From positions 1 to 64,000 of the forward strand of contig SDNP01000008.1 in NCBI GenBank assembly GCA_004524445.1: a stretch of DNA of 64,000 nt. The letters run 5' to 3'. This DNA is from Candidatus Thorarchaeota archaeon (GTDB taxonomy: Archaea; Asgardarchaeota; Thorarchaeia; Thorarchaeales; Thorarchaeaceae). The notes under the pieces were generated by a model. The model did not search any database. It was not told the DNA's origin and was given only the letters and a program-made list of their open reading frames with translations. How positions within the stretch are numbered: position 1 is the first letter of the stretch; each line of letters opens with the position of its first letter. Positions 1 to 64,000 of this stretch are shown one piece after another. A program made the translations under genes and the position numbers.

Positions 1-217
1 CATGTGGGTGATGAGCCCAGATATCATAGAAATCATTGACCAGAAAACTGGGGAGCCAATTACAAACACAGACATCAAGAAGGGTGATGAAGTCAGCGTT
101 ATAGGAATGAAAGCATCTCACGAGATATTTCGTCAGCCCGAGGGGCTAGAAGTACTTGGCCCGAAACATTTCGGTTTTGACACCAACTACGTGCCAATTG
201 AAGAATTAATGAAATAG
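1..217 (+). CDS. DUF917-family protein, C-terminal fragment (runs off the window start)
   Basis: SPDIIEIIDQKTGEPI...GDEVSVIG...GPKHFGF..YVPIEEL resembles the DUF917 C-terminus. Confidence 0.65.
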   Translation, partial: MWVMSPDIIEIIDQKTGEPITNTDIKKGDEVSVIGMKASHEIFRQPEGLEVLGPKHFGFDTNYVPIEELMK

Positions 218-248
218 GGGGAGAATATCCCCCTGGAATTTTTTTTTA
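217..248 (+). terminator. GC hairpin followed by a T-tract
   Basis: GGGGGA-GAATA-TCCCCC at the stop codon, then a run of T; lies between convergent genes. Confidence 0.6.
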
Positions 249-261
249 ATCCCGTTTTTTG

Positions 262-969
262 CTATTTATCAACAACTATCTGCACGGTGTAGTGCTTTCG
301 ATACCAATTTGGCTCATTCTTCACAATTATTCCCTCGTAATCATCATTGTAGAATTTAACCGGATGCTCTTCGGGATCTTCATCTTCCTTTCGAAGGCGA
401 TGTCTTGCATGTACAATAAGTCGCTGTACCCATGATTTGAGTGCCTGCCTTTCTTCTTTGAGAAGATCGGGATGTTCATCCCAGTAATCTTCTATTATCC
501 AAGCCACCTTTCTGTTGTAGTAATGTCCAGCTGTCCACTGGGCAACAAAGAACAGAAATGCAAAGGCCGTAAACGCGATTGTATAAGGTGCAATCGATAC
601 GAGCGAAAATACCCAAGTCGCAACAATCGATGGAACAGCAATTGTCATCAGAATGAGTGCCGTATGCTGAAGAAATTTCCTCCGTTCATAGAATTTGAGA
701 ACACCTGGTACTTTCGGTGACACAGCTGCAAATTTATGCAGCACAGTCCGAATGAAGCGCCACTGGCTCACAAATGAACGAGGCAGCGCCCCTTGACCTA
801 TAGCTTTCTCAATGAAAGTCAAGTCAAAGCAACGATGAATTCTATATCCATCAAAGACAGTGATGAAATCCTTCGTCCACTTTAGGTTGATCCCTTTAGG
901 AGTGAACTGAAACTCGTCCAAGCTCTGTTCCCCGGGTTTTGTTCTAGTACTGCGGCCTTTTTTACTCAT
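262..969 (-). CDS. hypothetical membrane protein (2 TM)
   Basis: 235 aa ORF with two adjacent hydrophobic helices flanked by charged soluble regions. Confidence 0.7.
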   Translation of the reverse strand: MSKKGRSTRTKPGEQSLDEFQFTPKGINLKWTKDFITVFDGYRIHRCFDLTFIEKAIGQGALPRSFVSQWRFIRTVLHKFAAVSPKVPGVLKFYERRKFLQHTALILMTIAVPSIVATWVFSLVSIAPYTIAFTAFAFLFFVAQWTAGHYYNRKVAWIIEDYWDEHPDLLKEERQALKSWVQRLIVHARHRLRKEDEDPEEHPVKFYNDDYEGIIVKNEPNWYRKHYTVQIVVDK

Positions 970-1125
970 TGCCTATCCGCCTTTATGCAAATTCAAGACT
1001 TCAGCCTGAAGCCACAACATAAGCTTTATGCAAGGCATGAATCAAATTATGAGGGCCGTTTTGGAAACAGTCAAAAGGCACTCGCACTCCACCGAGAGTA
1101 ACAACGAACTATGGTGGAACACTGA

Positions 1126-2058
1126 ATGGAAGTTAGTGATGAAAAAGACTGGGAATTCATTTCTGTGCATCCTTATTCCGAACAACAGGCAGAACTTAGA
1201 ATAGACAGTGAGGAAATCGATTTTCTCTTGCCAAGGGAGAAGAGGCTAAAAAAGTACACAGTTGTCTTCACCACTAAATGGGAGGAGATTGTCGCCTATG
1301 AATGTTCACCAATATGTTTTTGTGAAAATCGACAGAGTTGGCCTTTGGACGAGGAACTGCCAGAAGATTACGACGAGATCGGTCCTGCAGGTATATTCTT
1401 CGCTTTCCTTCGTTCTGGTGGCGAAGCATTCTTCCAGGTTTGGGCAATAATACCGAAAGAAGATATTCAGACCGTCAAGGAGCTTGCAGAAAAATATGCT
1501 GGACGTCCCAGTGTAAAAGGTCTTGCCCATCATGGTACGGCTGGCGTTGTGAATTATATGCTCGACCATTGTGAAGTGATGCACCGTGTAAATACAAGGT
1601 GGCATAACTGGATAAAGAAGGGTCCATCCACCAAGCCCAGGGATAATTTGAATGAAAAATCGCCTGAACTCGTATTCGCAAAGGAAGGCATGTCATTCAA
1701 CTTTTATGGTGCCAGTCCAAAACTGGAGCAAATGTCAACCTTCTGGCCCTGGAGCAAGATTCGAGATATCTACGCTATGCAGGACGAGGTTCCCCAAATA
1801 GCATATCTGTGGCATGAAGATAGCTACACATTCTTGCAGCAAGTATGGGATCCCCAAGAACGTGGTAGCATTCTGAAAAAGGCGAAGGAAGCTCATGATG
1901 CATATCTGAATGATGATAGCGTTCCACAATTACGCCTAATCAGGCCGTGGTCATTTCCATCTCGCTTGCATGATACATGGGACGAACTAGAGCCATTTTC
2001 CTCGAAAGCAAGCAGAGATGGATTTCCGCCCATTTACGAGAAAAAGCATGACGAATAG
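1126..2058 (+). CDS. hypothetical protein, possibly tandem PH-like domains
   Basis: 310 aa ORF with GGTGG upstream; two similar segments (LRIDSEEIDF...KWEEI...FFQVW and LVFAKEGMSF...PWSKI...LQQVW). Confidence 0.6.
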   Translation: MEVSDEKDWEFISVHPYSEQQAELRIDSEEIDFLLPREKRLKKYTVVFTTKWEEIVAYECSPICFCENRQSWPLDEELPEDYDEIGPAGIFFAFLRSGGEAFFQVWAIIPKEDIQTVKELAEKYAGRPSVKGLAHHGTAGVVNYMLDHCEVMHRVNTRWHNWIKKGPSTKPRDNLNEKSPELVFAKEGMSFNFYGASPKLEQMSTFWPWSKIRDIYAMQDEVPQIAYLWHEDSYTFLQQVWDPQERGSILKKAKEAHDAYLNDDSVPQLRLIRPWSFPSRLHDTWDELEPFSSKASRDGFPPIYEKKHDE

Positions 2059-2807
2059 GTCCTTTCAAGAACTACAGCAACGAGAAAGATGGTAGTATAG
2101 TTAACATTTCAGTGGAATACAATATTATCACAATGCATTTTTCACTCGCTTCTGAGGAGCGATAGGTAGAAGACTAAATCAAATTACATTTTCTGAGTGG
2201 AAATAATGACCACTAGAGTTGCGGCATTTGATATGTGACAGTACGGCGAGTAATTTAGGTTATATGCAATAATCATGCTTCAGGAAGATAGCCAAGGGAG
2301 TCCGAGAGTTAAGATATGCAAAGAGAAGAAATGAGAATTCAAGATGATGACAAGACCGAGTCTTGATTCATAGAATGAGCACTACCGGGTTATGCTTGTG
2401 GACACAATTCGGATTCCATATATTGATTGTAGAGGTGAAAAGGACGCTGAAGAATTCAACATCAAGTCAGTGTGACGAGAACTCTGGGTTCAAATCGGAT
2501 TGACATGCGGCCTATATGGCTCACAGCTTTTCGTTTGCAGATTCTTTCAAAAATCGGTGTTGGACTTGATTGCTCAAAAATACAGTCTAAGCAAGTTGAA
2601 GCAACAATCGAGTCGCTCGGATTCAAGAAAGGATAATCAGTTCAGGCAAGGCTGGAGATCCAACGAACATGACACCTCCGGTGCGGGAATATAACTGGAA
2701 TCTGGCTTAGAAGCCAGAGCCACGGAAGCAATGGAGCTATTGGTCCGTTATACTTCTCAAGGAACTAACTCACCCTACAGGTGAAGAACGAAAAATAAAG
2801 AGAGGGG

Positions 2808-2827
2808 GAGAGAGCAAAGGCTCTCTC
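2808..2827 (-). terminator. hairpin downstream of the APC permease
   Basis: GAGAGAGC-AAAG-GCTCTCTC, followed on the minus strand by a pyrimidine/T-rich tract. Confidence 0.55.
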
Positions 2828-2837
2828 TGTACTAATT

Positions 2838-4385
2838 CTACTCGGGGGGTAGCTGACCAAATATCGCGCTCATATCGACGCCTTTGGCCTTGTTCTTCAT
2901 ACCATAATAGGTATACATGAGTTGACCCCAGAAGTACAGACCTACTGTGAAGAGTGTCTCAAATTGGACACCCGCAGTGGGTACGAAACTTACGAGGGCG
3001 TAGAAGAACACGGCACCGCTGACTAATCCAGCAATCGATACTAGCGGTACGCCAGCAATCGTCCAAGCACCCGACCGCTCCCACAATGTTGGTCGATAGA
3101 AGGGCAGAGATATCTCGGCAAGCGAGAATTGCCATCGGATGAAGGTGTATGTGAAGGCAACACCGATAGCCACTGACACGTCGTAAAAGACGGCCATGCC
3201 AATGATGATTATCTGCACAATCAACCAGAAGTAGAGGGAATTGTGTGGTACATGATACTTGGGATGGATCTGAGCCATTGCCTCAGGACACAACCTGTCC
3301 ATTGCCATTGCGTGGAACGGTCGTGTAACCCAGAGTGCATTGCTTGGTCCGTCAAGGGTGTTAGCCAGAATTGGTTGTAGTACCAAAATTGCACCAAGCC
3401 AGGCAAAATTAGGACCGAGGGCAATCGCGGCAAAGTTACCAAAACCAGGGAATATGCCAGCAGTGCTGCTGTTATTCCAGTACAAGAGCTCGCCTAAGCT
3501 AACCTCAACTGCATAAGCTGACAGCATGAAGAGAGCTCCAATACCAATAACACCACCCATGGTGCTAAGGGGAATGTTCCTACTTGGCTGACTGACTTCA
3601 CCCGCGACGGGCATGATCAGGTATGGCCACATAATACCAACAGCGGTCACAAGGGCGCCTGCAACAGCAGCAAGATTGAGTGTGTTATATGCATTGATAT
3701 CTGCTATATATGACCCTGCAACCAGGTCCGCGTATGCGTGTCCAGTGCCTGCAAACAAATTATCCCAGACCGTGGGCGTAATCGGTGTTGCAATTAGAAT
3801 GATATCTGATATCAGCAAAAGCACCATCACGACAATTCCTAGTACTATTGTGAAGTAACCCAGTATCCTGACACTCAAATAGCTGAAAATAAAGCCTACA
3901 AAAGTCAGAATGAGGGCCAAAATCACTAGAACAATTATGTCGTTAGCTATGGCATTACCCAAATCCAGCAAGAGCTGGTTATCTGCAATGATGCCGATGG
4001 CCTGTAAACCGCCGCCGGTTATCTTAGCTGAGAAGAAGCTAGCTGAACCGCGGAATACTGGATTGGCAATCACTGACCGCCAACCCTCCATAACACCAAA
4101 AATCGGGGATAGACCTCGTCCGGTAAAGTGGTAACTAGCACCGCTTCGGGGCATCGCAAGCATGAGCACCATTGTGCCTACACCTTCGAATAGGATTGCG
4201 AATGTACCTATAGCAAAGGTTGGAACAAGAAGTGCACCTGGAAACCAAGTTGATACTTGTGGTGCTACAAAGTGGAAATACGGACCGACTGTTAGCGCTA
4301 TTGGCAAAATCAATGCGAACCAGGGTCCAACTTCCTTGACTAGTCCAGAACTTTCCCGGACAAAGAGGAGTTCTTCGTCTTCCAT
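2838..4385 (-). CDS. APC-family amino acid/polyamine permease
   Basis: LFVRESSGLVKE, AMPRSGASY, AGEVSQPSRNIP and HPKYHVP motifs; about 12 TM; C-terminal FGQLPPE typical of archaeal APC permeases; likely start ATG 4385. Confidence 0.85.
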   Translation of the reverse strand: MEDEELLFVRESSGLVKEVGPWFALILPIALTVGPYFHFVAPQVSTWFPGALLVPTFAIGTFAILFEGVGTMVLMLAMPRSGASYHFTGRGLSPIFGVMEGWRSVIANPVFRGSASFFSAKITGGGLQAIGIIADNQLLLDLGNAIANDIIVLVILALILTFVGFIFSYLSVRILGYFTIVLGIVVMVLLLISDIILIATPITPTVWDNLFAGTGHAYADLVAGSYIADINAYNTLNLAAVAGALVTAVGIMWPYLIMPVAGEVSQPSRNIPLSTMGGVIGIGALFMLSAYAVEVSLGELLYWNNSSTAGIFPGFGNFAAIALGPNFAWLGAILVLQPILANTLDGPSNALWVTRPFHAMAMDRLCPEAMAQIHPKYHVPHNSLYFWLIVQIIIIGMAVFYDVSVAIGVAFTYTFIRWQFSLAEISLPFYRPTLWERSGAWTIAGVPLVSIAGLVSGAVFFYALVSFVPTAGVQFETLFTVGLYFWGQLMYTYYGMKNKAKGVDMSAIFGQLPPE

Positions 4386-4593
4386 TTTTCGGGATTCTCC
4401 GTTCTTATTTTTTTCTCTCACGTTTGCGAATCATTCGCTCTCCGTGATACAGTGAACATGGCAATACCAGTATAAAAACTTAAGGAGAGAGTGAAATGAG
4501 GAGGTTTAACATGTTTAAATCGTGTGGTAGGAGACCTGCTGCATCGATGAGGATATTGTCGCCATAGATTACGACATAGACAGAACTATAGTG

Positions 4594-5376
4594 TCAACTA
4601 GAGATGTTGTCGAAGAATTCTCTGTCGATAAGGTAGACATTCACTGGGACTTCTCTGATGCCAGTTCGACTCTCAAACAGAATGCTGAGAATAATGTCCT
4701 TGTCCATGATATGGATTGGAGGCACCGACCGGTTTTCTTGTACTGCTACTCTTCGAGCCTCATCGTTGCAAATGCCGTTGGAAAGGAGCACACCCTGATT
4801 AGCACCATAGGTGGGAAGGTCACCTCTGATTTCCAGAATGGTCTCTTTGCCGATTTCCTCATCCAGGTCGCATTTCTTGGCATAATAAACTACAGGAGCT
4901 TTGCCGCCATCGTCCCACCATGCACTCGTCATGATGACTGTGCTACCGTTCCTTCGCTCATGTACCTCAAGGTATCCGCCATCTGACTTGGGTTCCGTGT
5001 GGGCCCGGATGTTTGTAAGGAGTACTTTTGTGAGATTCTCGAAGGCATCGAGATCTAATTCAGCGATGGCATAGGACAGCTGTTCTCGTGCTCGAAGGTT
5101 GAACTGCTTTGCTCGTTCACGAACCTCGCTTATTTTGTCCTCATCAATGGCACCCTCACAGACCTCGTTGTATCTGTAGAGGCCTGGAGCAACACGTACG
5201 AAATACGGGGGTCGTTCATCCTGCTCAGCCTGTTTCTTTTCTATTGACAGGGATGCTGAAACGGATTCAGGAGTACGGTCTAGTGCATCTGCAATGTTCC
5301 GATAGTGTACCGGCTCTTCCTTTGCATGTTCGGATAGCCATTTTCGTAGAGTAGTTCTTCCGTTGTTCTCTGTCAA
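4594..5376 (-). CDS. wHTH (HARE-HTH-like) fused to a Mrr-like restriction endonuclease domain with a degenerate catalytic motif
   Basis: N-terminal HYRNIADAL...FVRVAPGLY; Mrr-like DAFENL...SDGG...AKK...IRG...GVLLSNG...IMD...IDREFF. Confidence 0.7.
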   Translation of the reverse strand: MTENNGRTTLRKWLSEHAKEEPVHYRNIADALDRTPESVSASLSIEKKQAEQDERPPYFVRVAPGLYRYNEVCEGAIDEDKISEVRERAKQFNLRAREQLSYAIAELDLDAFENLTKVLLTNIRAHTEPKSDGGYLEVHERRNGSTVIMTSAWWDDGGKAPVVYYAKKCDLDEEIGKETILEIRGDLPTYGANQGVLLSNGICNDEARRVAVQENRSVPPIHIMDKDIILSILFESRTGIREVPVNVYLIDREFFDNISS

Positions 5377-5576
5377 TTCAGGATGCCACCTGTTGTCTCA
5401 TTGCCCATCTAAGACCTAAGTGTACTCGATTGCACCATTGCAGACTTTAGTTCACGTAAAAAGTTTATCCCAGACGACATGTATTATAAACCAACCATGC
5501 AAATCATTCTAAAACACGTGCCTAATCGTCACTTTAATATTATCTTAAGAGAACTACTCCATGGACGGTATAGCTA

Positions 5577-5867
5577 ATGACACAGGTTTATGTGAAACTC
5601 ATGAATCGTGGCCTCAAGTCAGAGGAGCACGATAAATTCCCCTTTCAAACCACTGAAAACGCCACTGTGGGCACACTAGTGGACGAACTACATGAGGTAT
5701 ATGGTCCCAGATTTGAGGTATTCCTAGACGACCATGAGAATCAAACCCTGAGGCGTGACGCCATCGTAATAGTGAACGGTAAGAACATGGTCGCACATAA
5801 TGGCCTTAACACAAATCTTAGTGACGGGGATCTGATTGTCTTTATGATCGCCGCTGTTGGTGGTTAA
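5577..5867 (+). CDS. MoaD/ThiS/SAMP-like ubiquitin-fold sulfur carrier
   Basis: IVNGKN...LSDGD...AAVGG with a C-terminal di-glycine. Confidence 0.9.
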   Translation: MTQVYVKLMNRGLKSEEHDKFPFQTTENATVGTLVDELHEVYGPRFEVFLDDHENQTLRRDAIVIVNGKNMVAHNGLNTNLSDGDLIVFMIAAVGG

Positions 5868-5928
5868 ATTAGTGAATCATCTAGTTTTGAAGTTGTCCTA
5901 TGAATTCTGATAGGAACTAAGAGCGGAC

Positions 5929-7125
5929 TCAGTCCTCGGGGATGTAATATGGGTCCAGAATCTCCTCATCAACGATTCCCGCTGACACAGCCATGAGCTC
6001 AGCTATGTCAAGCACTCTCATCTCAGCGTCAGCCTCGTAAACGGCATGGGTAAGATTCATTTCGCACGCTGGACAGACCGTCGCAATGATGGTAGCATCT
6101 GTGGTTTTTATATCCTCCAATCGTCTTCTAGCAGCCATCTGTGAATTATCCTCATACATTACCTTTACTCCGCCGCCACCGCCACAACAAAACGCCTGTT
6201 CTCTATTGCGTGGTACCTCGCGGAAATCAACACCGGGGATTGCCTCAATAACCTCACGGGGTGGTTCATAGATATCCCGATATCGTCCAATCTCGCAGGG
6301 ATCGTGATACGTAACAACGACATCAACTGGGTTTTTCAGGTCGATCTTACCTTCTCTCACAATCTCTGCCAGAACCTCACTTGTATGACGAACTTCTATT
6401 GGAAATTCATCCATTCCAAGTAACTCCGGATAAATCTCATCGAAAGCTCGGAAGCAACTCGGACATGGTGTGATGATTTCTTTCACGCCGCGAGCTTGCA
6501 GTTTTTTCAGATAATCCTCGGCCCATTCCTTTGCATGCTCCATTTTACCAGTGATCCAATATGGCGTTCCACAACATCGTTGTTCTTCGCCAAGGAAGTC
6601 GAGCTCATAGCCTGCTTCTTGAAGCACACGCACGAGAATATTGGTCTTTTCCTTGAAACGGTGACTTGCTAAACAGCCCGGATAAAACAAGGTTCCTGAT
6701 CCCTCCTTGAACTCAAGTCCTTCTGTCCATTGAGTGTGTGCAGTTGGTGTATCAGCGAAGATGTTTCCTGACTCTAGGGCGGTATCGGCCATATTCTTTC
6801 CGCCTTCAGGAATAGTCACTCCCTGCTCAACAAAGTCCTTCCTCATGGCTTTAGTAACTGCGATGATGTCTATTTGGGCAGCTTTCTTGCATTCGTACTT
6901 ACATCGACCACACATGAAGCAACCAAATATTCGCTCAGCAAGGTCTTCAGTATATTCTAATTTCCCCTCGAGTATTGCTCTGGCTATTGCCATCCTGCCC
7001 CTAGCTGTAGACGATTCCCACGTTTGTGTGTAAATTTCAGGGCACCTTTCATCAAAATCGTATCCACGACAAAACTCGCATCTACCACAGGCGTAAATCA
7101 TGTCCTTATAGTCGCTGATATTCAT
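5929..7125 (-). CDS. Fe-S oxidoreductase, GlcF/HdrD-like (2x4Fe-4S plus two CCG domains)
   Basis: CGRCEFC and CFMCGRC...C ferredoxin motifs; YPGC, CCG, CPSC, YHDPC, CCGGGGG and CPAC. Confidence 0.9.
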   Translation of the reverse strand: MNISDYKDMIYACGRCEFCRGYDFDERCPEIYTQTWESSTARGRMAIARAILEGKLEYTEDLAERIFGCFMCGRCKYECKKAAQIDIIAVTKAMRKDFVEQGVTIPEGGKNMADTALESGNIFADTPTAHTQWTEGLEFKEGSGTLFYPGCLASHRFKEKTNILVRVLQEAGYELDFLGEEQRCCGTPYWITGKMEHAKEWAEDYLKKLQARGVKEIITPCPSCFRAFDEIYPELLGMDEFPIEVRHTSEVLAEIVREGKIDLKNPVDVVVTYHDPCEIGRYRDIYEPPREVIEAIPGVDFREVPRNREQAFCCGGGGGVKVMYEDNSQMAARRRLEDIKTTDATIIATVCPACEMNLTHAVYEADAEMRVLDIAELMAVSAGIVDEEILDPYYIPED

Positions 7126-8501
7126 TGTAACTCCTCCTCTGAAATGAAAATTCCTCGTTGCAGAATGTTATTAGGGTCAAGTGTCTTTTTCAGAGTCTTC
7201 AGGAGGCGGTAATATCCAGTATCTCTCTCTGCCACGAATGGTCTCAAGCCATCTCTTCCACCGATGCCATATGGAACAACAGGCCCCTCGAGAACCATCT
7301 CGTTGATGTCATCAGCCATCTCAACGAGTTCGTCCCATTCCTCTGGCTCTTGATAGTTAGTGACCATAAATGCCAACCAATCTCTTGGTAGAACTTGGCC
7401 TCCAAATCCGGCCTTCGTATAGCCTCTCTTCTCAATAAGCTCTTGCTTCCAGATATTGTAAAGAAAGCCAATGTCATCAATTCTGCAGGACCCGGAACCA
7501 AAGAAATGCCAAACCCCAGCTGCAAAGATGTCTGTGAGTCCTGTGAGAATCCTATCAAAATAGTCATTTGCAGGAGCTGGGTCGCCAATTTCACCACCAA
7601 GATCTTCGATTTTAGCTATGAGTTTCTTCTTTCGCAGATCCATTATCTTCTTTTCATAGGCGAAAATGTCTGCCATCACAACAAATGTTTCAGGGGCTGT
7701 TGGCTCCACCCACAAATAGAAGCCCTGCAAATATTCATCTCCAACAAGCCGATTGACAAAGTGTCCTAATTCAATTACCTCATCAAGTGTTGGCATTACG
7801 GCCATAATCCGCTCCTCATAATCTGAAGACGGTCTGATTCGCAATGTTAGTTCTGTGCAGACTCCGAGGATACCCTCTGCCCCAATAAACATCCCAGCAA
7901 GATCTGGACCTAGACATTGTCTCTTGAACTTCCCAGCGCTTGGCCATGCCGCAGAGCCCGTATGAACTATATCTCCATTGGGAAGGACCATCTCAAGAGT
8001 GACGATATCACGATGTCCGTGGAAACCAAATTTGGCGGTGCCACGCGGCCCACCTCCAGCCTTCATAACAGACCCACCAATGGTCATAGCTGGACCCCCA
8101 GCCTCACTGCAGAGATAAGTCAATCCGATCTCTTGCAGCGCAGCATCCAGTTTTGCCCAAGTACAATTTGGCTGAACGGTGACAGTAAGGTCTCTCTCAT
8201 CAATTTCAATTATCTCGTTCATGAGTGCCAAATCGAGCATGATACCTGGCTCCTGAGCAAGAAATGCATCCCAATGCGACGTTCCACCACCCCTCAGATA
8301 AATTGGAACGTCATGTTCGTTGGCAATCTTGAGGATTTGCTGAATTTCCTCACTGGATTCCGGCATCACTATATGTGTAGCCATCTTCTGCTTTGCGGGG
8401 CTCAAATCACGGCTATATGCTACTATATCGAAATCCTTGTCTGTGACCCGTTTTTCCCCAACAATGTCTTCAAGAAGACCTGTTATTTTTTGGATATCCA
8501 T
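7122..8501 (-). CDS. FAD-linked oxidoreductase, GlcD/D-lactate dehydrogenase family
   Basis: RGGGTS, TIGG, GAEGILG and KKTLDPNNIL motifs; 4-nt overlap with the Fe-S partner; likely start 8501. Confidence 0.9.
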   Translation of the reverse strand: MDIQKITGLLEDIVGEKRVTDKDFDIVAYSRDLSPAKQKMATHIVMPESSEEIQQILKIANEHDVPIYLRGGGTSHWDAFLAQEPGIMLDLALMNEIIEIDERDLTVTVQPNCTWAKLDAALQEIGLTYLCSEAGGPAMTIGGSVMKAGGGPRGTAKFGFHGHRDIVTLEMVLPNGDIVHTGSAAWPSAGKFKRQCLGPDLAGMFIGAEGILGVCTELTLRIRPSSDYEERIMAVMPTLDEVIELGHFVNRLVGDEYLQGFYLWVEPTAPETFVVMADIFAYEKKIMDLRKKKLIAKIEDLGGEIGDPAPANDYFDRILTGLTDIFAAGVWHFFGSGSCRIDDIGFLYNIWKQELIEKRGYTKAGFGGQVLPRDWLAFMVTNYQEPEEWDELVEMADDINEMVLEGPVVPYGIGGRDGLRPFVAERDTGYYRLLKTLKKTLDPNNILQRGIFISEEELQ

Positions 8502-8661
8502 TATCAACCGCTTCTCCAGATGTATCCGTATTAAGTCCAAGACTGGCATAAATACTAATTAAGCTCTCTGGTTGCTCAAAGTCTTTAAAATAAGCTTAAC
8601 AAGAAGAGTGGAAATTCTCTGTAGTTTTGGGAAAAAAAGGTTGAGAGAGGAATGAACTCCT

Positions 8662-8877
8662 CTACTCCTTTTCATACTTGAAACTCAGCTTTATTCGAAC
8701 CCGGTATTCTATGATCTTATTTCCATCCAGCCTTGCGTCTTGCCGGATGACTTCTGCGATTCTAAGGTCTCTAAGGCTTTCTGAAGCCTTTTGTATTGCA
8801 TTCTGCATCGCATGTTCCCAGCTCTTACCACTGACGCCAACAAGCTCGATAAATTTGTACACACTTTCTTCAGACAA
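8662..8877 (-). CDS. dodecin (flavin-binding)
   Basis: VYKFIELVGVSGKSWEHAMQNAI..ASESLR...YRVRIKLSF. Confidence 0.92.
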   Translation of the reverse strand: MSEESVYKFIELVGVSGKSWEHAMQNAIQKASESLRDLRIAEVIRQDARLDGNKIIEYRVRIKLSFKYEKE

Positions 8878-9100
8878 TTTGCTTCACCTAACTTTTGAAT
8901 TTACATAGGGAAAAACAAACTGAAAAGGATTGCTGCAAGCATTCAGTAGAGCATATTACATATGACGTTTGTTTAATTTTTGTATTCTTTCAATATGCTT
9001 CGAAAGAAGGCGAGTATTGATAAGTGAGAATCCGAGGTGCAATTGCGACCATTCGCAATATACGAGGAGGAGTTTAAGTACATCATATCAGGTGATTATC

Positions 9101-11953
9101 ATGAAACCTGCCAAACCATTGTGCATGCTCTTTGTGCTATCTTTTCTAATCATGTTAGCTCTAGTGCCACCAACTTCAGTATCTTTCAGTAGTGTTGAAC
9201 GTCCTAAGGATATGAAAGCCATCGCTGGCGAAGGTCATTACTATGACGACTTGTCCAATGGATCGTACCGTGACCCTGAAAACACCAACGCAAGCTGGGG
9301 TGCAGGAGCGATTATGGCCGACACAGATAGAAGCGTCGATCGGCTCGATTCGTTCAACCTACCTGGGTCTGTACGCAGTCTGGCTATTCAAGGAAGAGAA
9401 GCTTTCGTAGCGGCCTATAGAACTGATACCAACTTGGACTCGCTCTTTGTACTGGATATAAGCAATGCAAGTGAAATCTCTGAATTATCAAATAGGGACT
9501 CTAGCAAGCATCTTACAGCTGTTGCAGTATCGGGTGACTTTGGGGTAGTGGGTCGAGCGGTAAATGGTGATTTGTTTTTCTATAACCTCAGCAAACCTAC
9601 CGACATGTTCGATGCCTTCTTAGGTTTTGACGATTATAATTTTACTGTTACCGATTTGGAGATTCAGGGTCGCTTTCTTTATGCCATGCGATTAAATACG
9701 GATGACGGTTTTGGGCTCTCTATCTATGACATCCAAGACCCATCGAATGTGATAGCAATTGACTCTTCTCCTTCATTTAACATCACTCGCGGATACGGAA
9801 TTGACATCCAAGGTGATATCCTCTACGTGGCCAATGGAGAACATGGCATTCTTTCAGTGAATGTTTCAAATCCCTATTCGCCAGAAAGATTGGATACACT
9901 AGATACGATAACAGGGTGGAACTGTACAGATGTTATTGTTGAGGGAAATAGAGTCTATATTGCCACTGAGTATCATGGAATCTATGTGGTTGACGCCTCC
10001 AATGTACGCGATTTGCGGATTCTCGGTCAGTGCGACACATTGGATAAGGCAAACCGATTGGCAATCCACGGCAAATCCCTATTCGTAGCTGATGGTACGC
10101 AGGGAGTAAGAGTCATTGACGTGTCAAATCCAAGAAATCCCACCTGGCTCCATCAAGCAAGTGGTTTCTATGCGTATTGCATCACTATCCATGGAGATAC
10201 TGTCTATGTGGGAACAGATGATGGAGTCCGTGCACTTCGCTACATGCATCAGACAGACTTCTACAAACTGGCTAGCTATAATGAGAGGAAGGCTCTTGAT
10301 ATCCGTGTGCAAGGGGAGATAGCCTATGTGGCTGGTGGTTCTGACGGCCTCTATACTCTGAATGTTAGTGACCCCGCCAATCCAGTGCTTCTTGATAATA
10401 TCACCGTTGGTTTTCCAGAATTCTATAGAAAACTGGATGTTCAAGGTCATTATGCATACGTTGCAGACTATGGACCAGGTGGGGGTTTGAGAATATTCAA
10501 TGTATGCAACCCCTCCAATATCGAGTACATTGGTGTTCGAACTTTCTCACAGACCACAGATGTGGACGTGGAAGGTGATGTTGCGTTCGTGGCTAATGGA
10601 AACAATGGATTTGCAATACTAAATGTGAGCAACCCGTCTCTTTTTGCCCTGAGCGTTTCAGGTCCCTATGTTGACATTAGTATCACAGGTGGTGATGGAA
10701 GCCTAGGCAATATCACTGCACTGTGGAATCAAGGCCCACATTTGTATGTTGCAAACTACCGAGAATTCGGTGGTGGGTGCTTTACCTATGATATTAGCGA
10801 TTTGGCAAATCCAAGAATGATGAGTTCTGCTGCTGTCTACAAATCCTATGAGATTGCTGTCGACGGTGATATCGCATTTGTCAACCATGATTCAGTCTTA
10901 AGGGTATACAATTTGACACCTCCAAATAATACTCAACTCCTTACCTCGTTCGGGTGGATTGACAATATAACCGGAATATGTACTGATGGAAGATATGTCG
11001 TGGTTTCAATGGGGGATGATAATCTCATTCTCCTTGATGCAAGTAATTCAAGTGATCTTGATGTTCTTGATTGGCAAGATGAACCAACTCCCCTTGGGGT
11101 TTTCATTCACGGAGAGAATGTCTATTGCGCAGCTGAAGACCATGTATCCATATACAGTATTTACAAGGGAGCTTGTAGCTCATTCCGAGAAGGTCTGTCA
11201 GTGGCTCAATCAATTCCCTTGGATGATACGGAGAGGGCGATGGTAAGCGCAACACTCCATTCTGACTACTGGCATCAAAGCGAGGTTTCTGTCCAATTCC
11301 AACTTTCACCAGATGGCGGAGAAAACTGGGAAAACGTCATGCCAGGTATGGAGCACGAATTCGAACACATTGGCAGCGATTTATGCTGGAAAATCAATAT
11401 CCATAACGGACTCAGAGACCGCACTGCTTTCATCTATGATTTGGATATTGAATATACGTACAATGAGGCGCCAGAGGCTCCTGTTCTGAACGACCCTGGT
11501 GAAACTGATGGTGACGGCAATTTTACGGTCTCATGGAAAGCAGCAGCCGATTCTACTGGAAGCATATACTCGTATGAATTACAGATAGCCAGTACGATCG
11601 AATTTGATTCAGTTCTGGACAGCTGGGTGACAGACGATGTGAATCAAGAGGTAACGAACCTTGAGGAGGGGGAGTATTATTTCAGAGTTCGAGGAATGGA
11701 TGAATTTGGAATGTTGGGACCATGGAGCAACGTTGAGAATATAACAGTCGAAATCGAAACACCCACCACGACCACCACCACAACTACTACTACCACAACA
11801 AACACGGAAGAAACAACAACCACCACTTCAGATACTGATGATACCAACGGACAGTTTTGGTTTATCTTCTTCTTTGACTCAACACTGCTTCTGATGATAA
11901 TAATCGGTCTAGCTTTTGTTGTAATCGTCATAATTGCCCTGAGGAGAAGGTAA
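9101..11953 (+). CDS. membrane-anchored surface protein with LVIVD beta-propeller repeats, an Fn3-like domain and a Thr-rich stalk
   Basis: Signal peptide after GGTGA RBS (ATG 9101); many 'YVA..G...vdvSnP.nP' repeats; YYFRVRG; poly-Thr; C-terminal TM followed by RRR. Confidence 0.85.
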   Translation: MKPAKPLCMLFVLSFLIMLALVPPTSVSFSSVERPKDMKAIAGEGHYYDDLSNGSYRDPENTNASWGAGAIMADTDRSVDRLDSFNLPGSVRSLAIQGREAFVAAYRTDTNLDSLFVLDISNASEISELSNRDSSKHLTAVAVSGDFGVVGRAVNGDLFFYNLSKPTDMFDAFLGFDDYNFTVTDLEIQGRFLYAMRLNTDDGFGLSIYDIQDPSNVIAIDSSPSFNITRGYGIDIQGDILYVANGEHGILSVNVSNPYSPERLDTLDTITGWNCTDVIVEGNRVYIATEYHGIYVVDASNVRDLRILGQCDTLDKANRLAIHGKSLFVADGTQGVRVIDVSNPRNPTWLHQASGFYAYCITIHGDTVYVGTDDGVRALRYMHQTDFYKLASYNERKALDIRVQGEIAYVAGGSDGLYTLNVSDPANPVLLDNITVGFPEFYRKLDVQGHYAYVADYGPGGGLRIFNVCNPSNIEYIGVRTFSQTTDVDVEGDVAFVANGNNGFAILNVSNPSLFALSVSGPYVDISITGGDGSLGNITALWNQGPHLYVANYREFGGGCFTYDISDLANPRMMSSAAVYKSYEIAVDGDIAFVNHDSVLRVYNLTPPNNTQLLTSFGWIDNITGICTDGRYVVVSMGDDNLILLDASNSSDLDVLDWQDEPTPLGVFIHGENVYCAAEDHVSIYSIYKGACSSFREGLSVAQSIPLDDTERAMVSATLHSDYWHQSEVSVQFQLSPDGGENWENVMPGMEHEFEHIGSDLCWKINIHNGLRDRTAFIYDLDIEYTYNEAPEAPVLNDPGETDGDGNFTVSWKAAADSTGSIYSYELQIASTIEFDSVLDSWVTDDVNQEVTNLEEGEYYFRVRGMDEFGMLGPWSNVENITVEIETPTTTTTTTTTTTTNTEETTTTTSDTDDTNGQFWFIFFFDSTLLLMIIIGLAFVVIVIIALRRR
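11758..11826 (+). repeat. low-complexity ACN codon run encoding the Thr-rich linker
   Basis: acc/act/aca/acg triplets encoding TPTTTTTTTTTTTTNTEETTTTT. Confidence 0.7.
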
Positions 11954-12070
11954 CATCTTACCCAGACACCTAAGCAAGCAAGATGGCACACTCTCGCCCT
12001 GGTTCAAGAGTTATGTATCTAAGAAGAGATTAAAATAGCCAGAAGATATGCTCCTATTCGTGGACCAATC

Positions 12071-13198
12071 ATGAAACCAAGAGAGCGATTCCATAAGACT
12101 GTGTCCCACGAGGAACCCGATAGAGTACCTCTTGACCTCTGGATTACACCACAAGCCTATGAAAGCCTAAGAGACTATTTGGGGATTGATGCGCCAGAAA
12201 CCCAAGAATGGGGCATAATGAGTGTCTGGCAAATTTCTGAAGAGATGCTACAGAGACTCAATATTGATTTTAGGCGGGTATACATGAAACCCGCCGCAGA
12301 CTTCAAGGCAAAGGAATACCCTGATGGAAGTGTTGAAACCGAGTTCGGTTGTAGAGGGAAGTGGATTGGGAAGTACTGGGAGATAGTGCATTTTCCGTGG
12401 GCGGATTTCACCGAAGTAGAAGAAGTGGAGGAGTACGAATGGCTGGATCCAGAAGATCCTTCGCGACTAGATGGTGTTGTAGAGTGGGCCAGACATCTTC
12501 ATGAAGAAGCGCATTATGCAGTTGTCGGAATGGTTGGGGGCCCTTGGGGAGTATTCGAGGTTTGTGCGCATTACATGAGAGGTTTTGATAAATTCCTCAT
12601 GGACCTCATAGCTCGACCCAAATTAGCTGAAGCCATGATGAATAAATCAATGGAGTTGGCTCTAGACATGAACGCTGTCTTTCTGGATGCAGTGGGAGAT
12701 TACTTGGATATTGTGCAAGTAGGAGATGACTTGGGTCATCAAAACGGATTGATAATGAGTCCCAAGATGTATCGCGATATGGTTAAACCGAAACACAAGA
12801 AAATTTACTCGGATATTCACAGGAGAGCCCCTCATGTCAAGATTCTCTATCACACTTGCGGAGCCATCGAGCCAATGGTAGAGGATTTGATTGACGTAGA
12901 GGTTGACATTCTGAATCCTGTTCAGCCACTGGCAAAAGGGATGGACTCCAACAAATTAAAACAGAAATACGGAGACCGACTGACTTTTCATGGGGGAATC
13001 GATTTGCAACAAGCAATGTCATCTGCTGGTACAATCACCGATCTCAGGGACGAAATTGACACTAGATTGCAGGCATTCGCACCGGGTGGAGGCTACATTT
13101 TAGCCCCAGCCCATAACATACAGCCAGATTCGACTCCTGAGAAGATACTGGAAATGTATGATTATGCAGCTAAGAAAGGGCGGTATCCAATCCGTTAG
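12071..13198 (+). CDS. UroD-family protein, probable corrinoid-dependent methyltransferase
   Basis: EEPDRVP, GDDLG, YHTCG, LNPVQ, FHGGID and GGGYILAPAHNIQ motifs. Confidence 0.85.
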   Translation: MKPRERFHKTVSHEEPDRVPLDLWITPQAYESLRDYLGIDAPETQEWGIMSVWQISEEMLQRLNIDFRRVYMKPAADFKAKEYPDGSVETEFGCRGKWIGKYWEIVHFPWADFTEVEEVEEYEWLDPEDPSRLDGVVEWARHLHEEAHYAVVGMVGGPWGVFEVCAHYMRGFDKFLMDLIARPKLAEAMMNKSMELALDMNAVFLDAVGDYLDIVQVGDDLGHQNGLIMSPKMYRDMVKPKHKKIYSDIHRRAPHVKILYHTCGAIEPMVEDLIDVEVDILNPVQPLAKGMDSNKLKQKYGDRLTFHGGIDLQQAMSSAGTITDLRDEIDTRLQAFAPGGGYILAPAHNIQPDSTPEKILEMYDYAAKKGRYPIR

Positions 13199-13866
13199 GG
13201 GATTGGCTTCTCTTTATGCATTTCATGAGGGTCCTCTCCCTCATCCAACTTATCGGCCCACCATACGTCAGTAGATACTACTTCCTCTGCCGCTGTGAGA
13301 ACATCTTCAATGCGGGACTTTGGAATAACGACAACTCCATCACCATCAGCGAAGATCAAGTCGCCCACCTCAACTCTGAGACCACCACAAGTGATTGGCT
13401 CATCAACGGATTGCATATCTAAGCGACCTCTCATTGTTCCGGGATGACGTCCACGAGCAAACACTGGAAAATTCATTTTGTCAATATCATTAATATCTCT
13501 GGAAGTACCGTCTACAACTGCTCCGGTCAGCCCTTTTGGAATGCCAATTCTCGTTAGAACCTGTCCCCAAACAGAGCAATCGGTTGCGCCACTTGAATTG
13601 ATGCATGCTATATCCCCTTCCTTCGCCTTGGTGGCCAAGCTCATGAATAAGTCCAATTGCCCCTCGTCATACGGACTATTTGGAGGGGTACGCACAAGTT
13701 TTCCAGTTCTTGCAAACCCAGCCATTCGATATTTCTTTGTTAAGGGCTTAATTCCCCGATCCATACAGACTGGGCTTATCCCCACTTCGTCGGCGGCATC
13801 GGATACCGCAGCTACATAAAGCTTCAGAGTTCTCTCTATTGTCTGCAGTTTGTTTGCCATGGTCAA
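13195..13866 (-). CDS. RraA-like / 4-hydroxy-4-methyl-2-oxoglutarate aldolase family protein
   Basis: AVSDA, WGQVL, GAVVDGTSRD, FPVFARG and GDLIFADGDGVVVIP motifs. Confidence 0.9.
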   Translation of the reverse strand: MTMANKLQTIERTLKLYVAAVSDAADEVGISPVCMDRGIKPLTKKYRMAGFARTGKLVRTPPNSPYDEGQLDLFMSLATKAKEGDIACINSSGATDCSVWGQVLTRIGIPKGLTGAVVDGTSRDINDIDKMNFPVFARGRHPGTMRGRLDMQSVDEPITCGGLRVEVGDLIFADGDGVVVIPKSRIEDVLTAAEEVVSTDVWWADKLDEGEDPHEMHKEKPIP

Positions 13867-13870
13867 TCAC

Positions 13871-14350
13871 TCATTTTTTCCAAAGATAAATACAATAGTC
13901 ATCGCCACGCATCATGCACTTTGGAATTGACAATCTCAAATCCGAATCAACTGCCCGACCTATTCCATCATCCATAGCACATACCCAATGACAGATGTCT
14001 TCTTGTGCTCCTTCCGCTTTGAATGTATCAATCCAAGGACACGAATGAACCTTGATTTCAGCGGTATCATCACCAGAGTCAATCAATTCTAATTCAAATC
14101 CAAAATATGGGTGAGCCCCCTCAAAAAATTCGAAAATAGATTCTGGATCTCCTTCTCTTAGTGCGCCACTCTCAATTCCAGCTTTACCCAGTTCCAGGCC
14201 ATGCTTGATATTTGCTTGTCTTAGTGCCTCCAATCCCTCTTCCCCGCAATGTTCTCTCATCGCTTCCACATAGACAGCATGCGCGCTGGCTAGTGTTTCC
14301 ATATTCGTTTTCCTGACTTCATCTGCTGTTGGACCAGTCATATTGCTCAC
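13871..14350 (-). CDS. V4R-like / ATC-hydrolase-family small ligand-binding protein
   Basis: VHSCPW...ICHWVCAMD...KCMMRGDDYC cysteine pattern. Confidence 0.7.
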   Translation of the reverse strand: MSNMTGPTADEVRKTNMETLASAHAVYVEAMREHCGEEGLEALRQANIKHGLELGKAGIESGALREGDPESIFEFFEGAHPYFGFELELIDSGDDTAEIKVHSCPWIDTFKAEGAQEDICHWVCAMDDGIGRAVDSDLRLSIPKCMMRGDDYCIYLWKK

Positions 14351-14465
14351 CTAATCGACCGACACATTTTCTTAAATTAGTTTAGGATGATAACGTGTCA
14401 GAAGTTAAAGTATTCTTTGGTCGTTTGATAGAGTATTTATGTTGGATTAAGTTTTAGGAAAACCA

Positions 14466-15647
14466 GTGGTGCATGCTATGCTAGCGGAAAGAAACCAATT
14501 TGTTCCAGCCAGTGAAATACGAAGAATCTACAACATGATTCTCGGACGAGATGACGTTATTGACCTGACAGTGGGAATCCCAGATTTTGATACACCACAG
14601 CATATCAAACAAGCAGCAAAGCAGGCAATTGATGATGGTTTTACTAAATATACCCACAATGCAGGTTTCATAGATGTACGTCAAGTGTTCGCTGATAAGC
14701 TGAAGCGAGATAATGGTATTGATGCAGATCCTGTTAGCGAGATTATGGCCACCGCCGGCGGCATGGGTGCACTCGTCCTTGCGAACCTTGTTCTTGTTGA
14801 GCCGGGAGATGAAGTAATATATCCAGATCCGGGATTCGTCAGTCATTATGCCCATGTGAAGTTGGCGGAAGGCAAAGCGATTCCACTTCAACTAAAGAAG
14901 GAAAACGGCTTTGGGGTAACTGCTGAGGGGGTTAGCAAGCTGGTCACGGACAAGACCAAGATGTTGGTCTTGAACTCTCCCAACAATCCAACAGGCGGAG
15001 TCATCTCCAATGAAGAACTCAAGAAGATTGCGGAACTCGCAATTGAGAAGGACTTCTATATTCTCTCAGATGAGGCTTATGAAAAATTCCGCTACGATAA
15101 TGAGAAACCACTATTCATCGGTTCCTTGCCGGGAATGAAAGAACGAGTAGTATCTCTCTTCTCTTTGTCTAAGTCATATGCTATGACAGGCTGGCGAATT
15201 GGCATTTGCACGGGACCGTCTGAGGTTATTGGTGCAATGACAAAACTGCAAGAACATGTCATTGCGATGCCAACCTCGATTTCCCAAAAAGCAGCAGCGG
15301 CAGCTGTCGAGGGGTCACAGGATTGTGTCAAGGAAATGCTGGATACCTTCAAAGAAAGACGAGATATTATGGTGAAGGGCCTACAGCAAATTGAGGGGGT
15401 CGACTTACAGCCTCCCGGCGGAGCGTTTTATGTATTTCCAGATGTTTCAGCATTTGGAATGGAGACCTTTGAATTGGTTATGAGAATACTCAATGAAGTT
15501 AATGTTGCAACAGTTCATGGTTCTGCATTCGGACATTTTGGTGAAGGATTCCTGAGACTATGTTATGCAATGTCAACTGAGAGCATTGAAAAGGCACTAC
15601 AAAGGCTTGATACTTTCCTACCGAAGCTCCTAAGAAAATCGAAGTGA
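14466..15647 (+). CDS. class I/II PLP aminotransferase (AspAT-like)
   Basis: GIPDFDTP, NSPNNPTG, SDEAY and SLSKSYAMTGWRIG motifs. Confidence 0.93.
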   Translation: MVHAMLAERNQFVPASEIRRIYNMILGRDDVIDLTVGIPDFDTPQHIKQAAKQAIDDGFTKYTHNAGFIDVRQVFADKLKRDNGIDADPVSEIMATAGGMGALVLANLVLVEPGDEVIYPDPGFVSHYAHVKLAEGKAIPLQLKKENGFGVTAEGVSKLVTDKTKMLVLNSPNNPTGGVISNEELKKIAELAIEKDFYILSDEAYEKFRYDNEKPLFIGSLPGMKERVVSLFSLSKSYAMTGWRIGICTGPSEVIGAMTKLQEHVIAMPTSISQKAAAAAVEGSQDCVKEMLDTFKERRDIMVKGLQQIEGVDLQPPGGAFYVFPDVSAFGMETFELVMRILNEVNVATVHGSAFGHFGEGFLRLCYAMSTESIEKALQRLDTFLPKLLRKSK

Positions 15648-15689
15648 TGGATGCAAAAAATAATCTACTTAGAGGTGTATTGTAACAAG

Positions 15690-18035
15690 ATGACCTCCAG
15701 AACGCAACGAATCAAGGATAGGATGCTTGCTGCAGAGCCTACTATATCAAGCGAAAGAGCTTCAATTTTCACTAACTACTTGATATCTCATGAATCTAGA
15801 CCAATGAAAATTCGATTGGCCAATGCATTCGCCGAGGTTCTAGATCAGATGACCATTCGAATAGAGCCAGAGGAATTAATTGTTGGAAATATGGGCCCTA
15901 CTCCCCGTTCTTGTCAAATATTCCCAGAGTATAGCTGGGAATGGATAAACGAGGAGCTCGATAGATTCGATGCGCGTAGAACAGAACCATTTCAGATAGC
16001 TGAAGGTGATAAAGAAATTCTCAGAGAGGTCTTCGAATATTGGAATGAAAAAAGTACGGCAGAAATCGCTCGTAACAAAATGCCAATGGATGCTCAGAGG
16101 GCCTCCAAGGCCGGATTATTCACGATTGGTGCACCAGGGACTGGAATCGGGCATGTTATCGTGGATTATCCCACAGTCCTCAGAGAAGGCATCGCGAATA
16201 TTGCATCTGATATAAGAAACAAGCTGAAGGATTCGACCTCTAAAGAGAAGAGAGAATTCTATGAAGCAGTAATAATTGAGTTGGAGGCGGTAATTGCATT
16301 TGCGAACAGGTTTTCCAAGCTTGCTGCCAATCTTGCAGATGAGGAATCCGACCAACAAAGAAAGGCGGAATTGATTGAAATCTCACAAATATGTGCAAAA
16401 GTTCCTGAACATCCTGCAGAATCATTTCACGAGGCACTTCAGTCATTTTGGTTTGTGCATCTGCTTGTGCAGACCGAATCAAACGGTCATTCGATATCCA
16501 CCGGTCGCTTTGATCAGTATATGTTTTCATATTTTCAGCAGGATATGAAGTCAGGTAAGATCACTAGAAACCAAGCACTCGAACTTCTAGAAATGCTATG
16601 GATCAAGTTGACCTCTCTAATCAAGCTAAGAAATGAGTACTACAGTGTGGCTTTCGCAGGTCATCCCATGTTTCAGAATTTGACTATTGGGGGACAAGAT
16701 GCCGAAGGTAATGATGCCTGTAATGACTTGACCAGTCTCGTTTTGGAGGCGACGAAGAATATACGAGTCACGCAACCTACGGTTTCATTCAGATGGCATG
16801 AGGGTACACCTGACAGCTACATGAGGGAGGTTGTCGAGGTTGTTTCTAAGGGCTTGGGGATGCCAGGTATCTTCAATGATGAAATCATAATTCCTCTGAT
16901 GATCGATAAAGGGACAGACCCTTCTGAGGCTTATGATTACTCAATCCTCGGGTGCGTGGAGCCAATAATTGCTGGCAAATCGGATCCTCGACCAAACATT
17001 GGTTATGTCAATTTGCCCAAGATCCTAGAGATAACTCTCAATAATGGAACTGACCCGATGCGTAGCGAGAAAGTGGGACTAGAAACCGGTGACATCACAA
17101 GATTCACTTCCTTTGAGCAGCTGTGGAATGCCTACGAAAAGCAAATCGATTATGCTATTGAACTGCTGACAAAGGCAGACCACGTTGCAGCAGGAATTCT
17201 TTCTAAAAACAAACCTACGCCGTTCATTTCATGCCTATTAGAGGGCTGTCTGGAAACCGGCAAGACAATGCAAGAAGGTGGAGCGGTCTACAATTCTGGT
17301 GGCATCATGGGTGTTGGGGTTGCAATAGTTGCTGATTCACTTGAGATGATTAGAAAGCATGTTTTTGAACAAAATACCATCACGATGGATAATCTGTTGG
17401 AGGCATTACATGCTGACTATGAGGGTTACGAAGAACTGAGAGTCCTTCTTGATAATGACCCATCAAAATATGGGAATGATATTGCAAGAGTAGATTTTCT
17501 TGCTCGAGATACAGGTGTAGCATTCTGTGATGCAATCCAGAGTCGCATGACAACACGTGATGGGCCATATCATGGTGCACTGTTTTCAGTTTCTATGTAT
17601 ATTCCTCAAGGAGAGGTCCTAGGAGCTACTCCGGATGGCAGAAAGGCAGGTATCATGCTTTCTGATGGTGTTTCACCAACTCAGAATCGAGATGTTAATG
17701 GACCCACTGCTGCTATGAAATCAGTTGCTCGATTGGATCATCAACGCTGCTATAATGGAACTCTGTATAATATGAAATTTACTCCAGAGATGTTCAGCAG
17801 CAACAACTCAAGAAGCAAATTCATTGGCCTTGTTGAAGGATATTTCAAAATGAATGGATTACATGTCCAGTTCAATGTTGTAGATAAGGCAACATTAGAG
17901 GATGCGAAGATACACCCTCTACAACACCGTAATCTCATAGTTCGAGTGGCAGGCTATAGCGCATATTTCATTGAACTGGACCCCTTCGTGCAAGATGAGA
18001 TAATCGCTCGAACGGAATTTTCCTCTACACACTAA
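15690..18035 (+). CDS. glycyl radical enzyme, non-PFL (PFL2/dehydratase-like)
   Basis: GCVEP cysteine loop; C-terminal RVAGYSAYF glycyl-radical motif; ESNGHSIS; QNLTIGG; GAGGTG RBS before ATG 15690. Confidence 0.93.
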   Translation: MTSRTQRIKDRMLAAEPTISSERASIFTNYLISHESRPMKIRLANAFAEVLDQMTIRIEPEELIVGNMGPTPRSCQIFPEYSWEWINEELDRFDARRTEPFQIAEGDKEILREVFEYWNEKSTAEIARNKMPMDAQRASKAGLFTIGAPGTGIGHVIVDYPTVLREGIANIASDIRNKLKDSTSKEKREFYEAVIIELEAVIAFANRFSKLAANLADEESDQQRKAELIEISQICAKVPEHPAESFHEALQSFWFVHLLVQTESNGHSISTGRFDQYMFSYFQQDMKSGKITRNQALELLEMLWIKLTSLIKLRNEYYSVAFAGHPMFQNLTIGGQDAEGNDACNDLTSLVLEATKNIRVTQPTVSFRWHEGTPDSYMREVVEVVSKGLGMPGIFNDEIIIPLMIDKGTDPSEAYDYSILGCVEPIIAGKSDPRPNIGYVNLPKILEITLNNGTDPMRSEKVGLETGDITRFTSFEQLWNAYEKQIDYAIELLTKADHVAAGILSKNKPTPFISCLLEGCLETGKTMQEGGAVYNSGGIMGVGVAIVADSLEMIRKHVFEQNTITMDNLLEALHADYEGYEELRVLLDNDPSKYGNDIARVDFLARDTGVAFCDAIQSRMTTRDGPYHGALFSVSMYIPQGEVLGATPDGRKAGIMLSDGVSPTQNRDVNGPTAAMKSVARLDHQRCYNGTLYNMKFTPEMFSSNNSRSKFIGLVEGYFKMNGLHVQFNVVDKATLEDAKIHPLQHRNLIVRVAGYSAYFIELDPFVQDEIIARTEFSSTH

Positions 18036-18124
18036 CCCAACATGGAGCTTACGACAAGTTTAACATTCAGAACTCCAATATTAAATTCAACTTAAATCCA
18101 TGAGAGAAAATGAGAGTGTGAAAT

Positions 18125-19120
18125 ATGAGTTACGACGTTGTTACTTTTGGGGAGGTCATGCTAAGGCTTTCTCCACCCGATTTCAAACGATTTGAACAGA
18201 CACACAGTTATGATGCACATGCAGGTGGAGCTGAGATGAACGTTGCAGTGGCCTGTTCCCGATTAGGATTAAGTTCTGCATACGTCACTAAATTGGGTGA
18301 TAATTCAATTGGGCATTTCATTAGAAATCAGGCACGAATGCATGATGTGGATACTTCTCACATCCTTTGGGACCCGGATAGTCGATGCGGAGTTTATTTC
18401 GTGGAGTTTGGTGCTGCACCTCGAACAAATCGCGTAATCTATGATAGGGCACATTCAGCAATTAGCAAGATCAAACCTGGAGAGGTACATTGGGATGATA
18501 TCCTTGATGGGACAAAACTGTTCCATACAAGCGGAATAACTCCTGCTCTCAGCAAGGGTTGTGCAGATACCACTATGGAGGTATTCAAAGCAGCCAGAAA
18601 ACACGACGTCAAGGTATCTTATGACGTCAATTATAGAGGTAAGCTTTGGACTCCAGAAGAGGCAAGAAAATTCACTGAACCGGCATCAGAATACATTGAC
18701 ATCCTCATTACCACTGAAGAGGATACCAAAGTTGTTTACGGAATCGAAGGTGAAAACTACGAGGAAGTAGCTGCCAAACTGACTGACAAGTTTGGCTTCG
18801 AAGTAGTCCTGATCACCCTTCGCGAGACGCCATCTGTTCTCGAGAATAAGTGGTCCGTCTTTGCTTATGCAGATGGAGCGGTCTATCGGAGTCCGAAATA
18901 TGATATTGAAGTCATAGATCGTCTTGGCGGTGGCGACTCATGCAGTGCCGGTTTTATCTATGGCTATTTGGAGCTTGGAGACCTGCAGCAAGCAGTTAAC
19001 TTTGGCTCAGCCTTCTCAGCATTCAAACAGACAATACCCGGAGACCTTGCATTCGTAAACAAAGAAGAAATCAAGAAACTAGTTGAAGGCTATGAGAGAG
19101 GGCTCAGAATTCAGAGGTAG
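18125..19120 (+). CDS. kdgK: 2-keto-3-deoxygluconate kinase (PfkB family)
   Basis: VTFGEVMLRLSPP, GGAEMNVA, YDRAHSA, YDVNYRGKLW and DRLGGGDS motifs; adjacent to eda. Confidence 0.85.
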   Translation: MSYDVVTFGEVMLRLSPPDFKRFEQTHSYDAHAGGAEMNVAVACSRLGLSSAYVTKLGDNSIGHFIRNQARMHDVDTSHILWDPDSRCGVYFVEFGAAPRTNRVIYDRAHSAISKIKPGEVHWDDILDGTKLFHTSGITPALSKGCADTTMEVFKAARKHDVKVSYDVNYRGKLWTPEEARKFTEPASEYIDILITTEEDTKVVYGIEGENYEEVAAKLTDKFGFEVVLITLRETPSVLENKWSVFAYADGAVYRSPKYDIEVIDRLGGGDSCSAGFIYGYLELGDLQQAVNFGSAFSAFKQTIPGDLAFVNKEEIKKLVEGYERGLRIQR

Positions 19121-19131
19121 GTGCAGAAGAG

Positions 19132-19782
19132 ATGTGGAATAAACAGGAAGCAATGAATCTGATAGAAGAAACCGCTCTCATTCCTATTATTAGAGTGGAC
19201 TCGAGTGAAACTGCCTTACAAGTTGCAGATGCTTTTCTAGAAGGCGGCGTGTCAATAATCGAAGTAACTTTCAGTGTCCCTGGTGCGGTTGATGTTGTCA
19301 GTGAGCTGTCTGAAAAACTGGGTGATAAAGTACTGATTGGTACAGGAACAGTATTGGATGGTGCAACTGCCCGTCAAGCCATTCTAGCTGGAAGCGAGTT
19401 CATTGTCAGTCCAATTTACTCACGTGATTTGATAGAAACTGCTCGAAGATACTCAAAACCCGTCTTTCCCGGAGCGGTGACTCCAACAGAGATTCTTGAA
19501 GCCTATACTATGGGAGCAGATGCGGTCAAGGTATTCCCATGCGGTAATCTGGGAGGCGCTTCCTATATCAAAGCTGTCAAGGCACCTCTTCCTCAAGTAC
19601 CTGTAATCCCGACTGGAGGAGTTAACATTGACACGGCAGGACCATTATTAGATGCGGGGTCGTTTGCATTAGGTGTTGGGAGTGCAATTACAGATAAGAA
19701 AGCTATTGCAGCCGGCAACTTTGGCAAGATAACTGAAAATGTGAAGGCATTCCTGTCTGTCATTGCTGAACACAAGAAGTAA
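19132..19782 (+). CDS. eda: KDPG/KHG aldolase
   Basis: IEVTF, GTGTVLD, FIVSP, PGAVTPTEI, VKVFP and PTGGV motifs. Confidence 0.92.
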   Translation: MWNKQEAMNLIEETALIPIIRVDSSETALQVADAFLEGGVSIIEVTFSVPGAVDVVSELSEKLGDKVLIGTGTVLDGATARQAILAGSEFIVSPIYSRDLIETARRYSKPVFPGAVTPTEILEAYTMGADAVKVFPCGNLGGASYIKAVKAPLPQVPVIPTGGVNIDTAGPLLDAGSFALGVGSAITDKKAIAAGNFGKITENVKAFLSVIAEHKK

Positions 19783-19783
19783 T

Positions 19784-19827
19784 CCCGTAACTGCGAACGG
19801 GTAGTGCAGGAGTAGAACGCTCCTGCA
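19784..19827. terminator. double hairpin between convergent genes
   Basis: CCCGT-AACTGCGA-ACGGG and TGCAGGAG-TAGAACG-CTCCTGCA. Confidence 0.55.
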
Positions 19828-21456
19828 TTATTTTCCTTCTTTGGCGTCGAGCTCGACTAGTTCGGGTATCAAGCGTGTGCATATCGCGAATAGAGAATTG
19901 AAATCCTCAGCACTCGCTAATTCGATATAATTGGCCGTTTCCGCTATATTTTCTATTCGTTTTCTTTCTTCTGAAGATACCAGGATTCGTTTTGCACCTG
20001 CCCCAGCTGCATTTCCTACTGGTATTACTCTATTGGCGCTTACTGGCGGTAATAGACCAATGCTGAGGGCACTCTCAGGTCGCATGTAATTTCCAAATGC
20101 GCCTGCTAGAAACACGGCATCAATATTAGATGATTTTAGCCCAGCTTTCGAAAGGAGTATTTCTGTTCCTGCTCGGATTGCAGCTTTTGCCAGTTGGACC
20201 TGTCGTACATCGTTCTGAGTCAAAATAATCTCCCTCCGGGCGTTTCTTTCGCCTAGATCGGCCACTCGATATACGCGTCCATGCTTGGGATGTTCTTCTA
20301 CTCGTGGCCCTTCATGAATACGCCCTGTATCATCAATCTGACCTATACTCCGCAATTCAGCAACAATATCTAGGACTCCAGAACCACATATCCCCTCAGG
20401 GGATACATTGCCGATTACGCCAAGATCAGGAGTGCTTTGTGCATCCCTAATATTTGCATATTCTATAGCTCCTTTCTGTGCTCGCATTCCATCCTTGATC
20501 CTTGCACCTTCAAATGCAGGCCCGGCTGCCGCCGAACAGCAGAATATCTCACCATGCTTTGAAAGAATCATCTCGCCATTTGTGCCAACATCTATACCCA
20601 AGGAAACACCCGAATAGTCCTCCATTCGTCGGGATAACATGAACGCAAGCGCATCACCTCCAACAAAGCCTGCTACAACAGGAGAGAAATATATAGATAC
20701 ATTAAGAAATCGAGTCAATCCGATTTCAGTGCCCCTGACTAACGTTGATTCCTTCTTATGGGGAGTGTAAGGCGCCATGGCAAGCGGTTGGACTTCATAG
20801 CCAAGTGCAAAATGTTGCATTGCCGTATTTCCAACGACAGATCCAGCCGTGATATTTCGGGGGTCAATGCCCTTCTCATCAAGAAAGGAATCAATAAGTT
20901 CTTCCACTTTACTCCAAATCTGTTCTTGCAATTCAGTTGAGCCTTCTGGATTCTCGATGGCATAGCTTAGGCGACTCATTACATCCTCGCCATGGACGAT
21001 TTGTGGGTTAATTGCACTCTTTTGACCAAGCTGTATGCCTGTGCCCATATTCATGAAGTAGCATACTATAGTTGTAGTACCGATGTCTATAGCCACACCT
21101 ACGTCATTTGTATCACCCAAATCAGCAACCAAACGTTCAGACATAAGAGAATCCGTGAGAATTTGTGCACCCATGTCTTGACTAGGAATTCCTACTCGTT
21201 TGGCATTTCCAACCTGATGCTGACATGCTAGTCGCGTTCCATCCCTAATTTCAGATATACTAAGCTGCTCCAAATCAGCAGTGCTCGGGTCGGGTATGGG
21301 CTTCACTACAACTTTACATTTGCCACAGGTTCCACGTCCTCCGCAGTCCGAGGGCACATAGTGACCAGCTTCTCGAATTGCATCCAATATGGTTTGACTG
21401 GTATCGACAACTATTCTTATACCCGAAGGCTCTAGGATTAGTTCCGTGTCAACCAA
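19828..21456 (-). CDS. ATP-dependent reductive activator of corrinoid proteins (RACo/RACE, ASKHA with N-terminal 2Fe-2S)
   Basis: CGGRGTCGKC...RLACQ; DIGTTT, DVGTNGE, AAGPAFEG, GICGSG and LAGAFG motifs. Confidence 0.92.
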   Translation of the reverse strand: MVDTELILEPSGIRIVVDTSQTILDAIREAGHYVPSDCGGRGTCGKCKVVVKPIPDPSTADLEQLSISEIRDGTRLACQHQVGNAKRVGIPSQDMGAQILTDSLMSERLVADLGDTNDVGVAIDIGTTTIVCYFMNMGTGIQLGQKSAINPQIVHGEDVMSRLSYAIENPEGSTELQEQIWSKVEELIDSFLDEKGIDPRNITAGSVVGNTAMQHFALGYEVQPLAMAPYTPHKKESTLVRGTEIGLTRFLNVSIYFSPVVAGFVGGDALAFMLSRRMEDYSGVSLGIDVGTNGEMILSKHGEIFCCSAAAGPAFEGARIKDGMRAQKGAIEYANIRDAQSTPDLGVIGNVSPEGICGSGVLDIVAELRSIGQIDDTGRIHEGPRVEEHPKHGRVYRVADLGERNARREIILTQNDVRQVQLAKAAIRAGTEILLSKAGLKSSNIDAVFLAGAFGNYMRPESALSIGLLPPVSANRVIPVGNAAGAGAKRILVSSEERKRIENIAETANYIELASAEDFNSLFAICTRLIPELVELDAKEGK

Positions 21457-21505
21457 TGATATCTCTCTCCCAATATCCAGACAGTCTTAACACTGATTGC
21501 TCCAT

Positions 21506-22516
21506 CTAGATAAATACTGTTTCAACAAGGGAAGCCAAGTTTTCCGTAGGTGTTTCTATGGGACAATCACATCCGCTGCTCAGGATATATCCGCCGCCCT
21601 TTGCAGCGTTTCTTACGCAGTTCAATGCTGCTTCTCTAACCTGGTCAGCATCACCCTTCAGAAGGAGTGTTGTATCTACATTACCAATAAGAGCAGAGTT
21701 GTTTTCTGCAATTTTCTTGGCAGCCTCCAAGTCCACTGCAGAATCTATGCTCAGAGCGTCGGCATTTGTATCCGTCATTGCTTGAATTATTCTATTAGTA
21801 TCTCCACAAATATGCAGTGTCGCGTATGCACCTTCAGAATGGATAATGTCATTCATGTTTTTTAGATGTGGGGCTGAAAACCTCTTGAAATATCTAGGAG
21901 ATATTATGCTATTGCTTGCACTAGGTTCCAACACTGCTATATTATGTGAGCCTGTAGCAAGTAGCTCTCTCAGGTAGGGCTCCAATATTTTTACACAGCT
22001 TTCAACCGCGTTATCTACCCCATCTGGGTTTTCGAATGTTTCCGTCAAGAGCTTCTCTACACCCAACAAATGCCCAGCTAGAGTGAATGGTCCAATAATG
22101 TAACTACTCACAAGGTGTGTACTGCCAATGTCAGAATAGAGCTTCTTGCTGCTTTCAACAAACACTCCTAATCTTGTATTGGAGATCGGGGGCAGTTCTA
22201 AACTATTCAGATCATCTGTTGAATCATAAGGATGTTTCTTTACATATGGAAATGTTTGATTCTCAAATATGACCTCGGCCCCAAGTACTTCAGCCTCGAC
22301 AGTCAAATCCATGACATTGAAAACCCCATCATATCCATGTTTCTCTCGAGCCTTGAGCAAGGCTTGGCTTTGTTTTGAAGGGTCATGCAACATTTCAGAG
22401 AGTGATACGTTTCCTATCTTTGAAGCAAATAGACCAACCAGAGGTAGGACTGGAAGTCTCTCCGGTTCCTCAAATGCAAGGGCTTTACGAATTAATTCCA
22501 GTGATGTAGATGTCAT
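21506..22516 (-). CDS. MtaA/MtbA-like methylcobamide methyltransferase (UroD fold)
   Basis: DLTVEAEVLG, GPFTLA, Zn motif LHICG...SSGC. Confidence 0.88.
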   Translation of the reverse strand: MTSTSLELIRKALAFEEPERLPVLPLVGLFASKIGNVSLSEMLHDPSKQSQALLKAREKHGYDGVFNVMDLTVEAEVLGAEVIFENQTFPYVKKHPYDSTDDLNSLELPPISNTRLGVFVESSKKLYSDIGSTHLVSSYIIGPFTLAGHLLGVEKLLTETFENPDGVDNAVESCVKILEPYLRELLATGSHNIAVLEPSASNSIISPRYFKRFSAPHLKNMNDIIHSEGAYATLHICGDTNRIIQAMTDTNADALSIDSAVDLEAAKKIAENNSALIGNVDTTLLLKGDADQVREAALNCVRNAAKGGGYILSSGCDCPIETPTENLASLVETVFI

Positions 22517-22623
22517 TGCGTTATCCTTACCAAACCGAGCACTTTATTATTGGTTTAATTTGGCTTTAATACCGGCAGCAAGTGGACACCTGATAAAGGT
22601 GCGCATTAAGAGGAACATGGACA

Positions 22624-23259
22624 ATGGCAGCTGAAGCGGACATGCATGGACTAATCGAGGCAATTGTAGAGGGAAACAGGGAGGCAACTACTATAGAGGC
22701 TGAAAAGGCATTAGAATCGGGAATTCCCCCCTTTAGCATTGTGATTGATGGCTGTAGCAAGGCCATGTCAGAGGTTGGTGACCTATATCAAAATGGTGAA
22801 TATTTCATTCCTGAGATGCTGATGTCAGCAAAGGCATTTGAGGCTGCAATGGCCGTTATTAAACCTAAATTAAAGGATGCGGATATTGATGCGAAGGGCA
22901 CTATTGTTATCGGAACATGCAAGGGGGATATTCATTCTCTCGGAAAGAATCTGGTAGCATCTATGCTTGATGCCGCAGGGTTCAATGTTATAGATCTGGG
23001 AGAAGACGTACCACTGGAGAATTTCGGTGACACAGCTCTGAAGCAAGAAGCAGACATAGTTGCAGTTTCTGCTCTCATGACTACCTCTATGGATTCCATG
23101 AAGAAGGTAATCGAAGATATCCATGAAAGAAAAATCCCTGTGAAGACTCTGGTCGGCGGTGGCCCAATCACTCCAGAGTTTGCTGATTCCATAAGAGCAG
23201 ATGGATACGCAAAAGATGCCCAAGATGCCGTACGAATCGCGGCTATCCTGGCAAAATAA
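22624..23259 (+). CDS. corrinoid (B12-binding) protein, MtaC/MttC-like
   Basis: Cap domain EYFIPE; GDIHSLGKNLV (DxHxxG); SALMTTSM; VGGGP. Confidence 0.93.
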   Translation: MAAEADMHGLIEAIVEGNREATTIEAEKALESGIPPFSIVIDGCSKAMSEVGDLYQNGEYFIPEMLMSAKAFEAAMAVIKPKLKDADIDAKGTIVIGTCKGDIHSLGKNLVASMLDAAGFNVIDLGEDVPLENFGDTALKQEADIVAVSALMTTSMDSMKKVIEDIHERKIPVKTLVGGGPITPEFADSIRADGYAKDAQDAVRIAAILAK

Positions 23260-23302
23260 GTACTAACAGTAGAATTAGTTATTGAAGACATATTCTATAG
23301 CA

Positions 23303-23722
23303 TTAGCTCTCTAACAAACGCTGAATTACCATGTCGTACTCTGCATACCTTCTGAGGCCGGGGATGTTTCCCGCTGGTTTTCCATTTTTGAATATCACTA
23401 CCATTGGAACCGACTGAACACCAAATTGGGCGGTTGTACGCGGGTTTCGGTCTATATCGATCTTAGCGAAGAATACATCCCTCTTGTAGTCTTGTGCCAA
23501 CTGCTGTAATATAGGAGCAAGTGCTTTGCATGGATTACACCATGTTCCAAAGAAGTCAACCATCGCGGTTTTTGTTTTTTGGACAGTTTCCCAAAAATTT
23601 GAATCGGTCAGCAAGTTCACGCTACCATTAGCTAGTGGCTCCCTGACTACTGGTTCTTTAGCCATCTGTCTGAGACGTTCAATTTTACGACGTCTAATCT
23701 CCGCCAAATCATCATCACTCAA
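23303..23722 (-). CDS. trxA: thioredoxin
   Basis: WCNPC active site; VQSVP; archaeal-type N-terminal DDLAEIRRRK helix. Confidence 0.9.
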   Translation of the reverse strand: MSDDDLAEIRRRKIERLRQMAKEPVVREPLANGSVNLLTDSNFWETVQKTKTAMVDFFGTWCNPCKALAPILQQLAQDYKRDVFFAKIDIDRNPRTTAQFGVQSVPMVVIFKNGKPAGNIPGLRRYAEYDMVIQRLLES

Positions 23723-23870
23723 ATTTGAAAACCTCTTTCGCTTGTGCGCTTCTTATGAACAACCGTATATCAACTCTTCGATTAGTGAAAAACTATTGGC
23801 ACGATGTTCAAATGAATCGGTTTAATACACCCTCCATATGTGCCCCACACGACATTGGAGTCTGAACATC

Positions 23871-24788
23871 ATGGGCAATAGGAATCTGAAATATTACGGT
23901 GGCCTCATGATAGCCATGGTTGCATGGGGAGGCTCATGGGTTTCGGCCAAAGTTGTTGTAGATATCGCACCTCCAATGACCATTGGATTTTTTAGGTTTC
24001 TCATTGCCGCCTTTCTATTCGTCGTCACGTTAAAGATATCTCAGGGATCCGTTCAAAATCTGTTGAACAGACAAAATATCAAGGCATTCCTGCTACTAGG
24101 AACCACAGGCATTTTCGGTTATGGAGTCTTGTTTCTGACAGGGATGAGGTTCACAACAGCGGCTCAAGGGTCCATAATAGCGGGTTTCAATCCAGTCACC
24201 ACAAGCATTTTTGCGGCTATAATTCATAAAGAAAAGCTTGTTAGAAAATGGCAATACGTCGGTTTCGCTCTCAGTTTTGCAGGAGTAATTTTTGTCGTTG
24301 GAGTGCAATCCTTGCTGGATTTTCGTCTTGACTACCTTATTGGCAATTTGATTATTCTTGGAGGCATGATACTATGGGGTCTGTATTCCTCAATCGGAAA
24401 AGAAACGATGAAGAAAATCTCACCCTTAGAGGCCAATGCAGGTGGCACTATTGTTGGTGCCCTATTGTTCGGAACAGCCATGATATTTGAAAAACCATGG
24501 AATCTATCATCATTTACAAATGTCCTATTCTGGAGCAATGTAGCATATCTTGGTGTAGCAGTCACCTTCGTTGGATTCCTGCTGTACTTCATATCTGTCA
24601 AGGAAATTGGAGCAACGCAATCAGGGGGCTTCATTAATTTCGTTCCAGTATTTGGCACTCTATTTTCGCTGCTTCTGCTTCAAGAACCGTTCTATTGGAC
24701 CTTTTTGGTCGGACTATTGTTGGTGATTTCAGGAGTTGGCATTATCAACTTCTCACCTCCCAAATCCTCAAAACAAAGAAATCCGTAA
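23871..24788 (+). CDS. DMT/EamA-family transporter
   Basis: WGGSW, FFRF, about 10 TM in two EamA halves; likely start 23871. Confidence 0.9.
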   Translation: MGNRNLKYYGGLMIAMVAWGGSWVSAKVVVDIAPPMTIGFFRFLIAAFLFVVTLKISQGSVQNLLNRQNIKAFLLLGTTGIFGYGVLFLTGMRFTTAAQGSIIAGFNPVTTSIFAAIIHKEKLVRKWQYVGFALSFAGVIFVVGVQSLLDFRLDYLIGNLIILGGMILWGLYSSIGKETMKKISPLEANAGGTIVGALLFGTAMIFEKPWNLSSFTNVLFWSNVAYLGVAVTFVGFLLYFISVKEIGATQSGGFINFVPVFGTLFSLLLLQEPFYWTFLVGLLLVISGVGIINFSPPKSSKQRNP

Positions 24789-24843
24789 AAAGTAAAAAGG
24801 TGGAATTCAAGCATGAGGATAGAAATAGTTCAGTCTATTCTAA

Positions 24844-26280
24844 ATGGTGAAGAGATTGTCCGAAGAGAACACTGTAATCGACACAATATTAGATAGACCT
24901 AGAGCGTTGCGTTTTATCGGTCTCACACAAATGTTGTTCGGGCTGTTTGGGCTTCTAGGGTCTATTGGGTTGATTGTTGCAGCATGGCAAGAACAGCCCC
25001 AGCTTGCAGATATGGGCTATGTATATGCAATTCTACTCTTTCTCGGTGTAGCAGTACCCTGTCTAGTTATCGGAAATTACGTTGATGATCTCAGAAGAAG
25101 TGCGGTCATTGCTCAAATTTTCTATAGTCTAGCTTCGGGACTAATTGCAGGCTGGTTTCTCTGGGAATTTGGTTTGGCTTACCAGTGGACATTTCCTTGG
25201 TTTGACTTTTCATTTGATGTTTACATTGGAAACCTAGCTGCAGGAATACTAGCCATTGAATCGATTTTTGCTCTATATTTGATAGCTAGGTGGAAAACAG
25301 TTGCACCACCTAGTGATATGAGAATCGAACGAGATAAGACAAAGGCAGAACTCATTGAACGCGGTACGATTCCGTCACCAATGGAAACAAGACTTGTGGG
25401 CCCAGATGGCAAAACTCTCCTCTCGGAAGAAGATGGTAGGCATATTTTGAATGTTCGAAGAGTTGAAACTGAAGAAGGCATGGCCATCCTCTGCTCAAAC
25501 TGTGGTGGAGCAACACCGATTGAGGAAATTCAACAGGATAATACTGTAAAGTGCAATTATTGTGGAGTTCAGCTTGGAGTTGCAAGTGTCTTTGTGCCTT
25601 GCGAAAATCATCCCAACTTGCTCGCCGCAACAAAGTGTGCTGTCTGTGGCGACTACTATTGTCGAGAATGCCTGACCGCACAAGAACCGCCTGTTGACGA
25701 GAAATGGGAGGGTTCTATGGTATTCCTCTGTAAGAAATGCTTTGAAGGACGCTATCGCCCAGCCGTCACAACAACCTCTTTGGTTATCCCCATTGACCAG
25801 CTCTTCGGTCAAGCAAGTGGTCGCTTTTCCAAAATAGGTAGGATGTATGCCAGTTTCTTGAAAAAATATGCATCAGCAATGAAATGGGTGCTATATTGGG
25901 GTCTCCGCTTTGCCGCACAATTGGGAAAGTCAGGTGGTAAGCGGGGGGGAGGAAAAAGCGACGACGCGGCAGCTTTCTTGTTGGTGCTCATCATTATCGT
26001 AGTCGCAGTACCGGTTGTGGTTGCTTTGCTGATGCTCCTCGGAGGAATTATCATTATACCTCTCCTCTTTTATGCTGGATTAATTGGGATTACGATTGAA
26101 GCAGTCAAAATAATCAGGCACACCGATTTCATTTCACTGAATAAGGCAAGAGAAGAAGGCATCCGCCTTGGTAAACCTGCTGAGAAGAAGGAATCTGTTC
26201 TTAGAAACGATTCTAGGAGCTGGGTTAACAGAAGCCGCGAGAAAGAAAATGCTCCTGCGGAGGGCTTTTTCAGGACGTGA
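24844..26280 (+). CDS. membrane protein with zinc ribbon and B-box-like zinc finger
   Basis: 4 N-terminal TM; CSNC..CNYC; CENH...CAVC...CRECL...CKKC; long C-terminal hydrophobic segment. Confidence 0.75.
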   Translation: MVKRLSEENTVIDTILDRPRALRFIGLTQMLFGLFGLLGSIGLIVAAWQEQPQLADMGYVYAILLFLGVAVPCLVIGNYVDDLRRSAVIAQIFYSLASGLIAGWFLWEFGLAYQWTFPWFDFSFDVYIGNLAAGILAIESIFALYLIARWKTVAPPSDMRIERDKTKAELIERGTIPSPMETRLVGPDGKTLLSEEDGRHILNVRRVETEEGMAILCSNCGGATPIEEIQQDNTVKCNYCGVQLGVASVFVPCENHPNLLAATKCAVCGDYYCRECLTAQEPPVDEKWEGSMVFLCKKCFEGRYRPAVTTTSLVIPIDQLFGQASGRFSKIGRMYASFLKKYASAMKWVLYWGLRFAAQLGKSGGKRGGGKSDDAAAFLLVLIIIVVAVPVVVALLMLLGGIIIIPLLFYAGLIGITIEAVKIIRHTDFISLNKAREEGIRLGKPAEKKESVLRNDSRSWVNRSREKENAPAEGFFRT

Positions 26281-26284
26281 TATC

Positions 26285-27118
26285 ATGCAGGAATATGTAA
26301 TGTGCCCTGTTTGCGGAGGAAGGGTTGGGTTTTCTAGCAGGGATCAGGTAAGTCGATGCTCATATTGTAATAGTCCCGTTTTGGGGGCAGATCAAGATAG
26401 AAATTGTATTAATCATCCAGATAGATTGGCAAAAGGTGTTTGTCATGTCTGTGGAGATTTGGTCTGTGAAGACTGCCTGCAAAGACGCGTTGCAGATTAT
26501 GGCGGCAAACTCTTCACAATTATCAACTGCTTCAAAGATGAGTGTAGGCGTCAGAGCAGCTGGGCCCAGCCTCTGAATCCGGAGTATCAGCAACTTACCA
26601 ATATGGATTGGGCTGATTCAATCGATAACAAAATCCTGCGGATTACTGGGTTGGGTTCTGTCCTAATGATGGTCTTTGAATTAATATTCATCTTGACCAT
26701 GCTATATATACAATACCTCACTCCTTGGGGTCTCGCGGATCCCCCAAATATACCATATTGGTTCGTGAGGGGAGACCAACTCCTGGTCATGATGATTTTG
26801 GGAAATTTCATTTCGGCCCTACTGCTTCAAACTGCGCTTCAAGTTTATGTACATGAGAAGCAATTGGGTGCAGGGTTTGTGCTTTTTGTTCTCTTAATCT
26901 TAGAGGCGGCATTTCTTGTCTATCGAGGTCTCCATTTCAATTTGCTAAATTATCCAGTGAGAGAATACCCGTTGGCATTACTAGTTGCATTCAGCCTAGG
27001 TGCACTGATGATTCTCATTGGGTCAATCCTATCTATCCAAACCGGATTCAAGAAACGGAGACAAATCAAGCATGCAAGGAAGGAATTAGGATTGACTGCC
27101 GAAGGTGACACATGGTAG
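26285..27118 (+). CDS. membrane protein with N-terminal zinc ribbon and B-box-like zinc finger
   Basis: CPVC..CSYC; CINH...CHVC...CEDCL...C...C; then about 4 TM; likely start ATG 26285, 4 nt after the previous stop. Confidence 0.75.
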   Translation: MQEYVMCPVCGGRVGFSSRDQVSRCSYCNSPVLGADQDRNCINHPDRLAKGVCHVCGDLVCEDCLQRRVADYGGKLFTIINCFKDECRRQSSWAQPLNPEYQQLTNMDWADSIDNKILRITGLGSVLMMVFELIFILTMLYIQYLTPWGLADPPNIPYWFVRGDQLLVMMILGNFISALLLQTALQVYVHEKQLGAGFVLFVLLILEAAFLVYRGLHFNLLNYPVREYPLALLVAFSLGALMILIGSILSIQTGFKKRRQIKHARKELGLTAEGDTW

Positions 27119-27135
27119 AAGGCAGACCCCTTGTC

Positions 27136-28887
27136 CTACTGATAGTCGGCAGTGTCAAAAAGGTCTATGATTCGGAATTTCTCAACATCGACTAGTCCCT
27201 TATCAGTGATTTTGAGGTGGGGAATAACAGGCAAGGAAAGAAACGCCATTGCCATGAATGGCTCCTCAAGGCTGCAACCGATATGTGCTGCTTTCTCACG
27301 AAGTTCTATCAGTTTCTTACTGACCTCTTCAACCGGTTTGTCAGACATGAGTCCGGCTATGGGCAATGGTAACGATGAAAGAACTTTGCCATCTGCCACC
27401 ACAGAGAGACCTCCCTGCATTCTCACTATCTGAACAGCTGCCTCAATCATGTCGTGGTCATTGGTGCCGACAACCACAATGTTATGCGAGTCATGGGCAA
27501 TAGAGGATACCATAGCCCCCTCTTTCAACCCGAAGCCCTTGACGAAACCGATACCTCTTGGAATGGTAGCATTATGCCGTTCAATGATGGCAACCTTAGC
27601 AATGTCTTCATCCATATCAGGAATCGCAAAGCCGTCTTGCTCATGAACTTCTTCAACAAGGTGATCTGTTACAATTTGGTCAGGAATGTGACCAATCACA
27701 TTCATTTGTTCCCCTCTGGCCTTAATTTGCAAGTCTTCAGGTTCCAACCAATGTATATTTACAGATCTTCTTAATTGAGGTTGCTGCTCGACACCGAACT
27801 CTTGCACCAGCTCCCCATTCTTAGCCACGAGGGTTCCCTCTTTGAAGACCATTTCAACGCCTATGTTTTCAAGTGAGTCCAAGACTACCACATCTGCATG
27901 GAACCCAGGAGCCACTGCCCCAATATATTGCAGACCATAGTGTCTGGCAGTGGAATATGATGCAACTCTAATGGCTGAAATAGGGTCAACCCCAAGCTCA
28001 ATGGCCGTTCGAACCATACTATCGATATGCCCCTTGGATATCAAATCCAATGTATTTCTATCATCGGTCACAAAACTGCAAAACAAATCAGTGCTCGGCG
28101 TAATTAGGTCGGCTAATGAGGTCAAGTTCTTTGCAGTAGAGCCTTCACGGATATGAATGTGCATGCCTGCTGATAGCTTCTCTTTTGCCTCCTCTAGTGT
28201 GGTCGCTTCATGCTCGGATGTTATTCGTGCTGCTGCATACGCCATGAGGTCATTTCCTGATAGACCTGGCGCGTGACCATCAATTCGCTTGCCCATAGAT
28301 AATGCAATTTTGATTTTGGATAGAATCTCAGGGTCTCTGAAAATCACTCCTCTATAATTCATAGCTTCAGCAAGACCCAGAACATAGTCCTCTGTCATTA
28401 GAGGCTTGATATCGAGAAAATCAAGCGTGACACCATTTGTTTCCAGGTCCGTTGAGGGCACACATGAGGGTAGCATGATGTAGAAGTCAAGTGGGCCGCC
28501 TCTCATTGACTTTGACATATACATTATGCCTTCCATGCCAAGAACGTTTGCAATCTCATGTGGATCTGCAACAACTGCACTTGTGCCATGAGGGACAACC
28601 GCACGGGCATATTGAATAGGCATAACCAACGAAGACTCGACATGAACGTGCCCATCAATAAACGCTGGTGCGATGTACTTGCCTTCTAAATCATAGACTA
28701 TCTTTCCAACGTATTCGCCAACGCCAGCTACAAAACCTTGATGTATGGCGACATCTCCGGACTCTATCTCACCGTTGAATACATTCACTACTGATGCATT
28801 CTTCAGTACCAAATCTGCTCTTGTCCGGCCAGAGGCAACATCAATCATCTGGTCAACGGGATATTCTTTTGCTCGTCCAAGGAACAT
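27136..28887 (-). CDS. ade: adenine deaminase
   Basis: IDGHVHVESS, DPHEIANVLG, DGHAPG, REGS and AHDSHN motifs. Confidence 0.95.
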   Translation of the reverse strand: MFLGRAKEYPVDQMIDVASGRTRADLVLKNASVVNVFNGEIESGDVAIHQGFVAGVGEYVGKIVYDLEGKYIAPAFIDGHVHVESSLVMPIQYARAVVPHGTSAVVADPHEIANVLGMEGIMYMSKSMRGGPLDFYIMLPSCVPSTDLETNGVTLDFLDIKPLMTEDYVLGLAEAMNYRGVIFRDPEILSKIKIALSMGKRIDGHAPGLSGNDLMAYAAARITSEHEATTLEEAKEKLSAGMHIHIREGSTAKNLTSLADLITPSTDLFCSFVTDDRNTLDLISKGHIDSMVRTAIELGVDPISAIRVASYSTARHYGLQYIGAVAPGFHADVVVLDSLENIGVEMVFKEGTLVAKNGELVQEFGVEQQPQLRRSVNIHWLEPEDLQIKARGEQMNVIGHIPDQIVTDHLVEEVHEQDGFAIPDMDEDIAKVAIIERHNATIPRGIGFVKGFGLKEGAMVSSIAHDSHNIVVVGTNDHDMIEAAVQIVRMQGGLSVVADGKVLSSLPLPIAGLMSDKPVEEVSKKLIELREKAAHIGCSLEEPFMAMAFLSLPVIPHLKITDKGLVDVEKFRIIDLFDTADYQ

Positions 28888-29052
28888 GGCGAATCACTTG
28901 CCTCGTTTCCAGTACTCACAGTTTGAAAAGGATTTCCACATGAACATATACGTACAAACAATCATATGCAAGTGTTTTATTAGTCGAACTCTTCGCTTCT
29001 CAATTGGATAAATCTGCGATTTCATGCTAGATTAGAGAGGAGATGACACAAA

Positions 29053-29679
29053 ATGGTTGCTTCACTCAAATTACGAAAAGATGCAAAGAGCATTTCTCTC
29101 TTGGCGATTTTTTGCTCAATGGTTGTTTCATTGGAGGCGTTTCCGATCCTCGGGATTACCGATATCAAGGTACCCGGCTTGAATTTCACGCTTGATTGGA
29201 CTGGTATACCCATCGTTATCGTATTCATGAGTTTTGGTTTTGTATATTCCTTGATAGCAATCGCGATAATGTGGATATCAATTGCATTCCGGAATTTTCC
29301 AGGTGCTGCATTCAAAGGATTTGCAGAAATCTTCAGAATACTAGGTATTGCAGTTGGGTGGGTTCTTCTCAGAAATAGAGATGTTTCCCATGGAAAGAAA
29401 CTGGTGGTTTATGCAGCTATATCCTCTATCTTCTGTGCTGTCGGAATGTATGTGGTGAATATACTCCTGCTCCCCCTTTTCTATGGCATCCCATTAGAAA
29501 TAGCAGTTGCCACATCAGCCCTATACATGCCATGGAATGTTCTTCAGGCAATTGTGAATGTAATTGGGGGCGGAGCCTTCTATAAGATAATACCTGAGGA
29601 TTTGCGTATAGCTGCTGGATTCAAAGACTACGAGAACTTGCACTCATCAGAAATTGATCCATCCAATGCTGATTCATAA
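29053..29679 (+). CDS. ECF transporter S-component-like membrane protein
   Basis: About 6 TM; LDWTGIP...FG; PWNVLQA. Confidence 0.65.
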   Translation: MVASLKLRKDAKSISLLAIFCSMVVSLEAFPILGITDIKVPGLNFTLDWTGIPIVIVFMSFGFVYSLIAIAIMWISIAFRNFPGAAFKGFAEIFRILGIAVGWVLLRNRDVSHGKKLVVYAAISSIFCAVGMYVVNILLLPLFYGIPLEIAVATSALYMPWNVLQAIVNVIGGGAFYKIIPEDLRIAAGFKDYENLHSSEIDPSNADS

Positions 29680-29735
29680 TTCGCCATCCTATTGGTGTGT
29701 TTTACGCAATGCAACTGGAAAACGACTAAAATTGA

Positions 29736-30323
29736 CTAATTATCCATTAATGATATTTGTTCTTGAATAGTCTCGCTTTCCCAGACCCCTTCGTGGTACA
29801 TCCTGAAGTATCCTGTATCATCTATTATGACGATGGTGGGCGTGAATCGTATACTGAAATATGACGAAAAGACGCCATTAGTATCTAGCCCATGGTACCA
29901 AGCTAGTGAGCGGTCTTCTTTGTAGTCCGCCATTTGATCTGCTGTCGCACTAGTATCCACATTCAGTGAAACCACATGTATATTATCGCCCATGTCCTCC
30001 ATCAGAGTTTCAAATTCATCATTCTGCAGTTCGCATGCTGAGCAACCAAATGCCATGAGGTCGACCAGCAAAAATTTCCCTTCAAGCGATTCAAGTTCCA
30101 GTACTTCCCCGTCTGACATGATCAAGCCCCAGTTTGGCACTTCAAGCTCTTGGTCAATTAAGTCAACGTCAGTCTGGATGTCCGGACTACCACCTGAATT
30201 TCCACCGGTATTCTGGTCACTAGGTGAAAACGAGGCTAGCGAAAATCCAATCAATAGCCCAACAATTACGATTGCCGCGATTACACTTCCAATCATAATT
30301 TTCTCAGCATTCATTATCGCCAC
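29736..30323 (-). CDS. membrane-anchored TlpA/ResA-like thiol-disulfide redoxin
   Basis: N-terminal TM; LEGKFLLVDLMAFGCSAC; TPTIVIID. Confidence 0.85.
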   Translation of the reverse strand: MAIMNAEKIMIGSVIAAIVIVGLLIGFSLASFSPSDQNTGGNSGGSPDIQTDVDLIDQELEVPNWGLIMSDGEVLELESLEGKFLLVDLMAFGCSACELQNDEFETLMEDMGDNIHVVSLNVDTSATADQMADYKEDRSLAWYHGLDTNGVFSSYFSIRFTPTIVIIDDTGYFRMYHEGVWESETIQEQISLMDN

Positions 30324-30390
30324 TCACACCTGTGCAAGGTTTTTGCACAATCGGATATAAAGTAATTGATTTGTCACAGTATTCGTAGCG

Positions 30391-31065
30391 TCATTCGGAT
30401 GTACCAATATTCCCGAAATAGTGCTGATGATATTTTGAATTTGGCATACTAATCGTTTCGTCAGGCAGGGTGGAAATCTCTTTTCCCCACGGAGCCGATA
30501 GAAAAGTGATAGAGTGAGGCCGCGTGTTTCTATCAATATTAACATAGCCGTTCTTCATCAGTCCCTTTACATGCTTCCGAGTCTTACCAATTGATACTCC
30601 TGACTCCTCAGATACTTCTTTGTATGTTGTGTTTCCTAGAGCCCGGATTACTTCCAATATCCTGAACTGGGGCATAGAAAAGATGGCATCTCGTAGAAGA
30701 AGATTCTCTCTGAGAACTGCATTTTCATCCTGATGCATGTAGGTAGACAGTGTTGACCTCAAGCCGTTTATCTCTTCAAGGAGAGACGCCCGTTCTGCCT
30801 CAAATCGGCCAAATGCACCTGATGATGAATGAACGAGTTCGGTGCTGAGGTCATTAGCCAATCCGTCTAGGGCTTCTTTCGCTGCCATATGAGATTCATT
30901 GATAATCCCTGTCATATCCGAAACATCAAACCATTGTCCCTCAATTAGCTGATCCAGTCGGGAGAAGTAGGTATCGAGTCTAGAAACCCAAATGTCACGA
31001 ACTTCTTGAAAAACTCCAGCCATCTTGAGTGTCAACTTTGCCGCTGTTTCATCTGGACTTCCCAT
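30391..31065 (-). CDS. coiled-coil protein with C-terminal winged helix
   Basis: Helical/heptad N-terminal region; TYKEVSEESGVSIGKTRKHVKGLMKNGYV wHTH. Confidence 0.65.
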   Translation of the reverse strand: MGSPDETAAKLTLKMAGVFQEVRDIWVSRLDTYFSRLDQLIEGQWFDVSDMTGIINESHMAAKEALDGLANDLSTELVHSSSGAFGRFEAERASLLEEINGLRSTLSTYMHQDENAVLRENLLLRDAIFSMPQFRILEVIRALGNTTYKEVSEESGVSIGKTRKHVKGLMKNGYVNIDRNTRPHSITFLSAPWGKEISTLPDETISMPNSKYHQHYFGNIGTSE

Positions 31066-31205
31066 TAAAACCACATGATACCAAACTACACACAAAAGAT
31101 TAGAGCTAGTGTTGCCCGCGTATGACTAACTATCATGGAAAGAAGGTGAAATTTTTTTATCACATATGCCTATGTTTTTGAGTGACAGCATATTCTTGCT
31201 GATTC

Positions 31206-32378
31206 ATGTCCCCGATTCGAGAAGCTCGCAACGAAGACAGAGAAGAAATCTATAAACTCTTCTGGAAATCGTTCAATGTCTTGGGCGAAGTAGAAGAGGT
31301 ACCGTATTGGAATACGCCAGACAAGAAGAACTGGTCGTATGTCGCAGTCGAGGATGAGAAACCTGTAGCAACTGCATCATTCTCACATTTTGATAATTCT
31401 ATTCGAGGTGTTGAACTGCCAATCGCGGGAGTTTGGGGAGTGGCTACTGTGCCGCAATACAGGTATCAGGGGTTAGCACGTAAATTGATGAATGCTGCAT
31501 TTCAGCGAATGAAAAATGAAGAGATTGTATTCTCTATTCTTGACCCATTCTACATTCCATTCTATGAGAAATTTGGATATGCTCAAGCTGAGGTATTTAG
31601 AAGACATCTGATGACTAGGGAATCACTAAGATTGGCACATGCAAACGAGAACATCACATTCCATCAAATCAAAGAAAATGAGGACATCACAGATTTAATG
31701 ACGGTTCAGCAGTCAATGGGCCGGTACGGCTCAAGAATATTTCATCCAAAGCGGTGGCTTCAGACATATACCAAGAAGAACCATCTCTATGCCATTAAGG
31801 ATATGAATGAAACCGTTGCAATGATACGATTTTCATTTAGTAAGTTACAGAACGGCAAGAGGAAACTGACTGCGGATACAATTGGCTACACTCACGAGAA
31901 ATACATCCTTTCATTGATGAATCTAATTTACAAATACGGAACAAATGCTAATCAAATTGAGATTATCAGTGATCCTTCATTCCCAATCAGGAACTTCGTT
32001 GTTGATGATGATGATTTAGGCTCCACCATAGAAGGAAGAATGATGATTCGATTGATTGATTTCGAAAAGTATTGTGGCCGCATTGAAGTGCCCAAAGATG
32101 CTACTGAGAGCGTCGTGATCAAGCTCATAGATGGAAATTGTCCGTGGAACACCGGTGTCCACAAGATAACCCCTTCACGGGGCAAGCTTGAAGTTGAACA
32201 TGTTGATGAAACTCCGGATATAGTTCTTAGCGATTTTGAATTATCGAAGGTAGTTTCAGGATTAAATTCCGTGAGCCAGTTGCATTCTTTGCAGGAGATA
32301 TCTTGTTCTGAAGAAGTAGCTCAAAACCTTGAATCTATATTCCCTCTCGAACCACTGTTTTCCTATCCTCGTTTCTAG
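31206..32378 (+). CDS. Eis-like GNAT acetyltransferase
   Basis: GVATVPQYRYQGLARKLM; FYEKFGY; C-terminal DGNCPWNTG sterol-carrier-like domain. Confidence 0.88.
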   Translation: MSPIREARNEDREEIYKLFWKSFNVLGEVEEVPYWNTPDKKNWSYVAVEDEKPVATASFSHFDNSIRGVELPIAGVWGVATVPQYRYQGLARKLMNAAFQRMKNEEIVFSILDPFYIPFYEKFGYAQAEVFRRHLMTRESLRLAHANENITFHQIKENEDITDLMTVQQSMGRYGSRIFHPKRWLQTYTKKNHLYAIKDMNETVAMIRFSFSKLQNGKRKLTADTIGYTHEKYILSLMNLIYKYGTNANQIEIISDPSFPIRNFVVDDDDLGSTIEGRMMIRLIDFEKYCGRIEVPKDATESVVIKLIDGNCPWNTGVHKITPSRGKLEVEHVDETPDIVLSDFELSKVVSGLNSVSQLHSLQEISCSEEVAQNLESIFPLEPLFSYPRF

Positions 32379-32920
32379 TATGGAGCAATTCGGGTTTTCT
32401 CAATATGATTCCATGGGACAGGTTGCTCAATGGTCTCCTTGAATCTCAAAACAATCTCTCGAATTCCATAAGGGTTTTCGACAGCATCTAATGAGAGAGC
32501 TGGTTCACTCTCGCCTTCTGCATAGATTTCGATTTTTCCCTGGTCTGCTATTTCATCTTGGGCATCAGTTTGTACTTCGACTGAATCAATATCGTCATAA
32601 AATACTCTGCGAGTTGTCTTGCTTAGATAGCCAGTCCTCATTCTCACGTTCCAGTCTGTCAAAATATATAATGTACTTCTCCTCTTTAGTTCCGTCCAGA
32701 TCATCACTACAGAACCGAACAGAATTGCACCCAGTCCAAAAGTCCAAGCGATGAAGCTATATGCAATAAATCCTGCAGAACTACCAATCATAAAGACTAA
32801 CCCAACAGTGATGAAAATAGCCCCAGATATGTAGTTGAATAGCGAGGAAATCCTTTTCGGGCGAAAAGTAATGATTAGCTTTTCTCTTTGAATAGATTCA
32901 GGCTTTTCTACACCGCTCAT
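32375..32920 (-). CDS. membrane protein with bacterial PH-like (bPH_2) domain
   Basis: 2 TM followed by YILTD..V....GYLS......YDDI..V......G.I.I. Confidence 0.75.
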   Translation of the reverse strand: MSGVEKPESIQREKLIITFRPKRISSLFNYISGAIFITVGLVFMIGSSAGFIAYSFIAWTFGLGAILFGSVVMIWTELKRRSTLYILTDWNVRMRTGYLSKTTRRVFYDDIDSVEVQTDAQDEIADQGKIEIYAEGESEPALSLDAVENPYGIREIVLRFKETIEQPVPWNHIEKTRIAPY

Positions 32921-33003
32921 ATGTCACACATCATTGATTCAAATTATATTCCGTTCAGGACTTAATTGTCTATTTCATAAGCAAAACCATTGTGGCACAT
33001 CAT

Positions 33004-33408
33004 CTATTCTGATGGATAAATCTTCCAGAGAGTATCACATGCGTTCACAACATGCCCGATTAGTATCTTGATTTCTTCAGCAGTTATGTCGGTATCGTTC
33101 GTTTCTGCTAGAACAATAATATCGTCTTCTTCATCAATAGCGAACTTTACGCCATTGGCTTTCCAAGACTCTCTCAGCATATCAACTGCTAATTTTCCTC
33201 TATCATCCTCATCTACCTGATAGAAGTTTGTGAAGGGTGCAACTATATAGACCCATGATTCATCGGCATTCGCAACCACCTTTATTTTCAAGTCTTGAAA
33301 GTGGTCGGTTCGCCACCGCATAGTTAGGACGTTTTCATCATGTGTGTACTTTATGTCGATTTCATCAAGAAGACCGGAAATATGGTCAAGTACGCCCATT
33401 ATCACCAC
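33004..33408 (-). CDS. YbjN / T3SS-chaperone-like fold protein
   Basis: Acidic 134 aa; KLAVDMLRESW...VKFAIDEEDDI pattern. Confidence 0.55.
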   Translation of the reverse strand: MVIMGVLDHISGLLDEIDIKYTHDENVLTMRWRTDHFQDLKIKVVANADESWVYIVAPFTNFYQVDEDDRGKLAVDMLRESWKANGVKFAIDEEDDIIVLAETNDTDITAEEIKILIGHVVNACDTLWKIYPSE

Positions 33409-33561
33409 TGTATCTAGCCCATTCTACCCGACATATTAAGATGTCTGTTACTCGGGAGGAATGTGAACCCGCTCAGCCTCGTGCCGTTTGCAAACAGTCA
33501 TTCCATTTAGAATTCAAGTATCATAAGCTTCATTACGTGTTCATCATTCGATGCATCAACC

Positions 33562-34371
33562 ATGAAGCTGGCAGTAGTTGGAAAAGGTGGCGTTGGAAAG
33601 ACAACTGTGGCTGGAACACTTGCTAGATTGATAGGTCGCGATGGGAATAGTGTTCTCGCTGTTGATGCAGATCCTAACTATAATCTCTGGTCCGCTATTG
33701 GCATACAACAGAGCCGTGCTTCGAAAATTGTACCACTACTAAATGACGAAAATTTGGTACACGATAGAACTCGTAGTAAGATTGTAAGAGTCCTAGGCGA
33801 CTACTTTGCTTTGAATCCACGGGTAGATGACATTGCTGACAAATTCGCAGTTGACGGACCAGACAATGTCAGACTACTTGTTGCTGGAACTGTTACCATG
33901 GGTGATTCGGGATGCATGTGTCCCTCTGCAGCACTCCTTAAATCCCTAATTCAGCACCTTGCTCTCCAAGAAAATGAAACTCTCATTATGGACATGGATG
34001 CAGGAATTGAGAATATGGGTAGAGGAACCACAAAAGGAATGGATGCGCTGTTGATTGTGGTAGAACCAGGGAAACGATCCCTAGAAACCCTTGGTAGGAT
34101 AAAGAAGCTAGCCGCAGACATTGGGACCGATAGAGTATTTGCCGTTGCCAATAGAGTAGACGGAGAGTCTGATAGAAAAATCATTGAAGAATACGCATCC
34201 GAACATGGAGTCAAGATTCTTGCATATATCCCGGTTGATCGAAAACTCAAGCTTGCCGATCTAAAGGGAATAGCCCCGCTGGATATGATGGAAACCGGCC
34301 CTGCAATTGAGGAACTAAAAGGCCTCAAGAAGAAACTAGACTCCGTACTCAATGATGACAATTTAAACTAG
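33562..34371 (+). CDS. cooC: CooC-like nickel-insertion ATPase
   Basis: GKGGVGKTT, DADP, GCMCP and DMDAGIENMGRG motifs. Confidence 0.88.
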   Translation: MKLAVVGKGGVGKTTVAGTLARLIGRDGNSVLAVDADPNYNLWSAIGIQQSRASKIVPLLNDENLVHDRTRSKIVRVLGDYFALNPRVDDIADKFAVDGPDNVRLLVAGTVTMGDSGCMCPSAALLKSLIQHLALQENETLIMDMDAGIENMGRGTTKGMDALLIVVEPGKRSLETLGRIKKLAADIGTDRVFAVANRVDGESDRKIIEEYASEHGVKILAYIPVDRKLKLADLKGIAPLDMMETGPAIEELKGLKKKLDSVLNDDNLN

Positions 34372-34493
34372 CATCCCTCAGCCAGCGATTCCGGTCCCAA
34401 AACAAGACGACAAGTATCAATCCTCGCGGGATGGCTTCAGTATTGATGGCGGATCCCAATGAATGCCTTATTCATCATGATTGAGGTTAATTA

Positions 34494-34733
34494 CTACTTC
34501 TTGCGTTTCAGGAACCACACTAGCTTATCATCTTCTTCTCGCAATTCAAGGATTTCATTGCCTGTGCGGTCAGCCCAAGCTGGAAAATCTTTCTTTGTTC
34601 CGATATCTGTCGCAATTACCTTGAGAATTTCTCCAACTTCTATTTCCTTCATTTCTTTCTTTGTCTTTAAAACCGGCATAGGGCATCGCAACCCACTGGC
34701 GTCAAACTCCCTAGCAACTTGATGTTCAGTCAT
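34494..34733 (-). CDS. tusA: TusA-family sulfurtransferase
   Basis: DASGLRCPMP...ATD...DFPAW. Confidence 0.92.
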   Translation of the reverse strand: MTEHQVAREFDASGLRCPMPVLKTKKEMKEIEVGEILKVIATDIGTKKDFPAWADRTGNEILELREEDDKLVWFLKRKK

Positions 34734-34895
34734 AGGTTATCAACTAGTACCAAAATGAATCTCGTTTCCATTTTTATGAGTTTTCATTTACCTATTCGTG
34801 CATGATTATGAATTGTTATTACAATATGAAACTCCTGGCATTTGTCTTTGCGACACATTTATCAATGCCATTGTCTATAGTTAACCTAAGTTTCG

Positions 34896-35303
34896 GTGAG
34901 TGATATGGCGGTATACCAGCTACTTCTCTTCGTACTCTTTGCACTGAATATCAGCAGTATGTTTTCAGGATTCTTGCTTGCGAGACGAATGGGTATGTAT
35001 CTTATGACACAGGTAATGATGTTGATGTTAGCAATGTTTGCTGGACTGGTTGGACTGGCATTTGGTATACTTCTGTACCCTGCAGTACCAGTATTGTTTG
35101 ACCTATTACATCTTATAGTATTGATTGACTTTGTGCTAGTTTTCCTGGCAGCTCTGATGGAATTCATCCAGGTCCTGCCAATTCTGATGAAAACTATGCA
35201 AGGGGCTCCAATACACAGTTCACACATCACTAATCTTCTGCTGACAATGTTCTTAGCTCTAGCCATGGTTATCTATTATGTAGATATTGCAACGATAATG
35301 TGA
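34896..35303 (+). CDS. small hypothetical membrane protein (about 4 TM)
   Basis: Almost entirely hydrophobic; 14 nt upstream of the dsrE-like gene. Confidence 0.65.
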   Translation: MSDMAVYQLLLFVLFALNISSMFSGFLLARRMGMYLMTQVMMLMLAMFAGLVGLAFGILLYPAVPVLFDLLHLIVLIDFVLVFLAALMEFIQVLPILMKTMQGAPIHSSHITNLLLTMFLALAMVIYYVDIATIM

Positions 35304-35317
35304 GGAGATGAAAAATA

Positions 35318-35698
35318 ATGGAAACAAGCAATAACAACTCGAGCATATATATAATCGCACAATGGGGTCCTGAGGCTGCTGAACGCTGTTATGCACCGTT
35401 CGTCACGGGAACAACAGCTCAGGCTCAAGAAGTCGAAGCGAAAATCTTCTTGATGATGGATGCAGTTTGGCTCGTAAAAAAAGGCATTGCTGAGAAAGTC
35501 ACAGCGCCTGGATTTCCACCGTTGCCCGATCTGATAGATACATTTCTTGAGGAAGGAGGCAAAATTGAGGTTTGCTCAAATTCGGCTCAATTCAGGGGAC
35601 TTACATCGGACCAGTTCCGCGATGACAGAATCACCATCGCTGGCGCAGCTACTATGGTCGATGATACTCTGAATTACGATCGTACGATGTACTTCTAG
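35318..35698 (+). CDS. DsrE/DsrF-like sulfur relay protein
   Basis: APF..A...IFLMMDAVWL...GGKIEVC...AGAA; GAGGAG RBS. Confidence 0.85.
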   Translation: METSNNNSSIYIIAQWGPEAAERCYAPFVTGTTAQAQEVEAKIFLMMDAVWLVKKGIAEKVTAPGFPPLPDLIDTFLEEGGKIEVCSNSAQFRGLTSDQFRDDRITIAGAATMVDDTLNYDRTMYF

Positions 35699-35699
35699 T

Positions 35700-35718
35700 A
35701 AGGAGGGGTTCCCTCCTT
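35700..35718. terminator. hairpin between convergent genes
   Basis: AAGGAGGG-GTT-CCCTCCTT. Confidence 0.5.
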
Positions 35719-35734
35719 CTTGGAGTTTTGGGAG

Positions 35735-36682
35735 TCAAAGCTTCGACAAAACCTCCCGGCCCATCAGCTCAATTTGTTCTTCCTCTTGTTCGTGCGGAAA
35801 CATGAATATCAATTGATCACACCCAAACTCAATATACTCATGTATAGTCTGAGAAATATGTTCAGGAGTTCCCCAGAAAGCTGATTTTACGCGTTCGCGA
35901 TATTCTTTCTCACTAATCCCTCTCGACTTTGCGTTTTGTCTAATGGTTTCTTCCATCTGCTCGTCAGTTTCAAAAACATGGGTCCAAAGGCCAACAGAAT
36001 ATTTGAATTCATCAGGATTTCTGTCATATTGTCGCAGTTTCTTGTCTAGTCGTTCAAAGATATCCTTGGTATCACCTGGAGTAAATGACCAAGCAATGTT
36101 GATTCCATCGCCAAATTCAGCTGCCACATCAAGCATTTTAGGACCCGCCTTCATCGTACCAACCCAAATCGTCGGATGCGGTTGCTGCACTGGCTTAGGA
36201 TAAGAAACGACCTCTTTAACTTCATAATGGTCTCCATTCATCGAGAATTTTTCTTCGGTCCATATTCCTCTAATGATCTGAATGGCCTCAGCGAGCTGTG
36301 CTATTCTAACTGAATCATCGGGAAAGGGAATCCCATATGCCTGATATTCCAATTGCTTCCAGCCGGCACCGATACCGAATTCAAGTCGTCCATCTGAAAC
36401 ATTGTCTAACGATGCACCCATCTTTGCATGTAACGGGGGATACCGGTAGCTATTACAGAATACAAGACTGCCCATTCTGACTTCTTTATTGAGCTGGCTC
36501 AGTGCGGCCATAATAATCCAAGGATCAAGCAGAACCCGGTCGGCTGTATCCTGATTCAACATGAAATGATCAGAGAACCAAAGAGTAGCTAGCTTGTTCT
36601 CCACTGCTAGGTCAGCAAGTTTCACGATTTCATCGAGTTCGAAGCCAAATTGTGGTTCAATTTGAATGCCAAAGCCAGTCAT
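35735..36682 (-). CDS. LLM-class (probably F420-dependent) oxidoreductase
   Basis: WFSDHF, GRLEFGIGAGW and PKPVQQPHPTIWVG motifs; likely start 36682. Confidence 0.88.
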   Translation of the reverse strand: MTGFGIQIEPQFGFELDEIVKLADLAVENKLATLWFSDHFMLNQDTADRVLLDPWIIMAALSQLNKEVRMGSLVFCNSYRYPPLHAKMGASLDNVSDGRLEFGIGAGWKQLEYQAYGIPFPDDSVRIAQLAEAIQIIRGIWTEEKFSMNGDHYEVKEVVSYPKPVQQPHPTIWVGTMKAGPKMLDVAAEFGDGINIAWSFTPGDTKDIFERLDKKLRQYDRNPDEFKYSVGLWTHVFETDEQMEETIRQNAKSRGISEKEYRERVKSAFWGTPEHISQTIHEYIEFGCDQLIFMFPHEQEEEQIELMGREVLSKL

Positions 36683-36731
36683 TGCAATCAAGGATAATGA
36701 TGTGGTTGAGCATGGATTAACTTTGTCACTA

Positions 36732-38489
36732 TTAGCAATGACTTGCCACCCGTGAGAATCTGGCACATCCTCTTATCATCATCTCTGTTACTGCTTGACG
36801 AATTCTTGTTGCGTCTGTAAGACCAGCAATTTCTCGGTCACATATTCTTGTTACAGGCAACATTGGCAGGGCTTTCCTATCTAAGTGAACAGATGGGTCA
36901 TCGATATTTATGATCTCAATTGCAGAAGAGCTAATATCAAACAACTCTAAGACACCGACCAAAATATCCAAGGATGGACCGCAAAATAAGCAATGGTCGG
37001 ACATATAAAAGGCAATGCAGGAGTCCCGGCCACACTCTAAAGTCTCATCTTCCTTCCACAGGTCCAACTCGATAGCAATACGGGTTCCGAGAGAAGGTTT
37101 GCCTTCTACTCTATCTTCTACCCAAATTTCTCCCCCAATACTGTGAATAATCGTACGAACAAGGGTCAGACCTAATCCTCTTCCGCCGTTCCTACCTCCT
37201 AAAGACTGCGTTCTATTGAATATGATTCGCTTAAGACTATCAGGTATTCCTGGGCCTTGATCTTCAATCTCAATCCTAACTCTGTCTTTGAAAGTCTTCT
37301 CGTTTACTTCTACTCTGATATTCGTCGCAGTACTGGGATCATGAACAATCGCATTCTCAAGTACATTAAAAAAAACATCTTCCAGGTTCTCGTTTGCAAA
37401 GACCTCCACGCCGTCAATACTACCCTCAAGAGTTATTTCTATATCCTTGTGAACTATCTGGTCTTCTATATGTGAAACCACATTACGTATGCATGATGCT
37501 AGATTTACTGCTTCACGTTTGGGAGGGTGATCTCGAAGCTGATTGAGTTTGCGGAGATTGGATATCATTCTCGCTCCCCTCCTTATCTCCCAGTTCGCTT
37601 CTAGAAGCTTCGTCTTTGCGTCTTGGGGCAGTTTCACAGTTTCCAGAACATATCCGATGGAAAACAAAATACTCTGGTTCACATTATTCAAATCATGGGT
37701 CATTACTTCAGTCCACAGCGCTACTTGCTCTTGGGCAATATTCCTGCTTTCCTCTGCCGTTTTTCTGGCCGTAATATCGACAGCCAGAATATCAATGACC
37801 GGCTTCTGTTCTAAATCAAAATATAGGGCGGTCAAGCTAACCCAAACCGACTCATTATCAGAATTTACAAGCTCGACCTCAATATCCTGAATTTTCTTAC
37901 CCTGAAGCAATTCTCGGATGAGTTGAGACGTAATAGAGTTTTCATTGCCACCTGATCGCTTTATCAGAGGATCGAAGTGCCGTTTTAGAAGATCATCTCT
38001 TTTGTAACCCAATAGTTCAACTGCGGAGGCATTTATATCCTGAATGATCCCCCTCTTACTCAATCTAAAGCTCGGGACGAGGGAGTCGTATATTACGGTT
38101 TCATAATCGGACTTGGATTCTTGATAATCTCGCATGCCCCCACGGAGTTTGATTATGAAGCCATTGTTTGCGTTCAATGAAACAACGGAGCACTCTATAT
38201 CATAAGGCGTAGACGTGCCCTTATACCTAATCATCCTAGCGGCGAGGACATTATCTTTTGATCTGGCAAGATTGGAGAGAAAAGATGCGCCACCTTGGTC
38301 ATGTTTGATTTCCAAATCAATAACATCGAGAATTCTTTTTCCTACCAGTTCATCCCTGGGAACTTCAAGAAATCGCTCAGCAGCGTTATTACATGTGTCA
38401 ATGGTATCTCCATTAATTATCAAAAGGGGTTCATTTGAAAGGTTGAGAATTTTTTGTACGAAGGATTCGCTCTCAAGACTCCATTTCAT
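36732..38489 (-). CDS. PAS-PAS sensor histidine kinase with C-terminal thioredoxin-like CxxC domain
   Basis: H-box MTHDLNN; N-box NVLENA; DQGPGI; GRGLGL; tail FYMSDHCLFC...LPMLP. Confidence 0.88.
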   Translation of the reverse strand: MKWSLESESFVQKILNLSNEPLLIINGDTIDTCNNAAERFLEVPRDELVGKRILDVIDLEIKHDQGGASFLSNLARSKDNVLAARMIRYKGTSTPYDIECSVVSLNANNGFIIKLRGGMRDYQESKSDYETVIYDSLVPSFRLSKRGIIQDINASAVELLGYKRDDLLKRHFDPLIKRSGGNENSITSQLIRELLQGKKIQDIEVELVNSDNESVWVSLTALYFDLEQKPVIDILAVDITARKTAEESRNIAQEQVALWTEVMTHDLNNVNQSILFSIGYVLETVKLPQDAKTKLLEANWEIRRGARMISNLRKLNQLRDHPPKREAVNLASCIRNVVSHIEDQIVHKDIEITLEGSIDGVEVFANENLEDVFFNVLENAIVHDPSTATNIRVEVNEKTFKDRVRIEIEDQGPGIPDSLKRIIFNRTQSLGGRNGGRGLGLTLVRTIIHSIGGEIWVEDRVEGKPSLGTRIAIELDLWKEDETLECGRDSCIAFYMSDHCLFCGPSLDILVGVLELFDISSSAIEIINIDDPSVHLDRKALPMLPVTRICDREIAGLTDATRIRQAVTEMMIRGCARFSRVASHC

Positions 38490-38674
38490 TTCATGACAAC
38501 CCCTAGCTAGGACCAATCTCTACAGATGTAACCTGAAAAGGTGTTCAACGGGATTCCATCTTTGTTTCTAGTCCTATTCTTCCGCAGGTAATCTTTTCTG
38601 CAAAATCTATGGATATGATTTTTGCGTTAGGTCTATTGGTTTTCCTGACGCATGGATATGTTTATCATTACTCA

Positions 38675-39277
38675 ATAAATTGCATATGTGCTCAAGTATA
38701 CAAGTATAAAACCAAAGAGGATGAGCGTTAGGGAACCCATCAATCTAAGCGAATCAGATATCGAGAATCTTACAAAGGCGTTTCAAATCTTGTCAGGCCC
38801 CTCAAGACCTCGTATCATAGAGATTCTAGCTCAAGATGAGAATATCACCGTGAGCGGGATAGCTAAAGGAGTTAACCTCAGTATTAGTAGTGTTAGTCAT
38901 CAATTGAGTAAACTAAAGGAAAGAGGATTTGTGGGAGCCAAGAAAATAGGTCGAAAAGCAATCTATAGAATTGAAGATGAATGTATTCAGGCCATACTGA
39001 GGAGAGCCACCCCACATGTTAGATATCAGTGATACTGCGTGTCAGCACTGCGAAGCAGAGAGAGCTCAACAGCAGGAAATAGACTTCAGGGTCAAGTATG
39101 CCTTGGCACTAATTTCGGACATACCACTTATTGGTGGAACATTGATACAAGTATTCACATCAATAGCATATGTTCCTCCAGTCCTATTTCTGATTTCAAT
39201 ATTCTCTGCAGGTAGATGGATAATTCCCAATGACATTAAGAGCATCATCAGGGTTCATTTGGGCATAACTTTCCTCA
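38675..39277 (+). repeat. diverged direct copy of the operator-arsR-5'cadA segment (partner about 47321-47923)
   Basis: Long near-identical stretches, e.g. agaggatttgtgggagccaagaa, and ataactttcctca at the breakpoint. Confidence 0.9.
38721..39032 (+). CDS. ArsR/SmtB regulator, probably decaying paralog
   Basis: Copy of 47376..47678 with DPSRL changed to GPSRP; the partner's ATG reads AGG here. Confidence 0.7.
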   Translation: MSVREPINLSESDIENLTKAFQILSGPSRPRIIEILAQDENITVSGIAKGVNLSISSVSHQLSKLKERGFVGAKKIGRKAIYRIEDECIQAILRRATPHVRYQ

Positions 39278-39303
39278 GGCTTTCGGCCGCGAGCTCCGCT
39301 TGA
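39016..39303 (+). pseudogene. truncated heavy-metal P1B-ATPase (first ~87 codons)
   Basis: Matches the N-terminus of 47662..49584 up to HLGITFL, then unrelated sequence and a stop. Confidence 0.85.
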
Positions 39304-39682
39304 TGTAGCTGGGCCACTCACCTAGTACACTATTGTATGTGTCTTGGGCTATTTGATCTTCCACAGACTTCATGTTGGGATCAGCTATGAGATAATCAGA
39401 CAGGAATTGGACACTTTTGCTGGACAAATGAACTAGAAAAAGGAAGGTACTATGTTATTCCAGAAGGCGTACCTCTACGTCTTGCCGAATGATGGTCATA
39501 TCGCATAGAATCTTGCTCTTACATGAGAAAACATGAGTCTTGGGAGTTGTCAGATTGCAGCACTCTATGGTGAGCTGAATCGCATGTTGGAACCGGATGC
39601 CGATTCAGAGAGCGTCATCTACCTCAGCTCGGTGAGCTATGCGAGGAGAAAAAGCGAGAGTAACTGGTTTCTCAATCAATGG

Positions 39683-42199
39683 TTACTCTTCTTGTTCGCC
39701 CTTCTCGATGATCGGAATAAGCCCCTTCCTCTTTAGAGGTGCTGAGATTCTATTCCTCGCCTTTTCATTCTCTTCCTTGATCATGTCGATACCAATATCC
39801 TTGAGGCTCTGATTCAGCTCTTTCATTGTTCTTGCAAAGATGAGTCCCTCAGCAGCGGAGATCTCCTTCCATAGGAATCTCTCGGTGCTGATTCCTGCTC
39901 CTTCAAGCACCTTATGGTAGCGTTGGAACCTCTCATACGCGATAATATTTCCGCTGATGTAGTGACAGTCTGTGGGTCTGTGGCATGCACCCACCATGAC
40001 TGCTCCGGCGCCAAGTCTGAAGGCCTCCGCGACAAAATCCGTGTCCACCCTGCCGGAGCACATCACTCTGATGATCCGTGAATTGGGGGGATAGGTGAAC
40101 CTGCTTGTTCCTGCAAGATCAGACCCTCCATAACAGCACCAATTGCAGGCAAAGACCAGAATCTTTTCCTCGGCCTTGTCCTCCAGTGCTGCTCTGATCT
40201 GTGAGAAAATCATAGGGTCAGTGTAGTGCATCTGCTCAATAGCATCGTGGGGACAAGACGCAACACACGTGCCGCAACCATGACAATTGGCTACGTTGAC
40301 AACGGCAGCTTTACCGTCTATCGCTGTGATGGCAATGTAGGGGCATTTATCGACACAGATGCCACAGTCTCGCTCAAGATTCTTGCATCTCTCGGGGTTA
40401 ACAACGGCAACGATGGGTTCAATCTCGACAGTGTCTTTGGACAGAATGGTTGCAGCACGCGACGCTGCACCGCTGCCAGCTGATACTGAATAGGGTATAT
40501 CTTTGAGACCCTGGCAGGCACCGGACAGGGTGATTCCATCCACAGGTGTATCGAGGGGCTTGAGCTTCGGATGTGCCTCCATGAAGAATCCGTCAGCGCT
40601 TCTAGTGATATGGAGTTTCGAGCCAAGCTCCCCAGTCCCAAAGCTTGGCTCACCAGCAGTTGCTAGGATTAGCAGGTCGACCTCAACTTGGACCTCGCGT
40701 CCTAGCAGTATATCTTCAGAACGCACAATGAGATTCTTGGTTCTGGGGTCCTCGATGACCTCATATGGTCTGCCCTTTATGAAGGTGAAGCCCGCTTCTC
40801 TTCCTCTTGTGTAAAATTCCTCATATCCCTTCCCAGTAGTCCTTATGTCGATGTACCATATGAATATCTCAGTGTCTGGGTAGTGTTCCTTGATCAAAGT
40901 AGAATTCTTTAAAGTGTACATGCAGCAAAAGTTGGAGCAATACTCGTATTTATTGACATCGCGAGACCCCACACATTGGATGAAGCCCACGCGATGAGGG
41001 TGTTTACCATCAGACCTGCGAATTACTTCGCCTCCTGTGGGTCCTCCCGCACAAACGAGTCGCTCTACTTCAAGGGCGGTTATGACATTCTCGAATTTCC
41101 CGTAACCGTAATACCCTTCTTGCACAGCTTCAGATTCTCCTCCTCTGACAGGTTCGTACATGGAATGATAGCCCGTAGCCACGGTGATAGTTCCCACCTC
41201 AACTTCGATCTCTTCTGCTTCCTGTTCGAAGTCGATGGCTTGCCGTTCGCCGCAGACATCAACACACTTGTAACACTCGATACAATGGTCACGGTTTATT
41301 GTGAACACGAGAGGTACTGCTTGTGCGAAGGGTACAGAGATGGCCTTTCGTGTTCCGAGATTCTGTTCCCACGCGTTGGGGTACTCGATTGGGCAGACCT
41401 CAGCGCACTCGCCACAGCCGGTGCAGTTATCTTGGATGACGTACCGGGGATTCTTTCGAATTCTGACCTTGAAGTTGCCGACGTATCCATCTACATGTAA
41501 AATGTCCGCAAACGAGAGGATTTCGATGTTGGGGTGTCGTCCCACCTCGACCATCTTTGGCCCCTCGATGCAGATTGAACAGTCCAGTGTGGGGAAGGTC
41601 TTGTCGAGCTGAGCCATGTGACCACCAAGGCTCTCGTCATGTTCGACTAGATATGTCTTGTATCCCATATTGGCAAGGTCAAGAGCGGCATGGATTCCGG
41701 AGACTCCTCCTCCGATTACCATGGCTCTATCTGTCACAGGTACTTCGAACTTCTGCAAAGGCACGGTCAGTGCAGCCTTGACAACCGCCATTTTTATGAT
41801 TTCTTTCGCTTTTTGCAGAGAGTCCTCCGTTTCCTCGTGACACCATGAGCAGTGTTCTCTGATATTCGCCATAATAAAATTGAACGGATTCATTCCTGCC
41901 TCCGAAACCGTGACCCTAAAGGTGGGTTCGTGCATCCGAGGCGAACATGCGGCGACCACCACCTTGTTGAGATTGTGTTCCTTAATCCCCTCACGAATCT
42001 CCTTCTGACCAGGATCAGAACATGTGTATCGGTTCTGTTTTGCGTAGACAACCGAGTCCAGCGTTTTCACGTATTCTTCCAATGCGTCAATATCGAGAGT
42101 GCCAGCAATGTTGGAACCGCAATGACAGATGAAGACACCAATTCGGGGCTTTTCGGCTACGAGTGTCACGTGATTCTGTTCGGCCTGCGTGTCAGTCAA
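39683..42199 (-). CDS. hdrA: heterodisulfide reductase subunit A fused to MvhD
   Basis: GVFICHCG, ACSPRMHE, GGGVSG, DKTFPTLDC and QCVGSRD; C-terminal ACNWC...RVMCSGR...DCHY. Confidence 0.95.
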   Translation of the reverse strand: MTDTQAEQNHVTLVAEKPRIGVFICHCGSNIAGTLDIDALEEYVKTLDSVVYAKQNRYTCSDPGQKEIREGIKEHNLNKVVVAACSPRMHEPTFRVTVSEAGMNPFNFIMANIREHCSWCHEETEDSLQKAKEIIKMAVVKAALTVPLQKFEVPVTDRAMVIGGGVSGIHAALDLANMGYKTYLVEHDESLGGHMAQLDKTFPTLDCSICIEGPKMVEVGRHPNIEILSFADILHVDGYVGNFKVRIRKNPRYVIQDNCTGCGECAEVCPIEYPNAWEQNLGTRKAISVPFAQAVPLVFTINRDHCIECYKCVDVCGERQAIDFEQEAEEIEVEVGTITVATGYHSMYEPVRGGESEAVQEGYYGYGKFENVITALEVERLVCAGGPTGGEVIRRSDGKHPHRVGFIQCVGSRDVNKYEYCSNFCCMYTLKNSTLIKEHYPDTEIFIWYIDIRTTGKGYEEFYTRGREAGFTFIKGRPYEVIEDPRTKNLIVRSEDILLGREVQVEVDLLILATAGEPSFGTGELGSKLHITRSADGFFMEAHPKLKPLDTPVDGITLSGACQGLKDIPYSVSAGSGAASRAATILSKDTVEIEPIVAVVNPERCKNLERDCGICVDKCPYIAITAIDGKAAVVNVANCHGCGTCVASCPHDAIEQMHYTDPMIFSQIRAALEDKAEEKILVFACNWCCYGGSDLAGTSRFTYPPNSRIIRVMCSGRVDTDFVAEAFRLGAGAVMVGACHRPTDCHYISGNIIAYERFQRYHKVLEGAGISTERFLWKEISAAEGLIFARTMKELNQSLKDIGIDMIKEENEKARNRISAPLKRKGLIPIIEKGEQEE

Positions 42200-42205
42200 T
42201 GTTGA

Positions 42206-43072
42206 TCACTTTTCTCCACCCATGTTTCGTCGTTTCATGGCCTCGGCAACTTTGCTTGTTCTTTTCCTCCGAATTTCACGATCGAAGGCATCAGAGGTTG
42301 CCAGTTTCTCCAACGCTTTGTTCCACGCCCCAGATTTGACAGGGGTATGTCGAACTGATGTCCGTGTAACAATCAACGCCTCCTCCGGCTTTGGGCAGAC
42401 TTGGAGGCATGCCTCGCAGTAAACACAGTGCCTTCCTAGGGGATGAACATTCCCATCCTCGCTTAGTTCCAGAGCCTCTACGGGACAAACATCTAGGCAG
42501 CTCTTGCAGCCTTCAGGACACTTCTCCTGATGGATGATGATGGAGCCCAAGAATACCGGACGAACAAGAATCGCCCCTTCTGTCCTGTCTTCACAATGTC
42601 TGCAACAGGGACATGATTTCTCATCGATGACTAGTTTTCCGTCTTCTACTGAGATTAGATTCAACGGACACAACTCGTCTGCCCTATCCAGATAAGGATT
42701 TATCCTCTCTTCATTGACCTTGATTTCGCGAACATAATGAGGGAAACTCTCCGTTTCCTGGACACACACGACTGGCTCACCATTGACTGTATGTTCGATT
42801 GCCCCGAACGGACACATTGCTTCGCACATGCCGCAGTGGTCGCAGAGATGTTCGTCAATATTAAGAATCGACGCTTGCGCAACCTCTTCCCCGTCTACTA
42901 TTGTCTTTTCTCTGTCGACAAGAGAAATTGCGCCTATATGACAGATTGTTTCACAAACGCCACATCCTCTACACTTTTCTCTGTCCACGATTAGCAGGAA
43001 GCGTTTTGTGTAAAGCCCCCGTTCGATGACCAAAGCATTGTGAGTTTCTGTCTTCTTCAGTCGTAATGGCAA
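42206..43072 (-). CDS. polyferredoxin (FwdF-like)
   Basis: Several CxxCxxCxxxCP-type motifs; 6 nt upstream of hdrA. Confidence 0.85.
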   Translation of the reverse strand: MPLRLKKTETHNALVIERGLYTKRFLLIVDREKCRGCGVCETICHIGAISLVDREKTIVDGEEVAQASILNIDEHLCDHCGMCEAMCPFGAIEHTVNGEPVVCVQETESFPHYVREIKVNEERINPYLDRADELCPLNLISVEDGKLVIDEKSCPCCRHCEDRTEGAILVRPVFLGSIIIHQEKCPEGCKSCLDVCPVEALELSEDGNVHPLGRHCVYCEACLQVCPKPEEALIVTRTSVRHTPVKSGAWNKALEKLATSDAFDREIRRKRTSKVAEAMKRRNMGGEK

Positions 43073-43395
43073 ATATCTAAACTTCCTCTATCGTCTTGCT
43101 ACATTGTGACTAGGATGCGTCTTGCAATGTCACATATATTAAATCTATTTTTTAGGGAAACAAAAACTTGGTGGGAATCCTATGTTTGGATAGACCACGT
43201 CCATGTTTCTTTATTCAGAATAGAACCTGCCAGCTGCAAGTATTCGTGTCTTGTTCATAGATTCTATCGATCCGACTACTCATCTTCTCTACTGTCCTAA
43301 GTCAATTCGTTTGGTCGTAGGTGGACAAGCCTCAATACTTTTATCACATGTTCATTCGTTCTGACGCGTAAATATGCATTTCGAACTGGCCGAGA

Positions 43396-45312
43396 GTGGA
43401 TAGCGTGAAAGGATACGCGAATAATATCTTGTACATCAACTTGAGCTCTGGAAAAACAAAGACCGAACCACTAGGGAAGGAGATGGCTAGAAATTTCCTT
43501 GGTGGTGCAGGATTCGGTATCAAAATGATTACAGATCATCAGCGACCCACCACAGATGCCTTTGATCCTGAGAATCCTATAGTATACTCGTGTGGTACCT
43601 TTTCTGGTATGATGGTAGCCGGGAGCGGCAGCAAGTGGGGTGTCGCTGCAAAATCGCCTCAATCACAAGGACTTGGCGAGGCATATTCAACCGGATTCTT
43701 TGGCGCTGAACTACGGAGAGCTGGATATGACATCGTCATGGTGACGGGAAAGGCTGAGCGGCCGTCATATATCTACTTAGAGGATGACAGCGTCCAAATC
43801 CTCGACGCCAACCACTTGTGGGGGAAGCATAACTGGGACACTGAGGACACAATCAAATCAGACCTGGGAGATCCTGGGGTGAGAGTAGCATCGATAGGTC
43901 CAGCAGGAGAGAATCTCGTTCGCTTTTCAGCTATTATCAATGATAGGCTCAGAGCAGCCGGGCGCACAGGAATGGGCGCGGTGATGGGATCTAAGAACCT
44001 CAAGGCTGTCGCAGTTAGAGGCTTCAATGATGTAGAAGTTGCTGATGTTGATGGCTTCAAAGAGTTCGCGCTTGAGATCTATGAAAAGTCAAAAGGACCC
44101 GCCACAGAGAAGTACCGACTACTTGGTACCGCGGCCAACGTTCTGACACTAAACAAGCAGGCTGCCATGCCCACGAGAAACTGGCAAGATGCAGTATTTG
44201 AGAACGCAGACAAGATAAGTGGAGAAGCTCTCAATGAAATGCATGTTGAGAAAATACAGGGTTGCGATAGCTGTGGAATGCGCTGCGAGCATGTTGGTGT
44301 GGTAAGAGAAGGCCCATTCAAAGGTGCAATCGGTCGTGTCGAATATGAGCCAAGCTATGCTTTTGGATCGTGTACAGGTGTTGACAGACCCGATGCCATT
44401 ATCCGGGCTGTACAGCTCTCTGACTTATACGGTACAGATGCGCTGTCAACAGGTGTTGTGGTTGCATTTGCTATGGAAGCATACGAGAAGGGAATCATCA
44501 GCAAGAAGGACACAGGTGGTATAGAGCTCGAGTTCGGTAACGCCGAGGGTATGTGTGACATGATAGAAAAGATTGCCCTCAGAGAAGACATAGGGGACCT
44601 CTTGGCTGAAGGTGTGGAACGTGCAGCCGCTAAACTAGGAAAAGGGGCAGAGAAATTCGCTATGCATATTAAAGGTGTGGAAATGACGGGTTATGATGTG
44701 CGGGGCCTCAAGACCTGTGCTCTAGGTTATGCCGTGTCGCGCAGAGGCGCCGACCATCAACGACATGGTGCCTACGGGCCCGATTTGAAAGGGCAGGTCG
44801 ACCGTTTCAAGGCTGAGAAAGGAAGGGGTCAACTTGTCATCGATGGAGAAGACCTCTATAGCGTCATCGATTCGCTCATAATTTGCAAGTTCTCAAGAGG
44901 GATATGGGACTACGACAGTTATGCCAAGATGTACACTCTGGCTACTGGAATTCCAATGACTGCAGAGGAAATGCGACGCTGTGGCGAGAGAATCAGCAAT
45001 TTGGGCAAAATCTACAATCTCCGGGAGGGCATCGGTCGTGAAAGGGACACACTGCCCATCCGATGCATGACTGAACCGATTAAGTCGGGAATTGCAAAGG
45101 GTTCTCTAGTCACTCGGGAGGAACTGGATCTTCTTCTTGATGACTATTATGAAACGCGGGGTTGGTCAGAAGATGGTATCCCATCAGATGCCAAGCTCAA
45201 GGAGTTAGGACTCGAGGATTATGCCGAGCACCTGAGAGGCTTGAAGAGGACAGACACCAAGAGGAAGAGTGGGAAGAAAAAGACCACGAAGAAGATGACG
45301 AAGAAGGATTGA
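43396..45312 (+). CDS. aor: tungsten-dependent aldehyde:ferredoxin oxidoreductase family
   Basis: KSP, SIGPAGENLV, AAGRTGMGAVMGSKNLKA, C..C...C, EYE and YYETRGW motifs. Confidence 0.93.
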   Translation: MDSVKGYANNILYINLSSGKTKTEPLGKEMARNFLGGAGFGIKMITDHQRPTTDAFDPENPIVYSCGTFSGMMVAGSGSKWGVAAKSPQSQGLGEAYSTGFFGAELRRAGYDIVMVTGKAERPSYIYLEDDSVQILDANHLWGKHNWDTEDTIKSDLGDPGVRVASIGPAGENLVRFSAIINDRLRAAGRTGMGAVMGSKNLKAVAVRGFNDVEVADVDGFKEFALEIYEKSKGPATEKYRLLGTAANVLTLNKQAAMPTRNWQDAVFENADKISGEALNEMHVEKIQGCDSCGMRCEHVGVVREGPFKGAIGRVEYEPSYAFGSCTGVDRPDAIIRAVQLSDLYGTDALSTGVVVAFAMEAYEKGIISKKDTGGIELEFGNAEGMCDMIEKIALREDIGDLLAEGVERAAAKLGKGAEKFAMHIKGVEMTGYDVRGLKTCALGYAVSRRGADHQRHGAYGPDLKGQVDRFKAEKGRGQLVIDGEDLYSVIDSLIICKFSRGIWDYDSYAKMYTLATGIPMTAEEMRRCGERISNLGKIYNLREGIGRERDTLPIRCMTEPIKSGIAKGSLVTREELDLLLDDYYETRGWSEDGIPSDAKLKELGLEDYAEHLRGLKRTDTKRKSGKKKTTKKMTKKD

Positions 45313-45325
45313 TGGAGACAACAGA

Positions 45326-45817
45326 ATGGCGAAAGGAAACAAGTTTGTGAGTTGTGACCCAGATCTCTGCACTGGTTGTACTGTCTGTGAATATGCATGT
45401 TCCCTTGAGAAGGACAGGGTCTTCAACCCCATCAGGTCTCGGATTAGGGCCGTTCGTGTCTATCCGAGCAGCAATCTCGCAATAGCTTGCATAATGTGCG
45501 AAGACGCCCCCTGTGTCATCGCTTGCCCACGAGATGCTCTGCAACAGAGTGAGAAAGACGGTCATATCATCGTCAATGAAGACAAGTGCAATGGATGTGG
45601 TTGGTGCGTTGAAGCGTGCGATTTTGGAGCAATCACAGTAGGCACTGACAGAATTGCTATCGTCTGCGACCTTTGTGATGGTGAGCCAAAATGTATAGAA
45701 GTCTGTCCAGTAGAAGCTCTCTCATTGCAGAGCCGTGAAACTGCAGCACGGAAGTCTCGAATAACTGCAACAGTCGCCCGAATGTTGGCAGCTGAAGCCT
45801 CAGAGGTCGACAAATAG
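45326..45817 (+). CDS. 4Fe-4S dicluster protein (DmsB-like AOR partner)
   Basis: CTGCTVCEYAC, CIMCEDAPC, CNGCGWC and CDLC motifs. Confidence 0.9.
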   Translation: MAKGNKFVSCDPDLCTGCTVCEYACSLEKDRVFNPIRSRIRAVRVYPSSNLAIACIMCEDAPCVIACPRDALQQSEKDGHIIVNEDKCNGCGWCVEACDFGAITVGTDRIAIVCDLCDGEPKCIEVCPVEALSLQSRETAARKSRITATVARMLAAEASEVDK

Positions 45818-45834
45818 AACAAGTATGACAGAGC

Positions 45835-46356
45835 CTAGGTTTTGTTTCTCTCGTTTCTCATCTTCGCAGTCATGTTCTTGACCAAGCTCTTTACCTTTGC
45901 CTCTTCACCATGGACTATGACTGTGTCAGGGTCTTCCTCTTTGATTGAGAGGCCCAAATCTGAGGCCATTTCCTTTATCTCCCCCTCTCTAATTACCTCA
46001 CCTATCGTAAGGCGGATCCAGTAGTCTGCTCGTGGAACCCCCGGAGAGAACGGTCTTGCCCGTGATATCTGAGGCTCAGACTCTCTGGCCTGTTTGATTC
46101 TGGCTATCCATTTGTCCGCATATTCTGGACCCACCCTGTTTTCAGCAAGATAGACCAGTTGTCCCTCCAGATTGTTCAACTGTTCCTCTACCTTTTGCAT
46201 AGTCTCTTCATAGGTGGGGTCTGCTTTCAGGATGTTGATATTGCCGTGGACAGCCTTTAGTTTCCTCAAAAAGTCTGCAGGTATCTCGACATTTCTTTCC
46301 TTGAGATCGCCAAGCAATTCCTCTAAGACTCTCCAGACTGCGTAGTAATTCCACAT
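45835..46356 (-). CDS. DUF2096-family protein
   Basis: WRVLEELLGDL...IP...; PFSPGVPR...WIR; family usually found beside hdrCB. Confidence 0.75.
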   Translation of the reverse strand: MWNYYAVWRVLEELLGDLKERNVEIPADFLRKLKAVHGNINILKADPTYEETMQKVEEQLNNLEGQLVYLAENRVGPEYADKWIARIKQARESEPQISRARPFSPGVPRADYWIRLTIGEVIREGEIKEMASDLGLSIKEEDPDTVIVHGEEAKVKSLVKNMTAKMRNERNKT

Positions 46357-46368
46357 AGCCTAAGCCTC

Positions 46369-46485
46369 CTAGACTCCCTCTTCTTCCCTTCGCTCCAAGT
46401 TCGTGAAAACTTCGATAGTAGGGGCTTCGTAATTAAGAAGCCGAACTGGCGTCTTGCACCCAAGATAGAGCAAAATGTCATTCAT
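46369..46485 (-). pseudogene. hdrB: hdrB remnant (38 codons)
   Basis: ATG overlaps the hdrC stop (TAATG); MNDILLYLGCKTPVRLLNYEAPTIEVFTNL resembles the HdrB N-terminus; stop after 38 aa. Confidence 0.75.
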
Positions 46486-47030
46486 TATTCTTCTGCCTCG
46501 GGGAAGTATTTCTTCTTAATACGTTCTACGAATTTTTTGTTCCAATTCAACTCTGTTTCGAGACCCATATCGTCCCGATCATCTTCAATAAAATCTGAGT
46601 AAGAATCTTCCAAAAGCCATCCATCTTCAAGAACTGTGTCAACAATTTGCCTGTAAGCGTGAGGAATATGCTTTTCTTTTGCAGCTATGCGTCGAACTGC
46701 GTTCAATATATCCGCAGGGCTAACCCCTTGTGGGCACACCTCCGTGCATGAATGACACTTACTACAGACCCATATTTCAGAGCTGGAGATAAGGTCTTCA
46801 ACTAAGCCAAGCTGAACCATGCGTATCATTTTCCGAGGTCCTTGATATTCATCACTATATTGAGCGATAATGCATCCTGCAGTACACGTACCGCACTGGA
46901 AACACCGCCTTAGGCTTTCACCACCCGGTTCTCTCAACACCTTATGTTTGAACTCAGGGTCTACAATAACAGGCCTTCGACGTGATACAGGTTCTTTGCT
47001 TTCTGTTGCTTCTTCAGTCATGTACTCCAC
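46485..47030 (-). CDS. hdrC: heterodisulfide reductase subunit C
   Basis: CFQCGTCTAGC, PRKMIR...G and WVCSKCHSCTEVCPQGV motifs. Confidence 0.92.
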   Translation of the reverse strand: MEYMTEEATESKEPVSRRRPVIVDPEFKHKVLREPGGESLRRCFQCGTCTAGCIIAQYSDEYQGPRKMIRMVQLGLVEDLISSSEIWVCSKCHSCTEVCPQGVSPADILNAVRRIAAKEKHIPHAYRQIVDTVLEDGWLLEDSYSDFIEDDRDDMGLETELNWNKKFVERIKKKYFPEAEE

Positions 47031-47320
47031 TCACAAATATCTTTGCAGGATGACTTCTGTTTTCAAGCAAGCAGTCGGTATTAACATTTCCCAATCACGA
47101 AATCTTGGAGATGAATTTACTACTGTAACCTGACATGCTCATCTCTATGTGTCTTCACCCTCAAACCAAACCAGTGGGCTTCATAACTTGTCACGTATTA
47201 ATTGATATTCCTTTGTAAAAGTGCAGGAGATTGAGTTCCCAAAAGCCTGCTATCTGCTCGCGTATTGGCTTGATATGGCCCCTTCTTCTCCTACTGCACA
47301 GGAATATTTATCATGGCCAA

Positions 47321-47346
47321 AATATTTGAATATATGCTCAATCATT
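47321..47346 (+). promoter_or_regulatory. putative ArsR/SmtB 12-2-12 operator
   Basis: AATATTTGAATA-TA-TGCTCAATCATT (TGA..TCA core) just upstream of arsR; degenerate counterpart at 38675-38700. Confidence 0.5.
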
Positions 47347-47375
47347 CACATATATCACCAGGGAAGAGGAAAGTC

Positions 47376-47678
47376 ATGGAACCCATCAACCTAACTGAAT
47401 CAGATATAGAAGAGCTGTCGAAGGTGTTTCAAACGCTATCAGACCCATCGAGACTGCGCATTATAGAGATTCTGACACAAGATGAAAATATCACCGTAAG
47501 CGAAATAGCTGAAAGAGTGAATCTGAGTGTTAGCAGTGTTAGCCATCAATTGAGCAAACTAAAGGATAGAGGATTTGTGGGAGCCAAGAAGATAGGTCGA
47601 AAAGCAATCTATAGAGTCAAAGATGATTGTATTTATTCCATATTAAGGAGAGCAACTGTGCATGTTAGAGATCAGTGA
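47376..47678 (+). CDS. ArsR/SmtB metalloregulator
   Basis: FQTLSDPSRLRII...VSEIA...SVSHQLSKL; overlaps the P1B-ATPase start. Confidence 0.92.
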   Translation: MEPINLTESDIEELSKVFQTLSDPSRLRIIEILTQDENITVSEIAERVNLSVSSVSHQLSKLKDRGFVGAKKIGRKAIYRVKDDCIYSILRRATVHVRDQ

Positions 47679-49584
47679 AACGGCGTGCCAGCATTGCGAA
47701 GCTGAGAGAGCTCAACGTGAAGAAATAGACTTCAGAGTCAAGTATGCCTTGGCACTGATATCGGGCATGTCACTCATTGGTGGTATATTGATAGATGTAT
47801 TCACATCAATAGGATATGTTCCTGTGATCCTATTTCTGATTTCAATACTCTCCGCGGGCAGGTGGATAATTCCAAATGGTATAAGAAGTATCATCAAGGT
47901 CCATCTGGGCATAACTTTCCTCATGACTGTTGCGGCAATCGGGGCAGTTCTAATAGGAGAACCAGCAGAGGGTGCAGCTGTGATGTTTCTGTTTTATCTT
48001 GCTGAAATACTAGAAGAGAAAGCTGGGGATAGAGCTAGAACGGAAATACAAAGTCTAATGGAACTAGAACCCCCTTCAGTTACGGTTATGGAGGATGGTC
48101 AGGAAGTATACAAATCCCCAGATGGTGTGAAAATAGGAGAAAAAATCGTCATTAAACCGGGCGATAGAATTGGAATGGACGGGGTGGTGGTAAAGGGAGA
48201 ATCACATGTAAATCAAGCATCAATCACTGGCGAGTCCAAACCTGTGCGCAAAGTCGTCGGAAATCAAGCATATGCAGGCACCCTAAATCAGGAAGGCTAT
48301 TTGGAGATAAAAGTCACAAAAGAGGCAAAGAATACATTACTGGCAAAAATCGTCGAAACTGTCAAAGGTGCACGAGAGAAAAAGGCGAAAACAGAGAGAT
48401 TTGTTTCAAGATTCTCGCACTATTATACTCCCGTAGTTGTTCTTGGTTCTTTTCTATTGGGGCTCGGAACATTCCTCCTTGGAGCTGGGATAGTAGCGGC
48501 TGTATACAGAGCACTAACACTGCTGGTGATTTCTTGTCCATGTGCATTTGCCCTATCAATTCCCGTTAGCATGGTGTCAACAATAGCGGGATCTGCCCGT
48601 GAAGGAATTCTCGTGAAGGGTGGAGAGTACATAGAGGCAACAAGTAAAGCGAAAACTGTCGTCTTTGACAAAACTGGAACACTAACAGAAGGTAAGCTTC
48701 GAGTCAGCAATATTTGTGTCCATAATCAAAATGATAAGACCGATGTCTTGAGAGTAGCATCGTCACTTGAGCAGTACTCTGAGCATCCAATTGCAAAAGC
48801 AATAATGGAAGAAACAGAGAATAGTCAAGCAAAAGTTCCACCTGCAGACACCTTTTCATCCGTGCCGGGAAAAGGCATAGTTGGAACATACAGTAGCTCA
48901 GATTACGCAGTGGGTAGTCGACAACTCATGGAAGATGAAGGGGTGGTCTTGGTCAATCAAGAAACTCATTCATGTGGACAAGGTACCCTTGTGTATGTAT
49001 CTCAAGATGGGAAGCACATTGGTACATTGGTCCTCAAGGACATCTTGCGACCCAGTGCTAAGGTGGCGATTGACCAGCTGAAAGGAAAGGGGATCAAGAC
49101 AGTAATACTGACCGGAGATAACCAGGAAGTCGCTCAAAGCGTTTCAGCTGAGGTCGGAGCTGATGACTTCAAAGCTAATATGCTACCAAATGAGAAAGTT
49201 GAGGCTGTTAAGGAAATCAGAAGAAATGGTACGGTGATTATGGTCGGTGACGGCGTTAATGACGCGCCAGCTTTAGCCACTGCGGATGTGGGCATAGCGA
49301 TGGGCGCAATATCTAGTGATGTGGCCATAGAAACAGCTGATATTGCTTTGATGGATACTGATCTTACCAAGGTTCCTTTACTCATTGAAAGAGCGAAACG
49401 GACCATGAGTATTGTTCGGAACAATGTTGGTCTATCAATTAGCTTGAAGGCAGTTCTGGGGTCTCTGTCCATATTGGGCTTAATGAGTCTCTGGCTTGCT
49501 ATAGCACTGGGAGACATGGGCCTCACAATGCTAGTTATTGCTAATGCATTCAGGCTCACTATGAAGACGAAAAGCACTGCGTAA
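47662..49584 (+). CDS. cadA: Zn/Cd/Pb-type P1B-2 ATPase
   Basis: N-terminal CQHC; TGES; SCPC; DKTGT; GDGVND; Lys and DMG in the last two TM helices. Confidence 0.9.
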   Translation: MLEISETACQHCEAERAQREEIDFRVKYALALISGMSLIGGILIDVFTSIGYVPVILFLISILSAGRWIIPNGIRSIIKVHLGITFLMTVAAIGAVLIGEPAEGAAVMFLFYLAEILEEKAGDRARTEIQSLMELEPPSVTVMEDGQEVYKSPDGVKIGEKIVIKPGDRIGMDGVVVKGESHVNQASITGESKPVRKVVGNQAYAGTLNQEGYLEIKVTKEAKNTLLAKIVETVKGAREKKAKTERFVSRFSHYYTPVVVLGSFLLGLGTFLLGAGIVAAVYRALTLLVISCPCAFALSIPVSMVSTIAGSAREGILVKGGEYIEATSKAKTVVFDKTGTLTEGKLRVSNICVHNQNDKTDVLRVASSLEQYSEHPIAKAIMEETENSQAKVPPADTFSSVPGKGIVGTYSSSDYAVGSRQLMEDEGVVLVNQETHSCGQGTLVYVSQDGKHIGTLVLKDILRPSAKVAIDQLKGKGIKTVILTGDNQEVAQSVSAEVGADDFKANMLPNEKVEAVKEIRRNGTVIMVGDGVNDAPALATADVGIAMGAISSDVAIETADIALMDTDLTKVPLLIERAKRTMSIVRNNVGLSISLKAVLGSLSILGLMSLWLAIALGDMGLTMLVIANAFRLTMKTKSTA

Positions 49585-49592
49585 TTTTCGAT

Positions 49593-51206
49593 TTACTTGT
49601 ATGAATTCAAAGCATTCATCGATAACCTGAGGAAGCCAAACACGAGAAATATGGTTAGGACTGGAAGAAGGAATAACAACAAAACGCTCTCAGCGTAGTT
49701 AGATGCTACTACAGCAATAAGGACACCCAATCCTAGGTTAATCGCAGGAAAAGAGAAGGCGATAGGTACAGGCGGATTCTGCGGGTTGTTCGTAAAAACG
49801 GGGACGTATGCTCCTGTCATTACTCCAGTGGCTGCGAAAACTGCTATCATCGGTCCCGCGAGTGTAATTATAAATGCCGAACCCGGAGCTCTGAAGAAAT
49901 AGAGCAAGAAACCAAGAATCGGCAATGCCGATAATCCAATTTCGAGAAGACTCAGTGTGTACTTCGCTAGTACGATATCACTTGAACGGAATGGTGAAGC
50001 CTTCAAAAGGTAGATATTCTCCCTTTCATCAACGAATGCCAAGAGGGCCGGTAGTGAAACAAGCTGTGCAACAAGTGCCAGAACAAGGAGGAATGCAGGA
50101 GTCAAAGACTGGCTGAGTTCGGGAGGTAGCTGAAGAGGAGGAAGCCAGGTCGGCTGGAACAAATTAAGATAGATTGCGAAAGCTGAACCAATAATGACGT
50201 AGATGTACTTCCAAAACTGTATTGGGCTCCTCATCTTGCTCCAAAAATCCTTTAGTATTATCCATCCTAGAGGATCCTGAATGCTGGAATCAGAGAAATC
50301 AACATCCCCGCGTATTCTATTTGCAATCTTGCTTTCACTTCGTTGTCTTGTTACGGCACCAGCAAATACATCGTAGAACTGTCTGTCAATTAAGTTGACT
50401 AAGAAGAGAAATGCGATTGAAGCACCAATCAGGATTAACACTAGGAAATTAGAGGGAGAAAGCCCAGGTGCATGAACATAGCTCAGCTGCATCAGAAGTA
50501 AGCCGAATATGTTCGCAGGTATAGAGATCTGAATGAAAACATTGTCTGAAAGGAACGAGCTCGACGGAAGATACGCAACAATGATCAGTGCTGCTAATGT
50601 GAGATGACGTACTCGGGTCTGAAACATGGAATTCAATTTCAGACGGATATATGAAGCAATGCCACCAAGGAAATAGTTGGTTTCTAGGAACAAAATTGTT
50701 CCAATTACAAAAAAAAGGGCAGCATTAACGAGAATGAGGGCTGATTCAACCAGGGGTAGAAAAACAACCAATGCCAATAACACATATCCAATTTTTCGGA
50801 TCACCCGTCGGATATACCTACTGATGAATAGTTGATAAGGATGGATGGGGGCAGGCATCGCGATGCTTTCATCTTCTTTTTCCCATACTGAAGCAGGGCC
50901 AACGCCGACATATCCCGAAACAATCGAAGATACCGTTATGAAGCCAAGAGCCGCAAAGATATCCGAAGGTGAAATCAACTCTTCTATGGCTTCAGCCACC
51001 CCAACAAAAAGAGCGGAGAAACTGATCAGTGTTCCAAGAATACTCGTAATGATGAAACCACCAACAAACGTAATCAAATAGAAACCGAGCATTGACGGAG
51101 AAGTGAGAGTTCTCTTAAACTGATTCCAGAGCATTCTAAACTCGTTCATAATAAGTGTAGGTAGCTGCACTCTGGACATCACCTCCTCAAGTCTGTGGGA
51201 TTCCAC
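49593..51206 (-). CDS. ABC exporter permease
   Basis: About 12 TM; DERENIYLLKASP...IVLAK; overlaps the ABC ATPase gene. Confidence 0.75.
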   Translation of the reverse strand: MESHRLEEVMSRVQLPTLIMNEFRMLWNQFKRTLTSPSMLGFYLITFVGGFIITSILGTLISFSALFVGVAEAIEELISPSDIFAALGFITVSSIVSGYVGVGPASVWEKEDESIAMPAPIHPYQLFISRYIRRVIRKIGYVLLALVVFLPLVESALILVNAALFFVIGTILFLETNYFLGGIASYIRLKLNSMFQTRVRHLTLAALIIVAYLPSSSFLSDNVFIQISIPANIFGLLLMQLSYVHAPGLSPSNFLVLILIGASIAFLFLVNLIDRQFYDVFAGAVTRQRSESKIANRIRGDVDFSDSSIQDPLGWIILKDFWSKMRSPIQFWKYIYVIIGSAFAIYLNLFQPTWLPPLQLPPELSQSLTPAFLLVLALVAQLVSLPALLAFVDERENIYLLKASPFRSSDIVLAKYTLSLLEIGLSALPILGFLLYFFRAPGSAFIITLAGPMIAVFAATGVMTGAYVPVFTNNPQNPPVPIAFSFPAINLGLGVLIAVVASNYAESVLLLFLLPVLTIFLVFGFLRLSMNALNSYK

Positions 51207-52098
51207 CTGTTAGCATCAAGAATATTTCCTCTAGAGTAGTTGCCTTATCAAAAAGAGAGCTCAATTTAGACAGGGTGCCCCTTCCAACTACGTTGCCATG
51301 GTTCATAATAATAAATCTATCACAAAGGCTTTCAGCTACCTCCAAAATGTGTGTGGAAACCAGAATTGCTGACCCTTCCTTCTTTAGACGTTTGAGAAGA
51401 GACTTCAGATTCCATGCGCCGCGCGGATCCAAACCGTAGATAGGCTCATCAAATGCCAGGATGTACGGAGGATCTCTGATGAAAATGCCAGCAAGTAATG
51501 CCCGTTGCAGATTGCCTTTCGATAGTGTACCAATGTAGGAATCAACAAACTCGTTCAAGTGGAAGAGATCAATTTGTTCCCGAATCCTAAGAATTGTATT
51601 AACTTTCGAAACGCCATATATGCGTGCCATGAAGGTCAGATACTCCCTCACCTTCAAACTGGGATAGCAGGTTGGGCGCTCAGGAATGTAGCCCAGCACT
51701 CGCTTTCCTGGAATTGGCTTCTTGCACATATCATGCCCATTAACATGAACACTTCCACTGGTAGGACGGATTATTCCGGTCAGCACTCGAAGAGTTGTAG
51801 TTTTTCCTGCGCCATTAGGGCCTACTAACCCTACTATCTCTCCAGGATTAACCTTCAGATTCAAATCACGTACAGCAACTTTCGGTCCAAATCGCTTGGT
51901 CATATTCTCAATTCGAATTGCTGGAGAAGTGAGAGGCTTAAGACCCTTTTTTTCGGTTTTCTCTAGTTCCGAAGCTATCCTATCAACTAGCTCATCCCTG
52001 ATGATGCTTCGTTGTGTCAAAGGAATGTCTAGAGCAACAGCCATGCTTACCAGCTCATTGGATGTCATCCGTTGTAAGATGTTAGTATCTGCGTCCAT
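51187..52098 (-). CDS. ABC transporter ATP-binding protein with N-terminal helical extension
   Basis: GPNGAGKTT, LSKG signature, FDEP and STH motifs; about 55 extra N-terminal residues. Confidence 0.9.
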   Translation of the reverse strand: MDADTNILQRMTSNELVSMAVALDIPLTQRSIIRDELVDRIASELEKTEKKGLKPLTSPAIRIENMTKRFGPKVAVRDLNLKVNPGEIVGLVGPNGAGKTTTLRVLTGIIRPTSGSVHVNGHDMCKKPIPGKRVLGYIPERPTCYPSLKVREYLTFMARIYGVSKVNTILRIREQIDLFHLNEFVDSYIGTLSKGNLQRALLAGIFIRDPPYILAFDEPIYGLDPRGAWNLKSLLKRLKKEGSAILVSTHILEVAESLCDRFIIMNHGNVVGRGTLSKLSSLFDKATTLEEIFLMLTGGIPQT

Positions 52099-52208
52099 GT
52101 TAGTCGTTCTCCCTATGAAGTTGCCATTCAAAGTTTTGTAGTTGAACCAATATGCACTCTAACGAACATCCATAAAACGTGTCGTTCCTTTCATCCGGAA
52201 TCAATTCC

Positions 52209-53216
52209 TCACTCCCTCCGTGATAGCATCTTTCTAATTTTTGATAGCACTAGATAAGTCACTGGGACCTTTACAAGAGCTTGCTCCTCTGGAGCCGAAC
52301 TGGCAGGCGGCTCTTCAGAAATTTCAGTTGCAGCATGCTTGTTGTAAAAGTATGCAACAATCAGTATGATTGGCGTTGGAAACGAGATGTAAAAACCTAC
52401 CCCAAACAGGAATTCCAGTATCAATGAAAATACTTCGAAAATAAATACAGAACTTGCCAGTAGTGCCGAGAGAACAAGTCTACGCCTGGAAGCATTTCCT
52501 CTCTTGAATTCCTGCAAAGTATAGATGAAATATGTTAGGGGGAATAGCACAAATATCGACAGCCATGCCACGGGGAACATTCCTAGTCTATATTCGAATG
52601 ATATTCCTCCTCCTTGGCTAGAGTATCGCGTTTCAAACCACGCTACAAAACCTATTGCTGCATAAATCATGGCAATAGAAAATGTGTCAGGTCCAACTCC
52701 CATAGAATAGAACATGGTGTAGATTGGAGCAAACACTAGGGAAACAAAGAAAACTATGGGCCAAATGTTTCGTGAATTTTTCTGGGGACTGTGCTTTGAT
52801 CTAAAACGTCTTAGAACAGGTAATAATACCGCAAATATGAGTAGCATCGAACCATAGTTTGTCAAGAATCTAGAGGGGGAATCGGTATACCCACCTGGAT
52901 ACCAACCGTAGACTTGAGTTGGAACGATAATCCATAGAACGATGATGGTCAGGATATATACGTAGACTGCTAATTGGGCCATTTGGTCTTTGCTCTTTTC
53001 ATCATTCATTCTGTACTTGAAATACGCACTGGGTAGCGTGATGAGTGCAAGATTGACCAGCTGAATGGCGAGCTGAGAAACCAAGGAGGGATATCTTCCA
53101 TAAAATAGGCCTTCAATGATAATTGGAGCTGAGGCATGGTATGAAATATTGTATGGAATAAGGAGTAAAATAAGGACTATTCCTATGAAACTCAGCCAAT
53201 ACCTCCTATTGCTCAC
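52209..53216 (-). CDS. hypothetical multi-pass membrane protein
   Basis: 335 aa with about 8 hydrophobic segments; GGAG RBS. Confidence 0.7.
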   Translation of the reverse strand: MSNRRYWLSFIGIVLILLLIPYNISYHASAPIIIEGLFYGRYPSLVSQLAIQLVNLALITLPSAYFKYRMNDEKSKDQMAQLAVYVYILTIIVLWIIVPTQVYGWYPGGYTDSPSRFLTNYGSMLLIFAVLLPVLRRFRSKHSPQKNSRNIWPIVFFVSLVFAPIYTMFYSMGVGPDTFSIAMIYAAIGFVAWFETRYSSQGGGISFEYRLGMFPVAWLSIFVLFPLTYFIYTLQEFKRGNASRRRLVLSALLASSVFIFEVFSLILEFLFGVGFYISFPTPIILIVAYFYNKHAATEISEEPPASSAPEEQALVKVPVTYLVLSKIRKMLSRRE

Positions 53217-53283
53217 CCCATGTCACTCCTGATATTCGATTCTCAAAATACATCGCGAAATAAAAAGGTTGATGGCTAACGCG

Positions 53284-53991
53284 TCATATATATCTCTGGT
53301 ACCTTATTTCAATTGGGACTTCATCTAAGAACTGAAGCTCCCAATCCGCAAGCTTTGTCCTCAATGCAAGTAAGCGGACTCCTTTATCACTTGCGTCATC
53401 AAGAGCGGCTCCAAATTCAGGATCCATCTGCCAATTCGGTGAAAAGACATGAGCATCTGGTCGTTGAATAACGAACACTACTGTAGCTTCATCGATAGCT
53501 TTTTCTTCCAGCAGAAGAGCCAAATGACGGACATGCCTTGCTCCACGGATGGTAGGCGCATCTGGAAACAATGCCCGTCCGTCTTGTACCAATGTACAAG
53601 ACTTCACTTCTATCAGAATGCTTCTTTCACCCTCTAATCTAAAATCGAATCTTCCACTATGATATGATGGTTCACTTTTGACTACCTCATACCCTTCAAA
53701 TTGTGGTAATTCATGATTTGAGAGCATCCGATACATGAATCTGTTTGGTTTGTTTGAATCGATAGAAATCAATACATCATTATGTTTGACTGCAATGAGG
53801 TCATAGTCAGTCTTCCTTTGAGGGCCTGGCTTTTCTTCAATGTACATTTCTTTTCCTTTGACCATTAGCTCTTTCATGCGACCCGGATTTGGAATGAAAA
53901 CATCGTTCTTCTGCCCGCTACAAATGACTGTACCTAGGAATCTATTTTTTCTTTCCAAAAACTGACACTGTTGGATTCTGTTCAGGAACAT
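53284..53991 (-). CDS. sfsA: SfsA DNA/RNA nuclease
   Basis: RKNRF, PNPGRM, RFDF, IEVKSCTL and FPDAPTIRGARH motifs. Confidence 0.93.
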   Translation of the reverse strand: MFLNRIQQCQFLERKNRFLGTVICSGQKNDVFIPNPGRMKELMVKGKEMYIEEKPGPQRKTDYDLIAVKHNDVLISIDSNKPNRFMYRMLSNHELPQFEGYEVVKSEPSYHSGRFDFRLEGERSILIEVKSCTLVQDGRALFPDAPTIRGARHVRHLALLLEEKAIDEATVVFVIQRPDAHVFSPNWQMDPEFGAALDDASDKGVRLLALRTKLADWELQFLDEVPIEIRYQRYI

Positions 53992-54061
53992 TACTTCCGT
54001 TTCGATTTTGGAATTTCAATGATTACCAGTCAATAAGCCTTCTGAAACAGCCCTCTACTCG

Positions 54062-55234
54062 CTAGATGAACTCCGTCAGAACCATTTGTAACTCATTTCT
54101 CGAGAGACTCGAAACCTTCACCCCGATCAGACGTAATTGTCTAGCAAAATCTAATTCTTCTTCCAGCAATGAGATAGCGGTCTTTTCCAACGCTATTCCG
54201 TCATTTGTATCGATAGGCAGGGAGCGGCTTCTTTGAATTGTTTCATAATCGGCATACCGTAGTTTGAGAGTAACAGTTCTGAACCAAAGTTTCTTTTCAT
54301 GTAGTTTTCTCGTGATACGGGCACTGATTGAACGAATCTCAGATTTCAGAAAATCGAGATTTTCAGCATCAACATCTTGCATGAATGTTCTATCTTTACT
54401 GATTGACTTCCTTATTCTTGGACCATTGTCTATCAAGGAGCGTTCATCTATGCCTAAGGCGCGATTAAGTAACCATTCAGAACCTTTACCCATAATCGGA
54501 TATAATTCGGTGATGGTCATTGCCTGCAATTGACGAATCTTTTCAATCCCATGGTCTCCGAGACGCTCTGAAGTTTTAGGCCCTATTCCGGGGATGGCTT
54601 GCAGTGGAAGTGGGGCAAGGAATTTAGCTCGCTCTTCCAAGCCTTGACCAACAACGGTTATGCCCTCAGGTTTCTCAATGTCCGAGGCAATCTTGGCCAG
54701 AGTCATATTCGGTGCCACACCTATTGAACATGGAAGACTTGTTTCTTCCTTCACAGCTTTCTGTATCAACCTAGCCAATTTCGCAGCATCTTCTTGAGTT
54801 CTACAGCTGTCTGTTGTTTCTATGTAGGCTTCGTCAATACTTGCTCTTCGCACACGTTCGCCATCAGCATATTGCCTGAGAACATCCATAAATTCATCAG
54901 AAGCCTCCGTATAACTCGAAAAGTCACCCTGAACAAAAATCGCATCTGGACATAGTTTATAGGCTTTTGAAACGGGCATTCCTGATTTTATGCCAAATCT
55001 TCGAGCTTCATATGATGCTGCTCGTACCACACCTCGGCCTCTGCCTTTCTTTGGATCGTGTCCTACGCAGACAGGTTGACCCACTAACTCAGGGTAATGG
55101 CGATATTGCTCAACCGAAGCGAAGAATGCATCCATATCAATATGCATTATCCACCTTTTCAATCCAGCACCCAAGGATATGTCCCCTAGTAATCCTTTCT
55201 CAGTTTTGTGATTTAATGATTCACTTGAAACCAC
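54062..55234 (-). CDS. dinB: Y-family DNA polymerase IV (DinB/Dpo4)
   Basis: HIDMDAFFASVE, ASYEAR, SIDEAY and LAKIASD..KP motifs. Confidence 0.95.
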   Translation of the reverse strand: MVSSESLNHKTEKGLLGDISLGAGLKRWIMHIDMDAFFASVEQYRHYPELVGQPVCVGHDPKKGRGRGVVRAASYEARRFGIKSGMPVSKAYKLCPDAIFVQGDFSSYTEASDEFMDVLRQYADGERVRRASIDEAYIETTDSCRTQEDAAKLARLIQKAVKEETSLPCSIGVAPNMTLAKIASDIEKPEGITVVGQGLEERAKFLAPLPLQAIPGIGPKTSERLGDHGIEKIRQLQAMTITELYPIMGKGSEWLLNRALGIDERSLIDNGPRIRKSISKDRTFMQDVDAENLDFLKSEIRSISARITRKLHEKKLWFRTVTLKLRYADYETIQRSRSLPIDTNDGIALEKTAISLLEEELDFARQLRLIGVKVSSLSRNELQMVLTEFI

Positions 55235-55274
55235 ATTAGGTGAGTGGAGAGTAGAGCGAATCTATTATGTCGGA

Positions 55275-56252
55275 TTATGAAGATTCGGAGTTAATCATGG
55301 CATAGTAGTTTTCGAAGAATGAGCTGAGATCCACATTTCCACCACTTAGAATCACTCCAATTCTCTGTTTTTGAAACCTTTTTCCTTCACTCAAGAGGGC
55401 AGCTAATGGCACTGCTCCTGACGGCTCAACTACTAGTTTCATTCTCTCCCACAGCAGTCGCATTGCATCTACAATCTCAGTTTCAGTAACAAGTACGATT
55501 TCATCGACATTTTCAGAAATGATATTAAAGGTGAGCTCAGCAAGGCTAGTTCGCAAGCCGTCTGCTATTGTATTGGGTTTGATGCTGGGGTAAATTTTAC
55601 CATCCCTAATTGAACGGTATGCATCATCTGCCTGCTTCGGTTCCGCTCCTATTACTTTCGTGGATTCCGAAAGGCCCTTGACAGCAATACTAGTTCCGCT
55701 GATAAGACCACCTCCCCCTATTGGGCAGAATAATGCATCTAACTCCCCGTACTCTTGCACAAGCTCCAGAGCAGCAGTGCCTGCCCCCGCTATTATTTGC
55801 TCATTATCATAGGGATGTATCAAGAAATACCCATGCTGCTTTACAAGCTCATTTGCAGTATAGACCCTGCTTTCAACAGTAGGCTCGCAGAATACTATTG
55901 AAGCGCCATAGCCTCTGGTGGCATCAACCTTAACCTGTGGAGCATTACTTGGCATCACAATTGTAGCTTTCACGCCGAGCTTCGAGGCTGCCAGCGAAAG
56001 CGCCTGTGCATGATTACCTGAGGAATGCGTTACAACACCCCGTGTCTTTTGTTCTTCGTCTAATTGTGAAACAGCATTCAGGGCTCCTCTGAATTTGAAG
56101 GCGCCAACACGCTGGAAGTTTTCACATTTGAAGAATACTTCAGAGTTAGTCATTTCATTGATAGTATTCGATGTCATGACAGGTGTCTTGATTACATGCT
56201 CCCTAATGCGTGAATGTGCCTCTTGTACATCTTGTAAGGAAATCATCTTCAT
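55275..56252 (-). CDS. PLP threonine/serine dehydratase or serine racemase family
   Basis: KCENFQRVGAFKFRGA, SSGNHAQA, GGGGL and LSGGN; no ACT domain. Confidence 0.92.
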   Translation of the reverse strand: MKMISLQDVQEAHSRIREHVIKTPVMTSNTINEMTNSEVFFKCENFQRVGAFKFRGALNAVSQLDEEQKTRGVVTHSSGNHAQALSLAASKLGVKATIVMPSNAPQVKVDATRGYGASIVFCEPTVESRVYTANELVKQHGYFLIHPYDNEQIIAGAGTAALELVQEYGELDALFCPIGGGGLISGTSIAVKGLSESTKVIGAEPKQADDAYRSIRDGKIYPSIKPNTIADGLRTSLAELTFNIISENVDEIVLVTETEIVDAMRLLWERMKLVVEPSGAVPLAALLSEGKRFQKQRIGVILSGGNVDLSSFFENYYAMINSESS

Positions 56253-56391
56253 CAGCTTTCTAGTCCCTGAATCTGATGCAATCAGTATGATTGCTTGGAA
56301 ACAGCATCAATCACCTCTCATCATAAGACTATCCATCAGAAGATGCCCTCAATGCAGATCTACTTTCTGTTTTGTCACAGACTCAAACGAC

Positions 56392-56859
56392 CTATTCATC
56401 ATCCCATAGGCCTACAGGCCCTGGGGGCGGGCTAAACTTGTAGATCAGAATAGAAGCTATGAATGGTATAGGCACAGGCATTCCAAATGGAAAAATATCT
56501 CCAGCGGCAAGTCTTGATAAGAAAGAAATTGAAGCTGAAAAAGCTATTGGCATTTCACTCAATACCCCCAGCAGTGCTGTTGCCATTTTTGATGCCTTTG
56601 CACGATATAACCTATACATTTGCAGAGCGAGTAGAAACCTGAATGGAGAGAAGAACAGGAGATTAGGAATGATGATTGTCATTGGATAGATTTGAAAAAT
56701 CGATTCCTGTGAGAAGGGGTTCCAAGATGAGAAAATCCAAAACATTGAGTATTCTATGCGGCCTGATATAAATACGAGAGTGACTTGTAAAGGCACCAAC
56801 AAACCAAGAAATGCGATCAGCAGACCTATGCATAATGCATACCGGGAGTCATTTTTCAT
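56392..56859 (-). CDS. hypothetical membrane protein
   Basis: About 4 TM; similar to the C-terminal half of 52209..53216. Confidence 0.65.
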   Translation of the reverse strand: MKNDSRYALCIGLLIAFLGLLVPLQVTLVFISGRIEYSMFWIFSSWNPFSQESIFQIYPMTIIIPNLLFFSPFRFLLALQMYRLYRAKASKMATALLGVLSEMPIAFSASISFLSRLAAGDIFPFGMPVPIPFIASILIYKFSPPPGPVGLWDDE

Positions 56860-56961
56860 TCTATTTACCCTCGCTACACATTCTAATGAATTCGTTCCTT
56901 CCAATATCCGACGCTATCGGAAAACCAGTCCTTTCAGTGTTGCACGGTTCTTTATCTGATT

Positions 56962-57474
56962 TTATTTTTCTTGACCATATTTTCCGTAAGACACAATATC
57001 TTCAAGGGGTTTTCGCGTCTTTGTCGGCGTGGTGCGACTATATCCTAGTGAAACGCAGCAGATAACCCGATACTTGTCAGGAATATCCAACAACTGTTTG
57101 AATTTGGGTTCAATCGAGGTGTCTCTAACTCCCATCCAACATGTGCCAAGTCCTTGGGCATAAGCAGCCAATAGCATATTCTGTACTGCATTGTGTGGGT
57201 CTGCGAGATGGTACTTGGGGTGGGATTCAGGGTCACCAAGCACAACAATAACAACCGGTGATTCTGCCATGAATCTGCCATACGTGTGCTGATTAGCCAT
57301 TGTATTCCGAGCACCAGGGTCCCTAACCACAATGAAATGCCAAGGTTGCTTGTTGGATGCTGACGGGGCCCATCTTCCTGCTTCTAAAACCTTCTCTAGC
57401 TTATCATCTTCAACAGGGGCATCCTTGTATTTCCTTATACTTCTTCGCTCTCGAATAGCCTCTAATACATCCAT
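56962..57474 (-). CDS. nitroreductase family protein
   Basis: RRSIRKY, APSASNKQPW and LAAYAQGLGTCW motifs. Confidence 0.93.
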   Translation of the reverse strand: MDVLEAIRERRSIRKYKDAPVEDDKLEKVLEAGRWAPSASNKQPWHFIVVRDPGARNTMANQHTYGRFMAESPVVIVVLGDPESHPKYHLADPHNAVQNMLLAAYAQGLGTCWMGVRDTSIEPKFKQLLDIPDKYRVICCVSLGYSRTTPTKTRKPLEDIVSYGKYGQEK

Positions 57475-57610
57475 GGTTGGTCACATTATATGAATAAATT
57501 AGGCGTTTTAAATGACTGGTTAACTACTCGGTTCATTGACTGTACAGAACATAACACTCAAAATCAATACGAGCAAGCGTCGATTTAGCTATGACTCGGA
57601 GAACAATTCC

Positions 57611-59053
57611 ATGTTTGTGAAGACAGATAGAAAGGAACTAACGAGCATCGGTGTAGACATCGGGTCATCTACATCGCATGTTGTCTTCAGTAAGATCATA
57701 TTAGAAAAAGACATTAAAAGCCGCACCGAGAAATTCGAGATTGTAGACAAGGAAGTTATTTTCTCCGGACCAATACATTTGACACCATTCAAAGATGCTC
57801 ACACTATTGACTATGTTGCGCTTCAGAATCTCCTATTGTCTGACTATAAGGCAGCGGGCATGTCTATAGGGGATATCGACACAGGAGCGGTCATTATTAC
57901 GGGAGAGAGTGCCAAGAAGCAAAATGCAGAACAAATTGTGGAGATGCTAGCAGGAGAAGCAGGCAAATTCGTTGCAGCAACTGCGGGTCCGAATTTTGAG
58001 TCAGTGCTGGCAGCTCATGGTTCTGGAGCAATCGCCTTGTCGGAGGAGTCAGGTTTGACTGTGATGAATATAGACATTGGAGGTGGCTCTTCTAACATAG
58101 CTATTTGTAGAAACGGGAAAATAACTGATACTGGTGCCATCAATGTAGGAGGGCGACTTGTAGCTTTTGAAAAGGATGACATCATTACACGATTGGAGGA
58201 AACCGGCAGAAAAATAGGAGAGGTCATAGGTGTTGATTTACAACTAGGCTCCAGACTTGATGACAGCCAAAAACGGCATTTGGCGAAAACTCTCGCTGAG
58301 GCTCTTGTCGATACTCTTACGGGAAAACCCAATAACCCAGTTTCGGAAATGCTATTGATGACAGAACCTCTACCTGAGCACAATCATGTCGATATCATCA
58401 CATTTTCTGGCGGAGTAGCTGAATTCATCTACGGAAGGGAAAAGCAGGAATACAACGATATTGGAAAAGAGCTTGCAGATGCGATCATTGGCCTCATGCA
58501 GGAGAAGGGTCTACAATATCAGGAGCCGGCACAACGCATTCGTGCAACAGTCATTGGAGCTGGTCAATTTAGTCTTAGAGTCAGTGGTTCAACAACTTTC
58601 CTATCCTCAGGCATTGAGTATCCGATTAGAAATCTACCAGCTGTTATTCCCTACGTTGAGAAAGGCACAACACGGAGGAACGAAGTGACTAGAGCACTAC
58701 GGCGCGCTTTTCAGCGCTTTGATTTGGTCGAGGGAGAGGACCCATTCATTTTGACTTTCAGAGATGCAGTTCGTCCATCCTATGATAATCTATGCGAATT
58801 TGCCCATGGCGTTGTGAATGCATTACCGAATACAGTAAGGAAAAATGAACCGATTATGATGTGTTTCGACACGGATGTGGGAAACAGCGTCGGAAATGTC
58901 ATGAAACGTGAAACTGCCATTACCAACGAAATCTTGGCTATTGATGAAATTTCTCTTGAAGAGGGTGATTTTATTGATATCGGAGAACCAATCATTGAAG
59001 GGGTCGTTGTACCGGTTATTGTGAAGACATTGATTTTCGATTCCAAGCAATGA
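57611..59053 (+). CDS. eutA: ethanolamine ammonia-lyase reactivase-like protein
   Basis: SIGVDIGSSTS, TGAVIITGE, FVAATAGP.FES..A..GSGA, DIGGGSSN, IRATVIGAG and VVPVIVKTLIF motifs. Confidence 0.88.
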   Translation: MFVKTDRKELTSIGVDIGSSTSHVVFSKIILEKDIKSRTEKFEIVDKEVIFSGPIHLTPFKDAHTIDYVALQNLLLSDYKAAGMSIGDIDTGAVIITGESAKKQNAEQIVEMLAGEAGKFVAATAGPNFESVLAAHGSGAIALSEESGLTVMNIDIGGGSSNIAICRNGKITDTGAINVGGRLVAFEKDDIITRLEETGRKIGEVIGVDLQLGSRLDDSQKRHLAKTLAEALVDTLTGKPNNPVSEMLLMTEPLPEHNHVDIITFSGGVAEFIYGREKQEYNDIGKELADAIIGLMQEKGLQYQEPAQRIRATVIGAGQFSLRVSGSTTFLSSGIEYPIRNLPAVIPYVEKGTTRRNEVTRALRRAFQRFDLVEGEDPFILTFRDAVRPSYDNLCEFAHGVVNALPNTVRKNEPIMMCFDTDVGNSVGNVMKRETAITNEILAIDEISLEEGDFIDIGEPIIEGVVVPVIVKTLIFDSKQ

Positions 59054-59108
59054 TTTAACTGGATGATTGATTTACGACCAACCAAATGGGTCAAGAGCTG
59101 ATAGTAAG

Positions 59109-59975
59109 ATGGCTGTAATCCGTGACATTAGAAAAGATGACATGCCCGACATCTTGGAGATATCAAAGAATGTTTGGGGGGGACATGATTACCTACCTCG
59201 TCATATCAATGACTGGCTTAAAGATCCCGATTGCCATACCTTCGGTACAGAAGTGGATGGAAAACTCATTGCTATTGCCAATCTTCGGGTCATAGATGGC
59301 GGAAATACAGCTTGGTTTGAGGGATTGCGAGTTCATCCTAATCACCGAGAACAGGGGTACGCAAATAGGCTCACTGATCATCTTGTCGAGGTTTCTCATG
59401 ACATTGGAGTTGAGAGAGTAAGATATACAACAGCCAAGGATAATGTGGAGTCACTAGCACTCGCTAAGAGAATTGGCCTTGAGAAAATACTTGAGATGTA
59501 CGTCTTCTGGAAGGGGGATTTGTTGGAGCTTGATTGGAGCTACTCGGAGAGAGAGGTACTACAAGTAAGCCCTCGTGACGTACAAGAATTACTGGAAGAG
59601 AATGTTTTCGAATTCCTTCATCCTGTGATCATTCATGATTGGAAGGCTTGGGAGTTTACCGACCAATCTTTGCAGGATCTTGGGCAAAAGTGCTGTTACT
59701 ATCTGAGCCGGGAGAAAGATGCTGTGACTGGACTCTCCGTTGGGGGAATCAGGAAGGAGGCAGATAGCGATCAATGGTCATTTACAGTTTATGCTACAAA
59801 TGAGGAGGCGTTTCTTTCGCATCTTTCTTTTCATCTTGATTTGGCCTGCGACCAACAATTTGATGCAGTAATGTGTATTGCTGAAAGTGCTTTTGAAAGC
59901 ACAATTGAGAGTCTTCCTTGGTTTACTGACGATATTCATGGAACTAGGATTATTCTGTTTAACAAAGAGTTATAG
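59109..59975 (+). CDS. GNAT acetyltransferase
   Basis: WGGHDYLP; WFEGLRVHPNHREQGYA. Confidence 0.85.
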   Translation: MAVIRDIRKDDMPDILEISKNVWGGHDYLPRHINDWLKDPDCHTFGTEVDGKLIAIANLRVIDGGNTAWFEGLRVHPNHREQGYANRLTDHLVEVSHDIGVERVRYTTAKDNVESLALAKRIGLEKILEMYVFWKGDLLELDWSYSEREVLQVSPRDVQELLEENVFEFLHPVIIHDWKAWEFTDQSLQDLGQKCCYYLSREKDAVTGLSVGGIRKEADSDQWSFTVYATNEEAFLSHLSFHLDLACDQQFDAVMCIAESAFESTIESLPWFTDDIHGTRIILFNKEL

Positions 59976-60125
59976 CGTAATAGCCAATGACTGAGCGCTA
60001 ACTGGAAATTCAGGGGGTATAACCTGATCTAACTTCAACAGAAAGATCGCAATGATGGCTAGATTACGATTATATTACTGGCATACTTCCGCAGACTTGA
60101 CTCGATTTAGCGGCCTGTTGGACAA

Positions 60126-60581
60126 CTAGAAATTTGTTTCAGTATATCTAGGCTCAAGATCCTCAAACCATTCTGCAACTTTGGCTTCATCTACTCTGTC
60201 AGATGTTGGCATGTAGGGTTTGATATCGACCACAGGGGTTTCATCGAATGCATCAATTTGGTCGATGACAAGATGTTTCTTTTCTTCGTCAACAGACAGC
60301 AGATTTACGATAGACAGGGCAATGGGTGTGGGACGGTGGCTGGATCTTGTGGCAAATACACCTGATTCTTTTGCCTCTGGAATGTGTGGAGGCTTTGCTC
60401 TCAGATGATTTCTTGCTTCTTCATTGTCATTCTCCGTAAGCCACCACAGCACGACAAGATGAGAAAATCTGTCGAGATTTTGGACTCCTGTCCAATATTT
60501 GTCAAAGACTCTGATGGCGGTATAGTCATCTTCACGAACAATTTTCCCTATGGCTGTTGCTTTCATGTCTTCTTTTATCAT
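60126..60581 (-). CDS. tsaA: tRNA m6t6A37 methyltransferase TrmO/TsaA
   Basis: FSHLVVLWW, GVFATRS.HRP.PIALS and DETPVVDIKPY motifs. Confidence 0.88.
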   Translation of the reverse strand: MIKEDMKATAIGKIVREDDYTAIRVFDKYWTGVQNLDRFSHLVVLWWLTENDNEEARNHLRAKPPHIPEAKESGVFATRSSHRPTPIALSIVNLLSVDEEKKHLVIDQIDAFDETPVVDIKPYMPTSDRVDEAKVAEWFEDLEPRYTETNF

Positions 60582-60645
60582 TCAAATCACTGGTCTGCAA
60601 CAAAATTAGTAAAATCATTCTTAATTGTGCTTTCTGTAGCGGAAT

Positions 60646-62397
60646 TTATTCAGCTGCCATCATCATCAGTCTTACGATTTCCTGACGCATGTCCTGTTCA
60701 GGTACGTATCCCGCCAGTCTACGACTTCCCAATTGTATTGCGGGTAATGCCGGTAGGGCATCTTCTGAAATGCCTGCGTCTGGGTCTTCCACATCCACAA
60801 CTCTGATGGTCGACCTACTGATGCCCATATCATCCAGAACTGATGTTAGAGTGTCCAATACTGGGTCACAGAATACACAATGCTGGGATTTGTAAAATGT
60901 GATAGGCGGGATTTGTAGTTGTTCTTGCCATCGTGGCAGAACGAGAATAAACTTACTACCCTTTGATGAATCTCCTGGTATCCGGTCTTCCACCCAGACC
61001 CTTCCTCCGAGGTCTGAAACATATCTATCAACAACTGTCAAACCCAAACCTTTTCCTGGGGAGCCAGCCTCAGCAATACTTTCTCTCTTGAATACATGTG
61101 GCTTACGGTCATCAGGTATGCCGGGTCCTCGATCTGCGAATTCTAGACGTACTTCACGACCCATATCGACAATACTCGCATTAACATCGACTCGTACTTT
61201 CTTGCTCGGGTCATATATCATGGCATTGTGAAGAATATTGAAGAAAATACTCCAGAGAAACATATCGCCAAGGACTTCCAAAGACTCCTCTCCAATATTT
61301 GTGCTGATATCTAGGTCCTTCCATTCAAAATCGCGGTCGACCTCAGTTGCTGCCCTGTTGAAGTGTGTACTTACTCTTGTCTTAACTCGGTCAGGAGGAC
61401 TTCTTGCAAGTTTAAAGAGAACCTCCATATTGGCAATCATACGCGATGATCTTCGAATATCCCATGCCGTTTCGTTGATGAGTTCGAGTTCTTCTTCAGG
61501 GAGATCCAAAGACACTTTCAGATTTTCAAGTGCAAAGAGAGCGCTTTGATTAATAATATTCAAGTCACTTGTCATAAGCCCAAGATAGAGGTCTGCTCTC
61601 TCTCTTTCTTCTCTGAGTCGATCCTCAGCTAGCTTTCTCCTAGTGATGTCTACTGCCATTAGGCCTATCTCACGAGGCTTTTCAGAGCCCGGGGTAAGTG
61701 AACTAGAGGAGATGGAAGCCCAAATGGGACGCTTATCCGAGCGGACCATCTCCACTTCTAGGGCATTCACCGTCCGCCCTCTGGAAACTTCTGTCAAGAT
61801 GTCTCCAGCTGGGTCATATTCTTCCGTTTTCTCTAGGAAAAGGGTCGAAAAATTAGCCCCAATAAGCCTATCTGCCGTGTAACCAAAGAGTTCTTCTGCT
61901 GCTTTGTTTACCTGCTCGATTATACCTTCACGGTTCAATGTCAGGTAGGCAATGGGCGACAAGTCGTAAAGATTCGCAAATCTGTTTTCTAATTCAAGAA
62001 CAGTTTCCTCAAGAGCAATTTGTCCGGTTACATTATTTACAGAAATCAGAACAGCATCAGCACCATCGAAATTAACAATGCGGGGGTTGATTTCTACATG
62101 TAACAAGTCGCCATGTTTTGTCCTTAACCGGGTATTAAACGCTTCAACATCATCCGCGTCCGCAAGGGCATCTAGTAGGTTCCTATGGTGCTTACGGGAT
62201 AAAGAATCTACAAGATTTTCAAATGGCATGAAAATGAGGTCATCCTTCTGGTATCCTATCATTGCAGAGAAAACAGAATTTGCATCAACTATCTCGTTGT
62301 CTTGCAACACGACAATTCCATCGGTTACAATCTCGAGAATGTTATGTAGCCATTCAGTTTCCTTCTCATCATCTGGCAAAGATAGACCTCTTGTCAC
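60646..62397 (-). CDS. PAS-PAS histidine-kinase-like protein lacking the phospho-His, with C-terminal thioredoxin-like CxxC domain
   Basis: H-box reads MTSDLN; NILHNA, DRGPGI and GKGLGL intact; tail FYKSQHCVFC...LPALP. Confidence 0.85.
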   Translation of the reverse strand: MTRGLSLPDDEKETEWLHNILEIVTDGIVVLQDNEIVDANSVFSAMIGYQKDDLIFMPFENLVDSLSRKHHRNLLDALADADDVEAFNTRLRTKHGDLLHVEINPRIVNFDGADAVLISVNNVTGQIALEETVLELENRFANLYDLSPIAYLTLNREGIIEQVNKAAEELFGYTADRLIGANFSTLFLEKTEEYDPAGDILTEVSRGRTVNALEVEMVRSDKRPIWASISSSSLTPGSEKPREIGLMAVDITRRKLAEDRLREERERADLYLGLMTSDLNIINQSALFALENLKVSLDLPEEELELINETAWDIRRSSRMIANMEVLFKLARSPPDRVKTRVSTHFNRAATEVDRDFEWKDLDISTNIGEESLEVLGDMFLWSIFFNILHNAMIYDPSKKVRVDVNASIVDMGREVRLEFADRGPGIPDDRKPHVFKRESIAEAGSPGKGLGLTVVDRYVSDLGGRVWVEDRIPGDSSKGSKFILVLPRWQEQLQIPPITFYKSQHCVFCDPVLDTLTSVLDDMGISRSTIRVVDVEDPDAGISEDALPALPAIQLGSRRLAGYVPEQDMRQEIVRLMMMAAE

Positions 62398-62654
62398 ATT
62401 TCTGGTTAAAAGATGTTGATAAAGAAACCCGTTACGAATACATAGCAGTTTTCAGCTGAAACACTATGGATTTGGAAACAAATTCTTACATATCAATTTA
62501 GATTACTCGCTGGTATTTTTTGTGGAGGTCTCTTGAAAATCACCTTTACTGCTGAGTTGCTAAGGGATATTACAGATTTGGATGAAAAGCATTCGATAAT
62601 TCCATAGGATAGCTATCCGTAATACCCACAAAAAAGGAGAACCAGTGAGAAATA

Positions 62655-62822
62655 ATGAAGCATCTCCTTGGTCTAATATGGTCCTTTGCTGCAACCTCTC
62701 CAATTCTGGTCATAATTCTGGTTCCTGTTTGGCTCATTCAGCCGAAAAAGCTGATATATACAACATTCTTTGTATTGCTTGCAATAATGCCGCTGATTTT
62801 ATGCACCGCGTCTAACAGATGA
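62655..62822 (+). CDS. possible 55-aa two-TM small protein (below the ORF-track cutoff)
   Basis: MKHLLGLIWSFAATSPILVIILVPVWLIQPKKLIYTTFFVLLAIMPLILCTASNR; AAGGAG upstream. Confidence 0.35.
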   Translation: MKHLLGLIWSFAATSPILVIILVPVWLIQPKKLIYTTFFVLLAIMPLILCTASNR

Positions 62823-62966
62823 ATTGTTCTATTCAAGTAGCACTATCATGGAATTCTAGGATCTACAAATGATACTATTAAGATGGCATAGGTATTTAGA
62901 TGGACGAGATTGTTATATAGGCCACAAGCTGGGTTCAGAATATGCTCTGGAGTCAACCTCAGTAGA

Positions 62967-63206
62967 CTATTCTTCCTTCAGGGAATAAACCAGCTCTTCG
63001 TTTTCATGACCTGTGACTTCAATTTGACCCCACCGCAGCATGCCCATAAGATTCCAGACAATCAAGTCTTTTGGATATTCCGTCCTTGAGGATAGCTGAC
63101 TGACTGTGGCAGCTCCTTCTGTCAACATTTCTTGGATTTTCCGTCTTTGTCTGCGCACTTCGCCGCGTTTCTGGTCGAAGAATTGTCGGAACTTGGTCAT
63201 TTCCAT
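62967..63206 (-). CDS. small winged-helix protein coupled to mvhD
   Basis: KIQEML..GAATVSQLS......KDLIVWNLMGMLRWGQI; overlaps the mvhD stop. Confidence 0.65.
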   Translation of the reverse strand: MEMTKFRQFFDQKRGEVRRQRRKIQEMLTEGAATVSQLSSRTEYPKDLIVWNLMGMLRWGQIEVTGHENEELVYSLKEE

Positions 63207-63646
63207 TCTCTCCTAATTGGTCCGAGCTCTCTCACTTGTTCTGTCAATTTATTGACTCCATCTGCAAAGACTTGTGCCTCAGAAGCCGAGGCCCATTGCA
63301 GCCTTACTCTTCGTGGATTCAATCCAGATTGCTCAATGGCCTTTTCCATCAATGCCCATCTGGCTCGAGCCTTTAAGTTTCCGTTTGTGTAATGACAATC
63401 GCCTGGGTGGCAGCCTGAAACCAACACACCATCGGCACCCATTTCTAGGGCAGATAGTATGAACTCAGGTGTGATACGCCCAGTACAATTCACTCGGATG
63501 ATCCGTGCGTTTGGGGCGTATTGTATTCGTGACGTGCCAGCAAGGTCCGCCCCAGCGTAGCTGCACCAATTACAACAGAACGCAACTATCTGTGGCTCCC
63601 ATTCCTTAGAATCCGACTGTGAAGGGGCTGTCTTCGCCTGTGTCAT
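63197..63646 (-). CDS. mvhD: hydrogenase iron-sulfur subunit MvhD
   Basis: FCCNWCSYAGADLAG, RVNCTGR, GCHPGDCHY and WASASE; TAATG overlap with the upstream hdrA. Confidence 0.93.
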   Translation of the reverse strand: MTQAKTAPSQSDSKEWEPQIVAFCCNWCSYAGADLAGTSRIQYAPNARIIRVNCTGRITPEFILSALEMGADGVLVSGCHPGDCHYTNGNLKARARWALMEKAIEQSGLNPRRVRLQWASASEAQVFADGVNKLTEQVRELGPIRREWK

Positions 63647-64000
63647 TACTTGGCACCTCCCTCTACAAGCTGTTCGGGGCAAAGATATGCTTCCACCATC
63701 GTCAATATCTGTTCATCGGTAGAGTGTCGCATTATTATCGCTCCACTTGGACATGCCGCAGCACAAGTACCACACCCGTGACATTTTGCCTCAGTCACTT
63801 TTGCGACTGCGGGTTCTTTTGTTTGATCAATAGCAATCGCCCCATATGGACAAGCTGAAACACAGGTATGGCATGAGGAACATAGGTCCTCAATGACATG
63901 TGAAACTGTAGATTCGATTTCCACCTCGCCTCGAGCCATAAGGGCAACAGCCTTTGCTGCCGCACCACTTGCATCAACAATAGATTCAGATGCACCTTTT
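63646..64000 (-). CDS. hdrA: HdrA C-terminal fragment (continues beyond the window)
   Basis: SIVDASGAAAKA...CSSCHTCVSACP...CHGCGTCAAACP...TDEQI. Confidence 0.85.
   Translation of the reverse strand, partial: KGASESIVDASGAAAKAVALMARGEVEIESTVSHVIEDLCSSCHTCVSACPYGAIAIDQTKEPAVAKVTEAKCHGCGTCAAACPSGAIIMRHSTDEQILTMVEAYLCPEQLVEGGAK

Follow-up and report, generated by a model that had tools for sequence, protein, structure and literature searches.

The methyl donors known for substrate:corrinoid methyltransferases (MT1) of the UroD fold are aryl methyl ethers, methyl sulfides and chloromethane; to our knowledge, sugar ethers and N-methyl groups are not among them. Glycyl radical enzymes (GREs) of Asgard archaea have been placed as alkyl- or benzylsuccinate synthases (Ass/Bss) on the basis of 29–33% identity and a single active-site Cys (PMC8163825). 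Here we analyse a stretch of 64,000 nucleotides (hereafter, the window) where a UroD-fold gene and a GRE gene are part of one cluster, which probably specifies an undescribed anaerobic breakdown route. The genome behind the window is a Thorarchaeota-type Asgard MAG, 90% complete.

A first-pass annotation had described ten genes between positions 12071 and 23259. We found the ten open reading frames at those coordinates (Table 1), and profile searches returned the families that it had named, the sole correction being the small protein labelled V4R-like, which is an ATC_hydrolase-family member. Also as described, the aminotransferase, GRE, kinase and aldolase genes are co-oriented and closely spaced, with successive gaps of 3, 89 and 11 nt.

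Table 1. Features of the cluster and its surroundings, with positions in the window.
Feature	Position	Strand	Basis
APC-family (amino acid/organocation) permease, probable substrate importer	2838..4421	-	Pfam AA_permease 49 bits
Fe-S / CCG-domain electron-transfer subunit (GlcF/HdrD/GlpC-like)	5929..7125	-	Pfam CCG x2 + Fer4_8
FAD_binding_4 (VAO/GlcD-type) dehydrogenase, partner of CCG subunit	7122..8549	-	Pfam FAD_binding_4 104 bits, N-terminal part only
UROD1, divergent UroD-fold, proposed substrate:corrinoid methyltransferase (MT1)	12071..13198	+	Pfam URO-D 111 bits
RraA-like (HMG/CHA-aldolase or oxaloacetate-decarboxylase family)	13195..13866	-	Pfam RraA-like 108 bits
ATC_hydrolase-family small protein	13871..14350	-	Pfam PF14196 67 bits
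Class I aminotransferase (archaeal aspartate/aromatic type)	14466..15647	+	Pfam Aminotran_1_2 256 bits
GRE, diol-dehydratase-type 1,2-eliminase, lineage-restricted clade	15651..18035 (probable start 15690)	+	PFL-like + Gly_radical; TIGR01774 738 bits
PfkB kinase, 2-keto-3-deoxygluconate kinase type (KdgK-like)	18125..19120	+	Pfam PfkB 141 bits
KDPG/KHG (Eda-type) class I aldolase	19132..19782	+	Pfam Aldolase 156 bits; TIGR01182 188 bits
RACo-type reductive activase of corrinoid proteins	19828..21456	-	Pfam Fer2, Raco_middle, RACo_C_ter
MtaA-like methylcorrinoid methyltransferase (MT2)	21506..22516	-	Pfam URO-D 225 bits
Corrinoid (B12-binding) protein	22624..23259	+	Pfam B12-binding_2 + B12-binding

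The gene order from UROD1 through the RraA-like, ATC_hydrolase, aminotransferase, GRE and PfkB kinase genes to eda is repeated in 24 loci from around ten genera, with variable flanks. The GRE gene is adjoined by the aminotransferase gene in 22 of these 24 mapped loci and by the KdgK-like kinase gene in 23; in nearly all, the aminotransferase and GRE genes are co-oriented and separated by 3–50 nt, and UROD1 stays beside the GRE operon despite many rearrangements of the flanks. Among 86 genomes of one taxonomic family, orthologues of the GRE, UROD1, Eda and the APC permease occur in about 59, in 63, in 61 and in 51, respectively, and all four are missing together from approximately 20, many of them more than 93% complete; by contrast, the neighbouring Ino1 gene is also present in cluster-less genomes. 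The permease orthologues (58–85% identical) are found in none of the cluster-less genomes, and the gene lies upstream of the cluster in six loci. One family genome carries a GRE gene with 3 stops. Together, these results show that the four genes are gained and lost together in the family, and the claim of co-conservation holds for the gene order in the 24 loci and for these four genes in the 86 genomes; a common order and block loss can nevertheless stem from descent and single deletions, rather than from participation in one pathway. Every orthologous cluster comes from a single taxonomic family.

The kinase scores 313 bits with the NCBIfam profile for KDG/KDGal kinase (cut-off 440) and 381 bits with that for the KHG/KDPG aldolase-kinase fusion (cut-off 700), in both cases under the cut-off, and its top PDB match is KdgK from Thermotoga maritima (2afb, 281 bits). 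Eda exceeds the TIGR01182 cut-off of 156 bits, and both genes are single-copy in the genome. The absence of a canonical dehydratase, first remarked for the window, extends to the whole 90%-complete genome, where a search for IlvD/Edd, MR_MLE, UxuA and UxaA/GarD (PF00920, PF13378, PF03786 and PF04295) gave no match. Likewise, UxaC and Mannitol_dh_C (UxuB) were not found in the genus, and five near-complete relatives contain UxuA or UxaA in no case and IlvD in one. Judged by its predicted gene content, the genome itself has no ordinary enzyme to feed KdgK and Eda.

Several lines of evidence associate UROD1 with corrinoid proteins. Its His261-x-Cys263 aligns with the zinc motif of MtaA, with His348 in place of the third Cys, and the fold nearest to its AF2 model (pLDDT 89.8) is that of Methanosarcina mazei MtaA (4ay7), followed by UroD and MetE. 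Homologues with 54% and 43% identity directly adjoin genes for B12-binding proteins. In genome G321, UROD1 is separated from the GRE and belongs to a compact unit of four genes, the others being CorP, MtaA and RACo, and in G324 the RACo-MtaA-corrinoid trio separates UROD1 from the FAD enzyme; the RACo homologues flanking UROD1 in these two genomes show 43–45% identity. A predicted complex of UROD1 with the corrinoid protein of the window reached an ipSAE of 0.78, versus 0.00 for the best of three controls, with at least 86% of contacts agreeing among runs and a partner pLDDT of at least 80; the mark used for this score is one that 58 of 80 solved complexes, and 2 of 110 mismatched pairs, attain, figures that apply here only approximately because we supplied alignments of our own. 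UROD1 thus belongs with corrinoid proteins, and this part of the link drawn earlier stands, although the position of the trio after eda is restricted to this genus (the window and G386); in two other genera the trio abuts UROD1. At least 14 genomes, from six genera, have corrinoid genes at 2–9.4 kb from UROD1, arranged in at least five layouts. Most genomes have no corrinoid gene within 9 kb of the cluster, and the corrinoid genes of most cluster-bearing genomes sit elsewhere. Orthologues of the window corrinoid protein also occur in two cluster-less genomes (G383 and G384).

The remaining parts of the system are recognizable in the window. RACo has 2Fe-2S cysteines at positions 38, 44, 47 and 78; the MtaA-like MT2 (TIGR01463, 187 bits, under the cut-off of 235) has a His-x-Cys motif at 235, followed further on by a Cys; and the corrinoid protein, one of three in the genome, shows the DxHxxG motif (DIHSLG) at residue 102 and scores 199 bits with TIGR02370, under the cut-off of 215. 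With UROD1 as MT1, a complete four-part corrinoid methyltransferase system, as assigned from these profiles and motifs, brackets the aminotransferase-GRE-kdgK-eda operon. The genome also encodes three MtrH homologues; acetyl-CoA synthase was not found in it.

It is very improbable that UROD1 is not catabolic, being a zinc-dependent methylcorrinoid:thiol methyltransferase (for instance, a core-MetE-like methionine synthase) that is merely a neighbour of the GRE operon. The fold common to MtaA and MetE, the putative His/Cys/His metal site, the modelled binding of a corrinoid protein and the existence of stand-alone second copies of UROD1 would all suit such a role, but the gene is missing from about one quarter of the family genomes, including some more than 95% complete, and co-varies with an accessory catabolic cluster. 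Moreover, in a related module it stands next to a permease, in place of the MTTB substrate methyltransferase.

Among the accessory proteins, the CCG subunit resembles TfrB/LdhH in NCBIfam searches, under the cut-offs, and its gene adjoins UROD1 in most orthologous loci; the FAD_binding_4 dehydrogenase scores 120 bits with GlcD (cut-off 568) and its gene is divergent from UROD1, with a spacer of 140–580 nt in relatives. The RraA-like gene is single-copy in the genome and lies between UROD1 and the aminotransferase gene in most loci; the top PDB matches of its product are 3k4i, uncharacterised, and the CHA aldolase 3noj (55 bits). The ATC_hydrolase-like protein has ATC_hydrolase clusters as its Atlas neighbours, and no PDB relative was found by sequence search; in five rearranged loci its gene goes with the MTTB/UROD1 methyltransferase genes.

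We tentatively propose, as a reading that may well be right, that this lineage-restricted catabolic gene set acts on one molecule, which would be demethylated, transaminated and radically dehydrated, perhaps in another order, to a KDG-like acid. The APC permease would import a methylated, amine-bearing hydroxy-acid, whose methyl group UROD1 would shift to the corrinoid protein at its Co(I); from there the MtaA-like enzyme would hand the methyl on, and RACo would re-reduce oxidised cobalt. The aminotransferase would turn the 2-amino group into a 2-oxo group, and the GRE, on which the single activase of the genome would act in trans, would take off a vicinal hydroxyl (or methoxy) in a radical 1,2-elimination. 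This would give a KDG-like 2-keto-3-deoxy acid, to be phosphorylated by KdgK and cleaved by Eda to pyruvate and triose phosphate. The first-pass annotation had outlined such a pathway: its gene set, eliminase-type GRE, lack of a usual KDG source and UroD-corrinoid tie are borne out, whereas for the chain on one molecule we infer the substrate, the role of the aminotransferase and the GRE reaction. In favour of the proposal, a metagenome contig from an independent lineage has two UROD1-family genes (39–44% identity) in the company of a sugar ABC transporter and of another GRE with its activase. Against it, no single known compound would undergo both methyl transfer and class I transamination and also, by diol-type elimination, lead to a KDG-type product.

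The same genes could instead represent two independent pathways inherited and lost as one island, which we consider rather unlikely. GRE, KdgK and Eda would serve an aldonate without a methyl group or another acid with a vicinal diol, and for an aldonate the succession of diol-type GRE, KdgK and Eda leaves no chemical step missing; a separate methylated amino acid would be processed by UROD1 and the corrinoid system together with the aminotransferase and the RraA-like enzyme, for example from N-methyl-aspartate to aspartate, oxaloacetate and pyruvate. The GRE-free unit of G321 is consistent with this division, as is G382, where the aminotransferase gene stays with UROD1 and not with the GRE. 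Likewise, the top PDB matches of the aminotransferase are the Pyrococcus aromatic and aspartate aminotransferases (1dju and 1gd9, 321 bits), RraA-like enzymes are related to CHA aldolase and oxaloacetate decarboxylase, and the MTTB/corrinoid module is optional, occurring in 22 genomes, all cluster-positive, out of about 60 with the cluster. However, the tight, co-oriented pairing of the aminotransferase and GRE genes and the persistence of UROD1 beside the GRE operon argue against two pathways, the co-varying importer is an APC permease, an atypical sugar-acid carrier, and we identified no enzyme that would form an aldose or aldonate.

The start of the GRE is probably Met14 (15690), because its orthologues are 770–781 aa long and the match to a copy from the same genus runs through stops that no 781-aa gene product spans, presumably among the extra leading codons. 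The window contains no GRE activase; the single one in the genome adjoins a second GRE on another contig. The GRE exceeds the TIGR01774 cut-off (678 bits), falls under the NCBIfam cut-offs for HypD, HpsG/HpfG, CutC and PflD, and carries the eliminase signature GCVEP, GIGH and NGHS; its top PDB matches are glycerol dehydratase (1r8w, 692 bits) and propanediol dehydratase (5i2a, 678 bits). Among 1.84 billion representatives it forms one isolated 50% cluster, with the next relative 41–43% identical. These comparisons support its assignment as a putative eliminase outside any characterised class, as the pathway outlined earlier presupposed.

We give almost no credence to a function as alkyl- or benzylsuccinate synthase in anaerobic hydrocarbon activation, in spite of the Ass/Bss label of Asgard GREs in MAG records and PMC8163825, and of one orthologue recorded publicly as "benzylsuccinate synthase alpha subunit". 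With the solved X-succinate synthases TutD and MasD the GRE scores 313 and 290 bits, against 692 bits with glycerol dehydratase, and the Glu typical of eliminases follows its Cys at a distance of two residues, together with the His/NGHS motifs. Beside it lie genes for a kinase, an aldolase and an aminotransferase, rather than small Bss subunits or beta-oxidation genes.

The similarity to glycerol and propanediol dehydratases would also suit a GRE whose substrate is a small diol or amino-alcohol (candidates being glycerate, glycerol, 1,2-propanediol and the amino-alcohol that demethylation of a quaternary amine leaves) and not the precursor of the kinase substrate, with KdgK and Eda serving another step; the association of quaternary-amine (MTTB) modules and APC permeases with the cluster points in the same direction. 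We regard this as improbable, since it would leave KdgK and Eda without a source of substrate in a genome devoid of the usual upstream enzymes, and since the GRE, kinase and aldolase genes look co-transcribed and GRE and Eda are lost together. The catalytic set Cys435, Glu437, His168, His280-Ser281 and Gly768 is invariant in 120 GRE orthologues, and so are Arg447, Asn449, Phe341, Phe645 and Val647, five positions at which glycerol dehydratase differs. In favour of the small-substrate reading, Asp447 of glycerol dehydratase is exchanged for Asn449, with Arg447 nearby, a change that could accommodate a carboxylate or phosphate instead of the third hydroxyl of glycerol. The pocket residues of the propanediol and glycerol dehydratases are thus not kept, which speaks against their small substrates, and the predicted active site combines the catalytic set of a radical diol dehydratase with a pocket of its own.

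In the 2.79-Mb source metagenome-assembled genome (MAG), which is 90% complete, the window lies on contig C16. Assigning ORFs to families with Pfam and NCBIfam models, we recovered all ten genes that the first-pass annotation had listed, from a UroD-type methyltransferase to a corrinoid protein, as well as further genes upstream. The label V4R-like had to be withdrawn from the third of them, which according to Pfam belongs to the ATC_hydrolase family; sequence searches with this protein retrieved no solved relative, and the Atlas yielded its own family only. The class I aminotransferase (AT), glycyl radical enzyme (GRE), kinase and aldolase genes are indeed co-oriented with short gaps, of 3 nt between AT and GRE, 89 nt between GRE and kinase and 11 nt between kinase and aldolase.

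Genes of the cluster and of its upstream flank in the window
Feature	Position	Strand	Basis or location
UROD1, divergent URO-D protein	12071-13198	+	Pfam
RraA-like protein	13195-13866	-	Pfam
ATC_hydrolase-family protein	13871-14350	-	Pfam
Class I aminotransferase (AT)	14466-15647	+	Pfam
Glycyl radical enzyme (GRE)	15651-18035	+	Pfam Gly_radical, 111 bits; TIGR01774
PfkB kinase, KDG-kinase type	18125-19120	+	Pfam/NCBIfam
Eda-type aldolase	19132-19782	+	PF01081, 156 bits; TIGR01182
RACo activase	19828-21456	-	Fer2, Raco_middle, RACo_C_ter
MtaA-like methyltransferase	21506-22516	-	URO-D; His-x-Cys
Corrinoid protein	22624-23259	+	PF02607 + PF02310; DxHxxG
APC permease	2838-4421	-	upstream of cluster
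CCG/Fe-S protein	5929-7125	-	upstream of cluster
FAD_binding_4 dehydrogenase	7122-8549	-	upstream of cluster
LVIVD-repeat protein, 994 aa	8969-11953	+	between FAD_binding_4 gene and UROD1

To assess co-conservation, we compared 24 orthologous loci, each spanning about 20 kb, and surveyed the 86 genomes of the family. About ten genera share the order UROD1(+), RraA(-), ATC_hydrolase(-), AT(+), GRE(+), PfkB(+), Eda(+). Of the 86 genomes, about 59 have a GRE orthologue, 63 have UROD1, 61 have Eda and 51 have the APC permease, and all four are missing from the same ca. 20 genomes, several of which are 93–98% complete; genome G315 retains the GRE alone, with three stops. As a synteny control we used an inositol-3-phosphate-synthase-like gene (Ino1) that is often found 3' of the cluster; 82 of the 86 genomes, cluster-less ones among them, have its orthologue. 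That all clusters come from one taxonomic family is a weakness for every reading proposed here.

The cluster is usually preceded by the permease(-), CCG(-) and FAD enzyme(-) genes and followed either by a block of SCP2, GlcDEF-like and Ino1 genes or by Trx-EamA and the genes that come after them. The LVIVD-repeat gene is found at its position in this genome only, the spacer between the FAD enzyme gene and UROD1 being 579 nt in G386, a genome of the same genus, and 142 nt in genome G328. Two conserved ORFs of 478 aa (24844-26280, +) and 316 aa (26168-27118, +), whose frames as called overlap by about 110 nt, come after Trx-EamA in several genera; Pfam assigns neither of them to a significant family.

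The MAGs that yielded GRE homologues at 66–89% identity all carry a Thor-, Hermod-, Odin- or Promethearchaeota label. In the genome collection, orthologues are limited to a single family, the remaining Asgard GREs being at most 41% identical. Because the orthologues fell into a single 50% cluster when 1.84 billion cluster representatives were searched exhaustively, with the next-best match 41–43% identical, the GRE is, judged by its sequence, lineage-restricted; the same search retrieved no bacterial relative with informative genomic context above 43% identity.

The GRE scores 738.3 bits against TIGR01774 (PFL2/glycerol-dehydratase subfamily; cut-off 678.2), and its nearest solved structures are the B12-independent glycerol dehydratase 1r8w (692 bits) and the propanediol dehydratase 5i2a (678 bits). 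Motif tallies across 120 orthologues located the glycyl radical motif RVxG[YF] in 119 of them (RVAGYS at 765-770 here), whereas the thiyl-radical Cys-x-Glu loop, GCVEP at 434-438, is invariant, aligns with Cys433/Glu435 of 1r8w and is not the Cys-Cys of PFL. Compared with 1r8w, Cys433/Glu435 (here Cys435/Glu437), His164 (His168) and His281-Ser282 (His280-Ser281) are kept, whereas Trp445-His446-Asp447 is changed to Arg447-Pro/Gln-Asn449, and Tyr339, Tyr640 and Ser642 to Phe341, Phe645 and Val647. Across the 120 orthologues these replacements show little or no variation, and the pocket is thus not that of a glycerol or propanediol dehydratase. Likewise, scores of 347–618 bits against NCBIfam cut-offs of 1000–1150 place the GRE below the equivalogs for HypD, CutC, HpsG/HpfG, PflD and the indoleacetate and HPA decarboxylases. 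Since the subfamily model is passed, the catalytic residues are kept and the pocket residues are replaced, the predicted catalytic apparatus is of the radical diol dehydratase type, with a pocket of its own.

Asgard GREs have been labelled Ass/Bss on the basis of 29–33% identity in a study of Hermodarchaeota (PMC8163825), and the same label also appears in some records. For the window GRE this label is argued against by its scores against the X-succinate synthases TutD (4pkc, 313 bits) and MasD (9o8u, 290 bits), as opposed to 692 bits for glycerol dehydratase, and by the Glu that follows the Cys. At least this Asgard clade would therefore consist of eliminases, and not of hydrocarbon-activating succinate synthases, which bears on claims of alkane and aromatic degradation.

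No GRE activase is encoded within the window. The only one in the genome (TIGR02494, 311 bits versus a cut-off of 174) lies on contig C52 beside a second, unrelated GRE, and we assume that it activates the window GRE in trans. The second GRE (801 aa; L002:1039-3444, +), adjoined by L002:3441-4421 (+), is 35% identical to the window GRE and falls below all equivalog cut-offs. GREs about 35–41% identical to the window GRE, probably paralogues of this second type, are widespread across the Asgard phylum and equally uncharacterised.

The best PDB match of the kinase is the 2-keto-3-deoxygluconate (KDG) kinase KdgK of Thermotoga maritima (2afb, 281 bits); it scores 313 bits against the NCBIfam model for KDG/KDGal kinases (cut-off 440), and lower against other equivalogs. 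The aldolase exceeds the cut-off of TIGR01182 (188 versus 156 bits). The first-pass annotation had seen no canonical dehydratase in the window, and this extends to the whole 90%-complete genome, in which IlvD/Edd (PF00920), MR_MLE_C (PF13378), UxuA and UxaA/GarD are all without a match. Nor did we find UxaC or the C-domain of mannonate/altronate oxidoreductases in the genus. Among five near-complete relatives that bear the cluster, UxuA and UxaA/GarD were found in none and IlvD/Edd in one; their MR_MLE matches, one genome excepted, are weak and correspond to frames of ca. 440 aa that resemble enolase. Because these dehydratases and uronate enzymes were not found in the genome or genus, and because kinase and aldolase are each single-copy, the genes as annotated amount to a KDG-type kinase-aldolase pair without a conventional supplier. 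The GRE falls outside the characterised classes, and for the alternative that a canonical dehydratase supplies KDG the source genome offered no candidate gene.

On the corrinoid side, the corrinoid protein carries DIHSLG at residue 102 and scores 199 bits against TIGR02370 (cut-off 215), the reductive activase RACo has four 2Fe-2S cysteines and the MtaA-like protein a His-x-Cys. UROD1 is 18% identical to this neighbouring MtaA-like protein and only a Pfam-level family model fits it; its His261-x-Cys263 aligns with the MtaA zinc motif, and its His348-Asn349 is invariant. The AF2 model of UROD1 (pLDDT 89.8) is closest to MtaA of M. mazei, then to UroD and MetE. In other lineages, UROD1 homologues 54% and 43% identical directly adjoin B12-binding proteins, and at one such locus the homologue stands where MTTB sits in a permease-corrinoid module that is homologous in its other genes. 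When UROD1 was modelled in complex with the corrinoid protein of the window, the score was 0.78, versus 0.00 for the best control, with at least 86% of contacts agreeing between runs and a partner pLDDT of at least 80; the mark is reached by 58 of the 80 solved complexes and by 2 of the 110 mismatched pairs, counts that hold only roughly here because our own alignments were used. From these motifs, fold, neighbourhoods and complex model we conclude that UROD1 is a candidate substrate-side methyltransferase of a corrinoid system, of which the window would hold all parts.

The proposal that corrinoid demethylation is linked to the GRE stands as regards UROD1, which lies repeatedly beside corrinoid genes and passed the complex modelling, but not as regards the position of the RACo-MtaA-CorP trio (CorP, corrinoid protein). 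The trio is found 3' of Eda in this genus only, in the window and in G386, and in another genus Eda abuts Trx directly. From the 24-locus map, the trio could be read as unrelated to the cluster, a reading overturned by the genome-wide positions of corrinoid genes and their repeated re-association with UROD1. At least 14 genomes, spread over six genera, have corrinoid protein genes 2–9.4 kb away from UROD1, in at least five different arrangements; such genes number only one to six per genome, in genomes of about 3 Mb. For example, in G324 the trio lies between the FAD enzyme and UROD1, and in G321 CorP(-), MtaA(+), RACo(+) and UROD1(-) are packed closely together on a contig different from that of the GRE. 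A module of MTTB, corrinoid protein and APC permease, on contig C53 in the source genome, occurs in 22 of the 86 genomes, all cluster-positive, and adjoins the cluster in about ten. In an independent lineage, a 10.6-kb metagenome contig combines two UROD1-family genes (39–44% identity, same motifs) with a sugar ABC transporter and a different GRE with its activase, this GRE being 27% identical to that of the window and without the eliminase Glu and the GxGH His. We conclude that UROD1 stays with the GRE operon, whereas the shared components (corrinoid protein, MT2 and activase) move about the genome. The neighbourhoods of second UROD1 copies were uninformative.

Other corrinoid loci deserve mention. 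The C53 locus (L053, G000:C53:36000-55458) is a conserved eight-gene module encoding an MtaA-like protein, a Zn-ADH (Tdh/IolM-like), a 259-aa protein, a metallophosphoesterase, a 218-aa protein, an APC permease, a corrinoid protein and a non-pyrrolysine MTTB homologue; the module, in which several genes lack an assigned function, probably serves to demethylate quaternary amines. At L040:324-13595, two pairs of a B12-binding protein and a URO-D methyltransferase lie by a CUT1 sugar ABC transporter, a GH57/GH38 glycosidase and two alcohol dehydrogenases, an arrangement that hints at corrinoid-dependent demethylation of methylated sugars. The source genome also has three MtrH homologues, one of them adjoining a third corrinoid protein. 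Because this 90%-complete genome gave no match to acetyl-CoA synthase (PF03598), we do not claim that the methyl group enters the Wood-Ljungdahl pathway.

These data can be accommodated in a single pathway, a tentative reading to which we give slightly less than an even chance. It builds on the gene content, its co-variation, the eliminase signature, the lack of an alternative KDG source and the association of UROD1 with corrinoid proteins; what the substrate is, how the steps are ordered, which reaction the GRE catalyses and what accepts the methyl group we infer as follows. The APC permease would import a substrate, which UROD1 would demethylate onto the corrinoid protein; after transamination, the GRE would carry out a 1,2-elimination to a 2-keto-3-deoxy acid, which would then be phosphorylated and cleaved by the aldolase. 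We know of no compound that fits all these steps. A more specific version, which we consider rather doubtful, is that Asgard archaea run an Entner-Doudoroff-type route by radical chemistry, with the GRE taking the place of the missing sugar-acid dehydratase and being coupled mechanistically to the corrinoid system. Here, either the methyl group would be stripped first from an O- or N-methylated amino or hydroxy acid, or the GRE itself would eliminate methanol from a hydroxy-methoxy pair, with the corrinoid system capturing the methanol; one imported compound would yield pyruvate, triose phosphate and a C1 unit. In the chief alternative, the cluster would join two independent modules that are passed on, or lost, en bloc: an aldonate-type route (GRE, KdgK and Eda) and a methylated-amino-acid route (UROD1, AT and the RraA-like protein). 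Consistent with this, UROD1, or UROD1 plus AT, is detached from the GRE at some loci, and the AT is of the aspartate type; we nevertheless judge this arrangement unlikely.

A cyclitol (methyl-inositol) hypothesis is a weak lead. It came from the Ino1-like gene found 3' of Eda in many genera, which in the source genome is on a different contig from the cluster; because Ino1 is also present in cluster-less genomes, we regard this adjacency as inherited synteny, and not as evidence. Throughout the family, genomes hold two Ino1-like genes (here C7:49259-50323 and C19:10608-11687), about 42% identical to each other, one of them syntenic with the GlcDEF-like/SCP2 block. A second, unrelated GRE family also groups with Inos-1-P_synth, PfkB and sugar ABC genes. 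These uncharacterised GREs of about 740 aa (L056:160-9387, L057:4629-20238 and L058:253-10490), without the eliminase Glu/His in the L056 copy, recur together with their activase, a PfkB kinase, sugar ABC transporters and one or two Inos-1-P_synth-like genes, and one of the loci has two UROD1-family genes; in bacteria, the family may take part in a radical-based pathway for cyclitols or sugars.

If the window GRE makes a 2-keto-3-deoxy acid, it would represent a new reaction class of GREs and a new entry to KDG/KDPG metabolism, in an uncultured lineage that is close to the origin of eukaryotes and whose physiology has been deduced nearly entirely from its genes. The association of a corrinoid methyltransferase with the GRE operon also suggests that anoxic sediments contain a methylated substrate not yet recognised. 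In the literature searched, we found no paper that ties GREs to corrinoid systems, KDG or KdgK, that connects corrinoid enzymes with methylated sugars, or that describes a corrinoid system paired with a GRE-kinase-aldolase operon.

In comparison with known systems, the window GRE shares with the glycerol and propanediol dehydratases (1r8w, Clostridium butyricum DhaB1; 5i2a, Roseburia) the fold, a full-length alignment, the glycyl radical motif, GCVEP, the GxGH histidine and NGHS; unlike them, it lacks an adjoining activase, microcompartment or aldehyde-handling genes and belongs to an archaeal aminotransferase-kinase-aldolase operon. E. coli PflD/YbiW, which cleaves a sugar phosphate, is a GRE eliminase that feeds an aldolase in carbohydrate-type catabolism. 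The window GRE is related to it at 487–500 bits (8yjo, 8id7), although it scores 586 bits against a PflD equivalog cut-off of 1109, the aldolase is Eda here and Fsa there, and pocket and lineage differ. The adjacency of a PfkB kinase and an Eda-type aldolase is that of the semi-phosphorylative Entner-Doudoroff pathway (T. maritima KdgK TM0067 and KdgA TM0066; archaeal KDG kinases), but no gluconate, mannonate or altronate dehydratase, uronate isomerase or reductase was found in the genome, and in the window the GRE occupies the place expected for the dehydratase gene. Finally, the corrinoid genes match the four-part type of MtaABC with RamA, of the bacterial and archaeal Mto/Odm O-demethylases and of the quaternary-amine systems of MtgB/MtpB with MtqC/MtqA, with a corrinoid protein carrying DxHxxG, a 2Fe-2S RACo activase, a His-x-Cys MtaA-like MT2 and a UroD-fold candidate MT1; what sets the window apart from these four-component systems is that its own wraps a GRE-kinase-aldolase operon.

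What the first reader, a model, noticed from the sequence alone, without database searches (positions are those of the whole stretch)
60646..62397. Second kinase-thioredoxin fusion is a pseudokinase (His replaced by Ser)
Seen: the H-box is GLMTSDLNIINQS (AGT codon at 61567-61569, minus strand) versus EVMTHDLNNVNQS in the paralog. The ATP-binding N, G1 and G2 boxes and the tail FYKSQHCVFC...LPALP are intact, and the ORF is uninterrupted. CAT to AGT needs two base changes, so a single sequencing error is unlikely. Established: His-less pseudokinases such as DivL act as allosteric or scaffold partners. Inference: an active/inactive pair that may heterodimerise, trans-phosphorylate or use Ser phosphorylation. 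Together with 36732..38489 it would form a redox-signalling system with no evident response regulator.
Basis: partly seen in the sequence, partly recalled or inferred. Interest (0 to 1): 0.72.

Follow-up and report, generated by a model that had tools for sequence, protein, structure and literature searches.

The report
Conserved His-less sensor kinase in Thorarchaeota
This gene encodes a sensor-kinase look-alike that has lost the histidine it would normally phosphorylate; the loss is old, is kept by selection across a whole class of Asgard archaea, and always occurs beside an intact sister kinase, so it is a genuine regulatory "pseudokinase" family not yet described.

Summary
ORF 60646..62397(-) is a 583-aa PAS-PAS-DHp-CA protein with a C-terminal CxxC thioredoxin-fold tail. 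Ser277 (AGT, 61567-61569) sits where the paralog 36732..38516(-) and every other kinase of the genome has the phospho-acceptor His.

It is not a private mutation. Among 240 Trx-tailed kinases, almost all Thorarchaeota, the 120 His-less ones (S 102, N 14, Q 4; also T, K, R in genomes) form one clade. Ser codons are all AGY. dN/dS against the same-genus ortholog is 0.05.

The His-less clade also lost the +4 Asn of the HDxxN motif. In many members it lost the Mg-ATP Asn (N to Y/F) and G1 glycines, which are 100% kept in the His clade. The window's own protein still has N, G1 and G2. The CxxC and the Pro are invariant, but four further Cys invariant in the His clade are gone.

In 22 of 22 genomes where both H-boxes could be read, a His-less copy has a His-bearing partner; eight single-copy genomes all have His. 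Ser phosphorylation is unlikely. Heterodimerisation is untested.

The scan noted this stretch once before (e1-5563698). It also followed up the paralog's tail (e1-5563697).

The parts
60646..62397 (-). His-less Trx-tailed sensor-kinase homolog (pseudo-histidine kinase), 583 aa
   Evidence: ORF; Pfam PAS_9, PAS and HATPase_c; orthologs
62038..62349 (-). PAS domain 1 (residues about 17-120)
   Evidence: Pfam PAS_3/PAS_8; coordinates
61633..61986 (-). PAS domain 2 (residues about 138-255)
   Evidence: Pfam PAS_9 7.9e-23 and PAS 2.4e-18
61399..61632 (-). DHp helical hairpin (residues 256-333); contains no histidine
   Evidence: AF2 model m8290ff704610, helices 2-42 and 47-78; sequence; dN/dS 0.027
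61567..61569 (-). Ser277 codon AGT at the phospho-acceptor position
   Evidence: the column is H in 120/120 of the sister clade
60928..61386 (-). CA (HATPase_c) domain with N box (Asn391 at 61225-61227), G1 DRGPG (61120-61134) and G2 GKGLGL (61039-61056)
   Evidence: Pfam HATPase_c 9.3e-18; PDB sequence hits to MprB, WalK and HK853; motifs
60649..60906 (-). Thioredoxin-fold tail with CVFC (60868-60879) and Pro552 (60742-60744)
   Evidence: AF2 model mf0e2be3cbf25, pLDDT 88, strand-helix-strand-strand-strand-helix; Foldseek top hits are thioredoxins, NrdH and glutaredoxins; no Pfam hit
36732..38516 (-). His-bearing paralog (MTHDLNNVNQS) with a six-Cys Trx tail; presumed active partner
60126..60581 (-). 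TrmO_N-domain gene 64 nt downstream on the same strand; adjacency recurs in several genera
   Evidence: Pfam; synteny; gap

Best explanation
The gene encodes a functional pseudo-histidine kinase. It arose once, by duplication of a PAS-PAS-DHp-CA-thioredoxin-fold sensor kinase inside Thorarchaeota. After the duplication it lost the phospho-acceptor His, probably by CAY to AAY to AGY. It also lost the +4 Asn of the HDxxN motif and four of the six conserved tail cysteines.

It can therefore neither autophosphorylate on the canonical site nor act as a canonical kinase/phosphatase. Yet it keeps the whole fold, both PAS sensors and an invariant CxxC thioredoxin-like tail under strong purifying selection. 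It is never found without the His-bearing paralog.

The most likely mode of action is inferred, not shown: a non-catalytic signalling partner. It would read a PAS ligand and/or a thiol-redox state and modulate the active paralog, or compete for the paralog's downstream partner, through protein-protein contact. That contact could be a DHp heterodimer or a higher-order complex.

Shown: loss of His; single origin; selection; decay of catalytic motifs across the clade; strict co-occurrence; thioredoxin fold of the tail.

Inferred: the absence of activity, the partner, and the redox role.
For: - Ser277 sits at the His position. It aligns with His of the paralog and of six other kinases of the genome, all HD[LIV]xN.
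- The 120 His-less proteins form one clade: FastTree support 99, and IQ-TREE quick with the H-box column masked gives SH-aLRT 99.
- All 17 Ser codons read in genomes are AGY. The variants seen are N (AAC), K (AAG), R (AGG), T (ACA) and Q (CAA).
- dN/dS against the same-genus ortholog is 0.052 overall, 0.027 for DHp, 0.043 for CA and 0.053 for the tail, with dS about 1.
- Over the same 253 species pairs the His-less copies are as conserved as the His copies (52.9% against 51.6% identity).
- Catalytic decay is confined to the His-less clade. The N-box Asn is kept in 28/120 against 120/120; G1 DxGxG in 74/120 against 120/120; the +4 Asn in 9/120 against 115/120.
- CxxC and the Pro are 120/120 in both clades.
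- In 22 genomes with a His-less copy the partner's H-box could be read, and it is His in all of them. The G076 partner's H-box is masked (23 genomes counted apart from the window's own; 24 His-less rows with it). Eight single-copy genomes all have His.
- The pair lies 17-24 kb apart on one contig in three genera.
- The model of residues 255-583 (pLDDT 86) is a canonical DHp hairpin plus CA plus Trx fold. Its best PDB matches are HK853, WalK and, among others, DivL.
Against: - The window's own protein, and those of many genera, keep the N, G1 and G2 boxes. ATP binding, or even kinase activity towards another residue or protein, is therefore not excluded here.
- No interaction evidence of any kind was obtained.
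- Paralogous kinases usually evolve to avoid heterodimerising (general knowledge). The DHp regions of the two copies are only about 42% identical.
- Gene neighbourhood gives no clear functional partner.
- The sampling of the protein set is dominated by one genus (g12), which inflates the N-to-Y counts.
Confidence: 0.62

Rival explanations
1. Trans-kinase subunit. In lineages such as this one, where N, G1 and G2 are intact, the His-less protein still binds ATP and phosphorylates the His of the paralog within a heterodimer. It would act as a dedicated catalytic or regulatory subunit rather than an inert scaffold.
For: The N, G1 and G2 boxes are intact in the window protein and in genera g1, g3-g9, g11, g13 and g16. 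CA-domain dN/dS is 0.043. Co-occurrence with the His paralog is strict.
Against: In the best-sampled genus the Mg-ATP Asn is Tyr or Phe, and in G011 the N, G1 and G2 boxes are all degenerate, yet the gene is conserved there. A function common to the clade therefore cannot need ATP turnover. No heterodimer evidence exists.
Confidence: 0.2
2. Ser277 is a real phospho-acceptor. The protein autophosphorylates, or is phosphorylated, on Ser, as reported for His-less plant ethylene receptors and phytochromes (general knowledge).
For: Ser is the majority residue (102/120) and is preserved by synonymous AGT/AGC codons. The +1 acidic residue is kept (D/E 120/120).
Against: Orthologs carry N, Q, K or R, which cannot be phosphorylated. 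Of the Ser-bearing members, 76 of 102 lack the catalytic Asn, so Ser retention does not track kinase competence.
Confidence: 0.06
3. The conserved function lies in the CxxC thioredoxin-like tail, as a thiol-disulfide relay or reductase. The kinase-like body serves only as a PAS-regulated scaffold, acting independently of the His paralog.
For: The CxxC, the preceding His and the Pro are the only strictly invariant motifs in all 240 proteins. The tail has a Trx/NrdH-like fold. Standalone tail homologs of about 110 aa exist in the genome.
Against: The DHp is the most constrained part (dN/dS 0.027). Co-occurrence with the His paralog is strict. The tail lost four of six conserved Cys, which suggests reduced rather than principal chemistry.
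Confidence: 0.1
4. Decaying pseudogene or sequencing/assembly error.
For: None beyond the missing His.
Against: The ORF is intact. dN/dS is 0.05. About 120 intact orthologs are found across about a dozen genera. The two-step codon change is shared by all.
Confidence: 0.01

Closest known systems
DivL of Caulobacter crescentus (pseudo-histidine kinase; PDB 4q20; PMC4211667)
   Same: - A multi-PAS, DHp and CA protein in which the phospho-acceptor His is replaced throughout the orthologs (Tyr in DivL).
- The HK fold and most boxes are retained.
- It works without kinase activity, as a partner or sensor inside a kinase network (PMC4211667).
- DivL appears among the structural matches of the model (rank 29, TMt 0.68).
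   Different: - Independent origin: the clade is nested among Thorarchaeota His-bearing kinases.
- The replacement is Ser/Asn/Gln/Thr/Lys/Arg rather than Tyr.
- It carries a C-terminal CxxC thioredoxin-fold domain.
- It always sits beside its own direct paralog.
- It is archaeal.
- The partner and the phospho-receiver are unknown.
His-bearing Trx-tailed PAS kinases of Thorarchaeota (window 36732..38516; scan note e1-5563697)
   Same: Same architecture and length, with 30-45% identity. Same HCxFC...LP tail motifs. Same taxa, and often the same contig.
   Different: These keep His, the +4 Asn, and the N, G1 and G2 boxes in 99-100% of members, and six invariant tail Cys. The His-less clade lost His, the +4 Asn and four Cys, and has relaxed ATP-site residues.
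Small archaeal/bacterial thioredoxins, NrdH and glutaredoxins (e.g. PDB 6mos, 4hs1, 1h75, 3ic4)
   Same: A strand-helix-strand-strand-strand-helix fold, with CxxC at the start of helix 1 and a Pro before strand 3. Foldseek probability 1.0, TM 0.55-0.69.
   Different: - No Pfam thioredoxin or glutaredoxin model matches, even at E<=10.
- The motif is H-C-[VIL]-F-C rather than WCGPC or CPYC.
- It is fused to a kinase C-terminus.
- The family is tiny: 38 representative clusters in 1.84 billion proteins.
Other reported histidine pseudokinases (Streptomyces PsmA, PMC12963549; ChrS pseudokinase variant, PMC9491836; one Lokiarchaeum protein mentioned in passing in PMC10343646)
   Same: HK-like proteins that lack the catalytic His and are proposed or shown to have regulatory roles (titles and abstracts; text).
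   Different: No sequence or architectural relation to these was established here. None is described with a thioredoxin-fold tail or as a class-wide archaeal pair.

Membership tests
Class I (HisKA-type) sensor histidine kinase | Phospho-acceptor His in the H-box on DHp helix 1 | tested here: not met
   Ser277 at the aligned position. The DHp of the window protein has no His.
Class I (HisKA-type) sensor histidine kinase | DHp four-helix-bundle hairpin followed by a CA alpha/beta sandwich | tested here: met
   AF2 model, pLDDT 86, helices 2-42 and 47-78, then the CA fold. Foldseek hits HK853 and WalK at E 1e-14. The dimer itself was not modelled.
Class I (HisKA-type) sensor histidine kinase | N box Asn, G1 DxGxG and G2 GxGxG of the ATP site | tested here: met
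   All are present in the window protein. They are not conserved in its clade: Asn in 28/120 and G1 in 74/120.
Class I (HisKA-type) sensor histidine kinase | E/DxxT/N phosphatase motif after the His (general knowledge; T264 in HK853) | tested here: not met
   The +4 residue is Ile here and M/I/L in most of the clade. It is Asn in 115/120 of the His clade.
Class I (HisKA-type) sensor histidine kinase | Autophosphorylation and phosphotransfer to a receiver domain | not testable with these tools
   Needs biochemistry. The genome has four REC domains, none adjacent.
Pseudo-histidine kinases (functional class, DivL-like) | HK fold kept, acceptor His replaced in all orthologs, gene under purifying selection | tested here: met
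Pseudo-histidine kinases (functional class, DivL-like) | Lack of kinase activity; function through binding a kinase or a phospho-receiver | not testable with these tools
   Only indirect evidence: decay of catalytic residues in the clade and strict co-occurrence with the His paralog.
Pseudo-histidine kinases (functional class, DivL-like) | Common descent with DivL itself | tested here: not met
   The clade is nested within Thorarchaeota His-bearing Trx-tailed kinases. It is an analog, not an ortholog.
Thioredoxin-fold redox domain (Trx/Grx/NrdH) | Strand-helix-strand plus strand-strand-helix fold, with CxxC at the helix 1 N-terminus | tested here: met
   Model pLDDT 88. All top Foldseek PDB hits are Trx, Grx or NrdH. 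CxxC is kept in 240/240.
Thioredoxin-fold redox domain (Trx/Grx/NrdH) | Pro preceding strand 3 (cis-Pro loop) | tested here: met
   Pro552 is invariant. The cis geometry itself is not testable here.
Thioredoxin-fold redox domain (Trx/Grx/NrdH) | Match to a curated Trx/Grx sequence family | tested here: not met
   No Pfam hit at E<=10 for either tail.
Thioredoxin-fold redox domain (Trx/Grx/NrdH) | Thiol-disulfide exchange activity | not testable with these tools
   Needs a redox assay.
GHKL protein Ser kinases (SpoIIAB/RsbW, PDK/BCKDK type) | Obligatory Mg-ATP site (N-box Asn) used to phosphorylate Ser of a substrate | tested here: not met
   The Asn is present in the window protein but is replaced by Y, F, H or S in 92 of 120 clade members. 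No homology to these families beyond the GHKL fold was seen.

The most novel reading that the evidence does not exclude
Thorarchaeota carry an obligate active/pseudo sensor-kinase pair. The His-less subunit, through its PAS domains and its CxxC thioredoxin-like tail, would gate the His-bearing subunit in a heterodimer according to the cellular thiol or electron-carrier state. This would be a prokaryotic, Asgard-lineage counterpart of eukaryotic kinase/pseudokinase pairs, and the first defined archaeal pseudo-histidine-kinase system.
Probability: 0.25. Interest if true: 0.75.

Novelty: new variant of a known kind. Interest (0 to 1): 0.56.

Why it matters
Pseudo-histidine kinases are known from only a few bacterial cases, with DivL the paradigm, and none has been defined in archaea. 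Here a whole clade, spanning about a dozen genera of an Asgard class, shows the full signature of a repurposed kinase:
- a single ancient loss of the acceptor His;
- loss of the phosphatase Asn;
- progressive decay of the ATP site in some lineages;
- undiminished purifying selection;
- obligate coexistence with the intact paralog.

Both copies also carry an undescribed, lineage-restricted thioredoxin-fold CxxC tail. The pair therefore gives a natural 'before and after' comparison for how a two-component kinase becomes a non-catalytic regulator. It also gives a concrete, testable entry into redox signalling in the closest prokaryotic relatives of eukaryotes.

Tried and rejected
- A first motif regex was mis-specified and matched nothing. 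It was replaced by alignment.
Neighbourhoods were read instead from genome stretches with tblastn of the window's proteins.
- Pfam on the isolated tails gave nothing even at E<=10. The fold assignment therefore rests on the model and Foldseek.
- The careful IQ-TREE search did not finish in time. The quick tree (SH-aLRT only) was used together with FastTree.
- Identity to the query alone does not separate the clades. The top G082 hit, 52% identical over the C-terminal part, has His. H-box residues were therefore read directly from DNA.
- A functional link to the upstream HdrA/MvhD genes was considered. The arrangement recurs in g1, g4 and g9 but not in g12, g6 or g13, so it is kept only as a note.
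- An alternative acceptor His was sought. The window protein's DHp has no His and the clade's DHp has no conserved one. The clade-specific invariant His345 lies in the first CA helix, not a plausible acceptor site.
- Literature searches found no description of HK-thioredoxin fusions or of this clade.
- Homo- versus heterodimer prediction could not be run, because the structure tool takes a single chain.

Full report
**1. What is at the coordinates**

The ORF 60646..62397(-) is open and 583 aa long. Pfam finds two PAS regions and HATPase_c, but no HisKA model. The paralog 36732..38516(-) has the same architecture and aligns end to end, at 30% identity and E 4e-81.

In that alignment GLMT-S-DLNIINQS faces EVMT-H-DLNNVNQS. 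Ser277 is AGT at 61567-61569 on the minus strand. Six further kinases of the same genome all carry H-D-[LIV]-x-N at this place and none has the CxxC tail.

N box FFNILHNAMIYD, G1 DRGPG, G2 GKGLGL, the tail CVFC and Pro552 are present.

**2. Organism and relatives**

The window is contig C16 of a 2.79-Mb, 64-contig assembly. Its relatives are annotated almost only as Thorarchaeota, an Asgard group.

Searching the C-terminal 329 residues returned 293 homologs, with the best 120 listed at 48-91% identity. The same search with the paralog returned 255, again with the best 120 listed.

**3. The His is missing in a whole clade**

In the joint alignment of 240 Trx-tailed proteins, the H-box column is H in 120, S in 102, N in 14 and Q in 4. 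Genome DNA adds T, K and R.

All His-less proteins form one clade:
- FastTree support is 99, with no His-bearing protein inside.
- An IQ-TREE quick tree of 56 genome-derived sequences, with the H-box column masked, gives SH-aLRT 99.

The clade sits among the His-bearing proteins, so the loss followed a duplication inside the class.

All 17 Ser codons read from genomes are AGY. This fits a single CAY to AAY to AGY path, and the N, K, R and T variants are each one step away.

**4. Selection**

| Region | dN/dS against the same-genus ortholog (G076, 89% identical) |
|---|---|
| Whole gene | 0.052 |
| PAS | 0.066 |
| DHp | 0.027 |
| CA | 0.043 |
| Tail | 0.053 |

dS is about 1.

Over the same 253 pairs of genomes, the His-less proteins are as conserved as their His-bearing partners: 52.9% against 51.6% identity in the C-terminal 329 residues. 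The gene is not decaying.

**5. Catalytic residues decay only in the His-less clade**

| Feature | His clade | His-less clade |
|---|---|---|
| N-box Asn (EnvZ N347 / HK853 N380 equivalent, general knowledge) | 120/120 | 28/120 (Y 63, F 25, H 4) |
| G1 DxGxG | 120/120 | 74/120 |
| G2 | 119/120 | 112/120 |

The N-to-Y change is characteristic of the heavily sampled genus g12. G011 has N, G1 and G2 all degenerate. Most other genera, including the window's, keep them.

The residue four positions after the His matches T264 of HK853 in the E/DxxT/N phosphatase motif (general knowledge; HK853 is the best structural match). It is Asn in 115/120 of the His clade. In the His-less clade it is M, I or L, with Asn in only 9.

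Both the kinase/phosphotransfer and the phosphatase chemistries therefore look dispensable for the clade's common function. For the window's own protein, ATP binding remains possible.

**6. No substitute His**

The window protein has no His between residues 255 and 340. The clade has no conserved His in the DHp.

One clade-specific invariant His does exist at position 345: 120/120 here, mostly Y or F in the His clade. It lies in the first CA helix. It remains unexplained.

**7. Ser phosphorylation is unlikely**

N, Q, K and R occur at the position. In addition, 76 of 102 Ser-bearing proteins lack the Mg-ATP Asn.

**8. The tail**

An AF2 model of residues 492-583 has pLDDT 88 and a strand-helix-strand-strand-strand-helix order, with the CxxC at the start of helix 1. 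Its Foldseek PDB matches are all thioredoxins, NrdH and glutaredoxins, at probability 1.0 and TM 0.55-0.69.

No Pfam model matches. Against 1.84 billion representatives, only 38 clusters match. These are kinase tails of about 580-aa proteins and standalone proteins of about 110 aa. Three of the standalone proteins lie in this genome.

H-C-x-F-C and the Pro are invariant in all 240 proteins. The His clade has four more invariant Cys: CGRxxC before strand 1, one after strand 3, and one near the C-terminus. The His-less clade has lost these, except for eight basal members.

**8b. The C-terminal model**

The model of residues 255-583 has pLDDT 86. It shows a canonical DHp hairpin with Ser277 in the middle of helix 1, a CA domain with a disordered ATP lid, and then the Trx fold. 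It matches HK853, WalK, ZraS, CpxA and also DivL.

**9. The pair**

- Of 87 genomes of the class, 77 have a match.
- I read the H-box from DNA in 31 genomes, apart from the window's own.
- Every genome with a His-less copy also has a His-bearing one. That is 22 of 22 where the partner's H-box could be read; the G076 partner's H-box is masked.
- Eight genomes with a single copy (G003, G005, G014, G022, G074, G077-G079) all have His.
- The two genes lie 17-24 kb apart on the same contig in g1, g12 and one g6 genome. They are 34-110 kb apart in others.

This pattern fits a dependence of the pseudokinase on the active paralog. It does not show physical interaction.

**10. Neighbourhood**

- A TrmO_N-domain gene lies 64 nt downstream on the same strand. 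This adjacency recurs in g1, g12, g6 and g4.
- Upstream, after a 569-nt gap, lie a 79-aa protein with no Pfam match, MvhD, and an HdrA-like gene. That arrangement recurs in g1, g9 and g4 only.
- The paralog likewise lies near an HdrA-MvhD fusion and an ArsR regulator.
- The genome has about ten HATPase_c kinase-like genes and four receiver domains, none near either gene.

**11. Known comparators**

DivL is a multi-PAS pseudo-histidine kinase. It has Tyr for His throughout its orthologs, retains the boxes, binds ATP weakly and has no kinase activity. It acts by binding DivK~P and controlling CckA (PMC4211667). The present clade works like that class but is of independent origin.

The literature gave the following:
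- A survey of Asgard kinases mentions one Lokiarchaeum pseudo-kinase only in passing (PMC10343646).
- The archaeal two-component census has no HK-thioredoxin architecture (PMC5847659).
- No other paper on Thorarchaeota kinases turned up.

**12. Earlier notes of this scan**

The scan had noted this stretch once before (e1-5563698). It had also followed up the paralog's thioredoxin-fold tail (e1-5563697). My own fold test agrees with that follow-up.

**13. Verdict**

This is a real, ancient, selected pseudo-histidine-kinase family, paired with its active paralog and carrying an undescribed thioredoxin-fold tail.

The mechanism is inferred. The candidates are modulation of the paralog or its pathway, or trans-kinase action in lineages with an intact ATP site. 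Ser phosphorylation is disfavoured.

I class it as a new variant of a known kind, of moderate to good interest.

Noticed in passing
window 36732-37016 (-) and His-clade homologs (e.g. P0123, P0129, P0189, P0216): The tail of the His-bearing clade has six invariant Cys: CGRxxC, CxxC, one after strand 3, and one near the C-terminus. This pattern suggests a metal or Fe-S site or extra disulfides. The His-less clade keeps only the CxxC, except eight basal members such as P0105.
   Followed up: partly
window 61363-61365 (-), residue His345: This His is invariant (120/120) in the His-less clade but is mostly Tyr or Phe in the His clade. It lies at the start of the first CA helix in the model. Its role is unknown.
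   Followed up: no
window 60126-60581 (-): A TrmO_N-domain-only gene (151 aa) lies 64 nt downstream of the pseudokinase on the same strand. The adjacency recurs in at least four genera.
   Followed up: partly
window 62967-63999 (-) and 38688-42199: Both Trx-tailed kinase genes lie next to a small wHTH-like or ArsR gene and an HdrA/MvhD module. The two HdrA paralogs are about 48% identical. This may be an old segmental duplication or a functional link to disulfide and electron-carrier metabolism. It is conserved only in some genera.
   Followed up: partly
L010:1438-1767 (+) = G000 C41; also G000 C19:89670-89894 and C6:57495-57740: Three standalone proteins of about 110 aa are homologous to the kinase tail (FYxSxxCxFC ... 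LPTI). The whole family has only 38 representative clusters in 1.84 billion proteins.
   Followed up: partly
G067:C224:3553-4519: In one related genome the His-less ortholog is split, with an in-frame TGA and two overlapping pieces. This may be a frameshift, a pseudogene or an assembly error.
   Followed up: no
window 36732-38516 (-) and L060 (G076:C14): In this genus the His-bearing partner sits on a very long branch (about 1.1 changes per site) and is only about 35% identical to the pseudokinase, against about 42% in other genera.
   Followed up: no
window 49593-51206 (-) and 52209-53216 (-): Two large ORFs (537 and 335 aa) flanking an ABC ATPase gene have no Pfam match at E<=1e-5.
   Followed up: no
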